64,000 bases of DNA. Source: a virus. The notes beneath the pieces are model-generated. The model had not been told where the DNA came from. It did no database searches and saw nothing but the letters and a program-made list of their open reading frames with translations. The DNA lies in IMG/VR virus record IMGVR_UViG_3300045738_002037, positions 92,697 through 156,696 of that record, one strand, 5' to 3'. Below are positions 1 to 64,000 of the stretch, piece by piece (within the stretch, counting starts at the first letter, position 1; every line of letters begins with the position of its first letter). The translations under genes were made by a program, and so were the position numbers.

Positions 1-634
1 CCGCATGCGCATACCATGAATACGGATAACGTTGATTATTGATCATATAAATAAATTTACATTTTAATCCATCATACAACATTTTTATATAAGCCCAATC
101 AGAATCAATTATTTTCCTTATAACTGCTTTAGGGGCGTCCCATGTCTTTCTATGATTTTCAAACCATATTGGGATATATGGAGGAGGCGGAGCATTACTA
201 TGCCACGCAAATTCATTTTCATCATTGCCACAAGATTGGCGGAATATTTCTTCTGGCAAAAACACAGAAGGAGTCCTGTTTGGCTCCATTATTTGCAATA
301 TTACAATATCGGGTTTAGCTTTTATATAATCAGATAATCTATACTTATAGTGAACATATGTTCCCCCGCCGCAAAGCCCACAATTCCATACATCATCATT
401 CGGCAATAAAGATCCCAAAATAGATGGATACGCATGTTGCGGCCTTGCTATCTCAGGATTATCAGTTGATGCGGCGCGGCCCACGTCGGCAGTTGTAAAT
501 GAACAACCAATGCATAATATTCTTCTTTCTTTTCTATTTGGAGGCTTTGGATTTTTTATTAATTTAACAAACAAGTCCCCGGATTTTACGTGGGACGGGC
601 CAGAGAATTTAGAGCCAGGGTTAAAGTCTGGCAT
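1..634 (-). CDS. SGNH/GDSL-hydrolase-like protein, runs off the window edge (not in the supplied ORF track)
   Basis: Manual translation from ATG 634: MPDFNPG...RILCIGCSFTT...YPSILG...VWNCGLCGGG...KPDIVILQ. The frame is open to base 1. GxSxT and NxGxxG blocks match SGNH hydrolases. Confidence 0.6.
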   Translation of the reverse strand, partial: MPDFNPGSKFSGPSHVKSGDLFVKLIKNPKPPNRKERRILCIGCSFTTADVGRAASTDNPEIARPQHAYPSILGSLLPNDDVWNCGLCGGGTYVHYKYRLSDYIKAKPDIVILQIMEPNRTPSVFLPEEIFRQSCGNDENEFAWHSNAPPPPYIPIWFENHRKTWDAPKAVIRKIIDSDWAYIKMLYDGLKCKFIYMINNQRYPYSWYAHA

Positions 635-656
635 TATCAACGGATAATAGCAAGAA

Positions 657-1022
657 TCATTCATCCTCTTCGCACAGCCCTTTTATAATATCGTTTATAT
701 CAGCATATTCTATATCATCATCATTCATAACTTCGCTGGGCAACGCCGGGTCTATTAAAACGTCTGTAACACCGCCCAATAAACTAATTGCTTCCAACAC
801 TTCAACCGCTTTACTGGCCTCCGCACAAACTAATAAACTTAGCGTTCTAGATTCACCAAAATTTTCTCTCAAAAGGACATTCATCTGAGTTTGCCATAAC
901 CCAGCTTTTTCGGCATTTGTAAATATCGGCAATATAGCAACGCCATCTTTTTCATACGAAAACAATTTCTGATTCTTCACGAAATTGCCGTATCCAAAGA
1001 CAATCATCGGCATATTTAACAT
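657..1022 (-). CDS. hypothetical protein, weak SseB N-terminal-like motif
   Basis: 121-aa ORF in a co-directional run; contains LPIFTN. Confidence 0.55.
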   Translation of the reverse strand: MLNMPMIVFGYGNFVKNQKLFSYEKDGVAILPIFTNAEKAGLWQTQMNVLLRENFGESRTLSLLVCAEASKAVEVLEAISLLGGVTDVLIDPALPSEVMNDDDIEYADINDIIKGLCEEDE

Positions 1023-1062
1023 GATGCACCTTAATTAATGCCAAATAACAAAATTGCATAAT

Positions 1063-1488
1063 TTATCTACAATCATCCTGCAAAGCAATAATGCTTACAG
1101 AATAATCTGATACTAACAATACGCCCTGTTGAGTCACCAAAGTCAATTGGCCTTGCACGCCGTTTCTCTTTGTGAATATTAACGGAATACCATAGCGTTC
1201 CAGATCACATTCATGGACTATCTTCCCAGGACCATAAGACACAGCGCCGGTTAACGTAATTCTCTTAAACGGTATGCATCCCGGAACATTTACAGGATAT
1301 CTCTTATGAATAACGATTTTAACATTATAGATATTTGTTATTATTAATTTGTTTCTATGTATAAATGCAAAAGTAAAATCTTCTAAAATATTAGGAACTC
1401 CATGCTTCTCATATTCTTCTGGAGTAATAATTTTAACATCACTAAACGACTGCCCGTCTGTCAACGAAATTAATGCGGCTTTATACAT
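1063..1488 (-). CDS. hypothetical protein with an apparent internal two-fold repeat
   Basis: 141 aa; ISLTDGQSF..KII..EEYEKHGVP resembles ITLTGAVSY..KIV..CDLERYGIP. Confidence 0.6.
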   Translation of the reverse strand: MYKAALISLTDGQSFSDVKIITPEEYEKHGVPNILEDFTFAFIHRNKLIITNIYNVKIVIHKRYPVNVPGCIPFKRITLTGAVSYGPGKIVHECDLERYGIPLIFTKRNGVQGQLTLVTQQGVLLVSDYSVSIIALQDDCR

Positions 1489-1577
1489 ATTATATCTCGA
1501 AAATTGATTTTAATAACTTTATATTATTTTTATAACAGTAGTTGAAGGCGATTTAGCCAACAAATAAAACGGCAACA

Positions 1578-2258
1578 TTACTCATTAAGCCCTTCTTGAG
1601 CTTTTTCTTCCACATAATCCTTAAAATATTTATGCAATATTGTGTTTAATTCATCAAAATCAACAGCAACAATATCAAATATGCTATGTTTTTCGGCGAT
1701 ACCGGCGGGAATCGTCCCGTCCCGCACGGGGCGATTTGTGCCATCTCGCGGAAGACCTGCCAGAGGACCATTTTTCGCATATAATGGTTCATAATTTATG
1801 GCTGTTACTTTACAGTCAGTTAATTCATTATAATCAGGCGATCCTGGGTAATCATAAGTCGAAGGTTCGCCAGGCTGATGATCCCAGTCCAATTCATACT
1901 CTAGATGATAAATAGCATCGCTAGCGTATTCATCTTCTATATTATCTAACGGGTTAGTCTTATCTTGCTGTGTCTTATCTTGCTGTGTTTTTCTTTTTAA
2001 AGGCACAGGCACAGCAGGATACTCCGGCACATATCCAATTTCTTCAATATCAATAGTATTAGAAGGACGCGTCCAGCCACTTTGTTCGTCTCGACCAGCA
2101 TCTTCGTCTCGATCACCATATTCGTCTCGATCAGACCTCGAAACCGCGAACTCGTCAGCGTCTTCAAGATCTTTATATTCAGAATTAAACTTATCCGGAT
2201 CTTCCGTAATGAACATAGCAAGTTGATCGATAGTCTTCTTATCTATTTTCTTATTCAT
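1578..2258 (-). CDS. tag-family protein (ITEDPD / EYKDLEDADEF / NPLDNIED) with acidic payload
   Basis: Carries MFITEDPD, EYKDLEDADEF and an internal NPLDNIEDEY, all shared with genes at 32.6-41.3 kb and 62 kb. Confidence 0.8.
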   Translation of the reverse strand: MNKKIDKKTIDQLAMFITEDPDKFNSEYKDLEDADEFAVSRSDRDEYGDRDEDAGRDEQSGWTRPSNTIDIEEIGYVPEYPAVPVPLKRKTQQDKTQQDKTNPLDNIEDEYASDAIYHLEYELDWDHQPGEPSTYDYPGSPDYNELTDCKVTAINYEPLYAKNGPLAGLPRDGTNRPVRDGTIPAGIAEKHSIFDIVAVDFDELNTILHKYFKDYVEEKAQEGLNE

Positions 2259-2288
2259 TTTATGAAAGCCTCAATAAACACAGCTTCA

Positions 2289-2972
2289 TTAAATTTCCTG
2301 AGCTATAATGTCCCCTTCATATCCCCTATTAATACTTCTACCGGGACGTCCTTCTTTACCTGGCCTCTTAGCACCCTTCGAATAATATGTAGGCTTTAAG
2401 CCTTTTGATCTATGATAAAGTTCATTAGACAAAGCTCTTAAAAGTTTTGCGTAGTCATTGTCCTCGCCATACATCCATGAAGGTTTGTTTCCTAAAGCCT
2501 TTTTTTCTGGGTCCGACAATCTTTTAAGAAGGGCAACTGTCCAATCGTAAACAACTTCGTATTTCTCTTCCCAGTCTCGTTGTTTATCTGTAGTTTCGGG
2601 GTGATGACCCCATTTACCTTGCGTATCAGCAGCAGACATCGTAGCGGGCACATCGTCTTGCGCATCAGCAGCAGACATCGCATCAGCTACTTCTTCAGAA
2701 TCGCCGCTCGGTTCTGCCTCTGCCTCTTTATCCTTTTTACCCCAACCTAACTTTTTCTTTGCCCAGTCTAACGGCCCTTCATTGATCAATGCGTCAGTGT
2801 CTTCAGATAAAACACGAACCACACCTACCATATTATGCCATGCGACGGCCTCAGCAAGCTCGTCAATAGAATCAGAATATTTTACAAGAGTGCACTGAAG
2901 ATGATTAAACTTTGCGGGTTCATCGCTAATCATAGACGCGATAAGACTAGGATCAATCTTTCTGTTTTGCAT
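2289..2972 (-). CDS. divergent tag-family protein, possible head-associated protein
   Basis: N-terminus KIDPSLIASMISDEP resembles KIDPKQIAKMITEDP; internal VLSE and LINE motifs. Confidence 0.7.
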   Translation of the reverse strand: MQNRKIDPSLIASMISDEPAKFNHLQCTLVKYSDSIDELAEAVAWHNMVGVVRVLSEDTDALINEGPLDWAKKKLGWGKKDKEAEAEPSGDSEEVADAMSAADAQDDVPATMSAADTQGKWGHHPETTDKQRDWEEKYEVVYDWTVALLKRLSDPEKKALGNKPSWMYGEDNDYAKLLRALSNELYHRSKGLKPTYYSKGAKRPGKEGRPGRSINRGYEGDIIAQEI

Positions 2973-3141
2973 TTTTCTTTTCCTTTTTATTGCTTAAACC
3001 CATCTTTTTAATGTATTCGTCCCTTTGTTTAGGGTCCACCAAAAAAGATAAGCGTTCATCATCTCCTTCATCACCAACAATGCTGTTGGGATAATTAGCT
3101 ATTACTTTCCAATGACCTTCCAAAATACGATTTAATTTCAT
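2953..3141 (-). CDS. small protein with MKLNRILE leader
   Basis: Leader nearly identical to MKLSRILNE of 36685..37245 and 37242..37892; overlaps both neighbours. Confidence 0.65.
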   Translation of the reverse strand: MKLNRILEGHWKVIANYPNSIVGDEGDDERLSFLVDPKQRDEYIKKMGLSNKKEKKNAKQKD

Positions 3142-3524
3142 TACGATGTAGACAAAGAAACAACTGGGTCAACAGCATGATTGGCGTACCCCGCAGAGCC
3201 AACCTGTAACAGCCCTGGCAATCGTAACCATTCTTGTTGACCATGATTCCAACCAGTTTGCTGGCCGGAACCACTTTCGAGTCGAGTTACAGACTCACCG
3301 GTTAAAGCTGCCTGAGCTTCTGCCGTTGTAACCCTGGCTTTATCATCTTTAACTACAGTAATGTTCGATGGATATGCTATTTTGCCTTCTTTGTTTGGCG
3401 GCACTTGCACAAAACCATTAATAATTGGAAAATCCCTGTATATGTAAATATTAGCCATATTATTTTTCCCTATGTGTTTAAACATCTCCCCATGTGATTC
3501 ATAATTTATGTTTGGTCGGGCCAA
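3141..3524 (-). CDS. hypothetical protein, possibly structural
   Basis: 127-aa ORF overlapping the end of the giant gene and coupled to the next gene. Confidence 0.65.
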   Translation of the reverse strand: MARPNINYESHGEMFKHIGKNNMANIYIYRDFPIINGFVQVPPNKEGKIAYPSNITVVKDDKARVTTAEAQAALTGESVTRLESGSGQQTGWNHGQQEWLRLPGLLQVGSAGYANHAVDPVVSLSTS

Positions 3525-6500
3525 CGCATACGATCTGGAAGTATTTCTCTAGATGTTATACGGTCCAAAATTAAGCCCTCTCTTCTACTAACATCCATAG
3601 ACTTATCGACCAAAATAATGCTCATGCCCGTGGCCACTACAGTATCATATGATGTAGCCCGTAACCTATTACCTACCCTTAAATAAGGAGCATACTTATT
3701 CACGTCATATCCTTTAGCCCTGGTTAATAATTTAACTGTTGCAAGTGACCCTTCATATGTTCTATTTGGATCAAACAAATCCCTTTCTAACTCCAACCGT
3801 ACGCTTTTATTGGCGGTTAGAACTAACGCACAGGGTTCTACAATAACTTCTTCAAAATCTTTAGGATCAGGCACATATTTCTCGGGATAATCATAAGGCG
3901 GAGGCGGAACAAAATCCAAGCAAATTTCCGTCTGCAATGCCTCTGGTAAACAAGAACTCCCAAACCCAGACCCAGAAATATTACCTAATATAACACCTCC
4001 ATCAGAAGCATTAGTGGATATATCTGGCTCTTCGGTAGTCGTGGATGAAGTAGTTGTCGTATGAGGAACAATCTCATCGCATATTTCTAATTCTAATTCT
4101 AAAGACATAGACAACAATTTCGTGCCATTATATCTAGGCGCTGAGTCTTGCGCCTCCGGATTATCTTCACAATCCGGATAATTAGGACAAACAATACCGC
4201 CTAAAAGTAATGGACGAGCATTGCCATTATTGAAATCAATGGGCACAATCCCACCGTAAAAAACTGTTGAAATTTTATCACAAAGTCTTATTGACCTACC
4301 GGCAAGATCATTCGCATCATATGGGTCAATACCGTCAATAATTGGATGGCCACTTATGGGTCTAGCTTGCCACGTGCCAGCATTTGTAACTCTGTCTTGC
4401 GGGTCTGGCCGCATCTTGGTACCCAATGCTTCCAATATAGCACGTGCGCGGCTAGTGTCAGCAACCTCGTATTCATATACCACAACCACTCTGCGACCTT
4501 CACCTAACAGCATCCAATTTTTAATATTCTGAACATCATCTGGGCTAAGCACTGTAAGTGGATCTATCATGACAAGTTTGGCAAAAGCCAAATCTCTGCC
4601 ATTCGAATCAGTGCCAGATATCGGGCCAACATGCCCGCCTTTAACATACAAACCTTGAGCAGCTGGAAATAAATTCCGTGACCCAAAAACCCGCAGCATA
4701 TTAATCGGATAATTTCTGTCATTTTCAGCAAATGATTTATACCCCACAACATTAACAACACTGGCGCTTGCTCCTACTGTTGGATTGCATTCCGGATAGA
4801 GATTGACCATAAATTGTTGGTTTTCTCGATTATTTGCAAGTCCCGAAAGCCCCGTTTGGCCGCCGCGACTAAAAGATTCATACATCAAAAAGGTAGTATC
4901 CGCTATAAGAACCACTTCGCCTAAAATATCACCGCCGTCAGACAGCGGTATTGTTTCTACTGCCGCAATAATATTATTGGCCCCGCCAACAGATGCCCTA
5001 CTCCAAGATAGCCTTCTAATTCCAACAAATAAACCATTCAACCTATCGCAGCTACCATCAAAAACTTCCGGGCAGACATCTATTTTGTTGTCGTGCGTCA
5101 CGCGGACATCGCGATCTTCCGCCCATGTCGACGGCAATTGTCGCGGGTTAATATCAGAACTTCTTGATATAGTTCTTCTAAAATGTTCAGCCGCAAAGAA
5201 GCTGTGATTTGGGTTTCTACATGGCGATGGATACACTTTGCTAATTTCAAACTGATCTATTGCACACGGCTCCCCATATGGGCTATAATTATGTATATCC
5301 TTATACAATGTTATTTCTGTGCCTATGCCATCGGACGGCAACAAATCAAATTGTTGTTGTTGAATATTGTCAAATTTCAATGTTAATGTTGCTTTGTTAA
5401 TAGCAATAACTTCATTCCAATTCACATCAACATGTGGTCCGGAATTATCTCCAGGATTCATGTCAACACCATTGAAACCAATTATCAATTCACGTTCTGC
5501 AAAAATTTGGCCCCAACTTTGCACAAATTTACCATCATCAGGGTCAATAATATTTGGATAAAACGGACCGATGCCATTATTAACCACTGTGCCATTAGAC
5601 AGTGTATTATATCCACTAAGCCCAGACCAGACTAATCCCGGAACTGTCATTCTTTCATCATTATTATGATCAGCAGCACTTCCAGTCGTGACAATTGGAT
5701 TTATTAAACAACTACCAGCGGGGCTGCATGTTTCAGTGGGCGAATCCCTAAAGAAATCAGCATGCGGTTTAAGAATTACATTGACTACCTCACACACGAA
5801 AGGTAAATAATCACCTTGTCCGCTAAACTCCGCAACTGGCGTTTCTAATACACCAATGCCGTTTCGTGAATTAGAATCAGGAGGCATTGTGGTAGTGGTA
5901 GTAGTAGTACCATCAACCGGGCCAACTAATTGAGCTTCAACCAAATCAATAAGTAAATGGTATCCGGGAACATACGGGCCATAAGGAGCATTTACGTGTG
6001 TCCCGCCTTCTCCGGTCCATGTAGAATTATAAACTAATTTAGTTCCATCTGACGAAACAATTAAATTCGGCTTAGCATAAAACGGATCCGCAAAACTATC
6101 GGTAGAAGGATCATATCCGTCCTTACCAACTATATGATTCCCATTAGGCCCAATCGGTACTGGATCTAATGTACTGGGATCATATATTCTGCTGACCAAA
6201 TCATAAGTTGGGTATCCGCCAACAGCATCTTCCCAGCCTGCTTTTGTTTCACTTCCTTGCTCGAGACCCAACAGTATTCCGCCAGTTAGGTTTAATAATT
6301 CATTTTTAATTCTATCATCAATGCTGTCGCCGCCACTATAAGCTACGCCATTAAATGATGACCTAGAAGTATTGGCACCAACATCATTTAGCAAAATAGA
6401 ATAGTTATCAACTTTAAGCACCGCTGATGTTATTAAATCTAAATCCGTATCTTTATTTAACCAATCATTTAACCCGGTCGCCGCATAACTGTTTACAAAA

Positions 6501-9500
6501 GATGTTACCGGCGTTCCCGAAATTCCGTTCCAAGGAGGATCACTCCTACGAGCATCAATTGACACATCATAATCAAACCCACCATCTCCTGTCAGATGTG
6601 CATTTTTAATCAACTCATTATCATTTAAATAGATAGCAATCGTTTCAGCCGACTGGCTTCTTACATACAATAAACCTGTAAAATCTGTACCGTCATGGCT
6701 ATACTCGTTGCCGCCTTCTAAATTAGATAATCTATTTTTCCTATAAGCCTTCGTGAAAAGACCAGGAACAACTATATTTCCAAGCATGGCAAGTTGTGGT
6801 CCAGACAAGCCTGCGCCAGAAACCGATGCCGCATGGAACTGCGGATTATAAATAATAGAATTAACACATATTGCGCTATTGGCCATTTGACCCTGCGCAC
6901 GGGCTGACGTATTATCGAATGGCCCAGCGACTCCAATGTGGGCATACAAACACCTTTTAACCAATATATGATTTGACCCAGTTTCCGCGTCCGCTGCTGA
7001 CATTAATAAACCCGGTGCCCCGGTCGGGGAACTCAATCCTTCAGAAATTATGCAATTCTGGAACGTTATATAACGACATGTTGAACCCGCAACGGTCGAA
7101 GGCTGTATTTTAGCACAAGCTTGAAGGCCCCATGACAGTGAACAATGGTCAATCAAAATATTTTCTATAGTAGGGTCTGGGCCATGAGCAATAACCCCCA
7201 ACGCTACGCCTTGGCCGGTGGCTTCAATCCCAGTAGATGCTTTATCATGGTCCCCGTGCCTAATATAAATATTTCTAATTAAAACATTAGATGCTCTAAC
7301 AAGCAGCGCAGTTCCAATTATCGTAATGCCGGGGTCTGGAGCAGTTTCACCGGCGACAACACAATTTGGAATGTCAATATTGATCGGCAGGATTACGTCC
7401 CTGCCCGCACTTTCTCCTTGTAATTCATCGGCATTCCTAAAATCAATGACGCCGCCAACTTCAAACACAATTATTCTTGGCCCTTGAGTCGTTAATGCTT
7501 CATATAGCGATCCCGGCCCTGTTGGCGATAAGGTAGTCACTTTCAGAACATTAACATCGCTGACATCAGAAAATTCAGTTGAAATATTACCTTCGGGTTC
7601 AGGCAATACCACTGCTGGTTTACCACCTGACCCAGGAACCCCCTTGGTCCACGCATTCGTTCTAGTGTGCGTTAACCGCACCATGCCGACATTCGGATCT
7701 TCTACATTGTAAGCAACAATTTCATCTCTATATAAACCACCAGTTATGTTAATAGTGTTGTCGGCATTATATTCTCTATCCGGGCCATAGGCTACAAACG
7801 CATACGCGGCGTGAAGTGTGCTAAAATCTCTCCTACCGCCAGACCGCAGTCTAATCGGATTTTGCAAACCGGTTATATCGTAAATTTTAGCTTCGTATTG
7901 TTGAGACTCAAATTTAACACTCGTTGGATTAGACAATGCCGCCCAATTGTCGGGACAACTCCAAAAACCTTTCCTTGGATTTATTTCATAGCTAACGCGA
8001 TCTTCAAATTCACTACTTTTAGTACAATTAAGAACAACTATACGACCAATTCTACCATTAGGATAAATATCATCTTTGCTATCATATAATGGTATAACAC
8101 CGCCAGCAATATGGCGTAAAAGATCAGCATCTTGCAATTGGACATCAAAAGCTGGCATCACAACTTTAGCTAATGCCACACCCGTGGCTGTGGCCGGTGG
8201 GCATACTTGTAACGATAAGATCACGCTGCCATCGCCGCCAAAACCAAATCGCTGGATATGATCCCCTTTGGCTATATCGGCAGTCCTTTCATAGGCCATG
8301 TGGTTAGCAACATAAACATACTGATTGTCTAAATCTAAAATAATATCATTGGGTGATTGTGGGCCAAGGCTATAATGATAATTAAATAGAACCCCGCGAG
8401 GAAGACGAGAACCTACCGTAGAGACATCAGACCCATCAAAGTCTAATTTTAATATTTTCGCAGTTCCATGTTCAGGGTACCGATTGTCGTTGGTTCGCGG
8501 CGGAATTGTCTCTACGGTACTAAGATAAATATGTTGATTTTTAACATCCAGATCAATGCCTCTTACATTATCGATCCCAGTTAAACCATCACGCAATATG
8601 ACCTTGCTGCTTCCACTAAGATTAGCACGGCGCAATCGGCCAGGATAAGGACCATCGGCATCAGCTGTGGCGTATTCAGTCCAATACATATGCCCATTTT
8701 CAAGATCCAGAGCAAGCCTCGATGGGCGATATAGTCCCAAATGCTCAAGCCGACTGGCACCACCATCAACTAACGGATGACCACTAGATCGCTTTGCCCG
8801 CCAGTTGCTGCTCGCTCCTACGTGGACATTTTTCACCGTTATACCAACATCTAATTGTTGAACTAAATCATGGTATGCGCTTCCAGTCTTATGGTTGGCA
8901 AAGTCAGAGTGATGGCCGCCAAGTATTACCAATCTTTTATGGCCCAGTGCCAGCCAATCCTTAAGACCACTTATATGATCTGAAGATAACGGAGTATTAC
9001 CCCATGGGTCTATGAACAACAAATCAATGCTGGCCGGAATTGGCCAAGAGAACACTTTTGTTTGACTGCCCGTCATATTCGGGGCAAATGAGTGAGATTT
9101 TCTATATGCCTCGTACCCAGGGTCACCATAAGAATAATCGAATACCCCAGGACCGTCTTTTACAGGGTCACGTGCAACAGGTGCACCAAAATATCTTAAT
9201 ATGGTTCCTTCATAAACATCATGCTTCCTAGTTTCTCCAGAAGCTGTATCGGCGGACGTGTAAGGAGGGTAGGGGACCCGGTCAACGACGCCTATGCTGT
9301 CATATGCCGGAGCATCATGGGGACGACGCTCACAAACAGGATGTAAATTACGTAAGAATTTTTGGTTGTCAATGTCAAAACCAAAATATCCAGAATCTGC
9401 GATATATTTATCAAGAGCATGATTATTATTAAAACTGCAAGGTGATTGTGACGGATAATAATATTGCCCATTCCGGATGCACCGGTTTTGGCAATCTCGC

Positions 9501-12500
9501 TTATAAGTGCGGAAAGCGGCGGCGGTCATCTGCCTTTTGGCGATCGCGAGTGCCGCATCACTGCAGTAGCCTTTATATATGTGATAACGTAAGCGCGTAT
9601 TGTATTGACCGATCACTGGACTTCGGGGAGGGCGATATATGTCTTGAACCAACCATTGCCTATCAAGCATCACCACTACTTCAGACACTTTATTAACGGG
9701 CATCCAAGATTGTTTACCAACTAGTTGTGACCCAGTAGAATCCTGTATTCCATAAAACAATGATTCAACGGCAGCAAAATGGTAATTGGGTTCAGGCTTG
9801 AATGGAAAAAAGGTAGTTTTTGTCGCAGTATATGTGTATCCCAACGGAGAAAGTTGAGTACCCGTAGAAAATAGCGCCTTAGGACCGGACTGCACATTTT
9901 CAACTAAAATATTAGTAAGATCGACAGAAGCTGGGAAAGTTAATTTTGCAGAACCCCGCGATCCCGTTATCAATCGCAATGCACCGCTATAAACAATGCT
10001 TTCTATTGATGAGCCAAGATTATAAGTTTTAATATCTGATATGATGTTATCAGTTGGGGCCGACTTAGAAGTAAAATAATTCGGAACCTCTTCAAGCGTC
10101 AACGACTTTGATGATTGTAAAGGAGGATCAGTAGTAGTTAAAAGCTGCTCGCCGGAACCATCTAAATTGGCTCTTCTCACTTCCCCGCGTGCAGCGGAGT
10201 CATCCACATGATCTTCAAGCCAATACATCTTACCACGGACAACATCTAATGCTATGCCGTGAGGATTTATGCTTCTTCCTCCCGGCGGCGTTATATCTTC
10301 CACATTTGTGCCGTCCAAGTCAGCACGCATTATCTTGCCAACAGACGGAACAGCACCTGCGGGATTAGGAATTGAAGAATTCTGAACCGACGTAGCAATT
10401 GTCCAATACATCTTTTGATTGATGTTGTCAATTGCTATATCCGTGGCACCATCTTGATCGCTCACTAATATTTCATCGTTTGGAGCATCAAGCCACTTAT
10501 TCTTGCCCAATTCTAATCGTTCCGGGGGCCAACGACGTATAGTGTTGGGTAATCCGTTATTATCCGAGTTAGAAACATAGTAAAGTTTCTGAACTGTAAT
10601 GTCCGGAACAGCAGTGGTAGTGGTAGTGGTAGTAGTCCGAACCAATCCCGTACAATCATAAGAATCCGCTATTGTAACATCGGCCCAACTGTCAGAAGCT
10701 ATCGCTAAAAATTGATCTGGAGCAGCAGTCGTTATGTCTAAAAATTTCTGGCCATATGCAAATGATAAAGCACTAATCTGATTTAACGGTATAACACCTC
10801 TGGTAGCACCTCTGTCTGTTAACAAATGCCCGCCTTGATCAGTGCCTCTGCCATCCAACAGCCCAGTGTCTAAATAAGAAAAATTATGGGGTCTAATTCC
10901 ATAATCTTTATAATCTGCCACAGCATTTCCGCTAGTGCCGGGTCTATAAATAGGACCCACAAGGTTATCAACTACAGTTACTCCAGCGACAACAGCAGCA
11001 ACGAGCGGTATGAGTGTACGGCGAGGTTGACCCGGCTCGCAGTTGTAACCAAAGGCTTTACTCTCAGCGCGATTTAACCATATGTGGGGATTGCAGTATG
11101 TCCCTTCTTGAATAATTTCAACTCTCCCCGTGGGTTCCATGTAGCGTGCGGGACGCGAACCGAAAACTGTTCGCAATCTATCATATGCTGCCAAATAATG
11201 AATAATTTGATTTGTACCAGCAGGCGGTGTATTACCCTTTGTGCCGCTCCACTCAACATCGAAAACTACAGTATACACATCTGGACGACCAGGCCATCCA
11301 CGCTCAACGATCTTGCTGCCAACCGACCGGCGGTAGGTTTCTGGCTTTCCCCGCGCTTTCACGTTGCTAACAAATCGAACCACGCATGCGTCCGGGTTCT
11401 CTGCCCACACACGATTACCATCAGTTGTGCTCCTATGGTAATTCAGCCCAGCTGGCGAGTAATTGTTAAACTGGCGCTCCATGTATTTTTCAAACTTGCT
11501 ACTGGAATAATTATTTTGCCTGTCGTTGCCAGTCAAACCGCCAGCGCTACGAAACACGCTAGCTGGTATTATAGCAGTGCGGTCTGGATGATTTTTGTAA
11601 CGTTTAAAAATCCTAAATGACGCATTCGAAGTATTCGACCAGCTAACTGTAAATCGCTGTATCTCATTTTGACCTACTAGAACGTTCGGTTTGCGGTCAA
11701 CGCTCGGTTTGCGGCTATCATCCGCAAATGGCCGGGACCAAGAAGGATTCGTTGCTTTATAAGCAAAATCACCAACATCAAACATCCGCCATATGTCTCT
11801 ACTTTTACCCTGAACATCAACGCCAGCATATTTTACAAGAACGTGCCTGCCATCTTGTGAAAATTGTAAAGATTCTTCATCCGGGCCGACGAAATAATTT
11901 GTTCCATCAACAGTGACAATATCCTGTCTGACATGAATCGTGCCGGGGTCTGATACTGACGCAAAAAGCTCAGTAGGCCAAAGCCCAGTATCTTGGCCGC
12001 CAATTCCTGTAATGAATGATGTAGCGAAAGCAGGATGGTTATAATAGCTCTCGTATATTTCTCTTTCATTTACTCCTGACAAATTAAACGCAGCAATAAC
12101 TTCTTCACCATAATCACTTGTTGTAGATTCTAGAATTGAATTAAGATTAATAATATAAAGCCATAGATCGCCGTTATATGCGCCATGTGCTGTAACAGGA
12201 CGATTTGTAACATTGTCCGTCCATGTGTCATTGCTGCCAGTGCTGCCCCCAGCAGCATCGCATCGAAGCCCACCGACAGTATCGCACGACCCATATGGCG
12301 TTCCTATAACCGCCATATATGATCTTTCTACACTCTCGCCATTGTCAAGAACCACAGTTTTGTGAACAGGAACACTGCTCGCGCAATTTAAAATATAAAA
12401 AGGAAATCTTTTTCTCTTTTTAACTGGCGTTTCACCATCAGTGTCAAGTTTAATAACTTTTAATATTCTTCTGTCATTTGCATCTATCCCAACAGTAAGA

Positions 12501-15500
12501 TTCTGACCATCAATATAGTCTTCTGAAATTCCCTGTATCCGTGAATGCCCATAATTATCAATAACACAGAAATCACTTGGCATCCATTTAATAGATTTAG
12601 GATCTAAATCATGGCCAGTCAGAAATCCATCTGAACCATCAACATCGTGCTGAAATGCAGCTTCAAGTGCTAAAAGCGGTTCATAATCAAACACTGTGCC
12701 GTCAATGTCGCCGGAATACGCTCCCGGCGGAAGGTTATCTTCAAGAGATCTAACCAATAAACCTTTGGTGTTAGTGTTATCCTTGCCAGGTCCAGAGCCT
12801 TCTTCTATCTTTTTAACTGCTTTTTGCGGGCCAGCGCCATCATAAACAATAACCCCGCCCTCAGCAGTATCATCGGCAAGATAAGCTCGGAATTTTAAAT
12901 CGTATGGAAATATGCCGTCTTGCGTCGACGTTGATTCTTCTTTAAAGCTAATTTTTAATTCTGGGGACCATGGGCTATTTCCCATAGTGTTATAAACTAT
13001 ACTAGCTAAATCGCTAATATATTCATTGTCTGGATCATCAGCAAGATTAAACGGCGAAGTACCGTCAAAATGCTGATGTAACGACGGAGGCACGCCGTTA
13101 ACGCTACCCCATTCCGTATCCGTCCGACTGGGTTGCCGTTTCCTTGCATCAGGGTTAGTATAATGGTCTTTGCCCCATCCCATACTATGGAACGATTTTG
13201 AATTATAAAAACCTGGAGTAAGCAGAGCCTGGTTTCCTGCCGCTTGATCGATCCAAAATAAATTAAAATAATGTAAATTATTCGAATATTTTGATGCCAA
13301 TTCTTTTATCAACGAAGTAACATTAACTTTCACACGTTTTAGGGCATACAGATGGCTCCCCTCGTATTCTTCTCCATCATAGCCATGATGATCTTCATCA
13401 CTTTTTCCAATAACAAATTCAGTAGTACGTTCTCTTTTAGAAATTAATTTGCTGTCATCGCCGGGTTCAACTATAATTCTAAGCCTGGGCGCAAAATCTT
13501 CACCTTTAAGCGAGTGTCGAGAGCCTACAATTGTCCTAAACGCAGCATCTCCATTTAATGTTTCTTCATCTGGCACCCACATATATGACAGAATGGATTT
13601 GCCATCGTCAAGTATTTCTTGAGTGACTTCAGTGACATCGCATTCAAAATTTCGAAATGCTCTTTCAGACCCTGTAAAATTAAAAGTCTTGTAAGCAGTT
13701 GTTCTATTTCTACTGAGAACCGAAACCTCATCGCTCAACGAAGATTCATAAGTGTCAACAAACGGATACGCTTTCACATTAGACCCACTACTCAATTCGC
13801 CATATAATTTGCCATATACATTTTGGTCGCCGCCCTCTATGAATGTTTCATGGTCAGGATCGTAGTCATCTGCGCCATTTAATATTAAAACAGCACTTTT
13901 AATCTTTTTGCCGACCAAATCATCAGAGATTTCTGAACCATGAAACATAAAACCAACTGCTCGCGTTACTAACTGGCCAGAGAAAGCCGTTGGAATTGGG
14001 ATCCCGGAAGCACTAGCGCCTCCATGGGAAGTTACATCAGGATATTTTCCAAATCGCAGTTGCCCATTATCGCCTGGAAAATCCCCAACTTCAATCAACC
14101 CATTGCCAACGCCGTCCATGCGCTGCTCGGCGTCCTGTTTACCAGTGGCTGACTGGTCCAATATTGGATCGACAAAACGAACTTTAAACTCATAGAGATA
14201 AGCGTTCTCTTCCGACCATTCATCAGGTTCATTTGAATCTTCTGCGTACCATTTGCCGTCAAAATCAACCTGCCCAGCATTATTAAGATGAGTATCAATT
14301 GAACCTTGCGTACTATTTTCGGCCAATCGATCAGGCGGCATATACATTATTAATTCTGCAGATTCAATCTCCCTACCGCCGATATCAAATTCGCTATGGA
14401 ATCTAAGACCGACATGTCTGTGTCCACCCATTACACGGGCAACTGAGCCTGATAGCTGTGGGTCCCTAGCCAAAGCATGTTCGTCGTAACCTTTATTGCC
14501 ATGCCCAAATTCTATTGCATCGTTTCTTACAGTAACGATTCCTCGCTGCTGGAAGCCCATGGCAATGGGGATATCGTGCTCGTTCGCTTGCCAATAATTT
14601 TGTGTATAGTAAATAATTTCTTCGGCTGCGTCCTCGGCACGATTCACTTTACATCTAGAGATTGTGTTATTATAACCCTTGCCGGGCAGATGCTCAAAAC
14701 CATGATCGTCAAATGACGCATCTTTAGGAAGCAACACTTCAATATCAGCAACAATTTCTGCCGCGTTAGGATAATACGTATTAACTGTTCGCCAAATTCT
14801 ATCGCCATGGTTTATGATCGCAGAATAACGACGGCCCGAAAGTATGTCGGTCGGATCATATTTGCCTAAAATTTCTGGCCATTCCGATGTACCATTGCCG
14901 ACATTTCCATATGGCGAATTAGCGGTGGCAATACAAAACGGCGATATGGTATTTGTTTGTTCCTGAGTGCGAGCAAGCAAAGAAGTTTTTAAGGTATTCG
15001 CGTCTGGAAATAAAAAATTTCTCGTCGAATGTAAAATAACTGAAACTGTTTGCCCCGCAGCAACAGGAACACCCTTGGGATATAAAGTATTGATTAGATC
15101 TAATGAAACCCATTGGCCATCGCCGGTCACATTCACGTCGATATGGAAAGAAGCTAAACTCGCCCCAGCCGCAGATAGATCATCGCCGTCGATTATCTCC
15201 ACAGACATTGTGCCCGACAGCGATTGCTCGCACGTGGGATCCCATCCAGCGGACCTCGACGTCCCACGCTGCCATAACGAACCTACGTCGGACGCGTGAT
15301 CAGTAGAAATACGTATTGCGTCTGCAAAAACCGGAACTCTCATCTCCGTTTCAGGAAAGACCACCAATCCTTCATGCTGGTACATTATTACTTCAATTGA
15401 CTGACCTTCTTCTACAGTAAGGATACCGTCCGGATTTGGGGTAGAAGCTAAAATTTCCCATGTAGCACTTGTTATCAAAACAAGACCAGGTGGTGGCACA

Positions 15501-18500
15501 CTCCACGGATTGGCGGTTTCATTTAGAGCGGGGTCGTACTCGGATACGGTCTTACCAGATGGCGCTCGAGCTTTAAATGAATTGGGACTGACACTTTGAT
15601 CGACGTATGCATCATAACGACTGCCCACCGGAACATCGTCAGCACTTAGCAATTGATAAGTGAATTTCACGTTGTCATGGCCAGGGACGCTGCCAAGCTG
15701 GTTTCCGTAGCCGCTGCCGCCTCCAGGCATCACAATCGACGGCCATGTGGCAGATATTTGATAATCACCAGCTGGCAGATCACGAAATTTCCAAGTCGCT
15801 GTTAATAGGTCTGGCCCATGTATCGATGGCATATCCTCTGAAGAAAAAGCAATCTCATAGGACCCACCCCAGACTGAGTTTGGATTGCCGCCTTTTCTCC
15901 AATCGACGTCGTCATGCATAATATAGCTCTGATAGCCCCCGCCGTGGGGCATCCTGAGAAATTCTGTCTTCTTTCCTGCGATCCGGGAAGTATAATTCTC
16001 GTCGTAATTGTCAATTATATATGTGTTAACTGTAGGAAGGCGACGCGGGTCAGGGCTTTTTCCATACAAATAAACTTCAAACTTTGAAAAATATCCACTA
16101 TTGTCAAATCTTATTGTCTGACCTATTCTATCCGCGAACCGGCCCGGTAGTGTCGGTTGTGCTACGGAGCTAAAAATAGGAGAATCATTTTGAAGATATG
16201 GAGGATATATTGTCGCTAATGTAGTGTCAGTGTTAAGTTCACTATTCCAAATAATTTGCGGGCTGGACATAGCCCCATAAGGATGCGTTTGTTCCTCAAT
16301 AAGCTGCTTTTGATCTATCACAGAAGTTGAAATATTATCTAATAAGGTTAATTCAAGCGGTATGTGCTCACATAATAACAATGTGCCGTTCGAATTAAAT
16401 GAACTATAAACCGACGTCTTGTGGGTATTATATTGTTTAAACGCTAATTTAGCTTTTGGTATATCGTTATCATCATGAACTCTTACTCCAGTCCCAGAAT
16501 TCTTGCTGATTCTTTTAACTGGAACTTTAGTAACAGGGTCTAAACCGGATTCTAAAAAATCACCTGAATATTTGACATCCGGCAGATCCATACTAGGAAT
16601 CGTACCAACATAGTCATATACTGCGCTTTTTAATTGTTTTGGAACAGTCCACTTAGAAGCAGGGCCACCACTAGGAGGGTCATCTGAATCTCCAGACAAC
16701 TGACCGATAAATAGATCACCGCTTGGCCCAAGTGGAATTGGCAACAATGTTTCAGAATCATACGTTCTTGACGTTCCACTATATGACGGATAAGTCACAA
16801 GCACGTCAGACGTCGCTGACAAAGTTTGACCATTTTGATCACGTCTATATCCAACTTCAAATCGTTTTACATATCCTGTTCCATTTACTATATCATTTTT
16901 AATGCGGTCATCATCCGTATCGCCACTAGAATAAGTTTTAGACGATGTATTAAACGACGATCTGGACGAATTCATTCCGACATTATCTAAAATGGTTCTA
17001 TAATCATTAGACTTCATCGCCGTAGAACTGATTAAATCTAAATCACTTTTAACAACCCAATTTGCCGCATCATCATAAGATGTTACAAACGATGCGCCAG
17101 TTATATTAAATGGTCCAGACCCATTGCCGTCATCCCAAATATGAGCATCAAAACTTACATCTGCGTCATATCCGCCACTAGAATCCGGTACAGGAGAACC
17201 GGGGCGCGGAACAAGATAATCATTTGAAATTAATTCATTGTCTTCTAAATAAACCGCCACTCCATCTTTAGCGCCAGCCCCATCTTTCTTATACACAAAA
17301 AATAGCCCAGTAAAATTCGTGTATGGCGGTTGTCCTTGTGTGGAACCAGTAAGAGCAGTCGGCGGTTCATTTTTAGCCCATGGTCTGGTGTTTCGACCAG
17401 GGACAACAATATTGCCTAACACAGAAACCTTGGGGCCTTCCGTGCCAGCGCCAATCACTTGGAATACTTGTTGCTGAGGATTATAAATGATGGAATTAGT
17501 ACATATAGCACTATTTTCTTTACCAACATAACCATTGGCAATATTAAAAGGATCTCTTTTATTAAAATGGGCAAATACACATTTTTTAATTTGAACTTTG
17601 TTTACACCAGAACCCATCGATAAACCAGCAGATTGACCTTGCGCGCCCTCTAAACCTTCCGCAATTATAGAATTTTGAATTGTTACATAGCTAACTTGCC
17701 CTTCTATATTGGCACTATAGTCCTTTGGTTCTATATCAACTATTTCATCAACACCCCACGACAACGAACAATGATCAATCAAAATATTTTTAAGAACATT
17801 GCCCCAAGGCTTATTGTGCCTATACTTAATTTGCAAAGCATCAGAAGATTCACCATTGGTCTTAGTTGACCGATGCCAGCCGGATCTTATAGCAATATGT
17901 CTTAATAAAACATGGGGCGCTTCAATTGCTATAGACGCGCCGATTACAGTTATTCCAGGTTCAGGTGCAGTCTCGCCAGCAACAACGCAATTTGGTTCCG
18001 TAACGACCATGTTTAACATACGCTTATAAACGTTAGGCTGAGGATTAATCCTAGTGCTTTTTCTAAGATCAATAATACCGCCTACTTCAAACACAATAAT
18101 TCTTTCACCAGGAGTCGATAAGGCATGGTGAAGAGTTATGTCGCCTTCTACATAATCCGGATCAGTATCATCTGCCGCTAGAGAATTAACTTTTATGACT
18201 TTAACACTATCAGAATCTGAATTATCTGGCGAAAATTCACCGCTAATAACTAGTTCTGCGTCTGAAAAGCGGATTTCATTATCACTAATATTGCCGCCAC
18301 TGTATCCAAATAATAATATATGATGGTCTATTGTGTCCGGCGCACTACCGCTAAATATTACTTTCCCAGGAGCAATAGCAGTCATCAATACGTTAAAAAA
18401 TTCAAATTCACTAGGCCCAACTGGCGATAAACCATCCACACCGCCAGCGTGCTCAATGCTTCCTTCTTTAAGATTGCCCGCTTGACCAAAGCCGTCATAC

Positions 18501-19363
18501 GGACTTACATGCCCAATGGTGCCTTTATCTTCTGTTAAATCCTTATTATAAGTGATATTTAAATAGGCAGCGAATATCCCAGATGAATAAGCAGGATTTT
18601 GGTCTTCTCGTAAATCTTGAACAAACGCGCGAATATAATATTCTTCGCCCACGTTTATATTAGATATAGGATTACCACTTGCGTCAGTAGCGGCAATCCT
18701 AATCTGCACTAATTCATGGCCAGACAACGGCGACACCACATTGCCAACAATAGGTACAATGTCTGGCATTGACATTGAAGACGGCACTTCAGGAACAGCG
18801 ACTGCTTCAACAACACCAGGGACCAATGGCTGATCCTCTGGAACAAGCTGCACCAACCTCTTTACATTATTATAATATTCTGTGCCAATAATAGAAACTA
18901 AATTGCCGGATAACACAGTCCCAAATGTACCGCCACTACTGTGATCCCATGCAAACAATTCCCCGCCGGGAGTTATATAATAATATTGCCTACCTATATT
19001 TCGACTATCATAGAACGGCGCTCCAGTAGAATTATATTCTACGAACCAATTGCCGGTTATCCATTTTTCATTTTCGCCACCAAAATTAAGATAATGATTA
19101 GCACTACCACTTAAAGCAAATTCGAATACAGAAGCATCAAAATCACCCAACACTAATACAGAATTCGCTTGCTTTCCTTGCGGCGAATCAGCTGGAAAAG
19201 CTTCGATCTCTTTTTGCGTAACACTGATTAATTCGACAAACGTGGACTGGCCTATTTCATCATTAAAACCAACATTGTCCCACACAGAATTGTCGGAACT
19301 TGGTTGCGCATTATTGCCGCTCTGACCAACGGCTTTCCGCACTGCATCAAATCCATCAGACAT
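3506..19363 (-). CDS. giant (~5,285 aa) multidomain protein, probable virion fibre/adhesin: two pectate-lyase-like beta-helices, YWTD beta-propeller repeats, Golvesin-like and cohesin-like modules, poly-Thr linkers
   Basis: Uninterrupted 15.9-kb ORF; ATG 19363 preferred over TTG 19381. PL1-like motifs occur twice (RIIVFEVGGxID, VAGETAPxPGIT, ILIDHCSLSWG, QNxIIxEGL). Also KMYWT/KMYWL/HMYWT repeats, ATWKFRDLPAGDYQISATWP and Thr-run linkers. Confidence 0.8.
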   Translation of the reverse strand: MSDGFDAVRKAVGQSGNNAQPSSDNSVWDNVGFNDEIGQSTFVELISVTQKEIEAFPADSPQGKQANSVLVLGDFDASVFEFALSGSANHYLNFGGENEKWITGNWFVEYNSTGAPFYDSRNIGRQYYYITPGGELFAWDHSSGGTFGTVLSGNLVSIIGTEYYNNVKRLVQLVPEDQPLVPGVVEAVAVPEVPSSMSMPDIVPIVGNVVSPLSGHELVQIRIAATDASGNPISNINVGEEYYIRAFVQDLREDQNPAYSSGIFAAYLNITYNKDLTEDKGTIGHVSPYDGFGQAGNLKEGSIEHAGGVDGLSPVGPSEFEFFNVLMTAIAPGKVIFSGSAPDTIDHHILLFGYSGGNISDNEIRFSDAELVISGEFSPDNSDSDSVKVIKVNSLAADDTDPDYVEGDITLHHALSTPGERIIVFEVGGIIDLRKSTRINPQPNVYKRMLNMVVTEPNCVVAGETAPEPGITVIGASIAIEAPHVLLRHIAIRSGWHRSTKTNGESSDALQIKYRHNKPWGNVLKNILIDHCSLSWGVDEIVDIEPKDYSANIEGQVSYVTIQNSIIAEGLEGAQGQSAGLSMGSGVNKVQIKKCVFAHFNKRDPFNIANGYVGKENSAICTNSIIYNPQQQVFQVIGAGTEGPKVSVLGNIVVPGRNTRPWAKNEPPTALTGSTQGQPPYTNFTGLFFVYKKDGAGAKDGVAVYLEDNELISNDYLVPRPGSPVPDSSGGYDADVSFDAHIWDDGNGSGPFNITGASFVTSYDDAANWVVKSDLDLISSTAMKSNDYRTILDNVGMNSSRSSFNTSSKTYSSGDTDDDRIKNDIVNGTGYVKRFEVGYRRDQNGQTLSATSDVLVTYPSYSGTSRTYDSETLLPIPLGPSGDLFIGQLSGDSDDPPSGGPASKWTVPKQLKSAVYDYVGTIPSMDLPDVKYSGDFLESGLDPVTKVPVKRISKNSGTGVRVHDDNDIPKAKLAFKQYNTHKTSVYSSFNSNGTLLLCEHIPLELTLLDNISTSVIDQKQLIEEQTHPYGAMSSPQIIWNSELNTDTTLATIYPPYLQNDSPIFSSVAQPTLPGRFADRIGQTIRFDNSGYFSKFEVYLYGKSPDPRRLPTVNTYIIDNYDENYTSRIAGKKTEFLRMPHGGGYQSYIMHDDVDWRKGGNPNSVWGGSYEIAFSSEDMPSIHGPDLLTATWKFRDLPAGDYQISATWPSIVMPGGGSGYGNQLGSVPGHDNVKFTYQLLSADDVPVGSRYDAYVDQSVSPNSFKARAPSGKTVSEYDPALNETANPWSVPPPGLVLITSATWEILASTPNPDGILTVEEGQSIEVIMYQHEGLVVFPETEMRVPVFADAIRISTDHASDVGSLWQRGTSRSAGWDPTCEQSLSGTMSVEIIDGDDLSAAGASLASFHIDVNVTGDGQWVSLDLINTLYPKGVPVAAGQTVSVILHSTRNFLFPDANTLKTSLLARTQEQTNTISPFCIATANSPYGNVGNGTSEWPEILGKYDPTDILSGRRYSAIINHGDRIWRTVNTYYPNAAEIVADIEVLLPKDASFDDHGFEHLPGKGYNNTISRCKVNRAEDAAEEIIYYTQNYWQANEHDIPIAMGFQQRGIVTVRNDAIEFGHGNKGYDEHALARDPQLSGSVARVMGGHRHVGLRFHSEFDIGGREIESAELIMYMPPDRLAENSTQGSIDTHLNNAGQVDFDGKWYAEDSNEPDEWSEENAYLYEFKVRFVDPILDQSATGKQDAEQRMDGVGNGLIEVGDFPGDNGQLRFGKYPDVTSHGGASASGIPIPTAFSGQLVTRAVGFMFHGSEISDDLVGKKIKSAVLILNGADDYDPDHETFIEGGDQNVYGKLYGELSSGSNVKAYPFVDTYESSLSDEVSVLSRNRTTAYKTFNFTGSERAFRNFECDVTEVTQEILDDGKSILSYMWVPDEETLNGDAAFRTIVGSRHSLKGEDFAPRLRIIVEPGDDSKLISKRERTTEFVIGKSDEDHHGYDGEEYEGSHLYALKRVKVNVTSLIKELASKYSNNLHYFNLFWIDQAAGNQALLTPGFYNSKSFHSMGWGKDHYTNPDARKRQPSRTDTEWGSVNGVPPSLHQHFDGTSPFNLADDPDNEYISDLASIVYNTMGNSPWSPELKISFKEESTSTQDGIFPYDLKFRAYLADDTAEGGVIVYDGAGPQKAVKKIEEGSGPGKDNTNTKGLLVRSLEDNLPPGAYSGDIDGTVFDYEPLLALEAAFQHDVDGSDGFLTGHDLDPKSIKWMPSDFCVIDNYGHSRIQGISEDYIDGQNLTVGIDANDRRILKVIKLDTDGETPVKKRKRFPFYILNCASSVPVHKTVVLDNGESVERSYMAVIGTPYGSCDTVGGLRCDAAGGSTGSNDTWTDNVTNRPVTAHGAYNGDLWLYIINLNSILESTTSDYGEEVIAAFNLSGVNEREIYESYYNHPAFATSFITGIGGQDTGLWPTELFASVSDPGTIHVRQDIVTVDGTNYFVGPDEESLQFSQDGRHVLVKYAGVDVQGKSRDIWRMFDVGDFAYKATNPSWSRPFADDSRKPSVDRKPNVLVGQNEIQRFTVSWSNTSNASFRIFKRYKNHPDRTAIIPASVFRSAGGLTGNDRQNNYSSSKFEKYMERQFNNYSPAGLNYHRSTTDGNRVWAENPDACVVRFVSNVKARGKPETYRRSVGSKIVERGWPGRPDVYTVVFDVEWSGTKGNTPPAGTNQIIHYLAAYDRLRTVFGSRPARYMEPTGRVEIIQEGTYCNPHIWLNRAESKAFGYNCEPGQPRRTLIPLVAAVVAGVTVVDNLVGPIYRPGTSGNAVADYKDYGIRPHNFSYLDTGLLDGRGTDQGGHLLTDRGATRGVIPLNQISALSFAYGQKFLDITTAAPDQFLAIASDSWADVTIADSYDCTGLVRTTTTTTTTAVPDITVQKLYYVSNSDNNGLPNTIRRWPPERLELGKNKWLDAPNDEILVSDQDGATDIAIDNINQKMYWTIATSVQNSSIPNPAGAVPSVGKIMRADLDGTNVEDITPPGGRSINPHGIALDVVRGKMYWLEDHVDDSAARGEVRRANLDGSGEQLLTTTDPPLQSSKSLTLEEVPNYFTSKSAPTDNIISDIKTYNLGSSIESIVYSGALRLITGSRGSAKLTFPASVDLTNILVENVQSGPKALFSTGTQLSPLGYTYTATKTTFFPFKPEPNYHFAAVESLFYGIQDSTGSQLVGKQSWMPVNKVSEVVVMLDRQWLVQDIYRPPRSPVIGQYNTRLRYHIYKGYCSDAALAIAKRQMTAAAFRTYKRDCQNRCIRNGQYYYPSQSPCSFNNNHALDKYIADSGYFGFDIDNQKFLRNLHPVCERRPHDAPAYDSIGVVDRVPYPPYTSADTASGETRKHDVYEGTILRYFGAPVARDPVKDGPGVFDYSYGDPGYEAYRKSHSFAPNMTGSQTKVFSWPIPASIDLLFIDPWGNTPLSSDHISGLKDWLALGHKRLVILGGHHSDFANHKTGSAYHDLVQQLDVGITVKNVHVGASSNWRAKRSSGHPLVDGGASRLEHLGLYRPSRLALDLENGHMYWTEYATADADGPYPGRLRRANLSGSSKVILRDGLTGIDNVRGIDLDVKNQHIYLSTVETIPPRTNDNRYPEHGTAKILKLDFDGSDVSTVGSRLPRGVLFNYHYSLGPQSPNDIILDLDNQYVYVANHMAYERTADIAKGDHIQRFGFGGDGSVILSLQVCPPATATGVALAKVVMPAFDVQLQDADLLRHIAGGVIPLYDSKDDIYPNGRIGRIVVLNCTKSSEFEDRVSYEINPRKGFWSCPDNWAALSNPTSVKFESQQYEAKIYDITGLQNPIRLRSGGRRDFSTLHAAYAFVAYGPDREYNADNTINITGGLYRDEIVAYNVEDPNVGMVRLTHTRTNAWTKGVPGSGGKPAVVLPEPEGNISTEFSDVSDVNVLKVTTLSPTGPGSLYEALTTQGPRIIVFEVGGVIDFRNADELQGESAGRDVILPINIDIPNCVVAGETAPDPGITIIGTALLVRASNVLIRNIYIRHGDHDKASTGIEATGQGVALGVIAHGPDPTIENILIDHCSLSWGLQACAKIQPSTVAGSTCRYITFQNCIISEGLSSPTGAPGLLMSAADAETGSNHILVKRCLYAHIGVAGPFDNTSARAQGQMANSAICVNSIIYNPQFHAASVSGAGLSGPQLAMLGNIVVPGLFTKAYRKNRLSNLEGGNEYSHDGTDFTGLLYVRSQSAETIAIYLNDNELIKNAHLTGDGGFDYDVSIDARRSDPPWNGISGTPVTSFVNSYAATGLNDWLNKDTDLDLITSAVLKVDNYSILLNDVGANTSRSSFNGVAYSGGDSIDDRIKNELLNLTGGILLGLEQGSETKAGWEDAVGGYPTYDLVSRIYDPSTLDPVPIGPNGNHIVGKDGYDPSTDSFADPFYAKPNLIVSSDGTKLVYNSTWTGEGGTHVNAPYGPYVPGYHLLIDLVEAQLVGPVDGTTTTTTTMPPDSNSRNGIGVLETPVAEFSGQGDYLPFVCEVVNVILKPHADFFRDSPTETCSPAGSCLINPIVTTGSAADHNNDERMTVPGLVWSGLSGYNTLSNGTVVNNGIGPFYPNIIDPDDGKFVQSWGQIFAERELIIGFNGVDMNPGDNSGPHVDVNWNEVIAINKATLTLKFDNIQQQQFDLLPSDGIGTEITLYKDIHNYSPYGEPCAIDQFEISKVYPSPCRNPNHSFFAAEHFRRTISRSSDINPRQLPSTWAEDRDVRVTHDNKIDVCPEVFDGSCDRLNGLFVGIRRLSWSRASVGGANNIIAAVETIPLSDGGDILGEVVLIADTTFLMYESFSRGGQTGLSGLANNRENQQFMVNLYPECNPTVGASASVVNVVGYKSFAENDRNYPINMLRVFGSRNLFPAAQGLYVKGGHVGPISGTDSNGRDLAFAKLVMIDPLTVLSPDDVQNIKNWMLLGEGRRVVVVYEYEVADTSRARAILEALGTKMRPDPQDRVTNAGTWQARPISGHPIIDGIDPYDANDLAGRSIRLCDKISTVFYGGIVPIDFNNGNARPLLLGGIVCPNYPDCEDNPEAQDSAPRYNGTKLLSMSLELELEICDEIVPHTTTTSSTTTEEPDISTNASDGGVILGNISGSGFGSSCLPEALQTEICLDFVPPPPYDYPEKYVPDPKDFEEVIVEPCALVLTANKSVRLELERDLFDPNRTYEGSLATVKLLTRAKGYDVNKYAPYLRVGNRLRATSYDTVVATGMSIILVDKSMDVSRREGLILDRITSREILPDRMRWPDQT

Positions 19364-19416
19364 AAATATACCGTCTTTCAATAGTTTAAAATATAATGCT
19401 ACTAATAGATTTGAAT

Positions 19417-19821
19417 TTAGAGATCAGACACTTCTGATCTCTTGGAATTTTTAAGGTCCTTGATAACATTCTTAACAAGTTCATTCATACTGTCAGCGCC
19501 ATCTTTCATTTTAACCGTGTAAATCTTTTTAAGTTTTTTTTCATTGACACTACTGGCCAATATTGGATCTAATTTCTTCATTGCTGACACTGATTCGGCC
19601 AGCCCAACAATAAATTGGTCGTCATCGTCATCCCATTTTTCACCCAGAAGCGGCATCCCAGTCCTTTTCAAACATTTAAGAAACACTTTATAGGAAATTG
19701 TTTCATTTATAATTTGTTCCCATTCATTGTCAGACAGTTGACATTGTAGTCCCATAATACTACCTTCAAATTCTCTAATACTGCCTTCAAACACAAAATA
19801 AACAGTGTCAGTGCCTTCCAT
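19417..19821 (-). CDS. hypothetical protein
   Basis: 134 aa; GGAGGG SD-like site and TATAAATA upstream on the minus strand. Confidence 0.7.
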   Translation of the reverse strand: MEGTDTVYFVFEGSIREFEGSIMGLQCQLSDNEWEQIINETISYKVFLKCLKRTGMPLLGEKWDDDDDQFIVGLAESVSAMKKLDPILASSVNEKKLKKIYTVKMKDGADSMNELVKNVIKDLKNSKRSEVSDL

Positions 19822-19876
19822 ACTTAACCCTCCAAATTGGTAAGTAATTTAAACTATTTATAGTTAGGAAACCATC

Positions 19877-20707
19877 ATGCTTACATTAAAAATTTCCGAC
19901 TCAATAACTATCGGCAATAATGAATTAGCAATAATAACCGGGCCGTGTGTCATCGAATCTAGAGACATGGTGCTGACAATAGCTGAAAAAATAAAAGAAA
20001 TCAGCGAAGAATTGTCTATTCCAATAATATTTAAAGCATCATTTGACAAGGCCAATAGAAGCTCTATAAAATCCTATAGAGGGCCAGGAATAGATGATGG
20101 ACTAAAAATATTAGACGAAGTTAAAAGCCAATTCGGTCTATCTGTAACAACTGATATCCACGAGCCATCGCAAGCTGCTAAAACAGCAGAAGTATGTGAT
20201 ATTTTACAAATACCAGCCTTTTTATGCAGACAAACAGACCTGTTAGCAGCTGCCGCTAGCACTGGCAAAACAATAAATGTTAAAAAAGGTCAATTTATGG
20301 CACCATGGGATATGAGCAACGTTATTAACAAATTATTAGAATGTAACAATCCTAAAATTATGCTTACAGAAAGAGGCACGACATTCGGATACGGTAGACT
20401 AGTAAATGATATGCGGTCAATACCGTTAATGCGCAAATTTGGATACCCAGTAGTGTTTGACGCAACACATAGCGTACAGCTTCCAGGTACTGGCGGCGAT
20501 AAAACTGAAGGCGAAAGGCATATGGTTCCGACACTTGCTAAAGCAGCTATCGCATGTGGAATTGATGCTTTGTTTCTTGAAACCCACCCAGACCCAGATA
20601 ATGCTAAAAGCGATGGACCAAACATGATCGAATTGCACAAACTACGCAATTTACTCACCGATTGCCTAAAAATACATAAAGTAATCAGGGAATGCCGCGA
20701 AAGATAA
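19877..20707 (+). CDS. kdsA: KDO8P synthase (2-dehydro-3-deoxyphosphooctonate aldolase)
   Basis: GPCVIES, KASFDKANRSS, QIPAFLCRQTDLL, VKKGQF, ERGTTFGY, FDATHSVQ, ETHPDPDNAKSDG: all KdsA signatures; full length. Confidence 0.97.
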   Translation: MLTLKISDSITIGNNELAIITGPCVIESRDMVLTIAEKIKEISEELSIPIIFKASFDKANRSSIKSYRGPGIDDGLKILDEVKSQFGLSVTTDIHEPSQAAKTAEVCDILQIPAFLCRQTDLLAAAASTGKTINVKKGQFMAPWDMSNVINKLLECNNPKIMLTERGTTFGYGRLVNDMRSIPLMRKFGYPVVFDATHSVQLPGTGGDKTEGERHMVPTLAKAAIACGIDALFLETHPDPDNAKSDGPNMIELHKLRNLLTDCLKIHKVIRECRER

Positions 20708-20737
20708 ATTAGTGATGACAAATGCGAAGCCGAAATC

Positions 20738-21244
20738 TCAGAATAACAATTTCTTTATTTCCGCCATTCTACTATCCATCCACGCTAATGGATTAGAATA
20801 TTTAACTAGACCAACATTGCTAAGATCAGCAATGTTTATAGATTTAGACCAATCTTCATCATCCATCAACATTGATGCTTCATCACTTTTTATAGAATAA
20901 TAAACAACTCTTGAAATATGATTCGCAGCAATATTTAACATGCATGACGAGCATGGCCTACCAGTAACGTATATCGTGGACCTGCTCAGATCACCATAAG
21001 AATGCCTAATCGCATTGGCTTCGGCATGAACAATATATTTATATTTTGCGGGCCGCGACCAATCTATTTTATCATCTGGTATTTGTTCAGGCGGGCCATT
21101 ATAACCCCACCCTCTGGGCCTATTGTCTCTGTCTATTATAATAGAGCCACATTGTGTATGCGGGTCTTTGCTTTTAGATGCTACCCAAAAAGCAAGCCCC
21201 ATATAAAATGAATCCCTGTCGGGAACCAACCTAAATTCAACCAT
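20738..21244 (-). CDS. dCMP deaminase family protein
   Basis: SKDPHTQCG, GYNGPP, HAEANAI and PCSSC zinc motifs. Confidence 0.92.
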   Translation of the reverse strand: MVEFRLVPDRDSFYMGLAFWVASKSKDPHTQCGSIIIDRDNRPRGWGYNGPPEQIPDDKIDWSRPAKYKYIVHAEANAIRHSYGDLSRSTIYVTGRPCSSCMLNIAANHISRVVYYSIKSDEASMLMDDEDWSKSINIADLSNVGLVKYSNPLAWMDSRMAEIKKLLF

Positions 21245-21247
21245 TGC

Positions 21248-21676
21248 TTATTTATCTGCCCACTTTTTAACCATGCGCAATATACGGCCTTGTTCTTTTT
21301 TTGCCGCTGTAGATGAATCGAACAAATAAGATTCCGGCATCCATTCCTCTTCATTGCTAATATAAAAGAATTCACCTGTGTCTTCGCTCCTAGCAACATC
21401 GCAAATCTCGAACTGTTCTACTTCAAGCTTGGAAGTTAAAAACATAACTATTGCTTGAAAATCTATGTGATTTAATTTAGGCAAATGTGCCCTTGAATTC
21501 CATACATTTTTAGCTATTCTTCTGTCATAGAAAACTTTAGGATGATGCTCAAGCATCCACTCATCGCCAACAGGCACCATCACATTAGTAGCACCAACCG
21601 GTCTTAATGTTACCCACCAAACCGATTCGCCTACTTTATATCTTGATAATTCTAGTACTGATCTTATCGGGGGCAT
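21248..21676 (-). CDS. hypothetical protein
   Basis: 142-aa ORF in the minus-strand operon, 3 bp from the deaminase. Confidence 0.7.
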   Translation of the reverse strand: MPPIRSVLELSRYKVGESVWWVTLRPVGATNVMVPVGDEWMLEHHPKVFYDRRIAKNVWNSRAHLPKLNHIDFQAIVMFLTSKLEVEQFEICDVARSEDTGEFFYISNEEEWMPESYLFDSSTAAKKEQGRILRMVKKWADK

Positions 21677-21688
21677 AATCCTTTGCCC

Positions 21689-21904
21689 TTAGCCGCATAT
21701 CACCCTGTTAATAGCTTGATTAATAATGTTTTCAGCTATAGTTTTGGTGACGCCAACAGCTACTGGGATCCATTCTTCGTTTTCTTGAACTTCAATTTGA
21801 TATTGACCAGTGTGAATGTTTTGTCCTTCCATCGGCACGGCACGAACCTTACCGGGGCCAGCTTTCTTTATTCTCACAATAGCTTCATTGATATTTACCG
21901 CCAT
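21689..21904 (-). CDS. hypothetical protein
   Basis: 71 aa; GGAG SD upstream; in operon. Confidence 0.65.
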   Translation of the reverse strand: MAVNINEAIVRIKKAGPGKVRAVPMEGQNIHTGQYQIEVQENEEWIPVAVGVTKTIAENIINQAINRVICG

Positions 21905-21953
21905 AATCGCGCTCCATGATGATGATTTGTATTAATTTTGACCCATTACCTAA

Positions 21954-22739
21954 TCATTCTGCTATTTTTAAAAATTGTTCATAACTTTCTTTAAAAATAT
22001 CCTGTTTATTCAGTCCATCAGAAATTCTTTTTCCAAGACCAAACTCCATAAAGTACCAACCATTATAGCCAATTCCTTTAGAATCATCAATGGTTTGTTT
22101 TATCATAGAGTCGCCAACGCCAACAACTTTAAACCCATATCCTATTTTATAGTCCCTAACATCAATCGCTGCGACGAATTTTCTAATATTTTTCCAATAT
22201 TTATCAAAGGGATTTATGTTTCTTTTAGTAATTAATTGCACTGGGTCATATAATAGCCGCCAGTGCCTATTATTGCCCAACAATTCTAATATAATTGGAA
22301 TATCATGGCTATATGGAAAATCATCGGTTATTTCAAACAATGGAATAATACCAGCTTTAGCGCATTCGGAGGCAATCAACGCCATCCAATCATTTATAAT
22401 GTCTTTATTTCTACTGGCGTTTTTTATTCCACCGAATATTCTAACATAATTAGCTTTGAAATATCTTGTAATAGATAAAGTTCTATCAATTGTTTCTGAA
22501 GATATATTTCCTAAATCATTACAATCAATAAGACCGAGGTTAGACGCAACCATCGGGACAGATAAGGAATACTTATCAATTATTCCTTTAAGCTTTTGAC
22601 ACGTAGAATCGCTAAGATCGCAAATATTGCCGGTCCAAACTTGGCGAATTACAACATGTTTAATATCACATTCCTGCAAAGTTTGACATGCTACATCTGG
22701 GGTATCGCCTGCGTCATTTAAATAGGCTGCTATTTTCAT
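21954..22739 (-). CDS. xylose-isomerase-like (AP_endonuc_2) TIM-barrel protein, divergent
   Basis: YVRIFG, PLFEI, LLYDPVQ, IDVRDYK, GVGD and GYNGWYFME match the sugar-phosphate isomerase/epimerase pattern; overlaps the purZ-like stop. Confidence 0.75.
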   Translation of the reverse strand: MKIAAYLNDAGDTPDVACQTLQECDIKHVVIRQVWTGNICDLSDSTCQKLKGIIDKYSLSVPMVASNLGLIDCNDLGNISSETIDRTLSITRYFKANYVRIFGGIKNASRNKDIINDWMALIASECAKAGIIPLFEITDDFPYSHDIPIILELLGNNRHWRLLYDPVQLITKRNINPFDKYWKNIRKFVAAIDVRDYKIGYGFKVVGVGDSMIKQTIDDSKGIGYNGWYFMEFGLGKRISDGLNKQDIFKESYEQFLKIAE

Positions 22740-23851
22740 AAATACGCCACATGGTCAATTTGTGGCCCAGTGCCCACAATAGTCACTGGCAACAACACCA
22801 AATCTTCGATCATTTCGATGAATTCTTGAACTTTTGCCGGTAATTTTCCGTAATCGTTGGTCCCATAACATGACCAATCAATATAATTAGCAAAATTTAA
22901 CGCGATCTTTGTCGCACCATTTACTACAACAGCTTCTTGTAATTGAATTTTAGAAAGCGAAAACACTCGGCGTAACCTTTTGGTCACTGTGGTAAGTTCA
23001 CCTTTCATTACTTCTGGAGGCGCGCCTGCGGTTTCAGCAACTTCGGCCCATGTGATCTCTTGATGGTCATCATAACAATCACCCGAATACCCAACAGTTT
23101 CTCCATTTTCCACCACATTGCCGACCCTAATGGGATATGGCCTAATTACTAAATATACGTCTCCAACTTTATAAGGCGAAACGCCCATATCGGCTAAATT
23201 GTAAACAGCAGTTGTGCCTCTGCTAGTACAATGGGGATAGTGGGATCCGTGATTTATATCTAACGAAAACCCCTGCGCGCCTTCATGCAATATCGTGTTG
23301 CCATCATTCATTAGCTTATTTAAATGTGTTGGCATGTAATAATCTTTAACGTTTGGAACATATGGCAATAATTCTTTATAGTCTCTAGCAAGCTTCAGTC
23401 CCGGTTTTCTCATTGCTTTATCTGCTAAAAAGGCACCACAGCCTTGCATCGTGCTAGCAACACTTTTCGTTCCAGTTTTTAAATTCTCCTCTGCTTCTTT
23501 ATGCTCATGCGTGATCACACCGGCTCTGGGGTGTATCACAGTATTTTCAGCCACATCGCATTCATCTATTTCTTTTAGCATCTGGTCAATGGTGAACGCG
23601 GCTGAAGGCCCAACTAGTATAGATGGGCTATATTCTCCATCGGTCCATTTTTTTAAAATGGCAGCGGAGGGCAGCGCTTTAGCCACAAACGCATCGCCGT
23701 TGATATTGATCGCCGTATGGCCAGCATTGGCCATGTTCGTGGTAGAAAGGACTTCTGGTTTATACCGGTCAGCCAACGCAGAAGTAATTAAGCCCTTCCC
23801 ACAGCTTCCCCATTGCCCATCTGTTATAATATTAAATTTCCCTGCTTGCAT
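22736..23851 (-). CDS. purZ: PurZ-type adenylosuccinate-synthetase homologue (putative N6-succino-2-amino-dAMP synthase)
   Basis: DGQWGSCGKG has Ser at the PurA catalytic Asp position. Also NAGHT, EGAQGFSL, YPHCTSR, YPIRVG, ELTTVTKRLRRVFS, and LNFANY (NFxN in place of the PurA [NT]KxD GTP motif). 371 aa. Confidence 0.8.
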   Translation of the reverse strand: MQAGKFNIITDGQWGSCGKGLITSALADRYKPEVLSTTNMANAGHTAININGDAFVAKALPSAAILKKWTDGEYSPSILVGPSAAFTIDQMLKEIDECDVAENTVIHPRAGVITHEHKEAEENLKTGTKSVASTMQGCGAFLADKAMRKPGLKLARDYKELLPYVPNVKDYYMPTHLNKLMNDGNTILHEGAQGFSLDINHGSHYPHCTSRGTTAVYNLADMGVSPYKVGDVYLVIRPYPIRVGNVVENGETVGYSGDCYDDHQEITWAEVAETAGAPPEVMKGELTTVTKRLRRVFSLSKIQLQEAVVVNGATKIALNFANYIDWSCYGTNDYGKLPAKVQEFIEMIEDLVLLPVTIVGTGPQIDHVAYL

Positions 23852-23912
23852 TATATAGTCTCCATAAATAAATCAGCATAAATTAAATACGCACTAAATA
23901 TTATAAATAGCG

Positions 23913-24281
23913 TTATCTAAGAGAAGAAGAAACTTGGACATCATATCCATCGTCTTCCCAATTTTTATGTTGCGCTTCTTTATTTAATTTGCCAACTGAA
24001 GACGTAGATTTGTCCAATTGACTAATAGCGTCGGGCAAAGGCATAACTTTGACCACTGCGTCAATTACATCATCTTCTTCCATTTCAATAATAGCCACAA
24101 GATTTTTCTCTTGTAACTTAATTTTATATTTTTGGGCTATTAATATAGCACCTAATTCATCAGCTAATTTAGACATTTGTACTGAGATATAGCGACGTTG
24201 CGAATCAAGCCATTCATCAGATCTGGTTAAAAGATCGGCATCTTCGCCTATTTCATGAATCATGCTTAATATGTTCATCAA
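23913..24281 (-). CDS. hypothetical protein
   Basis: 122-aa ORF in the co-directional run. Confidence 0.6.
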   Translation of the reverse strand: MMNILSMIHEIGEDADLLTRSDEWLDSQRRYISVQMSKLADELGAILIAQKYKIKLQEKNLVAIIEMEEDDVIDAVVKVMPLPDAISQLDKSTSSVGKLNKEAQHKNWEDDGYDVQVSSSLR

Positions 24282-24579
24282 TTTTTACCCAAGTGTCAGG
24301 AACCCAAGTCATCATCCCATGAAGTTCAATTCTAACTAGTTTGTGCTTCCTATCACGAACTATCGCAATTTCATCATGCCAAGGATGTTCTTTATTATTT
24401 ATTTTTACAATTGTGCCCTCTTCTATTTCTGGAATTTCTACTTTTAAATGTTTTGAACCACCTATTTCCACATGTTCAATAATTATATTTACTAATTCTC
24501 CACAAATTTTGCATCTATTGGCATCATCTTTATTTATTATGTTACTTGTTCCACATTTCTGGCAAGTTATAGTATTCAA
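24253..24579 (-). CDS. zinc-ribbon + KOW/SH3-like protein
   Basis: CQKC...CKIC, then IEEGTIVKI..HPWHDEIAIV..VRIELHG. Confidence 0.6.
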   Translation of the reverse strand: MNTITCQKCGTSNIINKDDANRCKICGELVNIIIEHVEIGGSKHLKVEIPEIEEGTIVKINNKEHPWHDEIAIVRDRKHKLVRIELHGMMTWVPDTWVKIDEHIKHDS

Positions 24580-25265
24580 CTTAAAATCTCTTTTAATTGA
24601 TCAGGCTGTCTTTGCACTTCTTTAATTATGTTTTTAATCTGAGCTAAACTAACAGCATATTTATAAGCATCTTTACATAACATTATAGATTTTACATCTT
24701 TTATATTACCACTAACTTTTATCGGCACACTTATAATTTCTTTTATTTTGCTAATCATCTCATTGTGTATATCTGGATTAGCTTTACTAACTTGCAATTT
24801 TAATTGATGATTTGTTCGTAAACAACTTGGAGACGGCACAAATTTCATTGCTTCGCAGATATCTGTAATATTTTCATCAGAATGGTGCATGCCAAGAACA
24901 AATCTTATCTCAACAGTTGGCGAAATATGGTTTCTAACAAAATCAGTTAAAACAGACATTTCGTTTTGACAATCCGCTTGAGACCTGCCCCCGGATAATA
25001 AAAACTCAAATCCATCACAACTTAAAGAATCTATGGTCAATCCTCGTAATTTAGTATCACCATAGCATTCCCCTTTAGGCCAGTCAACCGGAGTCAATAT
25101 TTTAAATTTACCCTGCCATTTGATCCTTTGCAACAAAGCATCAGCAGATATTTCTGGGTGAACAATTATAGACGGAATCGCATATTTCACGGCTAACTCT
25201 GCAACATCCGCTAATTCATTAGACTGCATAACATCTATTTCAATATTATTGAACAAAGCATTCAT
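24576..25265 (-). CDS. DeoC (deoxyribose-phosphate aldolase)-like TIM barrel with catalytic Lys apparently replaced
   Basis: By-eye alignment to DeoC: IIVHP~VCVNP, TPVDWPKG~TVVGFPLG, DGFEFL~DEIDMV, CLRTNHQ~FVKTSTG, IKVSGNIKD~VKASGGIRT. Confidence 0.6.
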   Translation of the reverse strand: MNALFNNIEIDVMQSNELADVAELAVKYAIPSIIVHPEISADALLQRIKWQGKFKILTPVDWPKGECYGDTKLRGLTIDSLSCDGFEFLLSGGRSQADCQNEMSVLTDFVRNHISPTVEIRFVLGMHHSDENITDICEAMKFVPSPSCLRTNHQLKLQVSKANPDIHNEMISKIKEIISVPIKVSGNIKDVKSIMLCKDAYKYAVSLAQIKNIIKEVQRQPDQLKEILS

Positions 25266-25279
25266 GTTACACCTTTATA

Positions 25280-25675
25280 TCACTTAGAAGATAATTCTAT
25301 AACTTTTTTGATAGCTTCGGAACTATCACAAGTTTTAAATACTATAGGATTATTTTCATCAGTCAAATAATGAAATGATGTGGGTACATAGTCCTCTTCT
25401 TCCATTAAAATAACTATTGGTATATTTTTAGCATATGCATAGCCAAATTCAAAGTGTGATCCTTTTCTTGCTGGCGTAACCATTAAGATACAGTCAGAAT
25501 CATCCACCCCCCTAACCTCTGCCAAAGCGATATTCATCAATTCACTTTCGTCATCACAAAAACCGTGGAGCGTCCAATCATAAGTTATAGTAACGCCATG
25601 TTCTATTAACTGATCTCTCAGTTGGCGAACTCTATCTTTATTATTAAGGCTAGACGCTATATAAACGTTTTTCAT
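25280..25675 (-). CDS. nucleoside 2-deoxyribosyltransferase / nucleotide N-glycosidase family protein
   Basis: VYIASS, GVDDSDCIL, GSHFEFGYAYAKNIPIVIL (catalytic Glu motif of the NDT/DNPH1 family). Confidence 0.85.
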   Translation of the reverse strand: MKNVYIASSLNNKDRVRQLRDQLIEHGVTITYDWTLHGFCDDESELMNIALAEVRGVDDSDCILMVTPARKGSHFEFGYAYAKNIPIVILMEEEDYVPTSFHYLTDENNPIVFKTCDSSEAIKKVIELSSK

Positions 25676-25695
25676 ATTACGTGAAATACGTATCG

Positions 25696-25920
25696 TCAGT
25701 TTTTCTTGCGTACAGCCGGAACTTCAATATTGATTTGCTGGGTATGACCCTGAATCGGTTTTACAATATTAAAAGACCCATTTATGCCATTGTCAATACC
25801 AGAATTATACTGTAATTGATGGTGTTGATTATTCCCACCATGCGGTCCATCAAAGGTATTGGCACTTTTCGCGCCTTTCATTACATGCGGCTTTTGATTT
25901 CCGTAAGCATTATCGGCCAT
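25696..25920 (-). CDS. hypothetical protein
   Basis: 74 aa; AGGAG SD upstream. Confidence 0.6.
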   Translation of the reverse strand: MADNAYGNQKPHVMKGAKSANTFDGPHGGNNQHHQLQYNSGIDNGINGSFNIVKPIQGHTQQINIEVPAVRKKN

Positions 25921-25947
25921 TTTAATTCTCCTGTAATTTTACCCAAT

Positions 25948-26928
25948 TCATTTTTGAACACGATCTATTATCATTGAAATAGCATCTTTATGGCCAACTT
26001 TATTAAATTGACCCACAAAATCCCAATTGTTATAGTCAGAACAGAATGTAAATTTGTTTTTTTCCTCGTCAGTTAAAATTGTTGCGGCATAATCATAATA
26101 TTCCGCTTCATTTTTGAATCTTATTTTTCTAATGTCTGGATTCACATCTGGGTTTGTCCCATAAAAATGCAGCCGACCATTTAAACCATCTGGGTCCATA
26201 TCACACCCAAATATATAAGTGTGCTGATATCCGATCCACATAGCAATTTGCATGCTCGCAAAAACCGTGGATCTGCCAATATGAAATCCTTGTGTTAAGT
26301 CTCTACTAAAACCCTTGCCGGGTATATTCTTTATCTGAAACGAATTTGATTTATTATGCCTTATCGCAGTGCTGTTTATTATTATGCCATCATATTCTTT
26401 CCAAAGATCTTCATGTCGAGCATATTGTGATGAATCACAAAATGTCCAATAAGTAGTCGGCCATAAACGAGGATCTGGTTTATTTATAGACATAATGTCA
26501 ATATGTTCAACGCCAACTAATTTCTCTAGAGAAACTTCCGTAATAGACGGCCCATTGCCAATAACAACTAATATCCTATTAATGCCGATACCACGAATTT
26601 CTACTATCTTATTTCGAGATTTTTGCGTTATTTCCGGATCATCAACGTAGTTTACTCTAACTTTCTTCTTAACCTTCTGTGGATGTTTTACAACAACATA
26701 TTGCGCGGCTAAATCTTTAGCAGGATTCTCAGAAATAACAGGTGCAGACGGCAATTGTTGAATTTCTCTCACGCCTATTTTATTCAAATTCTGCCGGTTT
26801 ATTTCATCTAATTTTACAACTTTTGCTTTTGATGGTTGAATAATTACTTTAGCAGTACTCGGTACTCGAATAGCCTTTGGAAAATTAACAATTTTATGTT
26901 GGCGTATTATTGGATGCTTTTCTGGCAT
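25948..26928 (-). CDS. MptE/DUF115 (Maf/sialyltransferase-like) domain protein
   Basis: VVIGNGPSI, STVFASMQIAMWIGYQHTYIFGCDM, HFYG. Confidence 0.7.
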   Translation of the reverse strand: MPEKHPIIRQHKIVNFPKAIRVPSTAKVIIQPSKAKVVKLDEINRQNLNKIGVREIQQLPSAPVISENPAKDLAAQYVVVKHPQKVKKKVRVNYVDDPEITQKSRNKIVEIRGIGINRILVVIGNGPSITEVSLEKLVGVEHIDIMSINKPDPRLWPTTYWTFCDSSQYARHEDLWKEYDGIIINSTAIRHNKSNSFQIKNIPGKGFSRDLTQGFHIGRSTVFASMQIAMWIGYQHTYIFGCDMDPDGLNGRLHFYGTNPDVNPDIRKIRFKNEAEYYDYAATILTDEEKNKFTFCSDYNNWDFVGQFNKVGHKDAISMIIDRVQK

Positions 26929-27074
26929 AATATAACTTTAACTTTACAATAGCAAGAATGTATTTTTATCTTCGATTAGATAAGGTAAGAAATTTATCTT
27001 ACTCTTACTTACAAATCGAAAATACTAAAGCCAAGGGCAGAAAATAAGGGGGGGGGATTGACAAAGAAATCTTT

Positions 27075-27830
27075 TTATGTTCTAATAGTTTTCTTGCCGC
27101 CGAGTACCCTAAGGCTTCTCATTGATTTAGGCAATATACCAGATTGTAAATCAGAAGCCAATTTAAAAATATTTTGCTTCTGTTTATTACGTTTGTTCAT
27201 AATCGAGTACATGCACCTATGGATAGTGGTAGTCAATAAATTGAATACCGGTGCCCGACCTGGAGTATAAACCAATTTTCTAGCTATGAGTTTGTTAACA
27301 ACCTGCAATAAAGCATCTTCGGCTAAATCTATCTGTTCCTCTTCTGACGGAAGGTTAAATTTAGTAGAAATACCGCGACATATTTTACTGACATCCTCTA
27401 ACATAGCGTGCCAAGTCTTTTCACTAGGCAATTCTTTAATATATCCATTGCTTTCAAGATCAGGAATTATCTTGTCTTGTTGTATAAAAAGATCGCTCAA
27501 ATCATATACTTTAGTGTTAGACTTTAAATCTAATGATTTTCGTATTTTTCCCAGTGACCACTTAACTTTTTTGCCGCCGACAGTGGCACTTAATGTAGCG
27601 GCCACTTTCCCATTGTAACTGTTGAAATAAAAAGGATTTGGCAAAGCTATACAATGTACTCGAACAGGATGTAACGGGTCGAGATATTTCGGATTATCGT
27701 CTACTCTACCAATCACTTTGGTCCACAATAATCCACGTTCCCGAAAATCTTCAAGTTCTAGAACAGAAGTAGAAATCAACCAAAGGAACCAATTCCGTTC
27801 GAGAACTTTACTATCGCAATATTGAGGCAT
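27075..27830 (-). CDS. T4 gp55-like late-transcription sigma factor
   Basis: KICRGISTKF...DLAEDALLQVV...PGRAPVFNLLTTTIHRCMYSIMNKRNKQK resembles sigma region 2 as in gp55; no region 4. Confidence 0.55.
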   Translation of the reverse strand: MPQYCDSKVLERNWFLWLISTSVLELEDFRERGLLWTKVIGRVDDNPKYLDPLHPVRVHCIALPNPFYFNSYNGKVAATLSATVGGKKVKWSLGKIRKSLDLKSNTKVYDLSDLFIQQDKIIPDLESNGYIKELPSEKTWHAMLEDVSKICRGISTKFNLPSEEEQIDLAEDALLQVVNKLIARKLVYTPGRAPVFNLLTTTIHRCMYSIMNKRNKQKQNIFKLASDLQSGILPKSMRSLRVLGGKKTIRT

Positions 27831-27948
27831 ATTATTTCCTTTGCCACAAAATTTTTTTTAGTATTTGATAAAGAGAGGTTAACTCCCTTTCCCCCTTGAA
27901 AGTAAAATACAGCCTGTAAAGTTTGAAAAGCATGAAGGAGCATGAAAA

Positions 27949-29310
27949 ATGACAATTCTTAGACAAATGCCTAGTTTGCACTTAAGGGGATCATTAGTTA
28001 ACCAAACAATGAAAAACCTCACGTCAGAAGAAAAAAAGACCGTAGAAAAACTTTTAGAAAAAATCACAAGGCACCCGGAGCTAGCCCCTCATCGAACAGA
28101 ATTCGCAAACACGCTATCACATACGATACGTGGGGATTATTATGACGATTCAAAGGCTGCCGACCAGGAATTCCAAATTTCCATTTTCCGCGCAATAGTA
28201 GAATTATTATATCACAGAAAATATAGCTATAAATGCAATTCGTGCCAAAGCAGCACATATATTACTCAACGCGGTAAACCAACTCCAATTAATCGGCAAA
28301 CTGATCATTGCCCTAATTGTAATAAAATCGAAGTAGAGAATCCCGGCGACACTGATTGGAAAATTGGCGAATTTGTAGATCAAGATGAATTTCAAGCATC
28401 ATATGCTAATTTCACAGATTTAGATAAGTCACCAAAAGCCAAATCACCAATCTTGGTAATCCCCGGAGAAAAGAAATACTCAGACCCTCAAAAAATTTTA
28501 AATGATGACAAGCAACTACAAAGATTCTTCAAAGAATTCATCTGGAACTACCATAGACAAATCCTGAATGAAAACAAACGAAAAAAACACAAACAAAAAC
28601 CAACAGAAATCAAAGGACCAGCTGATCTTATTATCATTGAAGAAATACTGTCTGCGATTGAAAAATTAAAAATCGAATGTCTATTTGATAGCAATGAAAA
28701 ACCTACAAACGGCTGGTATATCATAAGAGCGTTATTGTTAAAGACGCCACCAGAATTCAGTATTTCACTTCAAGAAATAGTAAACAAATCCGAAAATTAT
28801 GGAGTCCACGCTAAGATAACTCACAATGAGATTTGGATCCAAGCAACTTCAGACGCACCAATCATAAAGGCTACTATTTCAAAACCAGAATACGTGAAAT
28901 TTCAGGATGGTAAATCTGATGATGACAGCACAGATGTTGTCAGTCAGATTAGTAAAACACTCACAGGAGGAGTAATCATGTATCCGGAACACCATGTAAC
29001 CGTCATTGATGGACAAGACCAATTCGATGCCGTTAGACAACGATTACCAGAAGGCGATTGTAAAAAGGTATTCGATATTTATGCCGGGCGCGGTAAAATC
29101 TACTATGAATTTAGCCAGCCAAAAGTCCCAAAAGACGGCATGAATGAAAATGAAAATTATGGATTTGGCGATGGAGACCCTAAAATATCACACATCGCAA
29201 GATTTTTAAAAATTCAACCAAGAGCAGTTAAGAAATATCGAGAAACTATTAAAATCGTAATGATGGCGCTCGGGATGACACCAATCGCGGTCGAATCCGA
29301 GTACCATTAA
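27949..29310 (+). CDS. sigma70-like/HTH transcription factor with zinc-ribbon insertion (start may be ATG 28009)
   Basis: DQEFQISIFRAI and FFKEFIWNYHRQILNE (region-2-like) flank CNSC..CPNC. C-terminal HTH: ISHIARFLKIQPRAVKKYRETIK. Confidence 0.5.
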   Translation: MTILRQMPSLHLRGSLVNQTMKNLTSEEKKTVEKLLEKITRHPELAPHRTEFANTLSHTIRGDYYDDSKAADQEFQISIFRAIVELLYHRKYSYKCNSCQSSTYITQRGKPTPINRQTDHCPNCNKIEVENPGDTDWKIGEFVDQDEFQASYANFTDLDKSPKAKSPILVIPGEKKYSDPQKILNDDKQLQRFFKEFIWNYHRQILNENKRKKHKQKPTEIKGPADLIIIEEILSAIEKLKIECLFDSNEKPTNGWYIIRALLLKTPPEFSISLQEIVNKSENYGVHAKITHNEIWIQATSDAPIIKATISKPEYVKFQDGKSDDDSTDVVSQISKTLTGGVIMYPEHHVTVIDGQDQFDAVRQRLPEGDCKKVFDIYAGRGKIYYEFSQPKVPKDGMNENENYGFGDGDPKISHIARFLKIQPRAVKKYRETIKIVMMALGMTPIAVESEYH

Positions 29311-29315
29311 CTTGA

Positions 29316-29732
29316 TCACACTTGGTCTAAATTGAATTTCCCGTATATATCCCGCTTAGCATTAAAATCTTCAACATCATGGTATAACTGCGGGTTTTCT
29401 TGTTTTAATTTTTTTAAAACATCTAATCTAAGACCAGCGCCTATCTTGCTTATTTCTATAGCCTTTTCTTCTATAATAATAGGCGTAATAATGTCTGAAT
29501 ATTTTTCAACTTGAGGCATTGTCTCTTCAAAATTTTCTGTTTCAAAAGGAGTATAATCTTTCCCAATAACAGTTTCTATAACCGGATATCTTCTTTTGTC
29601 ATTGCCAACGCCAGCTCTACTTTTTTTTATTTTCGGCGTATTTTCTGAATATAATTCTCGAAGTTTCTCAACTCTATCTTTCATATATCCGGCAATATCA
29701 ACTTTATTGTTTTTGCGCAACATCGTTATCAT
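29316..29732 (-). CDS. hypothetical protein
   Basis: 138 aa, overlaps the stop of the upstream gene. Confidence 0.6.
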   Translation of the reverse strand: MITMLRKNNKVDIAGYMKDRVEKLRELYSENTPKIKKSRAGVGNDKRRYPVIETVIGKDYTPFETENFEETMPQVEKYSDIITPIIIEEKAIEISKIGAGLRLDVLKKLKQENPQLYHDVEDFNAKRDIYGKFNLDQV

Positions 29733-30271
29733 GTGCCATAGCCGGATTTAGTAAAGAATTGATTAGCTTGGCCCATCATTAATCCTTTTGCTCTATGCGG
29801 GTATTCTATATTATTTCCCGTAGAACCAGTTAAATTAACATAGCCATTAATATGGTTAGACAAAACTCTAATTATAAACGCTACAACTCTTCTAGGAGTA
29901 GATTGTCTTCTAGCGCCACCATAACCATGCTGAGGCGATTCTATTATACCATTATTGATTTGCCTAGACAAATCAATTAAATCATCATGATGTGACTCAC
30001 CAAGATACATTCGATGGTTGCTGAGAGCAAATAAATTCCAACCAAGAATTGCCTTGCCAACAGCGGGGTCAAGCTCTACAACATGCGGTTTAATCTCTAT
30101 TTTATTTGCCAATTGAGGAATCATCATTGGCAAATCTTGCATTAAAGAAGGATGTAACATGCGATCGAAACTCTCGCTAAAGCCCTTCTCCATAAAATAA
30201 TGTATTAATAGCCTACGAACAACCTCTGAATTCGTAGCGTGCTTAATATTGTCAACCGTGCGCGAGTCCAT
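29729..30271 (-). CDS. hypothetical protein
   Basis: 180 aa; AGGAG SD upstream. Confidence 0.7.
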   Translation of the reverse strand: MDSRTVDNIKHATNSEVVRRLLIHYFMEKGFSESFDRMLHPSLMQDLPMMIPQLANKIEIKPHVVELDPAVGKAILGWNLFALSNHRMYLGESHHDDLIDLSRQINNGIIESPQHGYGGARRQSTPRRVVAFIIRVLSNHINGYVNLTGSTGNNIEYPHRAKGLMMGQANQFFTKSGYGT

Positions 30272-30305
30272 AATTTCTCCTACACTATTTACAATATTTT
30301 TGAAC

Positions 30306-32123
30306 TTATATAGATTCTACCACTGAAAATCTGTTAGATCGTTTTACCAACAATTCTTTCGGAAAGACATCTTGCATCATATTACGATGAGATATAATCA
30401 ATATTGATTCAATCCTACTAGATAAATCATTCTTAATGATATTGATTAATGATTCAATGCCATCATCATCCATCCTACCGTCAACTTCATCTAAAACAAG
30501 AACATTACACTGACGACCATACATTTGTTCATGAAGGTCAAACATCGCAAGCATAAAAGCTACATCGGTCCTTTTTCTCTCTCCCCCCGATTGAAATTCA
30601 TAACCCCACATGTTACTAGACACACTTAATGATTTAGTCAAACTAATTTGGATGTCCAGCCCAAAAACACCTAAATAATGTTTCAGCCTATCATTAATAT
30701 AAGGAATATGCTCTTCAAACACATGGCTTTTAATTTTGTTTCTGTCATTATAAACTCTATAGATGTAATTATAATGAGAATACAATATAGCATTGCGCCC
30801 CATGTCTTTTTTAATTTCCTTTTTTTCTTCCTTTAAATTGTTGATTTGTTCCTGCATCGAATTTATCGTGCTAGTATGGGGATTATCCTCAGATTGAATA
30901 TCTTCAAGTTGCTTTTTAAGCCTATTAATCTCTTTATCATGTCGCTCATATTGATCATGTAAAGATTTGGCCTCTATCATATTAGTATCTGGTTTTTTAT
31001 TTTCCAACAATTCTTGCGCATTAGATATTGTCTTCTTAAATTTATCGATCTCCACATTAACAGACTTAATGTTCAAATTATAGTCATTTAATTGTTGTCG
31101 TAATACAACAATTTTATCATTAGTGTGAGAATGCGGGATTTCTTGTTCACATTCCATACACACATTTCCAGACTTTTCTTCCCATAATTCGATCTTACTA
31201 TTGATAACACCGGCTTCAGCAGCAATGGCCGATAATTCTGCGATTTTAGAATTAACTTGCTCTTGCAATATATTGATCTTATCACTAATCTTAGCGATAA
31301 GATCCCATCTTTTTTGTAACTTATCTAAGTCTAATAAATTGATAGAATCTCTACTTAATATTTCCTGTTTAATTAAATCATTGCAACTATCGATTCGCTG
31401 TTTCCTTTTATCCTCATAGCTTTCTGTTGATTCTTTAATCTTCAAAATTTCTAATTCAAAGCTTTGTATATTATTGTTTATTATTTCCAATTTTTTATTA
31501 TTAACAATAGAATCATTGTCAATAACGGCACATTTATCCTTAGCGATAGCAGCATAGTAGCTAAAACGATCAACATGCAATGTCCGCTCTATAGCCTTTT
31601 TCCTAGTATTATCCGCCATTTCCAACCATGGTCGACCATACTGTGTGAAAAATACTGAACCACAAAATAGCTCCCAATCTAAATTAAACGCCCTCTCTAA
31701 TTCAGACTGTTGATTTCTGGCAGTTGATAATGTTGCGCCAATGGTCTGGTTCTCATCGCCATCCTTAACATAAATAAGTTCATTTTTGCCATCTGTATTG
31801 CGTGTGCGAGTGACACTATCACCATTCTTAAATTTCACAGTGACAGCACAATCTTTCCCAGAATAATAATTAACAACCTTATCGCCTGGACTGGCGGAAT
31901 GCATGGTCTTACCGAACAAGCACCATAATATCGCATTGGGTATACATGATTTTCCAGCGCCGTTGGATCTATTCTTGTTAATATCTTCAGCGTATGGAGA
32001 CTCTAATTCTTCTTGAATCTCCCCTACTATTAAGCACTGGCCAAGATTAGATAATTCTATGGTGGTCTGGTAATCACCATATGACATAAAATTCTTAAAA
32101 GTAACTGAGTCTAATTCTATCAT
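30306..32123 (-). CDS. Rad50/SbcC-like recombination ATPase (T4 gp46-like)
   Basis: FKNFMSYG, Walker A NGAGKS, coiled coil with CMEC zinc hook, signature SGGERKR, Walker B LVLDEVD, ISH. Confidence 0.93.
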   Translation of the reverse strand: MIELDSVTFKNFMSYGDYQTTIELSNLGQCLIVGEIQEELESPYAEDINKNRSNGAGKSCIPNAILWCLFGKTMHSASPGDKVVNYYSGKDCAVTVKFKNGDSVTRTRNTDGKNELIYVKDGDENQTIGATLSTARNQQSELERAFNLDWELFCGSVFFTQYGRPWLEMADNTRKKAIERTLHVDRFSYYAAIAKDKCAVIDNDSIVNNKKLEIINNNIQSFELEILKIKESTESYEDKRKQRIDSCNDLIKQEILSRDSINLLDLDKLQKRWDLIAKISDKINILQEQVNSKIAELSAIAAEAGVINSKIELWEEKSGNVCMECEQEIPHSHTNDKIVVLRQQLNDYNLNIKSVNVEIDKFKKTISNAQELLENKKPDTNMIEAKSLHDQYERHDKEINRLKKQLEDIQSEDNPHTSTINSMQEQINNLKEEKKEIKKDMGRNAILYSHYNYIYRVYNDRNKIKSHVFEEHIPYINDRLKHYLGVFGLDIQISLTKSLSVSSNMWGYEFQSGGERKRTDVAFMLAMFDLHEQMYGRQCNVLVLDEVDGRMDDDGIESLINIIKNDLSSRIESILIISHRNMMQDVFPKELLVKRSNRFSVVESI

Positions 32124-32221
32124 TATTATTCATACATGAATGTGCTAGCTAATATTTTATAAAATACAACCAACTATTGAAATTAAAGATATTATAAAAG
32201 AATACTCTATGGGACAACATA

Positions 32222-32629
32222 ATGCCATATATAAAAAACGAAGATAGAAAAGAATTAAACGATAAAATTTACGCATTAGTCGATTCTATAAATGATACCT
32301 CTGAAGACAATATTGAAGGTGTTCTCAATTACGTAATAACAACCTTACTGACAAGCTCTGTACGGCCAAATGATAAAAAATGGAGATATAAAATCTTTAA
32401 CAGGGCTATCGGGATCCTCGAATGCGCAAAACTAGAATTTTATCGTCGATTAATTAGTCAATATGAAGAAAAATGCATCGATGACAATGGTGATGTCAAA
32501 GCATACAAAGAATGCTTGAAAGATATTAAATCACAAAAAAGAGAAACAAATGTGCCAGAAGAAGGCGGGATATGGGTAGCATACGGCGAATTTGGATACC
32601 CAAAATTCCAAAATAACCATGAAAATTGA
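32222..32629 (+). CDS. conserved phage helical protein (MPYIK...LNY...LECAKLEFYRR...NGDV family)
   Basis: Recognisable motif set of a common uncharacterised phage family. Confidence 0.7.
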   Translation: MPYIKNEDRKELNDKIYALVDSINDTSEDNIEGVLNYVITTLLTSSVRPNDKKWRYKIFNRAIGILECAKLEFYRRLISQYEEKCIDDNGDVKAYKECLKDIKSQKRETNVPEEGGIWVAYGEFGYPKFQNNHEN

Positions 32630-32999
32630 CCCTAAACAAATCGCTAAGATGATAACGGAAGACCCGGATGAGGTTAATCCGTTAGACAATATAATAGACA
32701 CATTTGAAAAAGGTCTAGGCGAGCACGACAGGGACGTTGGCTCTGATGAAATGCATGCTTTCGGTGAAATTATAACAGATCATCTTAATTATAATCATCA
32801 TTCTCCAGCAGACTTCAGAGATTTTGAATTTATGACAATACGCGGAGGCCCAGATGACGCAATGTGGAGTGTCGGCAATCAAAATTTTAGCTATGGCCAC
32901 CCCGAGGAAACATTTGCAGAATTTATGGGAGTTGTTTATTACGACGATGACCGCATATGGAAATATGAATGGCATGATCGATCCCAAACAAATCGCTAG
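32619..32999 (+). CDS. tag-family protein (MKIDPKQIAKMITEDPDEVNPLDNIID + payload A)
   Basis: Start reassigned to ATG 32619 at the tag; payload is duplicated in the next gene. Confidence 0.8.
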   Translation: MKIDPKQIAKMITEDPDEVNPLDNIIDTFEKGLGEHDRDVGSDEMHAFGEIITDHLNYNHHSPADFRDFEFMTIRGGPDDAMWSVGNQNFSYGHPEETFAEFMGVVYYDDDRIWKYEWHDRSQTNR

Positions 33000-33332
33000 A
33001 ATGATAACGGAAGATCCGGATGAGATCAATCCGTTAGATGATATAGAAGATACGTACTTTCCCTCCCAAGATAATCCAGACGAACATGCCCCGATGAATG
33101 TTGCCTTTGATGAAATGCACGCCTTTGGTGAAATTATAGCAGATTATCTTAATTATAACCATCATTCTCCAGCAGACTTCACAGATTTTGAAGATATGAC
33201 AATACACGGAGGCCCAGATGACGCAATGTGGAGTGTTGATAATCAAAATTTTAGCTATGGCCACCCCGTGTATCAAGAATTTATGGGAGCTGTTTATTAC
33301 GACGATGACCGCATATGGAAATATGAATGGCA
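32744..33332 (+). repeat. ~230-bp direct duplication (32744-32974 vs 33108-33332)
   Basis: Near-identical by direct comparison, with scattered substitutions and one short indel. Confidence 0.92.
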
Positions 33333-33345
33333 AGACCACGCATGA
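32974..33345 (+). CDS. tag-family protein (MIDPKQIARMITEDPDEINPLDDIED + payload A')
   Basis: Start reassigned to ATG 32974; 33108-33332 is a near-identical copy of 32744-32974. Confidence 0.8.
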   Translation: MIDPKQIARMITEDPDEINPLDDIEDTYFPSQDNPDEHAPMNVAFDEMHAFGEIIADYLNYNHHSPADFTDFEDMTIHGGPDDAMWSVDNQNFSYGHPVYQEFMGAVYYDDDRIWKYEWQDHA

Positions 33346-33701
33346 AAATTGATCCCAAACAAATAGCCAAGATGATAACGGAAGATCCGAATGAGATCAA
33401 TCCGTTAGATGATATAGAAGATATGTACTTTCCCTCCCAGCAAGGAATTCGTTTCGTGCTTTGTCCCGAATGCGGTAGGGAAATCACAGACGAAGACGAC
33501 ATGGCATATTGTGATGCTGGCCATTTTCCGGACCCTGTCACAGGCACATATTGCCATAATAAAATTTGCAAAATTTCCTGTTTAGATGTTCACAAGACAG
33601 GAATGTCGCCATCTGGGTGGTTTACAGATGTTGACATGGGTGAATGGTACTGCCCCGATCATGCTGCAGAAGCTCAACAAGAAAGATTCGACCGGGGTTA
33701 A
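33342..33701 (+). CDS. tag-family protein with Cys/His zinc-finger payload
   Basis: ATGA overlap with the previous stop; tag followed by CPEC..C..H..C..CKISC..CPDH. Confidence 0.8.
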   Translation: MKIDPKQIAKMITEDPNEINPLDDIEDMYFPSQQGIRFVLCPECGREITDEDDMAYCDAGHFPDPVTGTYCHNKICKISCLDVHKTGMSPSGWFTDVDMGEWYCPDHAAEAQQERFDRG

Positions 33702-33720
33702 TCAAACTTTACGTCGGCTC

Positions 33721-35478
33721 TTAACCTTCGTCTATTAAGGCTTCTTTAAACCAATCCGGAAGCATCTTATCGGCATCTCGCAAAAATTTGTATATCGCCT
33801 CGTCAATAATATAAGTCTTCGCCCAATCGTCAACACTTCTGACGCTACGGCCATATGATTGCACAAGCTTTAAAGCCGTCAACCATACGTAATATTTTCT
33901 ATCAACTTCAACCCTAGCAGCAAGTTGCTTATCATCAAAGCAATTAGCATATGGAATTTTACAAATAATCTGAAATCTACTTAAATCATCATATAAATCC
34001 ACACCTTCATGCATGGCTGGCGCTATAATAACACCATTGTGACTTTTAGCATGCTCTTCTAACATATACTTCTTGTTGTTATAGTAATCACGCTGAAAGA
34101 AAAATCGATTTCTAATATACGGATCGCATTTTTCCTTCAACAAGTTCGCTATTGCAAAATTGTGAGTGTGAACTATGCCGCGCTCCTCACTGTGTTCTGC
34201 CATTATGTCATTTACTGCGGCTACTAATTTGTCTCCCCATTCGCTATGCATCTTCTTTACACCACCAACCATTCTCGCAGCGGGCCTAATAAAAATCGGC
34301 CTATTTTCAACAGGAAATCTGTTCTTCATCCGGTAAGCAGCTATTTCATCCCTGTTCAATCCTAAAGACTTACACATCACACCGACATCAAGAACAGTAG
34401 CGCTCATCATGAGTATTCTATCAGCATACTTAAACAACAAACTATCAGCATAATTCTGAATGAAAATCGGTTTTAATGTTACTGACTTATGAGAAGGTTG
34501 GCCATATTCGCCGCCGGTTTCCTTATATTCCACTATCCAGTTGCTACCCGACTCTTCAACGTGATCTACAAACATTTGAAACTTATGGTGAAGCCTCTTA
34601 ATTTCATCTTCAAGAGCAGTATCTTCTGATTCACGAGCTTGCATGATAATCTGATTTAAGACATTTGGAATATCACAATCAGCATACCATTCGGCATACT
34701 TATAGGCATTATCATACTCTGGAATTTCAACACCATGTTTTTGCAATTGAACGTCGTTCAATGTTACTGACACAAAATCCAATAATTGCGGTTCTACATT
34801 ATGACATTCATCAATAATCAGCATGCCTCTTGGCTCATCAAACCTTTTCGTCATTTGAGTTTGATATAAAAAGCTTGAAAAATTCATAACCACATTGTGA
34901 TTATTAATAGCTTGATAAACCTGTTCATAATAAGGGCATGCGCTATATTGAGACCCAGCAGGTAATACTTCCAAATATCCCGCTACTGGCCCGCTTGGAG
35001 TAAAACAATCAAGACATTTATAACCTTGTTTCCGTTTTCTACAAAATCCGGCATCACAACTTGATCTTTCAGATAGTGCTTTAGATAATGACTTCTTAGT
35101 CATCAATTTTCTATCAATAAGCTTATCGCCCATTCTCTCATAAAACGTGCATGGATAAGCATTGCGGCCTTTTAATTCGGTAACATCGTCAAAGTCGCTA
35201 GCCAACTGATCTTGCAATATTTTAGTGATGGTTAAATAGTAAGCGTTTCTGGAAAGATTGGCCATCGCCATCCCTATAGGCGACTTGCCGCTGCCAGTCG
35301 GGCATTCTAAAATAACTAATTTTTTACCATCTAAAAATGCCTTTACCGCAAACTCTATAACTTCTTTTTGTCCATCCCGATAGTTTTCTTTTGGGAAACA
35401 ATCATCAATATGCGAAAGCGGGTCGTCGGCGTATCGATGATCCCAAAATTTCTGTCGAATTTCTGTCTTCACAAGCAT
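33721..35478 (-). CDS. DinG/XPD-family SF2 helicase
   Basis: Q motif YRDGQ, CPTGSGKS, LKGRNAYPC, Cys cluster with CPYY, IIDECH, MSAT, EGVD, LVQSYGRSVRS. Confidence 0.9.
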   Translation of the reverse strand: MLVKTEIRQKFWDHRYADDPLSHIDDCFPKENYRDGQKEVIEFAVKAFLDGKKLVILECPTGSGKSPIGMAMANLSRNAYYLTITKILQDQLASDFDDVTELKGRNAYPCTFYERMGDKLIDRKLMTKKSLSKALSERSSCDAGFCRKRKQGYKCLDCFTPSGPVAGYLEVLPAGSQYSACPYYEQVYQAINNHNVVMNFSSFLYQTQMTKRFDEPRGMLIIDECHNVEPQLLDFVSVTLNDVQLQKHGVEIPEYDNAYKYAEWYADCDIPNVLNQIIMQARESEDTALEDEIKRLHHKFQMFVDHVEESGSNWIVEYKETGGEYGQPSHKSVTLKPIFIQNYADSLLFKYADRILMMSATVLDVGVMCKSLGLNRDEIAAYRMKNRFPVENRPIFIRPAARMVGGVKKMHSEWGDKLVAAVNDIMAEHSEERGIVHTHNFAIANLLKEKCDPYIRNRFFFQRDYYNNKKYMLEEHAKSHNGVIIAPAMHEGVDLYDDLSRFQIICKIPYANCFDDKQLAARVEVDRKYYVWLTALKLVQSYGRSVRSVDDWAKTYIIDEAIYKFLRDADKMLPDWFKEALIDEG

Positions 35479-35538
35479 TATCCTTATATTAAATAGTTCT
35501 CAAATACTAGTAGTATTTAAAAGAATTAAGGAGACAAT

Positions 35539-36633
35539 ATGTCAAATAAAATCATAATCGCGGCTGACACGCACTTCGGTGTACAAGGAAGACTTGACGA
35601 TATTTTATGGTCAGTCAGAGTAATAAGGGAATATTGCCGCCTGGCAGACATTAATACGGTGATAATAGCTGGCGATTTATTCCACGACAGAAAATCAATT
35701 GATATTGAAGTAATGAGTAAAACTTGTGATTTCTTCGAAGAAACACAAGAAAAATTTAACCAACAGTGGATTGCGTTCCCAGGCAACCACGATATGTTCT
35801 TGCGCCATTCGTGGGACATCAACAGCCTGCGCGCAATGAGCAAGCATATGACAATCATAGAAGATGTCAAAATACTAAAAATAAATGACACAAGATTTTG
35901 GATATTGCCTTTCATCACATATGAAAAATCTTATATGCGGGTATTGGATAAAATTAATGAACAATACCAAGAAGGAGATATCCTCCTTACCCATATTGGC
36001 GTAAAAGGAGCCGTATTAAACTCATGCTTTTTACTTAAAGATTGGTCAACGGTATCGTTCGAAGACAGTCCGTTTCATCGAGTTTATACTGGACATTTTC
36101 ACTGTCAACAACAAGTTGGAGAAAATGTATGGTACCCCGGCTCACTAATACCATTTAAATTCGATGAAGGAAACATTTCCCACGGTTTTTATGTTTATGA
36201 TCTAGACGAAGATTCTCATAAATTTATTAATATATGGAAAGCTGGAGCGAAATTCTTCCCAGACGAACCAGCACCACCACAATTTTTAACAATCACTGAT
36301 GACAGCATTGAGAAGATAACAAGTGAAGACGTATCTGGTAATCTTGTTAGAATAGCTCTATCACGCGATTACGCCCATAGCGACAAACAAGAATTTAAAG
36401 ATTATATAATGAACTTAGGAGCTAAAGCCGTCAGGTGGATGCAACTAAAAGAAAAACAAATTGACATAAAACCACAAGAAACAGCACTTAATAATAAAGA
36501 CCTTTTCGTAACGTATATCGAATCCGACGATAAAGGCACTAAGGAATTAAATTTAAAAATTCTAAAAAAATTAAATGAAGACGTTATGAAAGAAGGCGAT
36601 GAAAAATACGCCGTAGACAGCCAGAATTATTAA
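35539..36633 (+). CDS. Mre11/SbcD-like nuclease (T4 gp47-like)
   Basis: ADTHFG, AGDLFHDR, PGNHD, GHFH, YPGS metallophosphoesterase motifs; AGGAG SD. Confidence 0.92.
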   Translation: MSNKIIIAADTHFGVQGRLDDILWSVRVIREYCRLADINTVIIAGDLFHDRKSIDIEVMSKTCDFFEETQEKFNQQWIAFPGNHDMFLRHSWDINSLRAMSKHMTIIEDVKILKINDTRFWILPFITYEKSYMRVLDKINEQYQEGDILLTHIGVKGAVLNSCFLLKDWSTVSFEDSPFHRVYTGHFHCQQQVGENVWYPGSLIPFKFDEGNISHGFYVYDLDEDSHKFINIWKAGAKFFPDEPAPPQFLTITDDSIEKITSEDVSGNLVRIALSRDYAHSDKQEFKDYIMNLGAKAVRWMQLKEKQIDIKPQETALNNKDLFVTYIESDDKGTKELNLKILKKLNEDVMKEGDEKYAVDSQNY

Positions 36634-36684
36634 CCAAGTTACTGAAAATAATTTCTAACGTGGCAAGCGATTCCCTCGCGAATA

Positions 36685-37245
36685 TTATGGGAGAGGCGTA
36701 TCTGGATATCTTTGAAAAAGCCAGAAAATAACAGCATTCACAATATTTTGCGAATCATATAAAAACAATTTTTTCATGGGACCCTGCCAGCAGTTGCCTG
36801 GTTCATCCCATCGACCGGGCTTCGACCAAAGAAACCCACTTCCCCCACTTCTTGCCACCGAAACAACACCGTGATTACGACGGTTTAAAATGAATTTTCC
36901 GTAAAATTCTCTCCATGGATAGCCAGATTTTAATTGTCCTTCGACACCACCTTTGTCAAGATGTCCATAAATTGCTTCTCCTCGAATTAAGCATTTTATG
37001 TCTGGAATTCCAAATGTATCTTCTATATTATCTAACGGATTATCTAAAACAGAAATTTCTTCTTCTTCACGTTCAATTTCAACATTTCTAACAAATATGA
37101 TCCGACGTTTTAATGGACGAGGGTCATTTGGATAGTTCGGGGAAATATAGTTACCATGTACTTTTGGGCTGCCCATAACGGAAATTATGTCATTGAACAG
37201 GGGATGCTGAAAGCTTCCCTCATTTAGTATTCGCGAAAGTTTCAT
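36685..37245 (-). CDS. MKLSRILNE-leader protein with internal NPLDNIED tag
   Basis: First 25+ nt identical to the start of 37242..37892; internal DNPLDNIEDTF. Confidence 0.75.
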   Translation of the reverse strand: MKLSRILNEGSFQHPLFNDIISVMGSPKVHGNYISPNYPNDPRPLKRRIIFVRNVEIEREEEEISVLDNPLDNIEDTFGIPDIKCLIRGEAIYGHLDKGGVEGQLKSGYPWREFYGKFILNRRNHGVVSVARSGGSGFLWSKPGRWDEPGNCWQGPMKKLFLYDSQNIVNAVIFWLFQRYPDTPLP

Positions 37246-37892
37246 TTATATTTTTCATAATGTCTATTAAAGACCGGGAACACAATTATATCTATTATAT
37301 TGCCAATCGCATTGGTTGACACGCTCGGCGAATAACCAGCTTCAATTTGCACATCTTTCTCGTCTGCACCAATCCTTGGTTCGGGAGTAAGATGTGCTTC
37401 AAACTCTCCGTAAAACGGTTGGTACGCACCCGACTGGAAACGACGTTGCCGGAGGTCCTTTTTGGGGAGCGCATCGATGTTTCGCCGCTGGGGTAATAAA
37501 TCCGTTGGAATAGGAACTGTAGTAGAAAATTGTCCATAAATCTTACAGGGAATTATTTCTATATCACCCTCAAATTCATCGGCATCTTCAAGATCCGCAT
37601 ATTCACCGTTTAGTGGGTTTTCGGATGTTTGAGGGTCAAATGATATAGAATGATCGGCAGGCAAAGCACTAAGATCGGGCAAAGCACTAAGATCGGGCAA
37701 AATAACAATATCCTTGATTTTTATGTCATACCCAACAGCAAACATCCAGTGGTCAACCACATTAATAGGCCCAGGTATATCAAATTTATAAGCAGCCCAA
37801 TGATCATAATCTGGATATGGCGTGGTTTTGAATTGTACACGTTCCCATTCTTTGCGAGCCGTTTCTTCATTTAGTATTCGCGAAAGTTTCAT
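37242..37892 (-). CDS. MKLSRILNE-leader protein with internal NPLNGEYADLEDADEF tag
   Basis: Paralogue-like to the downstream gene (C.IxG, SG..xxFYGxF); contains an 18-bp tandem repeat (LPDLSA x2). Confidence 0.75.
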   Translation of the reverse strand: MKLSRILNEETARKEWERVQFKTTPYPDYDHWAAYKFDIPGPINVVDHWMFAVGYDIKIKDIVILPDLSALPDLSALPADHSISFDPQTSENPLNGEYADLEDADEFEGDIEIIPCKIYGQFSTTVPIPTDLLPQRRNIDALPKKDLRQRRFQSGAYQPFYGEFEAHLTPEPRIGADEKDVQIEAGYSPSVSTNAIGNIIDIIVFPVFNRHYEKYK

Positions 37893-37929
37893 ATTCTATT
37901 TTTGATACTCCAATAAGTATTTAATTAAT

Positions 37930-38580
37930 GACGGTTCCCAACAACCGTTAACAGAGAAAGTTTCTGTTACATAGCGGAACAATTATCCGCTGAGTTTTCA
38001 TTATGTTTGGGATGATCGAATCGGTTTTTAGAGTGTTCTTTCCAGTTCGATCAAGCAATCACAGGAAGTGGTTAGTAAAAAGCAACACTTGGACGCGCAC
38101 ATGCTGATAAAGATTATCAGTGTCCGAATTTTCCCAAACCTCTAATGAGCTGTTCAATAATTTTGTTGGGACTGATCGATATAATGACGACAGAAGTTTG
38201 ACAACGCCTGAATACTAAAAGATTGCACGGAAGCTTGATTCGGTCCCTCTCTTGACCATCTCTAAAACATTTGCCAATATCTTGAATTTGCCAATCTTAT
38301 TTCTGTCGGTGGGTATCGACAATCACTTAGTAATTATTGACGGCAAATCGACACTTCCGAGACACCAAAGGATTGATAGAGTGTACGGCTCCGTTGGCGC
38401 GGAGTGATAACGGCGGAAGTACGGCGTAAGGTTCGACCAACAACTAAGCTCTCCCCCCTAACTGGCTAATGTTGGTGCTCCCTTGCGATCCATCTTGGCA
38501 TCAGTGTGATACCGAAATCATATTAGTCGCAAGATCGTTTTTCGTTTTTAAAGTTTTTTACTAACGGGAACGGGGGGAGC
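37930..38580 (+). ncRNA. putative large structured non-coding RNA (~650 nt), family unassigned
   Basis: No ORF of 60 aa or more in ~700 bp of an otherwise densely coding genome. More than 12 nested perfect 6-9 bp stems and three crossing pairings. G-U extensions and an upstream GTATTTAAT favour the + strand. Confidence 0.7.
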
Positions 38581-38596
38581 CAAAATATATTAACTA

Positions 38597-39028
38597 TCAA
38601 TTTCCATGAGTTATGCGTATATCCAACGGGGGTTCACCGGGGATCCATCCGTCATCGGTATACCAAGCGTGACCGGCCATGCCTTTGACCACAATGGCCC
38701 ATTCATTTTCATTATTAATTTCTATTTCATAAGTGTCGTCGATCCCCCAATGTTCGTTTTTAGGATCATCTATTGTTGTTATATAATCCAGCGACTCACC
38801 GTCGTCTATATATAATGTTCCAAGCTTGCCATGGCCCGCCGCAGTATATCCAGCTTCAACATTGTAATAATTGAGTGTGCCTGCGAGGTCGGCTTCCACC
38901 GTGTCGGCAAAGACGTTTTTCTCGAACTCATCGGCATCTTCAAGATCCTCATACTCATCGTCTAACGGATTAACTTCATCCGGATCTTCCGTTATCATCT
39001 TAGCTATTTGTTTAGGGTCAACATTCAT
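38597..39028 (-). CDS. tag-family protein (type B tag, NPLDDEYEDLEDADEF)
   Basis: Start reassigned to ATG 39028 (MNVDPKQIAKMITEDPD). Confidence 0.8.
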   Translation of the reverse strand: MNVDPKQIAKMITEDPDEVNPLDDEYEDLEDADEFEKNVFADTVEADLAGTLNYYNVEAGYTAAGHGKLGTLYIDDGESLDYITTIDDPKNEHWGIDDTYEIEINNENEWAIVVKGMAGHAWYTDDGWIPGEPPLDIRITHGN

Positions 39029-39041
39029 GCAATATAACTGT

Positions 39042-39362
39042 TTAATAATCCCAAGATCCTGTCCCACATGTCGGACACTCGATCATTCTTGTCAAATCCG
39101 TTTGCATAGCATCTTCTGGGTCAGACCAATTAAATGATTCATATCCTTCTACGTCGAATCGATCACTTTTATCCACACATTTATCACACCAAGGAGAATC
39201 GCATCTACAATAAAACATTTCCCCTGACCAATAGCTTTTAGCACAACCACTACAAAAATCATGTCCTTCCGGAACAAATGTATCTTCTATATTATCTAGC
39301 GGATTGATCTCATCCGGATCTTCCGAAATCATTCTGGCTATTTTTTTGGGGTCAATTTTCAT
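39042..39362 (-). CDS. tag-family protein with 8-Cys zinc-finger payload
   Basis: Start ATG 39362 (MKIDPKKIARMISEDPD); CSGC..CRC..CDKC..CPTC. Confidence 0.8.
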   Translation of the reverse strand: MKIDPKKIARMISEDPDEINPLDNIEDTFVPEGHDFCSGCAKSYWSGEMFYCRCDSPWCDKCVDKSDRFDVEGYESFNWSDPEDAMQTDLTRMIECPTCGTGSWDY

Positions 39363-39369
39363 TTGTTTG

Positions 39370-39600
39370 CTAACTGCAATTCGGGCACTGTCTTGGAAAT
39401 TTATAAAAAAACTCTGGCGCAGCACTTCCACACTCATCGCACCAACTAGACCCACATCTCTGACAATGGTTCACGAAGTCCCGATGATATCCACAACCGA
39501 CACACTCTTCGCCATATATATCTATTATATTGTCTAACGGATTAACCTCATCCGGATCTTCCGTTATCATTCTAGCGATTTGTCTGGGATCAACAGTCAT
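39370..39600 (-). CDS. tag-family protein with 8-Cys zinc-finger payload
   Basis: Start ATG 39600 (MTVDPRQIARMITEDPD); CVGC..HCQRC..WCDEC..CPNC. Confidence 0.8.
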   Translation of the reverse strand: MTVDPRQIARMITEDPDEVNPLDNIIDIYGEECVGCGYHRDFVNHCQRCGSSWCDECGSAAPEFFYKFPRQCPNCS

Positions 39601-39604
39601 ACGG

Positions 39605-41263
39605 CTAGTCCGATTCATAAGGAGTGGGACGACGAATTCGATCAAGATCCTCTGGTTCCCAAAAATCTGGTCTATTTACCCAACTGTGGCTGCGCCTTGA
39701 AGCTGTTCTGGATGGCAGTCCCTTCGCCTTAGCACAATTTGGGCATTCGGTATGAACACCGTTTCCGTAATGATCATCAAAACTCAATCTCGTTTGCACC
39801 ACAGCATCCTTCGCGCAGTCACCGCACCACATTGTGTCGCAAAATTCGCAATATTGCCCAACACCCGATTCGCGAGTTAACCCTCCTTCAAACACCGGCG
39901 TCCCACATTTATTACATGGCCGACTGTCGCCGTAATGATCATCAAATTCATCGGCATCTTCAAGATCCGCATACTCATCATCTAACGGATTAACCTCATC
40001 CGGATCTTCCGTTATCATCTTAGCAATTTTATTGGGGTCGACGGCCATTTCATTATATTCTTCAGCACGCCACCTCGCCAAAGCTATTCTCTCCTGAGCG
40101 TACCCTCCCAGGTCCTGCACAGCATCCCATGCCTGACATTCATCGCAATCGCATGGACCCCATACGGGATGTTCCCCGTGGGGTCGATCAATTATATATT
40201 CATCTTCTATATTGTCTAACGGATTGACCTCATCCGGATCTTCCGATAGTAAAGACCCAGCTTTTCGATTTAGACTTTCTGTGTAGTTTTCACATTCCCA
40301 TTTTCCTTTATTGTCAAAGTGCCCACACATCTGAGGAATACACAAAACTGCTTCGACAAATTTTTCACCTACTTCTGGGCCATCCCATTTCCAACCAGTT
40401 CGAACTGCTGTCGCCAGCCAGCCATGACCGCGTTCATAAAATATGTGCAAGTTGCCGCTGAAAGATTTAAAATCTAAGCTTGGCCAACCCATGCGCTCCT
40501 CGCCCCATTCTTTGTTATGGAGTGTAGAACCGGGAGGACCTGCACACTCAACAACAATATGTAGGACGATCTCGCCTGCCCCACCTACCATTATTATCTC
40601 TTGGGGAACATCTCCTACATATTGGTGCCCAGGGAGACGATCTTCTGGAATTTCCCAAAAGTCGACTTGTACCCATCGACCATCACGGAAGATAGAAGAA
40701 TCTGAATCGGGTTTGACCTGAATAATGTACAACGTATTCAAGCAATTATCATAATCATTTTCTTCAAATTCATCGGCATCTTCAAGATTCGCATACTCAT
40801 CTGAGGACTCTAGTTGGGTGGGCCGTGGCGGAATATCTCCAGGTTGCCAGCTTTTATCACCCCTCGTTGGCAGATTGGGACAGCGTGGACAGGTAAGAAT
40901 GCGTTTACACCAATAGTGCCCGCGATTGGATAATGTTTGACGCCTGTCGTGGTATATTCTAAATGGAGGCTCTGTTGTCAAGCTAGGGTATCCCGGTCCT
41001 CCTATATCTTCTGGTGTTGACATACAATTTTCGCAATATGTGCTGCCACAATTCTCACACCGTAAGTTCAAATCTGTATACAGTAACGTCTCTCCGCGCC
41101 ACGCCACAGTGTACCACTCTTCACAATTCGAACACTGTGTTTTGTCTTTGTCATATTCAAATTCATCGGCATCTTCAAGATCCGAATATTCATCGTCCAA
41201 CGGATTGATCTCATCCGGATCTTCCGTTATCATCTTGGCAATTTTATTGGGGTCAACAGTCAT
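39605..41263 (-). CDS. four-module tag-family polyprotein
   Basis: 552 aa containing four full or partial tags, each followed by a different payload; modules 1 and 4 are 8-Cys zinc fingers. Confidence 0.85.
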   Translation of the reverse strand: MTVDPNKIAKMITEDPDEINPLDDEYSDLEDADEFEYDKDKTQCSNCEEWYTVAWRGETLLYTDLNLRCENCGSTYCENCMSTPEDIGGPGYPSLTTEPPFRIYHDRRQTLSNRGHYWCKRILTCPRCPNLPTRGDKSWQPGDIPPRPTQLESSDEYANLEDADEFEENDYDNCLNTLYIIQVKPDSDSSIFRDGRWVQVDFWEIPEDRLPGHQYVGDVPQEIIMVGGAGEIVLHIVVECAGPPGSTLHNKEWGEERMGWPSLDFKSFSGNLHIFYERGHGWLATAVRTGWKWDGPEVGEKFVEAVLCIPQMCGHFDNKGKWECENYTESLNRKAGSLLSEDPDEVNPLDNIEDEYIIDRPHGEHPVWGPCDCDECQAWDAVQDLGGYAQERIALARWRAEEYNEMAVDPNKIAKMITEDPDEVNPLDDEYADLEDADEFDDHYGDSRPCNKCGTPVFEGGLTRESGVGQYCEFCDTMWCGDCAKDAVVQTRLSFDDHYGNGVHTECPNCAKAKGLPSRTASRRSHSWVNRPDFWEPEDLDRIRRPTPYESD

Positions 41264-41356
41264 ATTATATCTTTGACAATGTTTTCAAACTAAATATACT
41301 TAGAATTTTCAAAATTAAAAATAAAATAATGCCCTAATCATAATATTGAAATAATT

Positions 41357-43459
41357 ATGGCTGATGAAATCAAAATACAAGGTCTTACGTCATTAAATTG
41401 TGATCTGGCTAAAAGACTACCAATAAATCCCGAAAACGGGGATGAAATATGCGATAGTTATGGCAATAGATATAGATTTAATGGCAAGACTAACACGTGG
41501 ATTTTTATTGGCGCTGTGCTTGTTCCGCCAACAGTTACAGAATCCATCGACGGTGTTATTACTCCAAAAATATTTGAAAAATTAAGGCATGTTGAAAATA
41601 TTCTGGCAAACGGCGTTGATTTTTCACAATTTAAAATATTTCCGGGTATAGAAGGTTATTGGTATTATTTTCGCAGCAGCGATAAATTAATAAAATTCGA
41701 TGTGGAAGGTGAGGATCAATTACGAATTGAAATTGATTCTGGAAGATTTCATCAGATAATAGCTAAAAGAAGTTGTAAAGGCCAATTTGGCGATAAAGGA
41801 ACGACCGGCGAAGATGGAGATCCGGGAGACAGTTCTCCATTAGAAAAATTTTATATTCCGTCTAATATAGATGAAGACAAGATTGATTTCGCGATCTTTA
41901 CCCCAAGCCCATTAGACACTCCAATATCACTCAGGTTAATAAAATGCGAAGACTCTAGCATTACCAACAATTGCGGTAGTGGCGAACTAATTAAAATTGT
42001 TAATGATGAATATCAAGCATTGCCAAAGAGTCAGACTGAATATTTTACAGAATTAATAAGAGATTTTAAATCTAGCGTTGACAATCGCACCATAGACCAA
42101 TTAGATAATCTTAAAAGATTCATTGCTGACAAATCATTGGGGTCATTTGCCGACGTAGATTTAAATATACCTTTAAGTAAAATAAGGTATATGGCAGAAG
42201 ATGATCCACGTTGCCGTGTTTCGACTACCGCAGAAGAACCAGATATAATAATATTAATAGATCCTAAAAACAATGTGCCGCCCACAGTAACAATAAAAGA
42301 AGAAGAATTTGAAATAGATGAAGAAAGAACATTTGCGGCATTAAAATATGACAAAGATATTGGCGTTCTAAGTGGAACGGTTTATTTAAAGAGGAAAACT
42401 TGGGTAGAACTCGGCAAATGGTGCATAAAATCCAAGCAAAAAGGTCCCGTAGGATCGGACGGCATAGACGGCCTTTGCACGCTTGAAATAATTAAAGACA
42501 CCATAGACCCTACAAGTATCTTCACTTTATGTCCTATTGTAAATGTTAGATATGATAATGATAAAGATATAATTTATACATTATGCAGTGACATTGGAAC
42601 TGCTACTTGCGCAGAATATATAATATTGGTGGCTGACTCAGCTGATACTACCAACGAAAATGCTATCAAAAGCAGATTTGCGGCTGTGATTCGTTCTCTT
42701 GATGAATGTAAAGATGTTACTGAATATAGAATATCATTTGAAGACGACGATATTCCAGCATTAACGTTTTCACATTGGGACCCACAACCCGGCTGCCAGA
42801 CTTCAAGACATTATGACAGGCATAAATTTGATTGGTTTGTTGACACAGAAAGCAGAATAAAAGAAGGGCAAGAAAAACCACAATGGTATAGCCCAACTGA
42901 ATGTTTAACGATTGACTATCCGCATAAGATCATCGCTGCGTCAAAACCAGAAGAACAATGCTGCACTGAAGAATTTTTTTATTGCCCAAATATTCAAGAA
43001 GCACCTGCCGAATGTGGAGAAGACGGCGAATTCACTATTGAAGTCAATACAACACCTCCGCCGACCACCACCACCACCACAACTACAACTGGCGCACCTT
43101 CGGGAGGGCAATTAGACATAGTAGCTTTTTGTCTTGCCAACGATGCAGCCTGCGCGCCCTATCCTTCGTGTACACCTGGTTCGATTATAGCAGATTGGGG
43201 TACGGCTGTTCCTGGGCAAAAGTGTTATGATGGTTTCATTTGGAACGTCACAAAAGATGAAGCTCATCGCAATCTTTTGGGCAATCTCCCCCCCGGCGGT
43301 TATAACCAAATTTTCTACGGGTCTTCCGCTATTACTGACAATGATGAATATCAAGTTAGAATGCGGTTTTATGATGGTTTATTGACACTGAGCAGTCCGC
43401 GCTCTTGCACTGGAAACCTGATTACCTACGGAGAAAGCAATATATTTTCATGTGAGTAG
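41357..43459 (+). CDS. probable virion structural protein (Cys-rich, short collagen-like Gly-X-Y stretches, poly-Thr linker)
   Basis: KGQFGDKGTTGEDGDPGDS, KGPVGSDGIDG, PPPTTTTTTTTT; N-terminal PINPENGD..YRFNGKTNTW. Confidence 0.6.
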   Translation: MADEIKIQGLTSLNCDLAKRLPINPENGDEICDSYGNRYRFNGKTNTWIFIGAVLVPPTVTESIDGVITPKIFEKLRHVENILANGVDFSQFKIFPGIEGYWYYFRSSDKLIKFDVEGEDQLRIEIDSGRFHQIIAKRSCKGQFGDKGTTGEDGDPGDSSPLEKFYIPSNIDEDKIDFAIFTPSPLDTPISLRLIKCEDSSITNNCGSGELIKIVNDEYQALPKSQTEYFTELIRDFKSSVDNRTIDQLDNLKRFIADKSLGSFADVDLNIPLSKIRYMAEDDPRCRVSTTAEEPDIIILIDPKNNVPPTVTIKEEEFEIDEERTFAALKYDKDIGVLSGTVYLKRKTWVELGKWCIKSKQKGPVGSDGIDGLCTLEIIKDTIDPTSIFTLCPIVNVRYDNDKDIIYTLCSDIGTATCAEYIILVADSADTTNENAIKSRFAAVIRSLDECKDVTEYRISFEDDDIPALTFSHWDPQPGCQTSRHYDRHKFDWFVDTESRIKEGQEKPQWYSPTECLTIDYPHKIIAASKPEEQCCTEEFFYCPNIQEAPAECGEDGEFTIEVNTTPPPTTTTTTTTTGAPSGGQLDIVAFCLANDAACAPYPSCTPGSIIADWGTAVPGQKCYDGFIWNVTKDEAHRNLLGNLPPGGYNQIFYGSSAITDNDEYQVRMRFYDGLLTLSSPRSCTGNLITYGESNIFSCE

Positions 43460-43538
43460 ATAAACCAGATGAATAACATTCGATTTCATCGATAAGAATA
43501 AATAATAGTGACCAGCTTTATTAACTAGGCGGCACTAT

Positions 43539-44951
43539 ATGATATCAATAATAATTTATTGCTATAATAATGAACACATTCAGCATACTATTGACGGTAT
43601 ACTGAACACTGTTCCAGAAGATTTATTGTCTGAGATTTTAATATGTAACGATGGCGCTGGCGAAATAAATAGCAAATTTGACCAATTAATTAATGATAAA
43701 AGAATCGGCCGCGCCAAATCGTGGAATAAAGCTATAAACAAAACATCGTCTGACACACTAATATTTATAAACCAATGTTCTAAATTTAGTGATAGCTGGG
43801 TATTCGATGTTATAAAAGAATTAGATGAAAACCCAAATTCGATTGTTTCACCTGCCGGGCACAAATTAAACACGCAATTGTGGTCTTCAAACGGCAATAA
43901 AGTAGAATCGTATAAAATAGATTGGGGTTTGACCCCAATTGAATCTAACTATGATGACACAGTATTGGCTAACCCAACTTGTTTTGCAATAAAAAAAGAT
44001 AGATTGTTGGAAATAGGAGGGTTTGACAATGGTATGGAGCACGGCGCTGGTGTTATAACCGACGCATCATTAAAAAACATTTTATTGGGCGGCAGCGTTA
44101 AAATATTAAAATCATGTAGTGTGTCATCTGAAAGTGTGCCGTACCAGCCAAATCATAAAAACACTATTGCAAACAATGCCAGAATTGCCGAAACATGGCT
44201 AGACGAATATGCATATAGATTTTATGATTTTATAGAAATCGATAAAAATACCATTGATACTGGCAGCATTGCTGTTTGTTTAGATTTAAAACAACAACAG
44301 CAATATGATATTAAATGGTTAATCTCAAAATATATTCCCGAATTAAGTGGAATTTACGACTTACAAAATATTGCCGACAATAAATCAATAGCAATAATAT
44401 GCGATGGTCCTTCAATAGATTATATTGACAAAAATTTAATATTCAGAAACCATTTAGTTATCGGCATTGATTATATGGGTTTACATTATGACTGCGATTA
44501 TGTCATAACATTGGCGGCTAATGTGGTCAATGATTTACTTGAAAAATATTCAAGTGACCAAATCATAGTTCCTAATATAATGTATTCTGGCAGCGGCATG
44601 TGTTTAGCTTCTCATATAGATGACGGCCTAATACAATTTAATATAGATGAAGAAGGATCATTGCCGGAGAAAATTCGCCCGCCTTTTTGCAATTTTAAAT
44701 CTCCGGTTCATTGTGCTGTTCATATTGCAGCATTTATGGGCGCTGATAATATAATGTTATATGGATTTGACAACAAAATTATCAATGATAAAAGTCATAC
44801 TACAAAAATAGAGTTTTACAATGATGGCCATTATTGGCCAAATAATGAAAACACATCTAAGATATTCACATTTTATGAACAAGGATTAGATTCACTAGGA
44901 AAATTGTTAATAAAAAACAATATTAAATTGTTGAGAATGAATTATGTCTGA
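43539..44951 (+). CDS. GT2-like glycosyltransferase fused to an MptE/DUF115-like domain
   Basis: ISIIIY, EILICNDG, IGGFDNG in the N-half; IICDGPSI, AAFMGADNIMLYGFD in the C-half. Confidence 0.75.
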   Translation: MISIIIYCYNNEHIQHTIDGILNTVPEDLLSEILICNDGAGEINSKFDQLINDKRIGRAKSWNKAINKTSSDTLIFINQCSKFSDSWVFDVIKELDENPNSIVSPAGHKLNTQLWSSNGNKVESYKIDWGLTPIESNYDDTVLANPTCFAIKKDRLLEIGGFDNGMEHGAGVITDASLKNILLGGSVKILKSCSVSSESVPYQPNHKNTIANNARIAETWLDEYAYRFYDFIEIDKNTIDTGSIAVCLDLKQQQQYDIKWLISKYIPELSGIYDLQNIADNKSIAIICDGPSIDYIDKNLIFRNHLVIGIDYMGLHYDCDYVITLAANVVNDLLEKYSSDQIIVPNIMYSGSGMCLASHIDDGLIQFNIDEEGSLPEKIRPPFCNFKSPVHCAVHIAAFMGADNIMLYGFDNKIINDKSHTTKIEFYNDGHYWPNNENTSKIFTFYEQGLDSLGKLLIKNNIKLLRMNYV

Positions 44952-45315
44952 GATTATGGCTATTAGTTTATTGGTGACGAGTATAATTGGGCTGGTAGTT
45001 TTAACAACTCATTGTGTTATCATAACAATTAATTTAAACAAAGTTTTAAAATTACTAAAGAAATGTAATAATAAAAAACGAATAAATAAAATAATAAATT
45101 TATTGGAAGAATGTGATGAACGAGGACAATTTACATCGCCACGACAAAAAACAAAATATTCAGGGGCAACTGCGTCATCAAGTGAAAAACAATTCGTCAA
45201 GACTAAAGAAGTTGATGAATTACCGCCAGAAGTCATCGCGCCAAGCCTCAAAAATCCCCCAAGACCAACTGGAGGCTTCGGGTCTAGAGTGGATAAAGAT
45301 AAACGTGATTCATAA
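44944..45315 (+). CDS. membrane-anchored hypothetical protein
   Basis: N-terminal hydrophobic helix; overlaps both neighbours. Confidence 0.6.
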   Translation: MSEIMAISLLVTSIIGLVVLTTHCVIITINLNKVLKLLKKCNNKKRINKIINLLEECDERGQFTSPRQKTKYSGATASSSEKQFVKTKEVDELPPEVIAPSLKNPPRPTGGFGSRVDKDKRDS

Positions 45316-46903
45316 TTTTAGTAAAAAAACCATAGTTGATGAGGAAGAGCTAAAATTAATAAATCCGGGCACAGGCAGCACTGGAAGAACAGCCCATAAA
45401 CCTGTTACTACAAAAAGAGCAAACAATTTAGAAATTCCGACAAAACCGGCGACTTCTATACCGCATAAAGATCATATAGTAAAACCTATAACCGCCAAAA
45501 ATATAATAATTACTTCTAAGACGTCTAAAAATACGTCAGAGACAGTTGAAAAACATAAAACTGACAAAACAGAATTAATTATTCCAACGCCGATTAAAGC
45601 GATTGAATTAGAAGCACTTGAATCTGTAATAATTACTACTACTTCTACTACAACCACAAAACCAACAACATATAACGAATTTAAAAAAGTAGAAAATTTA
45701 GAAATCAGAGAAGTTTCTGACAATGCAAAAAGAATTGCAGTTAGAAATGCAAGTGACAACTATGATTGTAAAGTATATAAACTAGGTGACGTTTTTACAG
45801 GTAGGAGAGTATTGATGACTAACATTGGCATAGACGTCGGCACTATGAACATCGTCATAGCTTATAAAAACAGCGAAGGCGAGGTTGATTATCTATCCGA
45901 AGTAAATGGGTATTGGATATTCGAAAGAGCCACGCCATTTATTGAAAATATGTTAAACGACGCAAATAAAGTTCGGTCAGACGGGACTGAGCGGTCTGCT
46001 AAATGGATCAAAATGCCGGAAACCAATCAAATATGCGTTCTTGGCAAAGATGCTGAAGAATTCGCATATGCTAAAAATGACACTCTTTTAAGACCTATGG
46101 CCGAAGGTGGGATCGCAGCTGAAGAAGAAGCCATGACAGTATTGGCCAGCATTGTCCAAGGTCTTCTTGAAATGGCCGAAAATGAAGTTGGTAAATTTGA
46201 TAAAGAAGTAAAAATTGTTTATTGCACAACTGCTCCGGCTATTAATAAAGAATCTAACATTGATTACCATAAACGAGTAGTTGATATTATTATCAGCGGA
46301 TATGAAACTACGTCTAATATTGACATGAATACTATTAAAGAATCGCATGCCATCGTGGTTAATGATAGTCCTGATGGAACCGGCATCGGAATTTCATGGG
46401 GCGCAGGCACCGTAACTGTTAGTTATGTAAAATATGGCATTGAAATTTATTCTTTTAGCTGGGTCGGAGCTGGAGATTGGATTGACACTCAAGTCGCAAT
46501 GCGCCATGGTTATAATCCTGAAGCTTTAAAAACTAGGAAAAAGACAGCTAAAGAAACCCCAACCACAGTTGCAAAAAGAAAACTGCAAATTGATCTTAGC
46601 CCAAATATTGAAGCTAAAGACCGAATCGAAATGGATATTAAATTGCATTATGATGTGTTGATCAACCAAGTTATTGACGGTATTGTGCAAGGTTTTACAG
46701 AGCATGAATCAGAAGCTCGCATTGATGAAGCTATCAACATTTACATGGCTGGCGGAACATCGTCTCCGAATGGATTCGAACAACGTGTGGCAATATTATT
46801 CGAAGAAAGAGATCCACCGTTTGAAATAGCAGAAGTTAATAAATCAGCTAAACCTTTATATGCAGTAGCTGAAGGATGTTTAAAAGCAGCAGAAATGTTC
46901 TAA
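45305..46903 (+). CDS. actin-fold (MreB/ParM-like) ATPase; core domain starts at ATG 45815, with an in-frame low-complexity extension from GTG 45305
   Basis: Phosphate-1 IGIDVGT, connect-1 ESHA, phosphate-2 ISWGAGTV, adenosine motif MAGGTS, connect-2 AVAEGC; AGGAGAG SD before 45815. Confidence 0.8.
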   Translation: MIHNFSKKTIVDEEELKLINPGTGSTGRTAHKPVTTKRANNLEIPTKPATSIPHKDHIVKPITAKNIIITSKTSKNTSETVEKHKTDKTELIIPTPIKAIELEALESVIITTTSTTTTKPTTYNEFKKVENLEIREVSDNAKRIAVRNASDNYDCKVYKLGDVFTGRRVLMTNIGIDVGTMNIVIAYKNSEGEVDYLSEVNGYWIFERATPFIENMLNDANKVRSDGTERSAKWIKMPETNQICVLGKDAEEFAYAKNDTLLRPMAEGGIAAEEEAMTVLASIVQGLLEMAENEVGKFDKEVKIVYCTTAPAINKESNIDYHKRVVDIIISGYETTSNIDMNTIKESHAIVVNDSPDGTGIGISWGAGTVTVSYVKYGIEIYSFSWVGAGDWIDTQVAMRHGYNPEALKTRKKTAKETPTTVAKRKLQIDLSPNIEAKDRIEMDIKLHYDVLINQVIDGIVQGFTEHESEARIDEAINIYMAGGTSSPNGFEQRVAILFEERDPPFEIAEVNKSAKPLYAVAEGCLKAAEMF

Positions 46904-47334
46904 TGCCAGATGACTTAAATATTATAGCAGTAAGTGGTGGTTTTGACCCCGTTCACGTTGGCCATCTTCGAATGTTTAAAGATGCTGCTAAATATGGCAA
47001 AGTTGTAGTAATAGCCAACAGCGATGATTGGCTTATGAGAAAGAAAAATCACGTCTTTATGCCATTTGAAGAAAGAAAAGAAATCATCGAAGCATTCGAA
47101 TGTGTCTATAAGGTTGAGCATGTAGATGATTCTGACGGTACTGTATGTGAAGCTCTTACCAGAATTAAACCAGCATTTTTCGCAAATGGCGGAGATAGAA
47201 AATCCGATAATGTTCCAGAAATTGCGTTGTGTAACAATTTAGGAATCAAACTGCTCTGGAATATTGGCGGCGATAAAATTCAAAGCAGCAGTGATTTAGT
47301 TAAACTAGCAGACAATAATGCGAAAGAAGCATGA
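46903..47334 (+). CDS. cytidylyltransferase/adenylyltransferase family (HIGH motif; TagD/RfaE-like)
   Basis: SGGFDPVHVGHL, NSDDWL.RKK, ERKEI, FANGGDR, KIQSSS; TAATG overlap with the upstream stop. Confidence 0.9.
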   Translation: MPDDLNIIAVSGGFDPVHVGHLRMFKDAAKYGKVVVIANSDDWLMRKKNHVFMPFEERKEIIEAFECVYKVEHVDDSDGTVCEALTRIKPAFFANGGDRKSDNVPEIALCNNLGIKLLWNIGGDKIQSSSDLVKLADNNAKEA

Positions 47335-47340
47335 ATCCAT

Positions 47341-48099
47341 ATGAAGTGTAGAGCATGTGGGCATGGCAAACTCAAAATTTTTCATGCTCAAGTGGAGAAA
47401 AATTCCCGCCCAGATCGGGAGACCAATTCATGGGATTGGCACAAATGCCAAAATTGTGGGTCTGACACGTCTACTGAACCTGACCCAGATGCCACCAAAA
47501 TATATGACGCAAATTATCCTAAAATTCGTTTAACTACGTTGGCCCAAACGTCGGATTTATTAAATACTCCTTTAGAAAACATTCGATCCGCAGTTGAATG
47601 GTCAATAACCGAATATACTACTAATGTTGATTATATAAATTCTGTTAGAGATTCTTTGCCAGACAATACAGTATTAGAAATTGGCAGTTGTGAAGGATCT
47701 GGAATAATAGCATTTGAACGCCAAGATTATGAAGCACATGGCTGGGATTTAATGCCCCCCAACATATGTGATAAATCTAAAGTTACAATTGGAAAATGTT
47801 TTTCAGCTGACCAAATGGGGAAACAATTTTCCATTGTGATATTGCGAGAAGTTATTGAACATGTGGCAGATTGGGAATCATTGTTAAAAGAAATACACGC
47901 TGTTTTATTGCCCGAAGGAGTATTGCAGGTCCAAACTCCTTTGCCATGTTCTAGACGTGACGCAACTCCATATCAACAAGATCATATTATAATATTTTCG
48001 GCCAATGAATTGCAAAGGCAACTGATCAAGCATAAATTTATCATACTTTCTTCCCTTTATTGGGAATGTGGCCAAATGGTAATGGTCAAAAAAATTTAG
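47341..48099 (+). CDS. class I SAM-dependent methyltransferase with N-terminal zinc ribbon
   Basis: CRAC..CQNC, VLEIGSCEG, EVIEHV, LLPEGVLQVQTP. Confidence 0.85.
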   Translation: MKCRACGHGKLKIFHAQVEKNSRPDRETNSWDWHKCQNCGSDTSTEPDPDATKIYDANYPKIRLTTLAQTSDLLNTPLENIRSAVEWSITEYTTNVDYINSVRDSLPDNTVLEIGSCEGSGIIAFERQDYEAHGWDLMPPNICDKSKVTIGKCFSADQMGKQFSIVILREVIEHVADWESLLKEIHAVLLPEGVLQVQTPLPCSRRDATPYQQDHIIIFSANELQRQLIKHKFIILSSLYWECGQMVMVKKI

Positions 48100-50426
48100 C
48101 CGTCTGACCGCGTTGGCAATAATTTGGGGTTAGCAATTGGAAAATACCACCCTTTTTGCTTATATTGTTTGGCATCCGGCATATCACCACGATGATTAAC
48201 GCCCGAATAATGTAATATAACTGCCTCACGCCATAGATCAGCATTTTTAGGCTCTGATCCTCGATGTAACAATCGCGCATGCCAAAATAGAACGTCTCCT
48301 TTTTTAGGCACGAATTTTTCTATATTTAATTCAGCTTTATCGATAAGACCATTTAAAAGTGGAGTTAAAAGCTCTTCTGATTTTTTAGGCCAAGCGGCGT
48401 CGTTTTTATCTAACTCAAATTCTGTTATTATTTTGTTTTGCTCAATAGGCGGCAATATATGAGATCCTCTAATAAATTCAAATGGTCCGGAATCTTCGTG
48501 TATATCGTTTAAAGCAATCCAAACAGCAACATACCAATCTTTAACATGGCTCGGATTTAAATAACTATCTTGATGCCAATTGCGTTCCGTTGATTTCCAG
48601 CCGGTGAGAGCCAAATGCACTCCCATTGGCTCTCCTATTAAACTTTTCAGCATGTTTTGAATTGGGTCGCAAGTTGCTAATTCTAAAAGAGAAGGAATCT
48701 GCATGTAGGGGCATGGGCTTTGATAACCATCGGGATTATCGCTATTTTGCCTATTGTCGCGGACCCATTCTTTTTTATAATTGTCTATAACACCATTTGG
48801 CAATAAATTACTTTTTACAATTAAACCGTTATCTTTCCAATATTTCTGGTCATCGGTCAATGTGTCATTTACATTTGTTTTATCGAGCCAAGGCAATTCT
48901 GGGTCAGTAATATTTCCTAGTATATTTTGCAGTGGTTTTAATAATTCTTGTTTGTCATCCAAAAGGCATTTGATTTTTTGCGTTTCTGGTTCGATCGCTA
49001 TTTTAATTGGGCTATGGCCGTATAATTCGCCTATCGCAAAATATATTTCTTTTTCTTCAAACATAGCAGTGGTTGTTGCGATGCGCGGGAATTTTTCTTT
49101 CCAATGCTCGTAAAATTTTTTGCTTTGCTCAACGTAATGTTTATATCCGCCATCTTTAAGATTATCACTCCCATTAGAGCAATGTTTAAATGATAGTTTA
49201 GCCACATAGTTCTTTAATTTTTTACTTTTTGCTGTTAAACATATATCAGCGCCATAAAAATGAAAATGATCTAAATATTCGCCAAATTTTAATTCATTGT
49301 CTCTGTCTGCAATCATCAAAAATTCATCTAGTGTTTGAACCTCCATTAAATTAAAGGGATATTTTCCTATTGAAAAGTCTGCGCCAGTTCTTTTGTTTTT
49401 ACAATCTTTTAGCCAATAAAAATCAAAAACAATGGGCTTCATGCCCGCTATTCCAATTAACCCGAATTTTTTAATCGGCGAAATATTTTGCTCAAATTCC
49501 AATAAAAAATCGCTGGATTCAGATACTACGTCTTGATGTGAATAAAAAATATACTTCCCTGTTGTAGCGTCTGTTAATTTATTTAAAGATTCTGAAGATG
49601 GCATATTAAAAACATTATTATTTAAATATACAAAATTAAACCTTTTTTTTGATTTAAGAGTATATTGCAATTTTTGCAGTCTATCAAGCTTGGTTGCACA
49701 TACAACATATGAATAATTAAAAGGGCCATTGGGCGAAATTAATTTTGGTTTTATATGTAAGTCTAAATTGCTTATGTCTTTTATGGATTTTGATATTGTG
49801 TTATTCTTTTCCACATTTTTACGATATAAAAATTTGTTACGTGCATATAACAAAGATCTATTGCGTATGCATAAGTTCGTATAGCCCAATTTATTGATTT
49901 TTAGGCCAAATTCAAAATCAATTTTGTTAATCTTATCTGCTAATTTTTTGCGAATTAATAAACACGATACGGTTATTTCATCGATTTTAGTATTTTGAGC
50001 ATTATTAATTTGTTTATTATCATACCAAATTAAACGGTGGCTTACGCACCCGATGTTAGATATACAAGCATATTTTGTCATTTCCGTTATAGCATCATAA
50101 GTAAACAAAACATTGTCATCTAAGAATAATATAAAATCTCCATCGCAATTGCCGCGTTCATACTTTTCATAAACATGAATTTTTTTAATGAATTCTTTAT
50201 TGGTTTTATCTGCTAATTCTGTTAAATCGCCGCCATGCGATTTTGCGATAACATGCACATTATAATTGGGATATTTAACATGGTTAAATATGCTTTCTAA
50301 ACAATTGTTAAGAAATCCATCTTTGTCTTTTGATATTATGCAAACATTAATTTTCACATTGCCGTTAAGTGTCATTACGTCCCAATCGACAAAAGGATAT
50401 TTGGGCCGTTTTTTAATCAAAAACAT
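48096..50426 (-). CDS. glycosyltransferase-like domains fused to a phytanoyl-CoA-dioxygenase-like 2OG-Fe(II) oxygenase
   Basis: FILFLDDN, FYSHQDV, FHFYGADIC; C-terminal WHQDSY, VWIALND, GPFEFIRGSH, GDVLFWH..LHRG. Confidence 0.8.
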   Translation of the reverse strand: MFLIKKRPKYPFVDWDVMTLNGNVKINVCIISKDKDGFLNNCLESIFNHVKYPNYNVHVIAKSHGGDLTELADKTNKEFIKKIHVYEKYERGNCDGDFILFLDDNVLFTYDAITEMTKYACISNIGCVSHRLIWYDNKQINNAQNTKIDEITVSCLLIRKKLADKINKIDFEFGLKINKLGYTNLCIRNRSLLYARNKFLYRKNVEKNNTISKSIKDISNLDLHIKPKLISPNGPFNYSYVVCATKLDRLQKLQYTLKSKKRFNFVYLNNNVFNMPSSESLNKLTDATTGKYIFYSHQDVVSESSDFLLEFEQNISPIKKFGLIGIAGMKPIVFDFYWLKDCKNKRTGADFSIGKYPFNLMEVQTLDEFLMIADRDNELKFGEYLDHFHFYGADICLTAKSKKLKNYVAKLSFKHCSNGSDNLKDGGYKHYVEQSKKFYEHWKEKFPRIATTTAMFEEKEIYFAIGELYGHSPIKIAIEPETQKIKCLLDDKQELLKPLQNILGNITDPELPWLDKTNVNDTLTDDQKYWKDNGLIVKSNLLPNGVIDNYKKEWVRDNRQNSDNPDGYQSPCPYMQIPSLLELATCDPIQNMLKSLIGEPMGVHLALTGWKSTERNWHQDSYLNPSHVKDWYVAVWIALNDIHEDSGPFEFIRGSHILPPIEQNKIITEFELDKNDAAWPKKSEELLTPLLNGLIDKAELNIEKFVPKKGDVLFWHARLLHRGSEPKNADLWREAVILHYSGVNHRGDMPDAKQYKQKGWYFPIANPKLLPTRSDG

Positions 50427-50450
50427 GTATTTAATCCTAAAAGACTAAAC

Positions 50451-51146
50451 ATGAACAATATAATCATTAGATATGTTACGCCAGAAGCGATAATATTTGA
50501 ATTAGAAAAACCCCATGATATTTACTTGCTATGCGAAATCAATGGAGTTTTTAAAATTTACGATGATAAATTAAATAAAATAATTACCCCAAATGCAAAC
50601 GAATGGGTTAAATCTCATTCTAACAGCTCATTAGAATTACTTTTAAATTTAGCAAGAACATTTCGAGATGGAATGCAGTGTTCTTATAATGGTGGCGATA
50701 TTTTAGAATATCTAGTGTTATTTAGCATATTAATTAAAAACTCTATATTCCATAGCGAATTGGCAAGTAAATATGCAAGCGTTTATTTTATAGAAATATG
50801 CGACCCAGATGATGTGCCAGAAGTAATTGATGGAATCAGAAATAATTGGGATGAATTGCTAGATAAATTTGGCGAAAAAGAACTGTTAAACAATCTTCAT
50901 AGATGGGTACGATTTTGCAATTATAACTGCCCGGACAATACTATAATTTTTGAAAAATTCGTGAATAGATTGGGCGAAGGTGTTTCGCCGCCGTCTTATC
51001 CAAACACAGCTGAACACGATGAAAAATTGGCAAGTGATGTTTTAAAAAGTGTTGGCAAAGATTTAAAAGAATATAAAAATGTTCCCAATGAAATACTAGA
51101 ATTAGCGCATGAATTTAAAGCCAAAAGATTACAAAGGACCACTTGA
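50451..51146 (+). CDS. hypothetical protein
   Basis: 231 aa; overlaps the dnaE-N start. Confidence 0.65.
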   Translation: MNNIIIRYVTPEAIIFELEKPHDIYLLCEINGVFKIYDDKLNKIITPNANEWVKSHSNSSLELLLNLARTFRDGMQCSYNGGDILEYLVLFSILIKNSIFHSELASKYASVYFIEICDPDDVPEVIDGIRNNWDELLDKFGEKELLNNLHRWVRFCNYNCPDNTIIFEKFVNRLGEGVSPPSYPNTAEHDEKLASDVLKSVGKDLKEYKNVPNEILELAHEFKAKRLQRTT

Positions 51147-52578
51147 GTTCTGTCATCTTCACAATCACACCCTTTTTTCAGTTCTTGATGGGGTTGCTTC
51201 GCCCGAGCAATATGCTGAGCAATGTTATAAACGTGGCTATCCGGCAATGAGCGCCACAGAACATGGGCATATGGCATCTGTTCCAGATATGTATTTGGCA
51301 TTCCAGAAATATGGGGTTAAGTACATTCCGGGGTGTGAAATTTATTTTAATGATTATGAATATGGCACTAATTTTGAAAATGTAGAAAATCGTCAAAATT
51401 TTATTAAAAATGATGGTAAAATTAGACAGCTTAGAATAGATAACCCCTATTTATACGAACGATATGCACGAAACCGCCATTTAACAATATTAGCAAAAAA
51501 TCAAATTGGATTTGAAAATTTATTAAAACTGACAACTCAAGCACACAATGATCAATACGGCGCGGGGCGAACAAAATTTCCAAGAATTGGCTTTGAAAGA
51601 CTTTGCAAATTCAAAGAAGGATTAATAATATTATCAGGATGTTTAAACGGGCCAGTGGCTCATGAACTTAGACTAAAGCAAATTAAATCATTCGGAAAAG
51701 ACGAAGAAGGAAATAGAACATCCGAAATAGTGTGGGACAGCGATGAAGATCATTGGGGCGAAGTTGGTAGATTTAAAGCCGCTGCTAAATGGGTAAAAGC
51801 ATTCCACGACGAATTTGGCGAGGATTATTTCATAGAACTGCAAATGCCTGGGCTTCCAGAATTGCATGATGACGAAGTATTTCAAAAACTCATAGCGTTG
51901 GCCGATCATTATAAAATAAAGACAATTTTGGCGAATGATTGCCATTATTTAAACAGAGAAGATTTTATTTTACAAAAAATTATGATGGCTGTAGTTCAAG
52001 ACACCACCATAGATGACCCAAATTTGTTTCATGTGAACAGCGACGAACAATTCATGAAAACAAGAGCTGAATTGTGGGCGATGTTTAAAAACAATGGTTA
52101 CAGCAAAGGCATGGGCGACAGTGTGTTTGAAAACATGTGTGATAATACTCTATTAATAGCTGACAAATGCGAAGCATTTTCTATTGACACATCCCCTAAA
52201 ATTCCAGAAGTTGATGATGCTGTTGTAAAACTAAAAAGCATAGTGGCTAAAAAACTCTATAAATTGGGACTGCATAAATCCACTGAAAAGTTTTTTATCG
52301 ACGGCAAGGAAGTCACTTACGTTGAACAAGCGTCTATTGAATTAAAAAGATTCATTGACAAAGGATTTGCAAGTTACTTTTTGATTACAAGAGAACTGGT
52401 GCAATATGGAAAAAAGAGAGGCTGGCCGTTTAGTCCAAGAGGAAGCGCCGGTGGATCGTTAGTTTGTTATTTATTAGATATACATGTTATTGATCCGATG
52501 AAGTGGGGGCTGTCTTTTGATAGATTTTTATCGCCATCTCGCGGTGGATATATGCTAGATATTTCTATGCCAGCTTAA
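51109..52578 (+). CDS. dnaE: DNA polymerase III alpha, N-terminal part only (PHP domain + start of palm)
   Basis: HLHNHTLFSVLDG, TEHG, GCEIY, HLTILAKN, LSGCLNG, NDCHY, GFASYFLI, RGSAGGSLVCYLL, FDRFL; ends at ISMPA-stop after 489 aa. Confidence 0.9.
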   Translation: MNLKPKDYKGPLEFCHLHNHTLFSVLDGVASPEQYAEQCYKRGYPAMSATEHGHMASVPDMYLAFQKYGVKYIPGCEIYFNDYEYGTNFENVENRQNFIKNDGKIRQLRIDNPYLYERYARNRHLTILAKNQIGFENLLKLTTQAHNDQYGAGRTKFPRIGFERLCKFKEGLIILSGCLNGPVAHELRLKQIKSFGKDEEGNRTSEIVWDSDEDHWGEVGRFKAAAKWVKAFHDEFGEDYFIELQMPGLPELHDDEVFQKLIALADHYKIKTILANDCHYLNREDFILQKIMMAVVQDTTIDDPNLFHVNSDEQFMKTRAELWAMFKNNGYSKGMGDSVFENMCDNTLLIADKCEAFSIDTSPKIPEVDDAVVKLKSIVAKKLYKLGLHKSTEKFFIDGKEVTYVEQASIELKRFIDKGFASYFLITRELVQYGKKRGWPFSPRGSAGGSLVCYLLDIHVIDPMKWGLSFDRFLSPSRGGYMLDISMPA

Positions 52579-52862
52579 TATTCATCCTCTTCTAAATCTT
52601 CTAAATCTTCTAAATCATCTAAATCTTCCATAGTAATACCGTATGATTCAAATAATTCTTTATTCGTATAATAATCATCTGTAAATATTGTGTCATAACT
52701 TATTTCCATGGCCACATGCTTACTACATCCGGCACATATTTCACTAGATTTCATGCCAACATCGTCTACTGGTTTTTCATAAAACATTGATGATTCGCAA
52801 ATACAACATGGCCCCGATATTAATGCTAAACCATTGTTAATCGCTATTATTGTTTCTGACAT
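52575..52862 (-). CDS. small Cys-containing protein with acidic repetitive tail
   Basis: CCIC..CAGC; EDLDDLEDLEDLEEDEY. Confidence 0.6.
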   Translation of the reverse strand: MSETIIAINNGLALISGPCCICESSMFYEKPVDDVGMKSSEICAGCSKHVAMEISYDTIFTDDYYTNKELFESYGITMEDLDDLEDLEDLEEDEY

Positions 52863-52864
52863 TT

Positions 52865-53227
52865 TTATCCTCTATTATACGGATCTTCTAATCGTACGAT
52901 GTCGTCCTCGCTACAACCTCCAAATTGCATTTCCATAATATGCAATATAGAATCGGTTGCGCGCACTTGATGTTTATCCTGAGGGTTAATAAGGAATGAT
53001 TGGCCTGGGAAAACCGGTTCCCAAGCAGCATCGTTAAGCTTTATTTCACCTTTGCCATCTTTTATAAACCATAATTCTGATCTATTAAGATGATATTGAT
53101 ATGATATTGCGTGCCCAGGATTTATAGAAATACACTTAAACACAGTATTGTCGTCTCTATAATAGTCTATATATTGCCCCCATGGCTTTTTAACAATTGT
53201 CTGATTTAATGCTTTTATTTTGTTCAT
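52865..53227 (-). CDS. mannose-6-phosphate isomerase type II C-terminal cupin
   Basis: KPWGQY, INPG..ISYQYH..RSELW, EMQFG..SEDDIVRLEDPYNR. Confidence 0.88.
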   Translation of the reverse strand: MNKIKALNQTIVKKPWGQYIDYYRDDNTVFKCISINPGHAISYQYHLNRSELWFIKDGKGEIKLNDAAWEPVFPGQSFLINPQDKHQVRATDSILHIMEMQFGGCSEDDIVRLEDPYNRG

Positions 53228-53320
53228 AAAACTTTCATAAAACTTTTATCTTAAGTACTAAATGTCATACCTTATTTTCACGGTAAATAATGCGTAAGAA
53301 ATAATATAAGGAAAACCATA

Positions 53321-54301
53321 GTGGATTTACTAAATAAAAAAATTATTGTGACTGGCGGCGCTGGATTTCTTGGCTCTCATGTTGTCGAGAATCTTGAAAA
53401 TAATGGATGCCACATTATCCCGCGTAGGTCATCATTGGTTGACGGTAAACCCGGAGTGTTTATTGTAAGATCACATAATTTTAATTTGATATGTGAAGAC
53501 GATGTTAAAAGATTATACCAACAATGCAAGCCAGATATTGTGATTCATTTGGCAGCAACAGTTGGCGGAATAGGCATTAATCGTGAGAAGCCAGGAACTT
53601 TTTACTATAATAATCTTATGATGGGCACAATGCTCATAGAGCAAGCACGGCAATTTGGCGTTGACAAATTTGTGACAGTCGGCACAATATGTGCTTATCC
53701 CAAACACACTCCCGTACCATTTAAAGAAGAAAATTTGTGGGATGGTTATCCTGAAGAAACAAATGCCCCATATGGGATAGCCAAAAAAGCGTTATTAGTG
53801 CAAACACAAGCATATGCCGCCGAATTCGGATTTAATGGAATATATTTATTGCCGGTTAATTTATACGGCCCGCATGACAATTTTAACCCAAAATCATCGC
53901 ATGTAATACCCGCATTAATTAAAAAATGCATTGATGCTAGGGAAAATAAAGACGATCATATTACCGTATGGGGATCAGGCGCTGCCACAAGAGAATTTTT
54001 ATATGCAAAAGATGCTGCTAGAGCCATAGTGTTAGCGACTCAAAAGTATGAAAGCCCAGACCCAATTAATGTTGGAAACGGCAGAGAAATATCGATTAAA
54101 AATTTAGTGGAAATGATTGTTAAATTTACTAATTTTAAAGGTAGTGTTAATTGGGACGACAATTATCCAGATGGACAACCTAGGCGAGCGTTAGATTGCA
54201 GCAAAGCCAAAGCGGAATTTGGCTTTAAAGCTGAAGTTGATTTAGAAGAAGGACTTCAATCAACTATTGATTGGTATGAAGGGGTTCGCGATGCTAATTA
54301 A
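53321..54301 (+). CDS. fcl: GDP-L-fucose synthase
   Basis: VTGGAGFLG, HLAATVGGIG, GTICAYPK, PYGIAKK, NLYGPHDNF, SHVIPALI, WGSG.ATREFLY, PDGQPRR. Confidence 0.93.
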   Translation: MDLLNKKIIVTGGAGFLGSHVVENLENNGCHIIPRRSSLVDGKPGVFIVRSHNFNLICEDDVKRLYQQCKPDIVIHLAATVGGIGINREKPGTFYYNNLMMGTMLIEQARQFGVDKFVTVGTICAYPKHTPVPFKEENLWDGYPEETNAPYGIAKKALLVQTQAYAAEFGFNGIYLLPVNLYGPHDNFNPKSSHVIPALIKKCIDARENKDDHITVWGSGAATREFLYAKDAARAIVLATQKYESPDPINVGNGREISIKNLVEMIVKFTNFKGSVNWDDNYPDGQPRRALDCSKAKAEFGFKAEVDLEEGLQSTIDWYEGVRDAN

Positions 54302-54710
54302 AGCACCAATATCTGTTGGCGAACTCATTGATAAAATAACCATACTTGAGATAAAACAAGAAAAGATTAACAATAAACAAAAACTAGAAAACATTAATAA
54401 AGAATTAGACTTATTAATGATAGAATTTGAAAAAATTAACACGTCCAAATCACTATTAGTTAATACTGAGATTGTAAAATTTAACACGCTAAAATGTGAC
54501 TTAAAACTTGTGAATAAAAATTTGTGGGATATTGAGGACGCTATAAGAGACTGCGAAAGGTGTAAAGAATTTAGTGAAAAATTTATAGATTTTGCAAGAT
54601 CAGTGTATTATTACAATGATGAAAGATCAGAAATTAAAAAATCTATCAATGGCCTATTAGGGTCGCATATTACAGAAGAAAAATCATATACAAAGTACAG
54701 TAATGGTTAA
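54291..54710 (+). CDS. DUF6165-like protein
   Basis: PISVGELIDKITILEIK...LWDIED.IR...ARSVY..ND.R..IK..IN...EEKSY; start ATG 54291. Confidence 0.8.
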   Translation: MLIKAPISVGELIDKITILEIKQEKINNKQKLENINKELDLLMIEFEKINTSKSLLVNTEIVKFNTLKCDLKLVNKNLWDIEDAIRDCERCKEFSEKFIDFARSVYYYNDERSEIKKSINGLLGSHITEEKSYTKYSNG

Positions 54711-55482
54711 AATAAAAAAATACAAATTAACCGTTATGGTGTCTATTTATGAAAGCGGGGATTGGATAGAAAACAGAATAAACAATTTGTTAAATTCAAC
54801 AATAATAGATGATATTGAGATATATTGCGTAAATGCTAATAGCCCAGATAAAAGAGACCACAAAATACCTAAAAAATTTGGAAATAAAATTAGATATGAA
54901 AAACTTAATAAAAGAATACCAGTATATGCCACGTGGAATTATATAATTAAAAATTCTAACAGCGATTATATCACAAACGCAAACACTGATGACATCATAG
55001 CCCCAGAGTGTTATGAAAAATTAACAACGCTGCTGGATAAACATTCTAATCTTGATTTCGTATATCCAAGTTGGATAGTTACCAAAATCGCGAATCAGAA
55101 ATGGCCGCCGAAAAAGAAAATGACTAAAGACGGCCTTCCCGGTAATTACAATGGAGACATAACTCAAGCTGGTGTTGGGCATTTTCCAATGTGGCGCAGA
55201 AAATTACACAATGAATTGGGGTATTTTGACGAAGAGTTTGAAGCACTATCTGATGCGGAATGGTGGGCACGTTGTTATTATTTAGCCGGATCTAAGTTTC
55301 AATGGGTAAGCAAGTTTTATGCGGGTTATTTATGGAGGAACGGCCAAAATTTATGGACCCAAAAAATATCAAAAGCTGAATGGAAATTATATTTTGAAAA
55401 AGTTCGACAACATAAAAAAACTAAAGATAAAAAAGACGGAAAACTCCCTAAAGGATTAATACTGCCAAGAATAGTAAAATGA
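54703..55482 (+). CDS. GT2-family glycosyltransferase
   Basis: TVMVSIY, YATWNY, YITNANTDD, PMWRR.LH..LGYFDE. Confidence 0.82.
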   Translation: MVKIKKYKLTVMVSIYESGDWIENRINNLLNSTIIDDIEIYCVNANSPDKRDHKIPKKFGNKIRYEKLNKRIPVYATWNYIIKNSNSDYITNANTDDIIAPECYEKLTTLLDKHSNLDFVYPSWIVTKIANQKWPPKKKMTKDGLPGNYNGDITQAGVGHFPMWRRKLHNELGYFDEEFEALSDAEWWARCYYLAGSKFQWVSKFYAGYLWRNGQNLWTQKISKAEWKLYFEKVRQHKKTKDKKDGKLPKGLILPRIVK

Positions 55483-56270
55483 AAAAAGTAACAATATTAA
55501 TATCATTGTATAAAGCCAGCGAATTTTTATCTGCTAAATTAGAAAATTTATTGAAACAGACATATTTTAACAAATGCTGTGTAGTTTTATTAAATTGCCA
55601 AAATTTAGAAAATGAGTCATTGATATATGCAGAATATACTAAAAAATATAAAAACATAATATCAAAAGATTATACAAAATTTATTAAATTATATTCTAGT
55701 TGGAATGACGGCATAAAAATGACAAAATCGAAATATATCATGAACTCTAATGTAGACGACATGCTCCATCCGGATTACGTGAAAACGTGCTGTGAATATT
55801 TAGATAACAATCCGGAAACCGGCTGTGTTACAACGCAAGTAGCAACGACTTATAGATCGTGCCAGAAGTATTTTGGGGCAGTTGCTCCTACTACCAATAA
55901 AAAAAGCAAATTTGCAGCTCTGTGGGATATCAATTCAAGGCTGCGCATTCAATATCCAAAAGGCACAATGGGTCCATGCCCAATGTGGCGAAGATCTTTG
56001 CATGATAAACATGGATATTTCGGAGATTATTTGGCAATTGGCGATGCCGTTATGTGGGAAACATGGCATAATAACAATGTAAAATTCGGTGTAATAAATA
56101 AAAATATGGTTCTTTATTATAATAACCGGCTATCATTAGAAAGAAGATTTGATAAAAATAAAACACCGTATATTCAACTTGATTTAAAATCTAAAGAATA
56201 TAAAAAGCATAAGAAACAAATTAAATCTCGTATGGATATGAGAAATGAAAACGGAAAATGCGCAAAATGA
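55479..56270 (+). CDS. GT2-family glycosyltransferase (paralogue of the upstream gene)
   Basis: TILISLY, YSSWNDG, YIMNSNVDD, GPCPMWRRSLH. Confidence 0.82.
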   Translation: MKKVTILISLYKASEFLSAKLENLLKQTYFNKCCVVLLNCQNLENESLIYAEYTKKYKNIISKDYTKFIKLYSSWNDGIKMTKSKYIMNSNVDDMLHPDYVKTCCEYLDNNPETGCVTTQVATTYRSCQKYFGAVAPTTNKKSKFAALWDINSRLRIQYPKGTMGPCPMWRRSLHDKHGYFGDYLAIGDAVMWETWHNNNVKFGVINKNMVLYYNNRLSLERRFDKNKTPYIQLDLKSKEYKKHKKQIKSRMDMRNENGKCAK

Positions 56271-56436
56271 ATATCGCAAAGAAAGAGCATGTCTTAAATG
56301 CGGCAAGCCGTTTATATCTAATGGTGCTGGTAATAGGTTATGCGGCGGATGCAATTCCAACAATCTTAAATTGAGTAAACAACAAAGCAATTTTGGTGCT
56401 AAACCAGTGCCTGGTCATCGTGGATATACAGAATAA
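56245..56436 (+). CDS. small zinc-ribbon protein
   Basis: RACLKCGKPF.S.GAGNRLCGGC; coupled to both neighbours. Confidence 0.65.
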   Translation: MKTENAQNEYRKERACLKCGKPFISNGAGNRLCGGCNSNNLKLSKQQSNFGAKPVPGHRGYTE

Positions 56437-57482
56437 TGAAATCACAAAAAATAGCAAAATCTAAACAGCCCAAAATTATTAAAATAAATGCTATGGGTCA
56501 AGAGTCATTGTCTGATAAATTAATATTAACAGAAATCATACATGTTAATCAAGAAGAAAATCACATAGTTGAAAAATTCGGCATATCTTACAAACCATCG
56601 GAAAAACAAAGAATAGCAATTATTCAAACTGGATCATGGGGCGATTGTGTCAACAGTACATTAATGTTTAAACCAATCAAAGAAAAATTTGACGTCCCTA
56701 CCATTGATATTTATACATCAACATTTTATAGCAGTGCTTTTTATAATAACCCACATGTCAGTAATGTTATAAAATTCGACGCTCATAAAAAAGAAGCAGC
56801 ATTGCATCTTATGGATCTTATTCCTAATAAAATAATGAAGTATGGATATGATATGATTTTAAACCCACATCCGGTAATCAATCCCGGAAGATGGTCAAGT
56901 GAAAAATATCCTCAATTAGGTGAAAATCTGATATGTTCATGGGTTCGTGCTTTAGAAGACCAAAATATTGAATTTAGTTTGCCACTTGAAACAACTATGG
57001 AATTAACTGAAGACGAAATTAAAAAAGTAGATGAATTTTGTTCATCAATTAATATGGATTGTAGAAATATTATAATGGAAGTTCATGGTGAATCCGGGCA
57101 AACTTTTTGGGATCATCATTGGACACAAAGAGTAGGCGAGCATTTATTAGACCATAACACTAATTTGTTTATAAGTCGTAAGCATACTGGCGATGACATA
57201 GACAATCTTAAAGAAATTGCCAGAAACAGAATAATATTCGTTGGTGATTTGTCAATACGTGAATGCGCAGAATTATTTAACAGATGCGACATATTTTTTA
57301 GTATATCAAGCGGTTTATCTAATGCGTGTAACACAAATTGGTGTAAAAAAGATATTATATGGATAGAAACTGTTAATAGTTTAGCATGCAGTAGTAGCCC
57401 AATAAGATCAAAAGGTAAAATCTTTTGGCATGAAAAGGATATTGATAAATTTATAGACATGCTTAAAAGGAATAATATATGA
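56436..57482 (+). CDS. GT9 (heptosyltransferase)-like glycosyltransferase
   Basis: GSWGDCV, NNPHVSNVI, LSIRECAELFNRCDIFFSISSGLSN. Confidence 0.7.
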   Translation: MKSQKIAKSKQPKIIKINAMGQESLSDKLILTEIIHVNQEENHIVEKFGISYKPSEKQRIAIIQTGSWGDCVNSTLMFKPIKEKFDVPTIDIYTSTFYSSAFYNNPHVSNVIKFDAHKKEAALHLMDLIPNKIMKYGYDMILNPHPVINPGRWSSEKYPQLGENLICSWVRALEDQNIEFSLPLETTMELTEDEIKKVDEFCSSINMDCRNIIMEVHGESGQTFWDHHWTQRVGEHLLDHNTNLFISRKHTGDDIDNLKEIARNRIIFVGDLSIRECAELFNRCDIFFSISSGLSNACNTNWCKKDIIWIETVNSLACSSSPIRSKGKIFWHEKDIDKFIDMLKRNNI

Positions 57483-58591
57483 AAAAAATAATTCACGTAG
57501 TCGGTGTTGGAACCATTGGCGAACCGTTAATAGGTTTACTGTGCGATTTTAAAGATCAACTTGGCATAGACGACATAACATTTCACAAAAATACGCCATT
57601 GACTAGAGATAGGGCGAAAGTAATAAGTTTGATAGATCGCGGTGCACGTTTAACAACGCATAAAGATAAAATAAAAGATTTTGCCGACATTGGGCTAGAT
57701 GTTAAATATGACATTGATAGCGCGATCAACAGAGCATCGGTAGTTATAGACTGCACGCCTAAAGGAAAGGGACACGCAAATAAAAAAGAATATTACGAAA
57801 AATATTCACATAATACTTTGGGGTTTATAGCACAGGGAAGTGAATTCGGATTTGGCAAAATGTATGCTAGAGGCATAAACGATTCAGCGCTAAAACCGGA
57901 GGAAGACCAATTTATTCAAGTAGTTTCATGTAATACGCATAATATCGCAGTCATGGTTAAAACATTGGGCATGATCAATGACTGGGAATATGATAGTAAC
58001 GGCGCGCGGTTGCCATCTAATGTAATTGTTGAATCTAACCTACAAGAAGGAAGGTTTATTTTAATCAGACGCGCAAATGATATTAGCCAAAATGCCGGAT
58101 TTATTCCTGCCCCGTCTGTAGACACTCATAAAGATGAAATTTACGGCACGCATCATGCAAAGGATGCGTCATTACTATTTGATACTATTGACATAAATTT
58201 AAACTTGTTTTCCTCATCTATGAAAATAAATTCACAATATATGCACGTGTTGCATTTTTATATGAAATTAAAGACGCCAACAACATTCGACAAGATAAAA
58301 GAATCTTTATTCGAAAATGATAAAATAGCAGTTACAGATAAAATTGATGTAAATGAAGTATTTTCATTTGGAAGAGATCATGGACATTACGGCAGAATAT
58401 TAAATCAAACAGTGGTATCAATGCCATCGTTAAACTTATTAAACGGGACAGATATCACTGGATTTTGCTTTACACCGCAAGATGGGAATTCACTGTTAAG
58501 TTCAGTGTCAGCGGCAATGTGGTTTATAAACCCAAAAAATTATGAAAAAAAGATACAATGCCTGGATAAGTGTTTTTACGATGAAGTATGA
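57479..58591 (+). CDS. archaeal-type (class II) GAPDH-like dehydrogenase
   Basis: GVGTIG, VVIDCTP, AQGSE, QVVSCNTH (catalytic Cys), IRRAND, THHAKDA. Confidence 0.72.
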   Translation: MKKIIHVVGVGTIGEPLIGLLCDFKDQLGIDDITFHKNTPLTRDRAKVISLIDRGARLTTHKDKIKDFADIGLDVKYDIDSAINRASVVIDCTPKGKGHANKKEYYEKYSHNTLGFIAQGSEFGFGKMYARGINDSALKPEEDQFIQVVSCNTHNIAVMVKTLGMINDWEYDSNGARLPSNVIVESNLQEGRFILIRRANDISQNAGFIPAPSVDTHKDEIYGTHHAKDASLLFDTIDINLNLFSSSMKINSQYMHVLHFYMKLKTPTTFDKIKESLFENDKIAVTDKIDVNEVFSFGRDHGHYGRILNQTVVSMPSLNLLNGTDITGFCFTPQDGNSLLSSVSAAMWFINPKNYEKKIQCLDKCFYDEV

Positions 58592-58593
58592 TC

Positions 58594-59892
58594 TTACATT
58601 TGTGTTGGTCTTGGTTTAGGATCTTCCGAATTTATTAATGCTGTTATCATTTTATATCTAATATCACTAAGCACATTGGAATATGTAGGATTATTAGATA
58701 AATTATGGTTTTCACTCGGATCTTTGTTTAAATCATATAAAAATTCTTCTTGCCCTTTAATCCAGTATTTCCAATGATTAATTCTAATCATTCTTAACTT
58801 ATCTTGTTCGTATCCTATCATGCTCATGGCATAATCATTGGCCGATGTATTATTCTTAAAATGTTTCGTTAAATCAGACCCTTGTATAAAATCGTATTCT
58901 ACCCCTGTTATTCTTAACAAAGTTGGCATTATATCAATAGACTGCACAAGATGTTCATATATATATGGTTCATAATTTGGAATTTTAAATAGCAAAGGAA
59001 CACGCGTATTACCTTCATATGCATAAAGACCTTTGCTAAATAAGCCGTGATCTCCTAATATATCACCATGATCTGCTGTAAAAACAATTATTGTGTTGTC
59101 GTCTATCACTTTTAATATTTTTCCAATATTATCGTCGATCCAAGATATCGAACCATAATACTGTGATTTTAATTCTTTCCAATTGTCAGCAGTTATATTA
59201 TAATCATCTAAAATTGGTAATAGCTTATCGGGCGGAACCATGTTAGTCGCATTATACATTAAATTATATGGTGGGGGAGACGCATACGGCGGATGTGGTC
59301 CATAATATCCAACCATTATAAAATATGGTTGTTTTGCATTTTTTATAAAATCGATCGCTTTTTTTGTTATTACATCTTCGTGATGGTGTTGTCTGTCTTG
59401 GAATATTCCGGTCCACTGCTGGCCATTCATTGTATCGTGAAATTCGTCAAGTGCTTTTTGTCCTTCATTAGTCAATTTAGCATTTTCTGCCCATTCCCAA
59501 AATATAAAATGATCTTGAAATCCAAAATGGCTTAACAACGCGTCCCAGCCATCATTTTCAATATCTGTCAAGTGTATTTTGCCAAAATAGCCTGTTGCAT
59601 AGCCAGCTTCTTTTAAATAATTTGCTATGGTTTTTTCAGATTTAGGTAATGGTGTCTGATTCCACCATACCCTATGAGCAGTTGGATATCTGCCGGTTAA
59701 TATAGAAGCCCTGCTGGGCTGGCATTGTGGGCTTTGAACGTAAGAATTAGCACAAATAATGCTTTGTTTAGAAAGAGAATCAATATTTGGCGTGGAAATT
59801 ATTTTATTAACATAACCAACAGCGTCATATCTTTGCTGATCGGTTATTAAAAATATGATGTTCTTTTTATTGCTTTTACCATGAACTAACAT
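58594..59892 (-). CDS. Cys-type (formylglycine) sulfatase
   Basis: NIIFLITDQQR, CQPSRASILTGRYP, GYATGYFGKIH, PHPPY, FTADHG, RVPL, LYDLNKDPSE. Confidence 0.92.
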   Translation of the reverse strand: MLVHGKSNKKNIIFLITDQQRYDAVGYVNKIISTPNIDSLSKQSIICANSYVQSPQCQPSRASILTGRYPTAHRVWWNQTPLPKSEKTIANYLKEAGYATGYFGKIHLTDIENDGWDALLSHFGFQDHFIFWEWAENAKLTNEGQKALDEFHDTMNGQQWTGIFQDRQHHHEDVITKKAIDFIKNAKQPYFIMVGYYGPHPPYASPPPYNLMYNATNMVPPDKLLPILDDYNITADNWKELKSQYYGSISWIDDNIGKILKVIDDNTIIVFTADHGDILGDHGLFSKGLYAYEGNTRVPLLFKIPNYEPYIYEHLVQSIDIMPTLLRITGVEYDFIQGSDLTKHFKNNTSANDYAMSMIGYEQDKLRMIRINHWKYWIKGQEEFLYDLNKDPSENHNLSNNPTYSNVLSDIRYKMITALINSEDPKPRPTQM

Positions 59893-60293
59893 CAAAGATA
59901 TTTTTCAACGAATGCCGTAGTTTTTTCGGCCAATATTTCTATGCAGTTTGGGTTTAAAAGATCAACATTATAAACTTTTTCAACATAACCCGGCTCTGCA
60001 GTACAAGATGCAGTTATAACATTTGCATTATACATGATATTTACAATTACCATGTCAGAAGCACGCATAGCTGTTTTAATCTTTTGTTTTCTTAACACTT
60101 CAATATAAGGAAGTGCATCAGAATATTGATTCGAATGTTTTGTTATAATAATGATATTAAATTTATCGCCAAGACATTTTATAAATTCTTCATAGAACCC
60201 ATAAATTAAGCCTTGCGCGATATTATCATTTAAACAAGGATAATGTTGTCCAGTGCCATTTATAATCATTTCTTCTTGTACGCTAATGCTCAT
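59892..60293 (-). CDS. hypothetical protein
   Basis: 133 aa; GAGGAG SD; TGATG overlap with the sulfatase start. Confidence 0.65.
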   Translation of the reverse strand: MSISVQEEMIINGTGQHYPCLNDNIAQGLIYGFYEEFIKCLGDKFNIIIITKHSNQYSDALPYIEVLRKQKIKTAMRASDMVIVNIMYNANVITASCTAEPGYVEKVYNVDLLNPNCIEILAEKTTAFVEKYL

Positions 60294-60542
60294 ATTGCTC
60301 CTCTATAAATATGTTAACTAAGGCGACAATATGATGTGACATTTGTGAATATTTTTGTTAATTATTTTATTTTTAATTATACCCCCTATTCGGTTTATGT
60401 TGTTAAATTATAAAAATCATAAAATTCTATTATTAATTATTATAAAAAGATTTATTAGCAAAGCATTATGTAATATTAATACGATACTACTTATGGTAGT
60501 TTTTTGTCTGCAGCCGAATCCTTCTAAATTAGGGAGTTTGTA

Positions 60543-60761
60543 ATGAAAAAGGCGAAAGTGAAAAAAGTGAAAGTGAAAAAGGAATCTGTTGAGCGATCTA
60601 AACCTAAAAGAACCTTGCTCGTCACCGGAGTTGCCGGTATTCTTAAAGAATGGGCAAATGAAAAACCTATTCTATTCTTAGGGTTAGTTGGCTCCGCTGC
60701 TTATTTTATTGGAGTATGGCAAGGTTGGTGGCCAAACATTTTAATGAACATTTTTAACTAA
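60543..60761 (+). CDS. small membrane protein with basic N-terminus
   Basis: GGGAG SD; Lys-rich start, then a hydrophobic helix; followed by a terminator. Confidence 0.65.
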   Translation: MKKAKVKKVKVKKESVERSKPKRTLLVTGVAGILKEWANEKPILFLGLVGSAAYFIGVWQGWWPNILMNIFN

Positions 60762-60779
60762 TTATTATATTATTATACA

Positions 60780-60817
60780 AAAATGCCCCCCGATCTATTA
60801 AGAACGGGGGGCATTTT
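60780..60817. terminator. bidirectional intrinsic terminator
   Basis: 13-bp stem AAAATGCCCCCCG / CGGGGGGCATTTT between convergent ORFs. Confidence 0.8.
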
Positions 60818-60843
60818 ATTTATGTGTATCTAGTGGTATTAAA

Positions 60844-60984
60844 TTACGGCATACAACATGTGCAAATGTCGGCTAGCCATGGACATAACTCCATTATTCT
60901 GCAATGAAGCAGAACACCGGCAACAAAGCCAAGGCCAATCTGCACAACACGATGGCCGAGTACTCTTCGAACCATATGAACCAT
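60844..60984 (-). CDS. 46-aa hydrophobic, Cys-rich peptide (below the ORF-track cutoff)
   Basis: MVHMVRRVLGHRVVQIGLGFVAGVLLHCRIMELCPWLADICTCCMP; GAAGGGA SD-like site and GTATTT motif upstream; ends next to the terminator. Confidence 0.5.
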   Translation of the reverse strand: MVHMVRRVLGHRVVQIGLGFVAGVLLHCRIMELCPWLADICTCCMP

Positions 60985-61135
60985 TTATAAGATCCCTTCA
61001 AAAAATACTAAAATATCCTTTATAAATTTGTTATATAGTATTTTATTAATAATCTTTTAACATATAATTAACAACGTTTTTTCTAATGTCACAAAATATT
61101 TGAAACTATATTTCAAAAATTCAAGGAGGAAAAGT

Positions 61136-61360
61136 ATGAAATTTTATTTCATAAATGACAAGAATAACATGTATTGTAAAATTTCTGGTCCTGCTGGACT
61201 CCAAATGTTGGAGATAGCCAACAAAATGACAGAACTTGGTTATCGGCCAACAAATAGAATAAAATATTTAGGATTTACATTTAAAAAGAAATCAAAAGTA
61301 GAACAACAAGACCAAACAGAATCGCAAGTTCTGATGGAAGAATATGTTGATGAACAATAG
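61136..61360 (+). CDS. hypothetical protein
   Basis: AGGAGG SD before ATG 61136. Confidence 0.6.
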   Translation: MKFYFINDKNNMYCKISGPAGLQMLEIANKMTELGYRPTNRIKYLGFTFKKKSKVEQQDQTESQVLMEEYVDEQ

Positions 61361-61455
61361 GCAACTTGGGATTTCAAACTAACACTATAATGTTTAATTT
61401 AATACGATAAGTAAGTAAAATCGTCAACATTGGGTATTCTGTTTAAGGAGAGAAG

Positions 61456-61854
61456 ATGAATTACAAAGTCACAACCATCATACTGGCGGTCACGCTATTG
61501 ACAGTGGTGAATTACGCAATTTGGCAAAATGCTGAAAATAGTAATTTAGAATTGTTAATTGAAGCATCGGACACGCGTAACAACATTAATTTAGATGAAA
61601 ATCGCGAATTACATAAAATTCTTCTACACAATATAAGCACAAAAAATGATGAAATCATTAAAAATCAAGGCCGAATTGAAGGTATTGTTGATTTTATTAA
61701 TAAGCCAGACGATTATTTTGAATTTTGGCATCAAGGATATCAACAAGGTTTAGATCAAAATAAAGATATGGAAGAGATTGAAAACAAGATTAAAAATGAA
61801 ATTGAAAAGACACCGCAAGATATAAAACCTAAAAATACTGAAGGGGCATCTTAA
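61456..61854 (+). CDS. membrane-anchored coiled-coil protein
   Basis: AAGGAG SD; N-terminal hydrophobic helix. Confidence 0.65.
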   Translation: MNYKVTTIILAVTLLTVVNYAIWQNAENSNLELLIEASDTRNNINLDENRELHKILLHNISTKNDEIIKNQGRIEGIVDFINKPDDYFEFWHQGYQQGLDQNKDMEEIENKIKNEIEKTPQDIKPKNTEGAS

Positions 61855-61861
61855 TAAGATA

Positions 61862-61935
<74 letters not shown>

Positions 61936-61951
61936 TTCTCAAATATACACT

Positions 61952-62392
61952 ATGACTATTGATCCCAAACAAATAGCTAAGATGATAACGGAAGACCCAG
62001 ATGAGATCAATCCGCTAGACAATATTAAAGATACGTATGGCTATCAATGCGATGTTTGCGAGAAAAAGAGAGATTTTCAAGAATCCTTGCCATGTGATAT
62101 CTGTCAGGACGTTTATGGCCTTATAGGACCAGAGGTTTCAAGAATTTGTAGTAGGTGTAACGACATCAAATACGAAAACGGCGTAGGAGAAGATAGCATG
62201 ATGTTTTGGGATTCGGAGATCAACGGATCCGACTGGTATGTGAACTTCAATGTGGGGGAGAGTTACCCCGGCAGAGGGCCAAATGTTGTTTGTCCTGGCT
62301 GTTTATCTAAAAGAAAAGTATGGCAGAATCCTCAAGCAAATCGTGCCGATCGCCGCTACAATCTATATGATCTTGACGGTAATTTAATATAA
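61952..62392 (+). CDS. tag-family protein with 8-Cys zinc-finger payload
   Basis: MTIDPKQIAKMITEDPDEINPLDNIKD, then CDVC..CDIC..CSRC..CPGC. Confidence 0.82.
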   Translation: MTIDPKQIAKMITEDPDEINPLDNIKDTYGYQCDVCEKKRDFQESLPCDICQDVYGLIGPEVSRICSRCNDIKYENGVGEDSMMFWDSEINGSDWYVNFNVGESYPGRGPNVVCPGCLSKRKVWQNPQANRADRRYNLYDLDGNLI

Positions 62393-62622
62393 TGACTAAT
62401 ATACCAGACCCAATCTTTAAAGTTGCCAACCCCAAACTATATGAAGGTATTGGGAATCCGCTGAACCATATTGAAGATAAATTCGAAAATATACACAATA
62501 ATCTAGAAAACGGTTGGTATTTTTGGGACGAGGCATGGAGTGATCACCATGGCCCATATAATACAGAAGATATAGCTCGCGAACATCTAAACAAATATTG
62601 CAAAAAGTTAAATATTATTTAG
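62392..62622 (+). CDS. small protein with partial tag (LYEGIGNPLNHIED)
   Basis: TAATG coupling to the previous gene; GWYFWDE..HGPY payload. Confidence 0.65.
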   Translation: MTNIPDPIFKVANPKLYEGIGNPLNHIEDKFENIHNNLENGWYFWDEAWSDHHGPYNTEDIAREHLNKYCKKLNII

Positions 62623-62827
62623 GCGAGCCATTGCTAAAATCGGCGTCTAATGATTCAAGGCAGTCTTCGGCATTCGCTAGAATCTCAGTCCACTTTGTGA
62701 TTTCTTCTAACAAATCCGAATGTTCGCCGATGCCCACAGTTTTATTAAAATAAATATCAAGTGTAGCAATTGCCTCTAATTTTTTGGCTTTAAAGTGGGC
62801 TATTGCCGCGTCATATAAAAGATTCAT
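62615..62827 (-). CDS. small conserved phage protein (VGIGEHSD motif)
   Basis: Motif recalled from T4-like phage hypothetical proteins; GGGAG SD before ATG 62827. Confidence 0.65.
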   Translation of the reverse strand: MNLLYDAAIAHFKAKKLEAIATLDIYFNKTVGIGEHSDLLEEITKWTEILANAEDCLESLDADFSNGSPK

Positions 62828-62839
62828 TTTTACTCCCAC

Positions 62840-63040
62840 TTAATCAATAATTTGTACGTTTTCAGCACGTGGTCCCTTTGGACCCATGCCTTCTTCATAC
62901 GTAACTCGCTGGCCTTCTTGTAATTCCTCATACTGCACGCCATTCAATGCTGTAAGATGGAAGAACATGTCTTTACCAGTACCGTTGTCAATAAATCCAA
63001 AACCCTTGTCAGTCAGTCTCTTAATTGTGCCTTCAGCCAT
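62840..63040 (-). CDS. cold-shock protein
   Basis: MAEGTIKRLTDKGFGFI (RNP1), MFFH (RNP2), GPKGPRAENV; start reassigned to ATG 63040 (66 aa). Confidence 0.95.
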   Translation of the reverse strand: MAEGTIKRLTDKGFGFIDNGTGKDMFFHLTALNGVQYEELQEGQRVTYEEGMGPKGPRAENVQIID

Positions 63041-63138
63041 TAATCTTGCTACCTGTAAAAATTGTCGTAATTTAAAACCCACAATGGTTTTAATGTATTT
63101 ACTAAAATACATTATTATAAACGCACATATTATATAAA

Positions 63139-63178
63139 ATAAAAGGCTCTTCCAAAAATTATTGGAAGAGCCTTTATT
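63139..63178. terminator. intrinsic terminator
   Basis: 14-bp stem AAAGGCTCTTCCAA / TTGGAAGAGCCTTT with A/T-rich flanks. Confidence 0.78.
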
Positions 63179-63274
63179 CGCGGCGTCCCGCGTAATCTAA
63201 GTTACTATCTAAGTTACTAATGCGTTCCCTCTGTTCTGGGAGTAGGAACTGCCGAAAAACTCCCGAAACCACAC

Positions 63275-63535
63275 TTACTCAGTGGTTTCTTCCGTAGCTT
63301 CAGCCGATTCCTCTGTAGCTTCAGCCGATTCCTCTGTAGCTTCAGCCGATTCCGTCGTAGCGGTTTCTTCTGTAGTAGTCTCAGAGCATGCTTCAGTTGA
63401 TTCTGCAGTGGCAGAACCACAAGCTTCAGTAGACTCTGTGGTGGCGGTTTCGGAACATGCTGACTCCGTAGTGGAAGACTCTGCTGCGACATCTTCTTCT
63501 GTAGCTGCAGTGGTTTCCGGTGTTTGGTCGTTCAT
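63275..63535 (-). CDS. highly acidic low-complexity (Glu/Thr/Ala/Ser) protein
   Basis: GGAG SD; no Lys or Arg residues; ESTEACx and ESAEATE repeats. Confidence 0.6.
   Translation of the reverse strand: MNDQTPETTAATEEDVAAESSTTESACSETATTESTEACGSATAESTEACSETTTEETATTESAEATEESAEATEESAEATEETTE
63294..63361. repeat. 21-bp tandem repeat (~3.2 copies, GTAGCTTCAGCCGATTCCTCT)
   Basis: Seen directly; encodes (E)ESAEAT. Confidence 0.9.
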
Positions 63536-63789
63536 TCGATGTTACTCCGTCTTAAAAATGTGAAATGGAAGACAACATGTCTCCTCTTTAAATTAAATAC
63601 ATTTTGAAATATTTTTTGCAATAATATCATAATCAATCTTTATTATCAATAATATATGCAAAATATAAAAACCAACATACACAAACAAGCACACCAAACA
63701 AAGGAAAAACGAATAATGACAAAGTAATCACGATATTATCTAAAATATTGTCTTTATCTGCTGGTTTCATAAAATTTCATCTTTTATAC

Positions 63790-64000
63790 TCACCCGTACT
63801 TTTCCGTTGCGGATTGCTTGTTCACCAGCGGCGGTCTTCCTTTTTCCCAATATAATCCCGCCTGGTGACCGCGATTGTCGATCCGTGAAAAGACCAGCGG
63901 CCGAATTTGTCTATAAGAGGTTAAATCTTCATTATACCATGCGAATTGTCCTTCAAATTCGCCGAATCCTTCTATCACTGCTGCGAACATAGCTTGATCT
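63790..64000 (-). CDS. C-terminal fragment of a gene starting beyond the window
   Basis: Frame is open from the right edge to the stop at 63790. Confidence 0.55.
   Translation of the reverse strand, partial: DQAMFAAVIEGFGEFEGQFAWYNEDLTSYRQIRPLVFSRIDNRGHQAGLYWEKGRPPLVNKQSATEKYG

Follow-up and report, generated by a model that had tools for sequence, protein, structure and literature searches.

The 371-aa product of a purZ gene in an uncultured marine phage of about 360 kb is, by its residues and phylogeny, a PurZ enzyme, neither an archaeal adenylosuccinate synthetase (PurA) nor a PurZ0. The gene lies in a window of 64,000 nucleotides, the whole stretch that we analyzed (positions 92,697 to 156,696 of IMG/VR record IMGVR_UViG_3300045738_002037). 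2-Aminoadenine (Z) replaces adenine in DNA, and sequence data read Z as A. Z-DNA has so far been documented in siphoviruses and podoviruses of ∼38 to 55 kb, which pair PurZ or PurZ0 with DatZ/MazZ or DutZ/DmtZ, mostly together with a Z-selective family A polymerase. As predicted from sequence, the purZ helper genes and the DNA polymerase of this phage differ from those of all studied Z-DNA phages, and in the literature that we searched, no paper tied PurZ or aminoadenine to jumbo phages. Our reading, to which we give a probability of about 0.6, is that PurZ feeds the synthesis of dZTP and that Z enters the phage DNA, with three co-operonic genes acting as a dAMP-clearing route; three parts of it are inferred, namely the activity of the enzyme, the occurrence of Z in virion DNA, and what the co-operonic genes do.

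The purZ gene and its relatives

The purZ open reading frame (ORF) has an ATG start and no internal stops, and its ends lie exactly at 22736..23851 on the minus strand. The product is an adenylosuccinate synthetase homologue (PF00709, E = 8.4e-40, 137 bits in Pfam) with the P-loop G15-S16-C17-G18-K19-G20 (GSCGKG), a second motif, ELTTVTKRLRRVFS, at E285..S298, and a third motif, LNFANY, at L318..Y323. The sequence-only reading of this DNA had named these three motifs, and all are present in the intact ORF. The trio is far beyond chance. The proposed likeness to PhiVC8 PurZ was borne out by alignment with Vibrio phage QH, which has a PhiVC8-type enzyme with GSTGKG, ELTTVTKKIRRVFS, and LNFCNY in the same columns.

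We compared the protein with the list of PurZ-discriminating residues in bioRxiv 10.1101/2025.10.22.683976. Nine of the 12 residues are common to the 371-aa protein and PhiVC8 PurZ, among them the ones assigned to the dGMP 2-amino group and to the ATP adenine. Ser16, Thr287, Phe320, and Tyr323 correspond to PhiVC8 PurZ S14, T262, F295, and Y298, and Trp268, Tyr260, Pro240, Pro150, and Ser298 correspond to W252, Y244, P233, P144, and S273. The catalytic Asp13 of PurA is thus replaced by Ser16 (VpPurZ S14). The dGMP 2-amino pocket has Thr287, identical to PurZ, and an aromatic Trp14 where PurZ has Phe. The phosphate donor pocket is of the ATP type, with NKxD gone and the adenine-stacking Phe320 and Tyr323 within LNFANY.

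The purZ product matched 1,559 database proteins at E ≤ 1e-20 and, at E ≤ 1e-30, 444 representatives from the 50%-identity set. Its best matches among GenBank phage proteins are all PurZ (33 to 37% identity), and a megablast search of the purZ locus against GenBank phages gave no match. In FastTree, quick IQ-TREE, and careful IQ-TREE (mixture model LG+C20+F+G4) phylogenies, the protein nested with the PurZ proteins of S-2L, PhiVC8-type, Acinetobacter, and Bacillus phages in a crown clade supported at 100/99, where support values are rough and the bootstrap of the careful tree was not fully settled (correlation, 0.985). We assign the protein to PurZ because of the nine discriminating residues and this position inside the crown clade, so the PurZ-type synthetase proposed earlier was upheld.

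The PurZ proteins of Vibrio phage PhiVC8, cyanophage S-2L, and Acinetobacter phage SH-Ab 15497 (PDB 6FM1 and 7ODX), which are 34 to 36% identical to the 371-aa protein, share with it the P-loop Ser, a TTVTK..RRVF motif whose Thr makes room for the 2-amino group, NFxxY instead of NKxD, and a similar insert before the TTVT motif. The closest GenBank phage protein, the “PurA” of Bacillus phage vB_BpsS-140 (37.5% identity), is also Ser-type, has LNFANY, and falls in the same crown clade. This phage likewise lacks a DatZ-type gene, and a weak NDT-like ORF lies 7 kb away, but the phage is a 55-kb siphovirus with another gene neighborhood. The only cultured member found of the 21-row subclade that holds the 371-aa protein (99/98) is Flavobacterium phage MaF61, a 168-kb myovirus. 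Its ORF141 is Ser-type and carries F and Y in the ATP positions, but it has a long branch, 27% identity, and 447 aa. We found no NDT-like or DatZ-like gene in the MaF61 genome, and the paper describing the phage does not mention Z.

Phage genome and known Z helper genes

The IMG/VR record is 156.7 kb long, with a CheckV completeness of 43%. We found more than 120 relatives, with contigs up to 408 kb, and the complete ones are 354 to 408 kb. The structural genes are T4-like, and the earlier description of a large, T4-like phage therefore held. It had also named a C-family DnaE polymerase. A DnaE is encoded by two genes (Table 1), but the replication machinery is not DnaE alone, because there is also a 398-aa family A-like polymerase, which scored 33.4 bits, just below the cutoff of 34.3. 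The phage also encodes a ribonucleotide reductase (RNR). Scans for promoters and terminators gave chance-level results only, and none of the sequencing runs listed as carrying this DNA was an RNA run. In contrast to this phage, PhiVC8, S-2L, and SH-Ab 15497 are siphoviruses or podoviruses of 38 to 45 kb in which purZ adjoins datZ and mazZ/DUF550, mostly with the PolA polymerase DpoZ; here the operon is different as well.

We searched the record and the complete relatives G007 and G015 for the datZ, mazZ, and DUF550 genes to which the sequence-only reading had pointed. DatZ-type and HD genes (PF12917 and PF01966) and MazZ/DUF550, DUF5664, and MazG genes (PF04447, PF18909, and PF03819) were absent from all three, while the DUF550 model (PF04447) detected its positive controls in S-2L and the Acinetobacter phage. 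Searches of the whole record by phmmer and tblastn with reference DatZ, MazZ, DUF5664-DUF550, DutZ, DmtZ, and DpoZ gave nothing significant. A 48-kb contig of the same subclade (G013), whose PurZ is 54% identical, is the only subclade member with DatZ; the DatZ-type gene (PF12917, 84.6 bits) lies 3 kb from purZ. This contig also has a weak MazG-like ORF, and the NDT, DERA, and TIM genes described below are not present on it. G013 with DatZ and without these genes, and the module with these genes and without DatZ, form a complementary pattern. The complete relatives have two dUTPase-family (Dut) genes each, which sequence comparison did not split into DutZ-like and ordinary dUTPase. In one relative, one Dut type forms a fusion with DHFR, an indication that this type belongs to the thymidylate path.

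The missing helpers bear on an alternative in which PurZ works but the genome is not appreciably Z substituted, so that the enzyme uses up dGMP and dATP and thereby reshapes the pool of purine deoxynucleotides in the infected cell, or serves in counter-defense, and the sugar-phosphate genes recycle deoxyribose. The absence of DatZ, MazZ, DUF550, HD, and MazG genes from the record and the complete relatives, the encoded RNR, and the ability of PurZ to work as a dATPase (PMC8342488) are consistent with this role. However, all PurZ-clade enzymes characterized so far work in Z-DNA synthesis (PMC12884076), more than 120 protein clusters keep purZ at 58 to 89% identity, and G013 pairs purZ with DatZ. 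Inteins in some homologues of the wider Ser-type set also hint at an important gene. We consider this alternative unlikely.

The purZ operon and a possible route to dZTP

purZ lies in a module with the order NDT, DERA fold, 108 aa, 122 aa, purZ, TIM barrel, and 142 aa, which we found in up to eight contigs, including both complete genomes (Table 1). The sequence itself has an ATGA overlap that couples purZ translationally to the TIM-barrel gene.

Table 1. Coordinates of the purZ module, the adjoining gene, and the DnaE genes (window numbering unless marked)
Feature	Position	Strand	Basis or context
dCMP deaminase, 168 aa	20738..21244	-	PF00383, 1e-14; phrog_174, 4e-31
Conserved 142-aa protein	21248..21676	-	Downstream in the same gene string; syntenic in 10 related contigs
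TIM-barrel protein, 261 aa, sugar-phosphate epimerase/isomerase fold	21954..22739	-	AF2 model; syntenic in 8 related contigs
purZ-clade gene, predicted N6-succino-2-amino-2'-deoxyadenylate synthase, 371 aa	22736..23851	-	PF00709, residues, tree
Conserved 122-aa protein	23913..24281	-	Directly upstream of purZ; syntenic in 7 related contigs
108-aa protein, N-terminal CxxC...CxxC	24253..24579	-	ORF and translation; kept in some relatives, syntenic in 5 contigs
DERA/DeoC-fold protein (2-deoxyribose-5-phosphate aldolase fold), 229 aa	24576..25265	-	Predicted structures; syntenic in 9 contigs
NDT-superfamily protein, 131 aa, predicted (deoxy)nucleoside-5'-monophosphate N-glycosidase	25280..25675	-	PF05014; syntenic in 6 contigs
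DnaE, N-terminal half of two-gene DnaE	51109..52578	+	PHP domain and first 99 positions of Pol III alpha domain; PF02811, 2.5e-31; PF07733, 3.7e-22
DnaE, C-terminal half, separate 897-aa gene	G000:85313-88006 (outside window)		

The 131-aa NDT-like protein scored 38.1 bits against PF05014, over the cutoff. Its profile found the CMP N-glycosidases BlsM and MilB as the best solved relatives (E = 9e-7), and the catalytic Tyr5, Asp61, and Glu76 of the NDT superfamily are invariant in its family. The match to DmtZ was weak (hhalign E = 0.0034; probability, 9%), with the catalytic Glu aligned and a WTLHG motif in common.

The 229-aa protein has the predicted fold of a deoxyribose-phosphate aldolase. 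Its ESM Atlas model matched the DeoC family at a TM score of 0.81, and nearly all of the top Foldseek matches listed for its AF2 model (pLDDT, 83.6) were DERAs (TM, 0.74 to 0.78; E = 1e-10); its family profile had no match among PDB sequences. Lys183 on strand 7, where DERAs have their second lysine, is invariant, as is Lys156 in a low-confidence loop. By our reading of the family alignment and the model, strand 6, the place of the Schiff base lysine, appears to carry an invariant Arg150.

The AF2 model of the TIM-barrel protein (pLDDT, 83.8) had UlaE L-xylulose-5-P 3-epimerase and tagatose 3-epimerases as its best folds (TM, 0.75). We rejected endonuclease IV as an identity for this protein: the match to Pfam AP_endonuc_2 (26.3 bits) was under the cutoff, and the sugar-phosphate epimerase/isomerase folds were preferred. 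A MazG-like pyrophosphatase was likewise dropped for the 122-aa protein, which had no family match in profile searches and no conserved acidic EExxE-type motifs on reading its alignment. The 142-aa protein had no assignment in Pfam, in a profile search of PDB sequences, or in the Atlas. The dCMP deaminase gene adjoins the module here and is not syntenic in the relatives, only one of which has a nearby homologue, at another position.

Based on these genes, we propose a route in which PurZ would condense dGMP and aspartate, with ATP or dATP as the phosphate donor, to N6-succino-2-amino-2'-deoxyadenylate, as the PhiVC8 and S-2L enzymes do. Host adenylosuccinate lyase and nucleotide kinases would convert this product to dZTP, from which the phage replisome, with its two-gene DnaE and small family A-like polymerase, would insert Z opposite T. 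The NDT-type N-glycosidase and the DERA-fold and epimerase-fold proteins may break down a deoxynucleoside monophosphate competitor, most probably dAMP, and the same three-gene route could dispose of the resulting deoxyribose-5-phosphate. It would be functionally like DmtZ of the PurZ0 phages, a stand-in for DatZ. Candidates for the removal of dATP are the second dUTPase-family paralogue of the complete relatives and the possible use of dATP by PurZ itself.

The chromosomal replicase of Escherichia coli is a DnaE-type Pol III. In this bacterium, the Z-cluster by itself is enough for Z to enter chromosomal DNA, and incomplete Z-clusters give lower substitution (PMC8342488). A C-family polymerase can therefore probably use dZTP. 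The S-2L PurZ accepts dATP besides ATP (PMC8342488), and DmtZ is an NDT-family enzyme that hydrolyzes dAMP in PurZ0 phages (PMC12884076). The phage is likely to make dZ, but the replacement of A by Z may be partial, because no dATP-to-dAMP enzyme was identified in the record (43% complete). RNR should also keep dADP and dATP being made, which, like the missing helper genes and the lower substitution with incomplete Z-clusters, counts against our reading.

The PurZ0/DmtZ system follows a similar logic, with dA cleared at the mono- or triphosphate level (PMC12884076), and it too accompanies the synthetase gene with an NDT-superfamily monophosphate N-glycosidase-type protein; the two dUTPase-family genes of the complete relatives are a further likeness. 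However, the synthetase here has other motifs and belongs to another clade, the alignment of the NDT-like protein with DmtZ is only weak, DUF5664 is absent, and the DERA-fold and epimerase-fold proteins are added.

The coupling of purZ to an epimerase/isomerase-fold gene, together with the three flanking conserved proteins of unknown function, would also suit a pathway in which the PurZ product is an intermediate that the TIM-barrel or small proteins process further, so that the end product, a DNA base or a free metabolite, is some purine different from plain 2-aminoadenine. No described Z-cluster has these genes. We regard such processing as distinctly unlikely, since the folds of the coupled proteins are those of sugar-phosphate enzymes and not of base-modifying ones, and no purine-acting transferase was found in the operon.

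Class of the synthetase and possible reach of Z-DNA

A third alternative is that the protein is a GTP-dependent enzyme of the PurZ0 type, the evolutionary intermediate described in actinophages. An NDT-family gene in the operon and extra Dut paralogues in relatives are also features of PurZ0 phages (PMC12884076), but the PurZ0 proteins of Ghobes and Sergei have GSEAKG and L[ST][FM][AL]DQ with a GTP-type xxxD pocket, which the 371-aa protein, with GSCGKG and the adenine-stacking Phe and Tyr of LNFANY, does not have. PurZ0 also branches outside the crown PurZ clade in the trees, and we judge this identity very improbable.

Whole-sequence scores put the protein slightly closer to the archaeal short adenylosuccinate synthetase (P. 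horikoshii PurA, PDB 2D7U; PRK04293), its highest-scoring relative, with which it shares length class, overall fold, and a C-terminal segment with a GTGP motif; over the C-terminal 85 residues, it is again the archaeal enzyme that gives the best alignment. In PDB searches, P. horikoshii PurA scored 159 bits and PurZ 144 bits. The protein reached 228 bits with the archaeal short-PurA model (cutoff, 368) and 220 bits with the NCBIfam PurZ model NF038379, also below the curated cutoff of 300, which is a database threshold and not a biochemical feature; our guess is that NF038379 was built mainly from small-phage enzymes. An ordinary archaeal short-type synthetase, acting as an auxiliary metabolic gene that boosts AMP synthesis, is nevertheless hardly credible: Ser stands in for the catalytic Asp, the [NT]KxD that specifies GTP is lost, the three motifs differ from the archaeal GDEGKG, GTVTGRRRR, and T[KG][LI]D, the protein did not cluster with archaeal PurA but was parted from it by a 100/99 branch between all Ser-type proteins and five archaeal PurA proteins (careful tree), and Ser occupies the Ser16 position in 138 of 139 related rows and in all alignable ones (∼140) of the best 150 representatives from the 50%-identity set.

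With the protein taken as a PurZ that serves Z-DNA synthesis, Z-DNA may be much more widespread than is known. If marine phages of 350 to 400 kb carry Z, ocean viromes would commonly contain the modification, which would also be compatible with a Pol III-type replicase. The helper set would be one not yet described, leading to new Z-DNA enzymes and new deoxyribose-phosphate chemistry. Metagenomics would be affected too, because Z-DNA changes how restriction-based and nanopore-based methods perform. A stronger form of this reading, which we hold to be doubtful, is that a large clade of marine jumbo phages, globally distributed and T4-like in their structural genes, has fully or largely Z genomes copied by a two-gene DnaE replicase, with adenine excluded at the monophosphate level by the NDT/DERA/epimerase-fold route and not by DatZ/MazZ, which would make it a third, independently assembled ZTGC solution. 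Seawater and marine metagenomes from other studies contain near-identical pieces of this DNA.

The synthetase and its relatives

The sequence-only reading had claimed a PurZ-type synthetase from three motifs, and all three were present as written in the purZ product: a P-loop motif, G15-S16-C17-G18-K19-G20, a middle motif, E285-LTTVTKRLRRVF-S298, and a donor motif, L318-NFAN-Y323. The protein matched the adenylosuccinate synthetase family in Pfam (PF00709, E 8.4e-40) and phrog_1211 in PHROGs, annotated "2-aminooxy adenylosuccinate synthetase" (5e-63). Whole-sequence scores by themselves are ambiguous between PurZ and PurA: 228 bits for the NCBI archaeal short-PurA model (cut-off 368), 220 bits for the NCBI PurZ model (cut-off 300), and PDB matches of 159 bits to Pyrococcus horikoshii PurA, 144 to PhiVC8 PurZ and 139 to S-2L PurZ.

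Coordinates of the features discussed (G000 is the whole IMG/VR record)
Feature	Location	Strand	Details
purZ	window 22736..23851	-	371 aa; ATG start; no internal stops
DnaE, PHP/N-terminal part	window 51109-52578	+	
DnaE, finger/HhH part	G000:85313-88006, outside window	-	897 aa
Family-A-polymerase-like protein	G000:75727-76923, outside window	-	398 aa; partial model match
SbcC/Rad50-like ATPase, XPD/DinG-type helicase and Mre11-like metallophosphoesterase	window 30306-32123, 33721-35478, 35539-36633	-, -, +	near one another
Sugar-metabolism set	window 19877-20707, 43539-44951, 46876-50426, 53321-54301, 58594-59895; G000:65361-69241		
Piece compared with run X3	window 22065-22631		
Volactin-type protein	window 45113-46903	+	596 aa; C-terminal 360 residues match PF25216, E 1.4e-40 (Pfam)
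Single long ORF	window 3506-19381	-	5,291 aa
DHFR-dUTPase fusion	locus L177 of one relative (G016:C1:129166-132486), ORF 772-1902		
NDT-like ORF of phage vB_BpsS-140	MH884512.1:29790-30005		20.3 bits, weak; 7 kb from purZ

Residues and phylogeny settle what these scores cannot. We aligned the protein with PurZ from S-2L, a PhiVC8-type Vibrio phage, an Acinetobacter phage and Bacillus phage 140, with PurZ0 (the GTP-type intermediate of actinophages) from Ghobes and an Arthrobacter phage, and with five archaeal PurA of the short form and the PurA of E. coli and a member of the Bacillota. Its diagnostic positions were in the PurZ state. The window protein reads GSCGKG, TTVTKRLRRVFS and LNFANY in the three motifs and PhiVC8-type PurZ reads GSTGKG, TTVTKKIRRVFS and LNFCNY, whereas archaeal PurA has GDEGKG, GTVTGRRRR and T[KG][LI]D, and PurZ0 has GSEAKG in the P-loop and L[ST][FM][AL]DQ in the donor motif. 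A metagenome association study told PurZ from PurA by twelve residues (bioRxiv 10.1101/2025.10.22.683976); at nine of these the window protein is identical to PhiVC8 PurZ, including S14 and T262, for the dGMP 2-amino group, and F295 and Y298, for the ATP adenine (PhiVC8 numbering). Three trees (FastTree with 154 rows, a quick IQ-TREE, and a careful IQ-TREE with 65 rows under LG+C20+F+G4) agreed in separating archaeal PurA from all Ser-type proteins (100/99), so that the clustering with archaeal PurA named earlier as the outcome against a PurZ was not seen. The first branches were PurZ0 and a few basal lineages from metagenomes, and the window protein fell in the clade with every characterized ATP-type PurZ (100/99). 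Its subclade (99/98) held other large-phage proteins and that of the cultured 168-kb Flavobacterium myovirus MaF61, whose description paper leaves the PurZ-like gene undiscussed. By sequence criteria, the enzyme is thus assigned to the PurZ family.

More than 120 protein clusters were 58 to 89% identical to the window protein, twelve of them on contigs of over 100 kb and up to 408 kb. The catalytic position was Ser in all alignable best 50%-identity representatives (about 140 of 150). Some homologues, including P0122 (792 aa) and P0133 (1197 aa), were interrupted by inteins, one or two per protein, with homing endonucleases of the LAGLIDADG type, and several other representatives of 730 to 800 aa are probably also intein bearing.

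The source record is 156,696 bp, of which the window is bases 92697 to 156696, and its CheckV completeness of 43% implies a full genome of roughly 360 kb; relatives that also carry purZ extend to 408 kb (100% complete) and 354 kb (98%). Among the products encoded on the record are a major head protein, portal, large terminase and baseplate wedge of T4 type, as well as a ribonucleotide reductase. Near-identical pieces of the locus occurred in seawater and marine metagenomes of other studies, which marks this as a marine phage that recurs. A related strain in another seawater metagenome, run X3, differed from the window nearly exclusively by transitions, with 79 transitions versus 2 transversions over the pieces compared.

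Partner genes and known helper genes

purZ lies in a one-strand operon encoding, in order, a 326-aa protein, a nucleoside deoxyribosyltransferase (NDT)-like protein (131 aa), proteins of 229, 108 and 122 aa, PurZ, a TIM-barrel protein (261 aa) and a 142-aa protein. The purZ stop overlaps the TIM-barrel gene start as ATGA. Up to eight related contigs keep the order, both complete genomes among them. The NDT-like protein scored above the Pfam threshold, retains the Tyr/Asp/Glu catalytic set and is closest in profile to the CMP N-glycosidases BlsM and MilB, the monophosphate-hydrolase branch. DmtZ, the dAMP hydrolase/transferase of PurZ0 phages, structurally resembles this branch (PMC12884076); its profile match to the NDT-like protein was weak, with the catalytic Glu aligned and a WTLHG motif common to both. 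We found no sequence-level family for the 229-aa protein, which is predicted to fold as a 2-deoxyribose-5-phosphate aldolase (DERA; Atlas model TM 0.81, AF2 model pLDDT 83.6), and almost all of its top Foldseek matches were DERA (TM 0.74 to 0.78). The predicted TIM-barrel structure resembles L-xylulose-5-phosphate and ketose 3-epimerases (pLDDT 83.8, TM 0.75) rather than endonuclease IV. These three neighbors would therefore all deal with the sugar phosphate of a nucleotide.

The search for datZ, mazZ and DUF550 proposed in the sequence-only reading came back empty for the record. With Pfam models chosen from the matches of reference proteins, six-frame searches of this 43%-complete record found no YfbR-like/DatZ, DUF550, DUF5664, dUTPase, HD or MazG gene; as a positive control, the DUF550 model did match in S-2L and the Acinetobacter phage. 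Because the record is incomplete, we extended the searches to related records (eleven for DatZ and DUF550, nine for the other families). Neither complete genome among them (G007 and G015) had a DatZ, DUF550, DUF5664, HD or MazG match. The exception was a 48-kb contig of the same subclade (G013), with a PurZ 54% identical to the window protein: a DatZ-type gene (84.6 bits) lay 3 kb upstream of its purZ, a weak MazG-like ORF lay downstream, and the neighbors that purZ has in the jumbo phages were all missing. Genes of the dUTPase family were present in seven of nine relatives, with two in each complete genome, one type insertion bearing and the other with an N-terminal extension. In one relative, DHFR and the insertion-bearing paralogue form a single fused gene, a hint at the thymidylate path; the sequence gives no ground for a DutZ-like identity of either type. 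One relative alone (G006) has its own lyase. The closest GenBank purZ carrier, Bacillus phage vB_BpsS-140 (MH884512.1, 55 kb), resembles the jumbo phages in pairing purZ with a weak NDT-like ORF, and no DatZ-type gene was found in it.

The system thus differs from the purZ-mazZ-datZ Z-cluster, whose defining helper genes were searched for without a match, and is not a member of the PurZ0/DutZ/DmtZ system. What is new is that PurZ here belongs to jumbo phages whose structural genes are T4-like and whose replicase is of the Pol III type, and that its conserved partner module is a different one. A literature search found no paper linking PurZ, aminoadenine or diaminopurine to jumbo or huge phages.

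Replication genes and a possible route to Z

DnaE is encoded by two separate genes, with the break near position 99 of the Pfam domain for Pol III alpha; they are 57 kb apart in this record versus about 2 kb in three relatives (G006, G007 and G010). The two products may be spliced together by a split intein or may act as separate subunits. The family-A-polymerase-like protein matches the C-terminal third alone of its model (33.4 bits; cut-off 34.3), is kept in six of eight relatives and adjoins a gp32-like SSB, a flap endonuclease and a DnaB-like helicase in a replication cluster.

From knowledge of the families, PurZ would convert dGMP, aspartate and ATP or dATP to dSMP, host PurB and kinases would carry dSMP to dZTP, and the replisome would place Z (2-aminoadenine) opposite T. 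The chromosomal replicase of E. coli is likewise a DnaE-type Pol III. Since E. coli expressing the Z-cluster of S-2L had Z in its chromosomal as well as its plasmid DNA (PMC8342488), use of dZTP by a C-family polymerase, with insertion of Z opposite T, is plausible by analogy. The NDT/DERA/epimerase trio is most economically read as destroying a competing dNMP and then removing the released deoxyribose-5-phosphate, with dAMP the obvious candidate target by analogy with DmtZ. This route lacks a dATP-to-dAMP step, for which the only candidates are the extra Dut paralogue and PurZ's own dATPase activity, PurZ being able to act as a dATPase (PMC8342488). We put the probability of dZ synthesis at about 0.8. 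That some Z enters the DNA seems reasonably likely; near-complete substitution of A by Z is doubtful, and full exclusion of A cannot be taken for granted because the phage has its own ribonucleotide reductase.

Other genes

The large sugar-metabolism set includes a KDO-8-P/DAHP-synthase family member, several glycosyltransferases, a cytidylyltransferase, a methyltransferase, a PhyH-type dioxygenase fused to glycosyltransferases, an NAD-dependent epimerase/dehydratase and a sulfatase. The family matched by the Volactin-type protein of this marine jumbo phage has an actin fold and was described from haloarchaea.

What the first reader, a model, noticed from the sequence alone, without database searches (positions are those of the whole stretch)
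37930..38580. Unannotated ~650-nt multi-domain, pseudoknotted RNA inside the tagged-gene island
Seen: three 5' hairpins (37931-36/37943-48, 37949-55/37963-69, 37973-78/37986-91). Domain 1 is closed by 37998-38003/38143-48 and 38005-12/38132-39, with inner stems 38013-20/38046-53 and 38101-10/38114-23 (two G-U pairs). Domain 2 is closed by 38154-62/38332-40, with 38188-95/38301-08 and 38219-25/38292-98 inside. Domain 3 is 38353-59/38414-20. Domain 4 is 38451-58/38572-79, with 38482-88/38527-33 inside. Three crossing complementarities suggest pseudoknots: 37936-44/38163-71 (9 bp), 38286-92/38342-48 and 38436-42/38470-76. The element runs antisense to its flanking genes and follows GTATTTAAT (37917-25). 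Known: phages carry large ornate RNAs (GOLLD, ROOL) of similar size. I cannot assign a family, and I see no RNase P, tmRNA or group I/II intron signature. Inference: a member of such a class or a new one.
Basis: partly seen in the sequence, partly recalled or inferred. Interest (0 to 1): 0.85.

Follow-up and report, generated by a model that had tools for sequence, protein, structure and literature searches.

The report
New large folded jumbo-phage RNA
The gene-free 0.7 kb is a real gene for a roughly 650-base, intricately folded non-coding RNA with three knot-like long-range contacts; it matches no catalogued RNA family, occurs exactly once in every related giant phage examined, and its function is unknown.

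Summary
Window 37893-38596 has no ORF under any genetic code tried. It holds a + strand structured RNA of about 650 nt (about 37930-38581).

Thirteen are kept by compensatory changes in 24 distinct homologues from uncultivated jumbo-phage and aquatic metagenome contigs. These include the two boldest claims:
- the H1 loop pairing about 230 nt downstream (PK1);
- the CCCCCC/GGGGGG contact (PK2).

I added P6, P8, P9, P10, H5 and a third pseudoknot (PK3).

Formal counts:
- 69 pairs are 92% paired, against 37-46% when the partner is slid. 59 pairs change on both sides, and 0 of 500 shuffles reach this.
- G-U pairs outnumber A-C cells 197 to 55, so the + strand is the RNA.

A model of the 3' core finds exactly one copy in each of 10 related phage records, including a complete 408-kb genome. 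No true copy turned up among the pattern matches in representative genomes of about 185,000 prokaryote species. Rfam 15 matches neither the window nor nine homologues.

A conserved GTATTTA motif, which also precedes SbcD and helicase genes, sits just upstream and is probably the promoter. Expression data could not be obtained.

First readers of this scan flagged one homologue on other DNA (e1-5791344, e1-5791332), with no follow-up yet.

Verdict: a new family of large ornate phage RNA, mechanism unknown.

The parts
37917..37923 (+). GTATTTA promoter-like motif, 7-8 nt upstream of the first hairpin
   Evidence: The motif is conserved at the same distance in 21 of the 24 homologues whose 5' end is held. 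In the window, 4 of its 9 occurrences lie within 80 nt upstream of ORF starts on the right strand, where 3.6% is expected (P = 2e-4). In related loci it precedes the 605-613-aa ORFs, which I take without testing to be the helicase homologues. Promoter function is inferred.
37930..38581 (+). The RNA gene as a whole, about 650 nt. The 5' end is inferred from the motif. The 3' end is taken as the last covarying pair and is not mapped.
   Evidence: Homologues run 570-800 nt between the same landmarks. There is no ORF. Covariation is shown.
37931..37948 (+). H1 hairpin (37931-36/37943-48). Its loop, 37937-42 CCCAAC, is the 5' strand of PK1.
   Evidence: 5 of 6 pairs change on both sides (helix 1).
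38163..38171 (+). 3' strand of PK1 (UUGUUGGGA). It lies in the junction between P5 and P6 and pairs with 37936-44.
   Evidence: Each lineage carries a different complementary pair. Examples are CCCAAC/GUUGGG, UGUUGGUA/UACCAACG, UUCCAGG/CCUGGAA, GACUAACG/CGUUAGUU and CCCUAU/AUAGGG. 6 of 6 pairs change on both sides (helix 2).
37949..37991 (+). The optional hairpin H2 (37949-55/63-69), the nearly invariant CAUAG (37970-74) and hairpin H3 (37973-78/86-91).
   Evidence: All 5 H3 pairs covary (helix 3). H2 is present in about half of the homologues with unrelated sequences.
37997..38149 (+). 5' domain. It holds P2 (37997-38003/38143-49), P3 (38005-12/38132-39), P4 (38013-20/38046-53), pseudoknot PK3 (38031-37 in the P4 loop with 38084-90), H5 (38057-62/38068-73) and H6 (38101-10/38114-23).
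   Evidence: Per-lineage complementary pairs are listed. For P3 the median fraction of shuffles reaching the observed duplex is 0.0075. In P4, 6 of 7 pairs change on both sides (helix 4).
38150..38343 (+). Central domain. It holds P5 (38150-62/38332-43, with one bulge) and P6 (38176-82/38313-19). These enclose a variable insert (38183-12) containing the helix 38188-95/38301-08 and two copies of ATTTGCCAAT (38269-78 and 38286-95).
   Evidence: 7 of 7 P5 pairs and 5 of 7 P6 pairs change on both sides (helices 5 and 6). The insert is 46-191 nt long in homologues. Seven rows (six different phages) carry direct repeats specific to their lineage.
38344..38491 (+). Conserved 3' core. It holds the invariant AAnUCGA, P7 (38353-59/38414-20), P8 (38362-66/38379-84, with loop CUGAUAG), P9 (38388-94/38399-405), P10 (38426-31/38481-86), the invariant UUCGA (38432-36) and P11 (38437-42/38470-75).
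   Evidence: 38 invariant positions fall here. Model R1 scores the window at 128.5 bits. 97.6% of cells are paired and 24 of 30 pairs change on both sides.
38451..38458 (+). 5' strand of PK2 (CUCCCCCC), inside the loop closed by P11.
   Evidence: Lineage variants are kept complementary: CUCCACC/GGUGGAG, CCUUCCCC/GGGGAAGG, CCCCAC/GUGGGG and CUUCCCCCAUACA/UGUAUGGGGGAAG.
38572..38579 (+). 3' strand of PK2 (GGGGGGAG), the last conserved element of the RNA.
   Evidence: It is followed at a fixed distance by a conserved UAU of unknown meaning.

Best explanation
This is a stand-alone gene for a trans-acting, highly structured non-coding RNA of about 650 nt. It founds a family confined, as far as I searched, to one uncultivated clade of jumbo phages of about 360-410 kb.

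Expression (inferred): it is probably transcribed from its own GTATTTA-type promoter. The same motif precedes the phage's SbcD gene and, in relatives, the ORFs that by size and position appear to be the helicase homologues, so the RNA would be made together with the DNA-metabolism genes.

Architecture (shown by covariation): the transcript folds into three parts.
- A 5' domain: P2-P4, H5 and H6, locked by pseudoknot PK3.
- A central pair of long-range helices, P5 and P6, around an insert of variable length.
- A nearly invariant 3' core: P7-P11, locked by pseudoknot PK2.
- The loop of the 5'-terminal hairpin H1 pairs with the junction strand between P5 and P6 (PK1).

Mechanism (inferred): it works through this tertiary fold, not by coding and not by antisense pairing to its neighbours. 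My best guess is a self-assembling RNA particle of the ROOL/GOLLD kind, in which PK1 either docks H1 within one molecule or bridges neighbouring molecules (about 35%). A ribozyme (about 20%) and a protein-binding RNP core or decoy (about 25%) remain open. The confidence given is for the claim that this is a genuine structured RNA gene of a new family, not for the particular mechanism.
For: No ORF under four codes.

Sequence-level homologues lie on the same strand as SbcD in phages whose SbcD proteins are only 55-62% identical. There are 24 distinct homologues after the metagenome scan.

Covariation:
- 69 pairs in 11 helices are 92.1% paired, against 37-46% for slid partners.
- 59 pairs change on both sides.
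- The covariation score is 0.616 against 0.10-0.14 for slid partners, and 0 of 500 shuffles reach it.
- In the core alone, 97.6% of cells are paired and 24 of 30 pairs change on both sides.
- PK1, PK2, PK3, P2, P3, H5 and H6 are each kept by lineage-specific complementary sequences.

Strand: 197 G-U cells against 55 A-C cells, including a nearly invariant G-U that closes P9.

Folding: z = -3.5 against a mean of -0.8 for coding controls.

Distribution: exactly one copy in each of 10 phage records, including a genome that CheckV rates 100% complete at 408 kb.

Trans action: the neighbours differ between phages and in the window are on the opposite strand.

Promoter motif.

Precedent for covarying loop-junction pairs being intermolecular: GOLLD L20-J13/15 and ROOL L8-J6/8 (PMC12286853, read).
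Against: No transcript has been seen. The 5' and 3' ends, and expression itself, are inferred.

No intrinsic terminator follows the element in the window.

Nothing in the sequence tells an intramolecular PK1 from an intermolecular one. No catalytic or ligand-binding motif was recognised, so the mechanism is a guess by analogy.

Unlike GOLLD and ROOL, the RNA is not near tRNA genes. The only tRNA in the window is 23 kb away.

The homologue set was collected with one strict core pattern, so the true spread of the family is unknown.

The A3 alignment is a plain MAFFT alignment with misaligned variable parts. The A5 alignment is fitted to the model and so leans towards its structure.
Confidence: 0.85

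Rival explanations
1. It is a ribozyme. The invariant junction nucleotides of the 3' core (AAnUCGA, CUGAUAGAG, UGAnnnnGGC, UUCGACC, GGUGCUU) would form an active site. The activity might be self-processing at the conserved flanks, or action on a phage or host RNA.
For: The pattern of covarying helices around about 38 invariant unpaired or junction positions, locked by pseudoknots, is what large ribozymes such as RNase P and group I and II introns show. That comparison rests on established knowledge. A conserved UAU lies at a fixed distance after PK2, and GUAUUUA lies before H1.
Against: No known ribozyme family matches, even at permissive thresholds. GOLLD, ROOL and OLE show the same conservation pattern without known catalysis (PMC12286853). 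The flank motifs are explained more simply as promoter elements.
Confidence: 0.2
2. It is the RNA core or decoy of a ribonucleoprotein. It would bind a phage or host protein, for example a polymerase, a nuclease or a ribosomal protein, and the lineage-specific repeats in the variable insert would serve as binding sites.
For: Seven rows (six different phages) carry exact direct repeats of 9-17 nt, each with its own sequence, at the same place in the structure. Examples are ATTTGCCAAT twice in the window and a 16-mer twice in L009. The gene sits among DNA replication and recombination genes. OLE RNA is an RNP (PMC12286853).
Against: More than half of the homologues have no significant repeat there. 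No protein gene is consistently adjacent. No known protein-binding motif was identified.
Confidence: 0.25
3. It is a diverged member of a known class that the Rfam models miss: an ORF-less group II or group I intron, or a distant GOLLD or ROOL.
For: Its size, multi-domain layout, long-range loop contacts and a more conserved 3' half recall group II introns and GOLLD (PMC12286853; own knowledge).
Against: Rfam gave no hit to any intron, GOLLD, ROOL, OLE, HEARO, RNase P or tmRNA model in the window or in nine homologues. ARAGORN found no tmRNA. The element does not interrupt a gene, its flanks differ between phages, and it lies between separate genes. I saw no hairpin like domain V with a GNRA loop. 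The conserved P9 loop reads NGGN.
Confidence: 0.05
4. It is a DNA-level element, such as a replication origin or a packaging or recombination site, whose inverted repeats act in DNA. Alternatively it is a cis-regulatory leader or an antisense RNA for neighbouring genes.
For: It lies beside helicase and SbcCD genes. The minus strand also folds below shuffles, z = -3.0.
Against: G-U pairs are tolerated and partly invariant on the + strand only: 197 G-U cells against 55 A-C cells. Long-range helices span up to 190 nt, and three crossing contacts covary. DNA hairpins do not need that. The downstream genes differ and in the window are on the other strand, and the RNA does not overlap the flanking ORFs.
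Confidence: 0.04

Closest known systems
GOLLD RNA (Rfam RF01998)
   Same: It is carried by phages and is large, many members exceeding 800 nt. [quoted passage not shown] A covarying loop-junction pairing (L20-J13/15) turned out to be an intermolecular bridge. Its function is unknown (PMC12286853).
   Different: No sequence or structure match to the Rfam model. The RNA here is not next to tRNA genes. It occurs in uncultivated aquatic jumbo phages of about 360-410 kb, in a DNA-metabolism gene block. Whether it forms oligomers is untested.
ROOL RNA (Rfam RF03087)
   Same: It is a phage and prophage RNA of about 600 nt with multiple pseudoknots and a variable, disordered linker region. It has a covarying junction-loop pairing (J6/8-L8) that is intermolecular in the nanocage (PMC12286853).
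   Different: No match to the model. The helices and conserved nucleotides are different, the phage group is different, and there is no nearby tRNA island.
OLE RNA (Rfam RF01071)
   Same: It is about 600 nt, ornate, with long stretches of invariant nucleotides among covarying helices. It works as an RNP and dimer (PMC12286853).
   Different: OLE is a cellular RNA of Bacillota with dedicated partner genes (oapA, oapB, oapC). The RNA here is phage-borne, has no conserved partner gene next to it and does not match the model.
phi29 prohead (packaging) RNA
   Same: It is a phage-encoded RNA whose loop-loop complementarity covaries and acts between molecules to build a ring. This rests on my own knowledge and was not checked here.
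   Different: pRNA is about 174 nt, belongs to small podoviruses and sits by the genome end. There is no sequence or Rfam match here.

Membership tests
GOLLD (RF01998) | Match to the family covariance model | tested here: not met
   No hit at gathering score in the window. No hit at E <= 10 in 37700-38800. No hit at E <= 1 in nine homologues.
GOLLD (RF01998) | Frequent position next to or around tRNA genes | tested here: not met
   The only tRNA in the window is at 61862-61935, 23 kb away.
ROOL (RF03087) | Match to the family covariance model | tested here: not met
   no hit.
ROOL/GOLLD | Homo-oligomeric RNA-only nanocage | not testable with these tools
   This needs native gels, mass photometry or cryo-EM. 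Only the covarying L1-J5/6 pairing is compatible with it.
Group II intron | Domain V/VI and D1-D4 models; insertion inside a host gene with exon flanks | tested here: not met
   No Rfam intron hit. The element lies between separate genes, and these differ among phages.
Group I intron | Match to RF00028; interruption of a conserved gene | tested here: not met
   No hit, and no interrupted gene.
RNase P RNA / tmRNA | Rfam models; for tmRNA, a tRNA-like end with a tag frame | tested here: not met
   No Rfam hit. ARAGORN finds no tmRNA.
Large ornate structured ncRNAs of phages (descriptive class) | More than 500 nt, no coding potential, many covarying helices and pseudoknots, phage-borne | tested here: met
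   About 650 nt, range 570-800 in homologues. No ORF. 15 helices plus 3 crossing contacts have compensatory changes. One copy in 10 of 10 phage records.

The most novel reading that the evidence does not exclude
The covarying pairing between the loop of the 5' hairpin H1 and the P5/P6 junction strand is intermolecular. If so, this RNA assembles head-to-junction into a closed homo-oligomer (a ring or cage). It would be a third, unrelated natural RNA-only nanostructure after ROOL and GOLLD, made by jumbo phages during DNA replication.
Probability: 0.2. Interest if true: 0.9.

Novelty: new variant of a known kind. Interest (0 to 1): 0.78.

Why it matters
Only a handful of bacterial or phage non-coding RNA classes exceed 500 nt with this degree of conserved structure: rRNAs, group I and II introns, OLE, GOLLD, ROOL and HEARO. 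Each has turned out to be a ribozyme, an RNP machine or an unexpected RNA-only assembly.

This family is single-copy and was found in every member examined of a jumbo-phage clade that has no cultured relative. The best match to a cultured phage is below 28% protein identity for the helicase. It is therefore likely to do something essential to that lineage.

The well-defined fold, with 15 helices, 3 pseudoknot-type contacts and a core of about 145 nt holding 38 invariant positions, makes it directly usable for chemical probing, cryo-EM and activity screens. The L1-J5/6 contact gives a clean two-mutant test for RNA oligomerisation.

Tried and rejected
- Alternative genetic codes (table 4, TAG=Q, TAA=Q) open no frame.
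- blastn of the element against 50,697 GenBank phage records found no match.
- The flanking 216-aa, 156-aa and 552-aa proteins have no relatives in IMG/VR by pattern search, so they gave no synteny. SbcD did.
- A second core pattern found fewer copies than the first.
- The strict pattern gave 44 matches in representative genomes of about 185,000 prokaryote species. All were GC-rich coding chance hits, and nhmmer found none related. 45 of the 70 metagenome hits were likewise chance.
- Literature searches for a described jumbo-phage large RNA found only GOLLD, ROOL and OLE work. One search failed on term syntax.
- I considered a UCGAA/UUCGA helix (38347-51 with 38432-36). One lineage compensates and two break it, so I left it unassigned.
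- I found no partner for the invariant CAUAG or for the UAU after PK2.
- The 10-mer repeated in the variable insert is not enriched in the window overall.
- Reader helices 38482-88/38527-33, 38219-25/38292-98 and 38286-92/38342-48 were rejected as conserved features.
- Sigma-70 promoter and intrinsic terminator scans did not exceed chance.

Full report
**What is there.** The window is part of a 156.7-kb IMG/VR virus record that CheckV rates 43% complete, so the full genome is about 360 kb. Between the minus-strand ORFs 37242-37892 and 38597-39067 lies a 704-nt stretch with no ORF longer than 51 aa. It has no long frame when TGA, TAG or TAA is read as sense.

The surrounding block is DNA metabolism:
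- SbcC-like, 30306-32123 (-);
- a DEAD_2/Helicase_C_2 helicase, 33721-35478 (-);
- SbcD-like, 35539-36633 (+);
- a DNA polymerase, 51109-52578 (+);
- a PurZ-like synthetase, 22736-23851 (-).

The closest cultured phages share under 28% identity in the helicase, so the lineage has no cultured relative.

**Checking the observation.** The stretch 37930-38581 folds at -193.4 kcal/mol. One hundred dinucleotide shuffles gave -168.5 ± 7.1, so z = -3.5 and none was as low. The reverse strand gave z = -3.0. Ten coding segments of equal length from the same window gave z between +0.3 and -1.7. The tool's own run on 37893-38596 gave -4.2 (+) and -3.1 (-) with 20 shuffles.

**Homologues.** The flanking small proteins have no relatives. 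SbcD brought in eight related IMG/VR contigs of 92-408 kb at 55-62% protein identity. nhmmer with the 704 nt alone found + strand matches in five of them, and a profile found a sixth.

I then scanned with a strict pattern drawn from the invariant core:
- IMG/VR gave one further contig.
- The metagenome collection gave 70 stretches. 25 are true homologues, and the rest are GC-rich coding chance matches.
- The same pattern in about 185,000 prokaryote species genomes gave 44 matches, all chance.

I built a covariance model of the 145-position core (R1). It finds exactly one copy, on the expected strand, in each of the ten phage records searched whole. Two of these have the RNA more than 10 kb from SbcD, and one is a 408-kb genome rated 100% complete. 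Across 285 kb of loci it gave 25 hits in 25 sources, 24 of them distinct. Contig names include TARA ocean scaffolds, so the family is at least partly marine.

**Structure and covariation.** RNAalifold on a plain MAFFT alignment of 26 rows already recovered long-range helices. I counted 69 pairs in 11 helices on that alignment:
- 92.1% of cells are standard pairs, against 37-46% when the 3' partner is slid by 1-3 columns.
- 59 pairs change on both sides.
- The covariation score is 0.616 against 0.10-0.14.
- No shuffle of 500 reaches any measure.

On the model-fitted core alignment, 97.6% of cells pair and 24 of 30 pairs change on both sides. That alignment leans towards the model, so the MAFFT figure is the fairer one.

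Helices that MAFFT misaligned were tested one sequence at a time, as the best duplex between the two homologous segments against 200 shuffles. P2, P3, H5, H6 and the three crossing contacts all hold, each lineage with its own complementary sequence. The three crossing contacts are:
- PK1: the loop of the 5'-terminal hairpin H1 (37937-42) pairs with the junction strand between P5 and P6 (38165-70). Variants include CCCAAC/GUUGGG, the strand-swapped UGUUGGUA/UACCAACG, UUCCAGG/CCUGGAA, GACUAACG/CGUUAGUU and CCCUAU/AUAGGG.
- PK2: the C-run inside the P11 loop (38451-58) pairs with the 3'-terminal G-run (38572-79). Variants include CUCCACC/GGUGGAG and CCUUCCCC/GGGGAAGG.
- PK3: 38031-37 in the P4 loop pairs with 38084-90. 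Variants include GUUCGUUU/AAACGAAU, AUUUCCU/AGGAAAU and GGGCCGUU/AACGGCCC.

In all I count 15 helices and 3 pseudoknot-type contacts. The 3' core (38344-38491) holds 38 invariant positions, mostly unpaired or in junctions: AAnUCGA, GAG, CUGAUAGAG, CGG, UGA, GGC, UUCGACC and GGUGCU.

**Strand, ends and independence.** Across the counted pairs there are 197 G-U cells against 55 A-C cells. The pair closing P9 is G-U in 24 of 26 rows. The RNA is therefore read from the + strand, the strand of SbcD in every locus.

GTATTTA sits 4-8 nt before H1 in 21 of the 24 homologues whose 5' end is held. In the window the motif is rarer than chance, with 9 occurrences against 17.7 expected. Four of the nine lie within 80 nt upstream of an ORF start on the right strand, where 3.6% is expected (P = 2e-4). 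These include SbcD at +20. In relatives the motif also precedes the 605-613-aa ORFs that I take, by size and position, to be the helicase homologues. I read it as the promoter of this phage group's DNA-metabolism genes. That is an inference.

No terminator was found after PK2, so the 3' end is not defined.

The ancestral order is SbcD, then the RNA, then a conserved 583-700-aa protein, then a GT2 glycosyltransferase. In the window, minus-strand genes have been inserted on both sides of the RNA. It therefore cannot be a leader of a downstream gene, and it overlaps neither neighbour.

**Comparison with known families.** Rfam 15 gives nothing: not at gathering score on the window, not at E <= 10 on the element, and not at E <= 1 on nine homologues. 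ARAGORN finds no tmRNA. So it is not a detectable member of GOLLD, ROOL, OLE, HEARO, group I or II introns, RNase P or tmRNA.

In kind it resembles GOLLD and ROOL most. It is phage-borne and 0.6-0.8 kb long. It has several pseudoknots, a strongly conserved 3' part, a looser 5' part and a variable linker. It also has a covarying loop-junction pairing. In GOLLD (L20-J13/15) and ROOL (L8-J6/8) such pairings proved to be bridges between molecules in RNA-only cages (PMC12286853).

It differs in having no tRNA neighbourhood, in its host phage group, and in every helix and conserved nucleotide.

**How it probably works.**
- Shown: it is a conserved, single-copy, + strand element under selection for a complex RNA fold.
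- Inferred: it is transcribed from its own promoter with replication and recombination genes, acts in trans and works through its tertiary structure.
- My best guess is a self-assembling RNA particle (about 35%). A protein-binding RNP core or decoy (about 25%) and a ribozyme (about 20%) are the alternatives. The sequence alone cannot decide between them.

**Earlier notes of this scan.** First readers flagged the L007 homologue in another genome (e1-5791344 and e1-5791332), with no follow-up yet. Other follow-ups report different new large RNAs in other jumbo-phage groups, several of them multi-copy. This one is strictly single-copy, and I could not test whether any of them is the same family.

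Noticed in passing
window 35513-35519, 50427-50433, 23884-23890 (-), 25336-25342 (-), 37917-37923; L002, L003, L005 and L006 upstream of the 605-613-aa ORFs: GTATTTA is depleted overall but sits 18-71 nt upstream of several gene starts. These include SbcD, a PurZ-like gene and, in relatives, ORFs that by size appear to be the helicase homologues. It also precedes the RNA. It is a likely promoter element of this phage clade.
   Followed up: partly
window 22736-23851 (-): A 371-aa ORF matches phrog_1211, a PurZ-like adenylosuccinate-synthetase relative, at E = 5e-63. This hints that the phage may make 2-aminoadenine (Z) DNA.
   Followed up: no
window 38269-38278 and 38286-38295; also 30104-30113 (+) and 30126-30135 (-): The variable insert of the RNA holds two exact copies of ATTTGCCAAT. 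Five other phages have their own 9-17-nt direct repeats at the same structural place. The same 10-mer also forms an inverted pair inside an ORF at 30104-30135. The meaning is unknown.
   Followed up: partly
window 38347-38350 and 38433-38436: Two invariant copies of the palindrome UCGA, within AAnUCGA and UUCGACC, flank P7 and P10. The second reads like a T-loop (UUCGA). Pairing between them is neither supported nor excluded.
   Followed up: partly
window 3506-19381 (-): A single ORF of 5291 aa.
   Followed up: no
window 41357-43459 (+); L002 12027-13778: A conserved 583-700-aa protein of no known family (37% identity between phages). It has a short collagen-like Gly-X-Y run and many conserved Cys. 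It is the ancestral downstream neighbour of the RNA and is followed by a GT2 glycosyltransferase.
   Followed up: partly
window 37653-37700 (inside ORF 37242-37892, -): An exact tandem duplication of an 18-nt unit gives a repeated LPDLSA peptide in the flanking 'tagged' gene.
   Followed up: no
window 37972-38001: Hairpin H3 followed by a U-rich run was flagged as terminator-like by the simple scan. The U-run is not conserved in homologues.
   Followed up: partly

Follow-up and report, generated by a model that had tools for sequence, protein, structure and literature searches.

How does a tailed phage come to encode four small modules, each preceded by all or part of the same leader, in a single reading frame, and what becomes of the product? 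The question is raised by a locus in the window, the 64-kb stretch of DNA analysed here, which forms the last 64 kb of a 156,696-bp phage contig. On its minus strand, at positions 39605-41263, 552 codons are open without interruption. The answer favoured here, to which a probability of about 0.58 is assigned, is that this open reading frame (ORF) is an in-frame chain of four small head-internal (‘ejection’) proteins that would be addressed to the head, packaged and cut by a gp21-type protease. The packaging, cleavage and injection of such tagged proteins are what we infer by analogy with phage T4.

Architecture of the reading frame and its gene family

A sequence-only reading had described the 552-aa ORF as a series of cassettes with repeated leaders, and the frame does contain two full and two partial leader copies, distributed among four modules and followed by a stop codon at 39605-39607. 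Leader 1 (aa 1-35; 41159-41263, minus strand, as for all features of this ORF) is composed of an N-terminal address half, the consensus site ITE14 and an acidic half ending LEDADEF. It precedes module 1, a Cys-rich finger (aa 44-128; 40880-41134), and then junction 1 (aa 149-166; 40766-40819), where QLE is followed by SS and the acidic motif, the partial acidic tag itself occupying aa 153-166. Domain 2 (aa 167-329; 40277-40765), for which no known family was matched, leads into junction 2 (aa 330-354; 40202-40276), formed by a spacer, the site LSE341 and a type-A acidic tag; the partial tag at this point (aa 337-354) corresponds to the second half of the leader with the type A ending. Module 3, a small Cys/His domain (aa 355-405; 40049-40201), is joined to a full internal leader containing the consensus site ITE419 (aa 406-440; 39944-40048), and module 4, an 8-Cys finger (aa 441-552; 39608-39943), completes the chain. 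The internal leader begins with its own Met at position 406, in agreement with the proposal that the last module keeps its Met and complete leader. The supposed likeness of the first and last modules is likewise real, in that module 1 (nine Cys) and module 4 (eight Cys) have one Cys pattern.

Three further tagged genes follow in tandem on the minus strand, at successive gaps of 4, 7 and 13 nt. The first (39370-39600), which starts 4 nt past the stop of the 552-aa ORF, and the second (39042-39362) each combine a type A leader with the same kind of 8-Cys domain. The third (38597-39028; orthologue L018:7072-7557 in G001) has a type B leader and a body without Cys, unrelated to the 8-Cys domain of its two neighbours. 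It had been claimed that these three genes carry the same units as the ORF. This is not the case: compared by BLASTP with every ORF in the genome, the four cargo bodies showed no paralogous copy and only weak zinc-finger likeness (E about 0.002). The tag is common to all three and the finger type to two, while the modules differ.

The leader of the 552-aa ORF also opens at least 10 genes of the contig. In nearly all of the 33 tagged ORFs recognized in five related contigs the leader ends in ITE, ISE, IAE, LNE or similar at residue 8-19, and two classes of address can be distinguished, a 14-residue leader of the DPKQIAKMI type and an 8-9-residue leader of the MKL type ending IxE. One tagged gene of G004 (L042) has a hybrid leader, with an MKL-type address and a DPDEVNP-type acidic half, which makes the two address classes interchangeable. 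The DNA of the leader copies is highly similar, with synonymous differences, and relatives with 45-52% GC retain the peptide motif, from which it follows that the peptide is what selection acts on. The bodies that follow the leaders are, by BLASTP, mutually unrelated. In both G000 and G004 the MCP gene is immediately followed by a further array of tagged genes, and in the latter (L042, 3669-4978, plus strand) two tagged genes stand directly downstream of a near-identical MCP gene.

Several neighbouring genes of the window may be described here in their own right. The islands of tagged genes are flanked by an SbcD-like nuclease subunit (35539-36633, plus strand; phrog_100, 1.1e-42) and by a DEAD_2/Helicase_C_2 helicase (33721-35478, minus strand; phrog_2488, 1.1e-103). 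A tRNA-Arg (TCT) at 61862-61935 (plus strand) lies 16 nt upstream of a leader-bearing Cys-rich gene at 61952-62392 (plus strand). A single ORF of 5291 codons (3506-19381, minus strand) has neither leader nor acidic motif. At 45113-46903 (plus strand) a gene product of 596 aa matches the Pfam family Volactin (PF25216, E = 1.4e-40) over its C-terminal 357 residues; Volactin is a family of actins named from haloarchaea, and judged by this match the jumbo phage has an actin-like gene.

The variable body of the tagged proteins is often a predicted two-zinc, 8-Cys finger. Bodies are domains of 50-165 residues with zinc-finger Cys spacing, and in the alignment of the 8-Cys domains (A5), modules 1 and 4 included, eight Cys are invariant, spaced as CxxC, gap, CxxC-x4-CxxC, gap, CxxC. 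Eight Cys with such spacing recall the FYVE, B-box and RING cross-brace fingers, but the scores are sub-threshold and the likeness is one of resemblance alone: in Pfam the domain reached 19.1 bits for FYVE (PF01363; threshold 27.8) and 17.4 bits for IBR (PF01485; threshold 24.3), its best PDB profile match had E = 9.6e-4, and structures of FYVE and B-box fingers matched weakly (E about 1e-3). Scans of the tagged proteins against Pfam and PHROG matched no family and returned just sub-threshold zinc-finger matches. The 552-aa ORF had no tblastn match among 50,697 phage records, a viral-contig search with this ORF and the neighbouring 700-aa protein found no related locus, and a literature search with the acidic motif string returned unrelated text alone. 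Structure prediction gave a mean pLDDT of 30.8 for domain 2 (AlphaFold2, from 3 sequences), and the ESM Atlas model of the whole protein was poor (pLDDT 0.36), with no usable neighbours.

Junction consensus, head protease and predicted cleavage

The junctions of the family follow one pattern, in which [I/L/V]-x-E is succeeded by S or D and then by an acidic motif similar to Y-x-G-L-E-D-A-D-E-F. Over the 45 acidic motifs counted in five contigs, P1 is Glu without exception (45/45), and P3 is I, V or L in 38, a number that includes the longer G000 leaders and is slightly favoured by the choice of anchor; the remaining seven junctions are non-canonical. An [LIV]xE site occurs within 12 residues upstream of the acidic motif in 73% of the 45 cases, vs 12% of control positions. 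The density of (L/I)xE is 0.0365 per residue in junction zones, defined as the 24 residues before an acidic motif, vs 0.0087 in the rest of the same proteins. The 552-aa ORF itself contains four (L/I)xE sites (ITE14, IPE207, LSE341 and ITE419), and all except IPE207 directly precede the DPDE of a tag. At the internal joins, LSE341 and ITE419 match the consensus and junction 1 presents QLE152.

The cleavage points named from the sequence alone have to be adjusted in the light of this pattern. Every junction of that proposal ends in Glu, but NYTE/S and EEYNE/M are off the family consensus, and the proposed QLE cut (QLE/SS), also Glu-ending, has no aliphatic P3 residue; the sites that match the consensus are instead ITE14/D, LSE341/D and ITE419/D. 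Cleavage at junction 1 is uncertain because QLE152 is followed by SS at a place where the orthologue in G001 (P0009) has LTE and then SS.

Resolution of the fusion by a Glu-specific head protease, as the sequence-only reading had proposed, is plausible, since the genome encodes a gp21-family protease and [LIV]xE is strongly enriched a short way before the acidic motif. A T4-type head module is present on the contig, consisting of large terminase, portal, an 1102-aa protein, the protease, a scaffold-like protein (241 aa, coiled-coil) and MCP. The prohead protease gene (L047:5834-6571, minus strand; Peptidase_S77 match at G000:C1:5960-6442) scores 61.7 bits with Peptidase_S77 (PF03420; cut-off 27) and 1.4e-40 with phrog_207. 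When aligned with gp21 of a T4-like coliphage it conserves His, Ser and Asp at the positions of the catalytic triad, within the motifs GE-x-x-HP, SSRG and DAV. Identity to T4-like gp21 is merely 25%, for which reason the specificity of the enzyme is one carried over from T4. The MCP is gp23-like, with at most 39% identity to anything in the phage collection and a best match in a 595-kb uncultured phage. Five of its (L/I)xE sites fall in the first 81 residues and one in the remaining 448, a distribution that would be expected of a gp23-like propeptide; it was used in place of an aligned cut because the N-terminal alignment with gp23 is unreliable near LTE/A. Between the portal and protease genes lies the 1102-aa protein (G000:C1:6583-9891, minus strand; L047:6583-9891), which matched no family; with 28 (L/I)xE sites and acidic stretches, it is a candidate for a large, heavily processed core or scaffold protein. 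By its sequence the phage is an uncultured jumbo phage of the T4 superfamily, and the CheckV completeness of the contig, 43%, implies that the genome is probably well above 300 kb.

Under the proposed mechanism, the tagged genes would form a fast-changing family in which each member consists of a short address ending (I/L/V)-x-Glu, an acidic motif and a variable body. The precursor would enter the prohead core by means of its N-terminal address and then be cut after Glu by the gp21-type prohead protease; each body would remain in the head, with a new N-terminus formed by the acidic motif. In the 552-aa ORF, cuts are predicted after E14, E341 and E419, yielding products of aa 15-341, 342-419 and 420-552, the first of which would split at E152 if QLE were also cut. 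Since the internal junctions keep both the cut-site consensus and the acidic motif, the fusion would still give separate modules.

A different fate of the product, unlikely in our judgement yet the best placed of the alternatives, is that it stays an uncleaved multidomain protein, in which [LIV]xE and the acidic motif are together one extended linear motif or a flexible linker, repeated before every domain in order, for instance, to bind a common partner. The acidic motif is conserved far beyond the needs of a cut site and is kept at every internal junction, as this explanation would have it, and several junctions are without the canonical P3 residue. On the other hand, the invariant P1 Glu and aliphatic P3 match the known rule of gp21 (PMC9026906), the N-terminal leaders match the T4 capsid-targeting sequence in length and ending in a genome that encodes a gp21-family protease, and the modules are taken to be fully functional as separate genes elsewhere, so that covalent linkage is not needed. 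The older internal junctions, which have lost the N-terminal half of the leader and kept xxE and the acidic motif, fit a scheme in which a chain has a single address but every module a cut site; they also show an independent role for the acidic motif.

For module 4, separation could be achieved at the level of translation if the retained start region were still used on the long mRNA, with initiation at Met406 in place of proteolysis. An AT-rich context, GAATATAATGAA, is kept upstream of the internal ATG and resembles that before the start of the ORF itself, GATATAAT, a Shine-Dalgarno sequence being absent at both starts. Such an origin of module 4, which is compatible with the proteolysis model, is nevertheless considered quite unlikely as an explanation of the locus: it applies to one of the three junctions only, and most junctions of the family have no Met. 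The ribosome-binding context TTATTGGAG accompanies some head genes and a 216-aa tagged gene and is absent from the 552-aa ORF; as to a common late-promoter motif, the upstream sequences were uninformative.

Fused and separate forms in related phages

Relatives were reached through back-translated motif patterns, and homologues of the modules were sought among 1.8 billion representative proteins, which returned separate small proteins for single modules. Module 1 stands alone in P0007, P0012 and P0015. Module 3 corresponds to the 77-aa P0004, whose stop follows directly on the C-terminal residues shared with the 552-aa ORF, and module 4 to the 120-aa product of L046:415-777, at about 70% identity. 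In P0002, a 487-aa protein encoded on an independent JGI contig, an N-terminal leader is immediately followed by domain 2, and the frame then runs past the same spacer and LSE junction into two Cys modules; in P0009 domain 2 is internal. The syntenic island of G001 encodes this two-module P0009 (finger and domain 2), a five-module protein of 497 aa and four single-module genes. A global alignment of the modular homologues stacked all the leaders on module 4, and the full-length alignment was unusable.

Chaining is also recurrent. Two to five acidic motifs are present in 10 of the 33 tagged ORFs, and each of the four large related contigs has ORFs with several modules. A three-module fusion is kept between G001 and G002 at 45% identity, the bodies having diverged around junction motifs that stay in register and are nearly invariant. 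The earlier claim that cassettes work either alone or in frame is well supported by these comparisons, given the separate forms of modules 1, 3 and 4, the N-terminal position of domain 2 in P0002 and the proportion of multi-module ORFs.

Two related genes show the unit in other settings. The tagged protein encoded by L043:4470-5333 (plus strand) consists of a Cys module and a near-identical second one. A partial leader (KKIA-K/R-MI) comes after each, the last of these forming the extreme C-terminus, just before the stop; the boundaries of the repeat unit are thus offset from those of the gene. In G003 (C1:48964-52737, plus strand), an ORF of 1257-1313 aa has three acidic motifs, all within residues 1-190, and some 1000 motif-free residues after them; the tag unit is therefore also joined to a very large protein.

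The sequence-only reading had suggested that orthologous loci be compared for stop codons at the junctions, and such a difference exists where module 3 meets module 4. L043 and the window scarcely differ in DNA as far as the last shared codons of module 3; there L043 stops, its stop codon overlapping the ATG of the next tagged gene (ATGA), and the window reads six more codons into Met406. Tandem tagged genes lie 4-13 nt apart or overlap by ATGA, so that loss of a stop codon would readily fuse neighbours, and this is the origin envisaged for the chains.

The same join bears on whether the chain is an artefact of assembly or sequencing, in which genes that are really separate were either joined into a chimera through the leader repeats or run together by an erroneous indel that abolished a stop codon. 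The copies of the leader are highly similar in DNA, the module 3-4 junction was seen in this contig alone among the relatives, and immediately beyond the stretch shared with P0004 a TGA is present in a different frame, so that a 1-nt indel at 40049-40066 would restore a stop. There is, however, no homopolymer at this join; junctions 1 and 2 recur in independent assemblies (P0009 of G001, and P0002), and multi-module ORFs are found in every large relative, as noted above. An artefact is accordingly regarded as very unlikely to account for the locus, and on these comparisons at least two of the three joins are biologically real.

The idea that the leader targets the proteins elsewhere (secretion, or a host compartment), or that the genes are RiPP-like multi-core precursors, which a conserved leader, hypervariable Cys-rich cores and multi-core chains superficially resemble in sequence pattern, is highly improbable, as the leader is strongly acidic and lacks a hydrophobic signal segment, the arrays of tagged genes lie next to the capsid operon, and bodies of domain size with zinc-finger Cys spacing are not short cores.

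Comparison with known systems and significance

The T4 internal proteins are the model for proteins injected ahead of phage DNA to disarm host defences, and the T4 capsid-targeting sequence has also been used to package foreign proteins. In that phage gp21 cuts after L/I-x-E (PMC9026906), and the ten N-terminal residues of the targeting sequence suffice to load unrelated internal proteins into heads (PMC3012670, PMC9026906). The tagged family resembles IPI, IPII, IPIII and Alt in placing a short leader ending (L/I)xE on unrelated, fast-evolving small proteins, and the MKL-type leaders of the clade (8-9 residues, ending IxE) match the T4 targeting sequence in length and ending. The genome, moreover, encodes a gp21-family protease together with gp20-, gp22- and gp23-like head genes. 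Homology of the tagged proteins to IPI, IPII, IPIII or Alt was not detected by PHROG, Pfam or tblastn (50,697 phage records). The differences from T4 are that the leader is bipartite and its long acidic motif would stay on the mature protein, that the cargo bodies are often 8-Cys fingers, and that several cargos are chained per ORF with internal consensus sites. To our knowledge, such chaining of cargo with internal cut sites has not been described for the T4 internal proteins.

Giant-phage proteases related to gp21 also cut packaged proteins after Glu, often at several sites in each (PMC5694885, PMC10052503, PMC9026906). Processing in phiKZ, 201phi2-1 and SPN3US (family S80, cleavage after S/A-x-E) is similar in being multi-site, Glu-specific and gp21-related, and its extra cuts mostly break long propeptides for removal. 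Here, in contrast, the sites delimit independent domains that are also encoded as genes of their own, and the P3 preference is for I/L/V rather than S/A. The polyproteins of RNA viruses and retroviruses likewise place several units between conserved protease consensus sites in one ORF; the present units differ in being accessory cargo, not core replication or structural proteins, cleavage here is putative, and the fused and split states interconvert among close relatives.

What was already known from T4 is a constant targeting leader, variable injected cargo and a Glu-specific prohead protease. New, on the sequence comparisons made here, are a bipartite leader with a conserved acidic handle that is common to a clade of uncultured jumbo phages, a zinc-finger cargo family, and a recurrent, conserved in-frame chaining of cargo with the cut-site consensus at the joins. 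A broader reading, held more tentatively and at somewhat less than even odds, is that an uncultured marine jumbo clade of the T4 superfamily loads exchangeable zinc-finger ejection proteins, routinely chained as polyproteins that the prohead protease would separate in the capsid; as a part of that reading, address, gp21-type cut site and acidic handle would form a portable three-part unit.

If the proposed processing is true, one address would carry several effectors in fixed stoichiometry, and a polyprotein strategy would be on record for the first time for cargo that a tailed phage packages. The consensus [I/L/V]-x-E, S/D and acidic motif could then predict packaged cargo in metagenomic phage genomes, and capsids might be loaded with several proteins per address on the same design. 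Zinc-finger proteins of phages, a large family, are in this way marked as candidate early-acting effectors, and the T4-type system would have a modular, polyprotein-like form in large uncultured phages.
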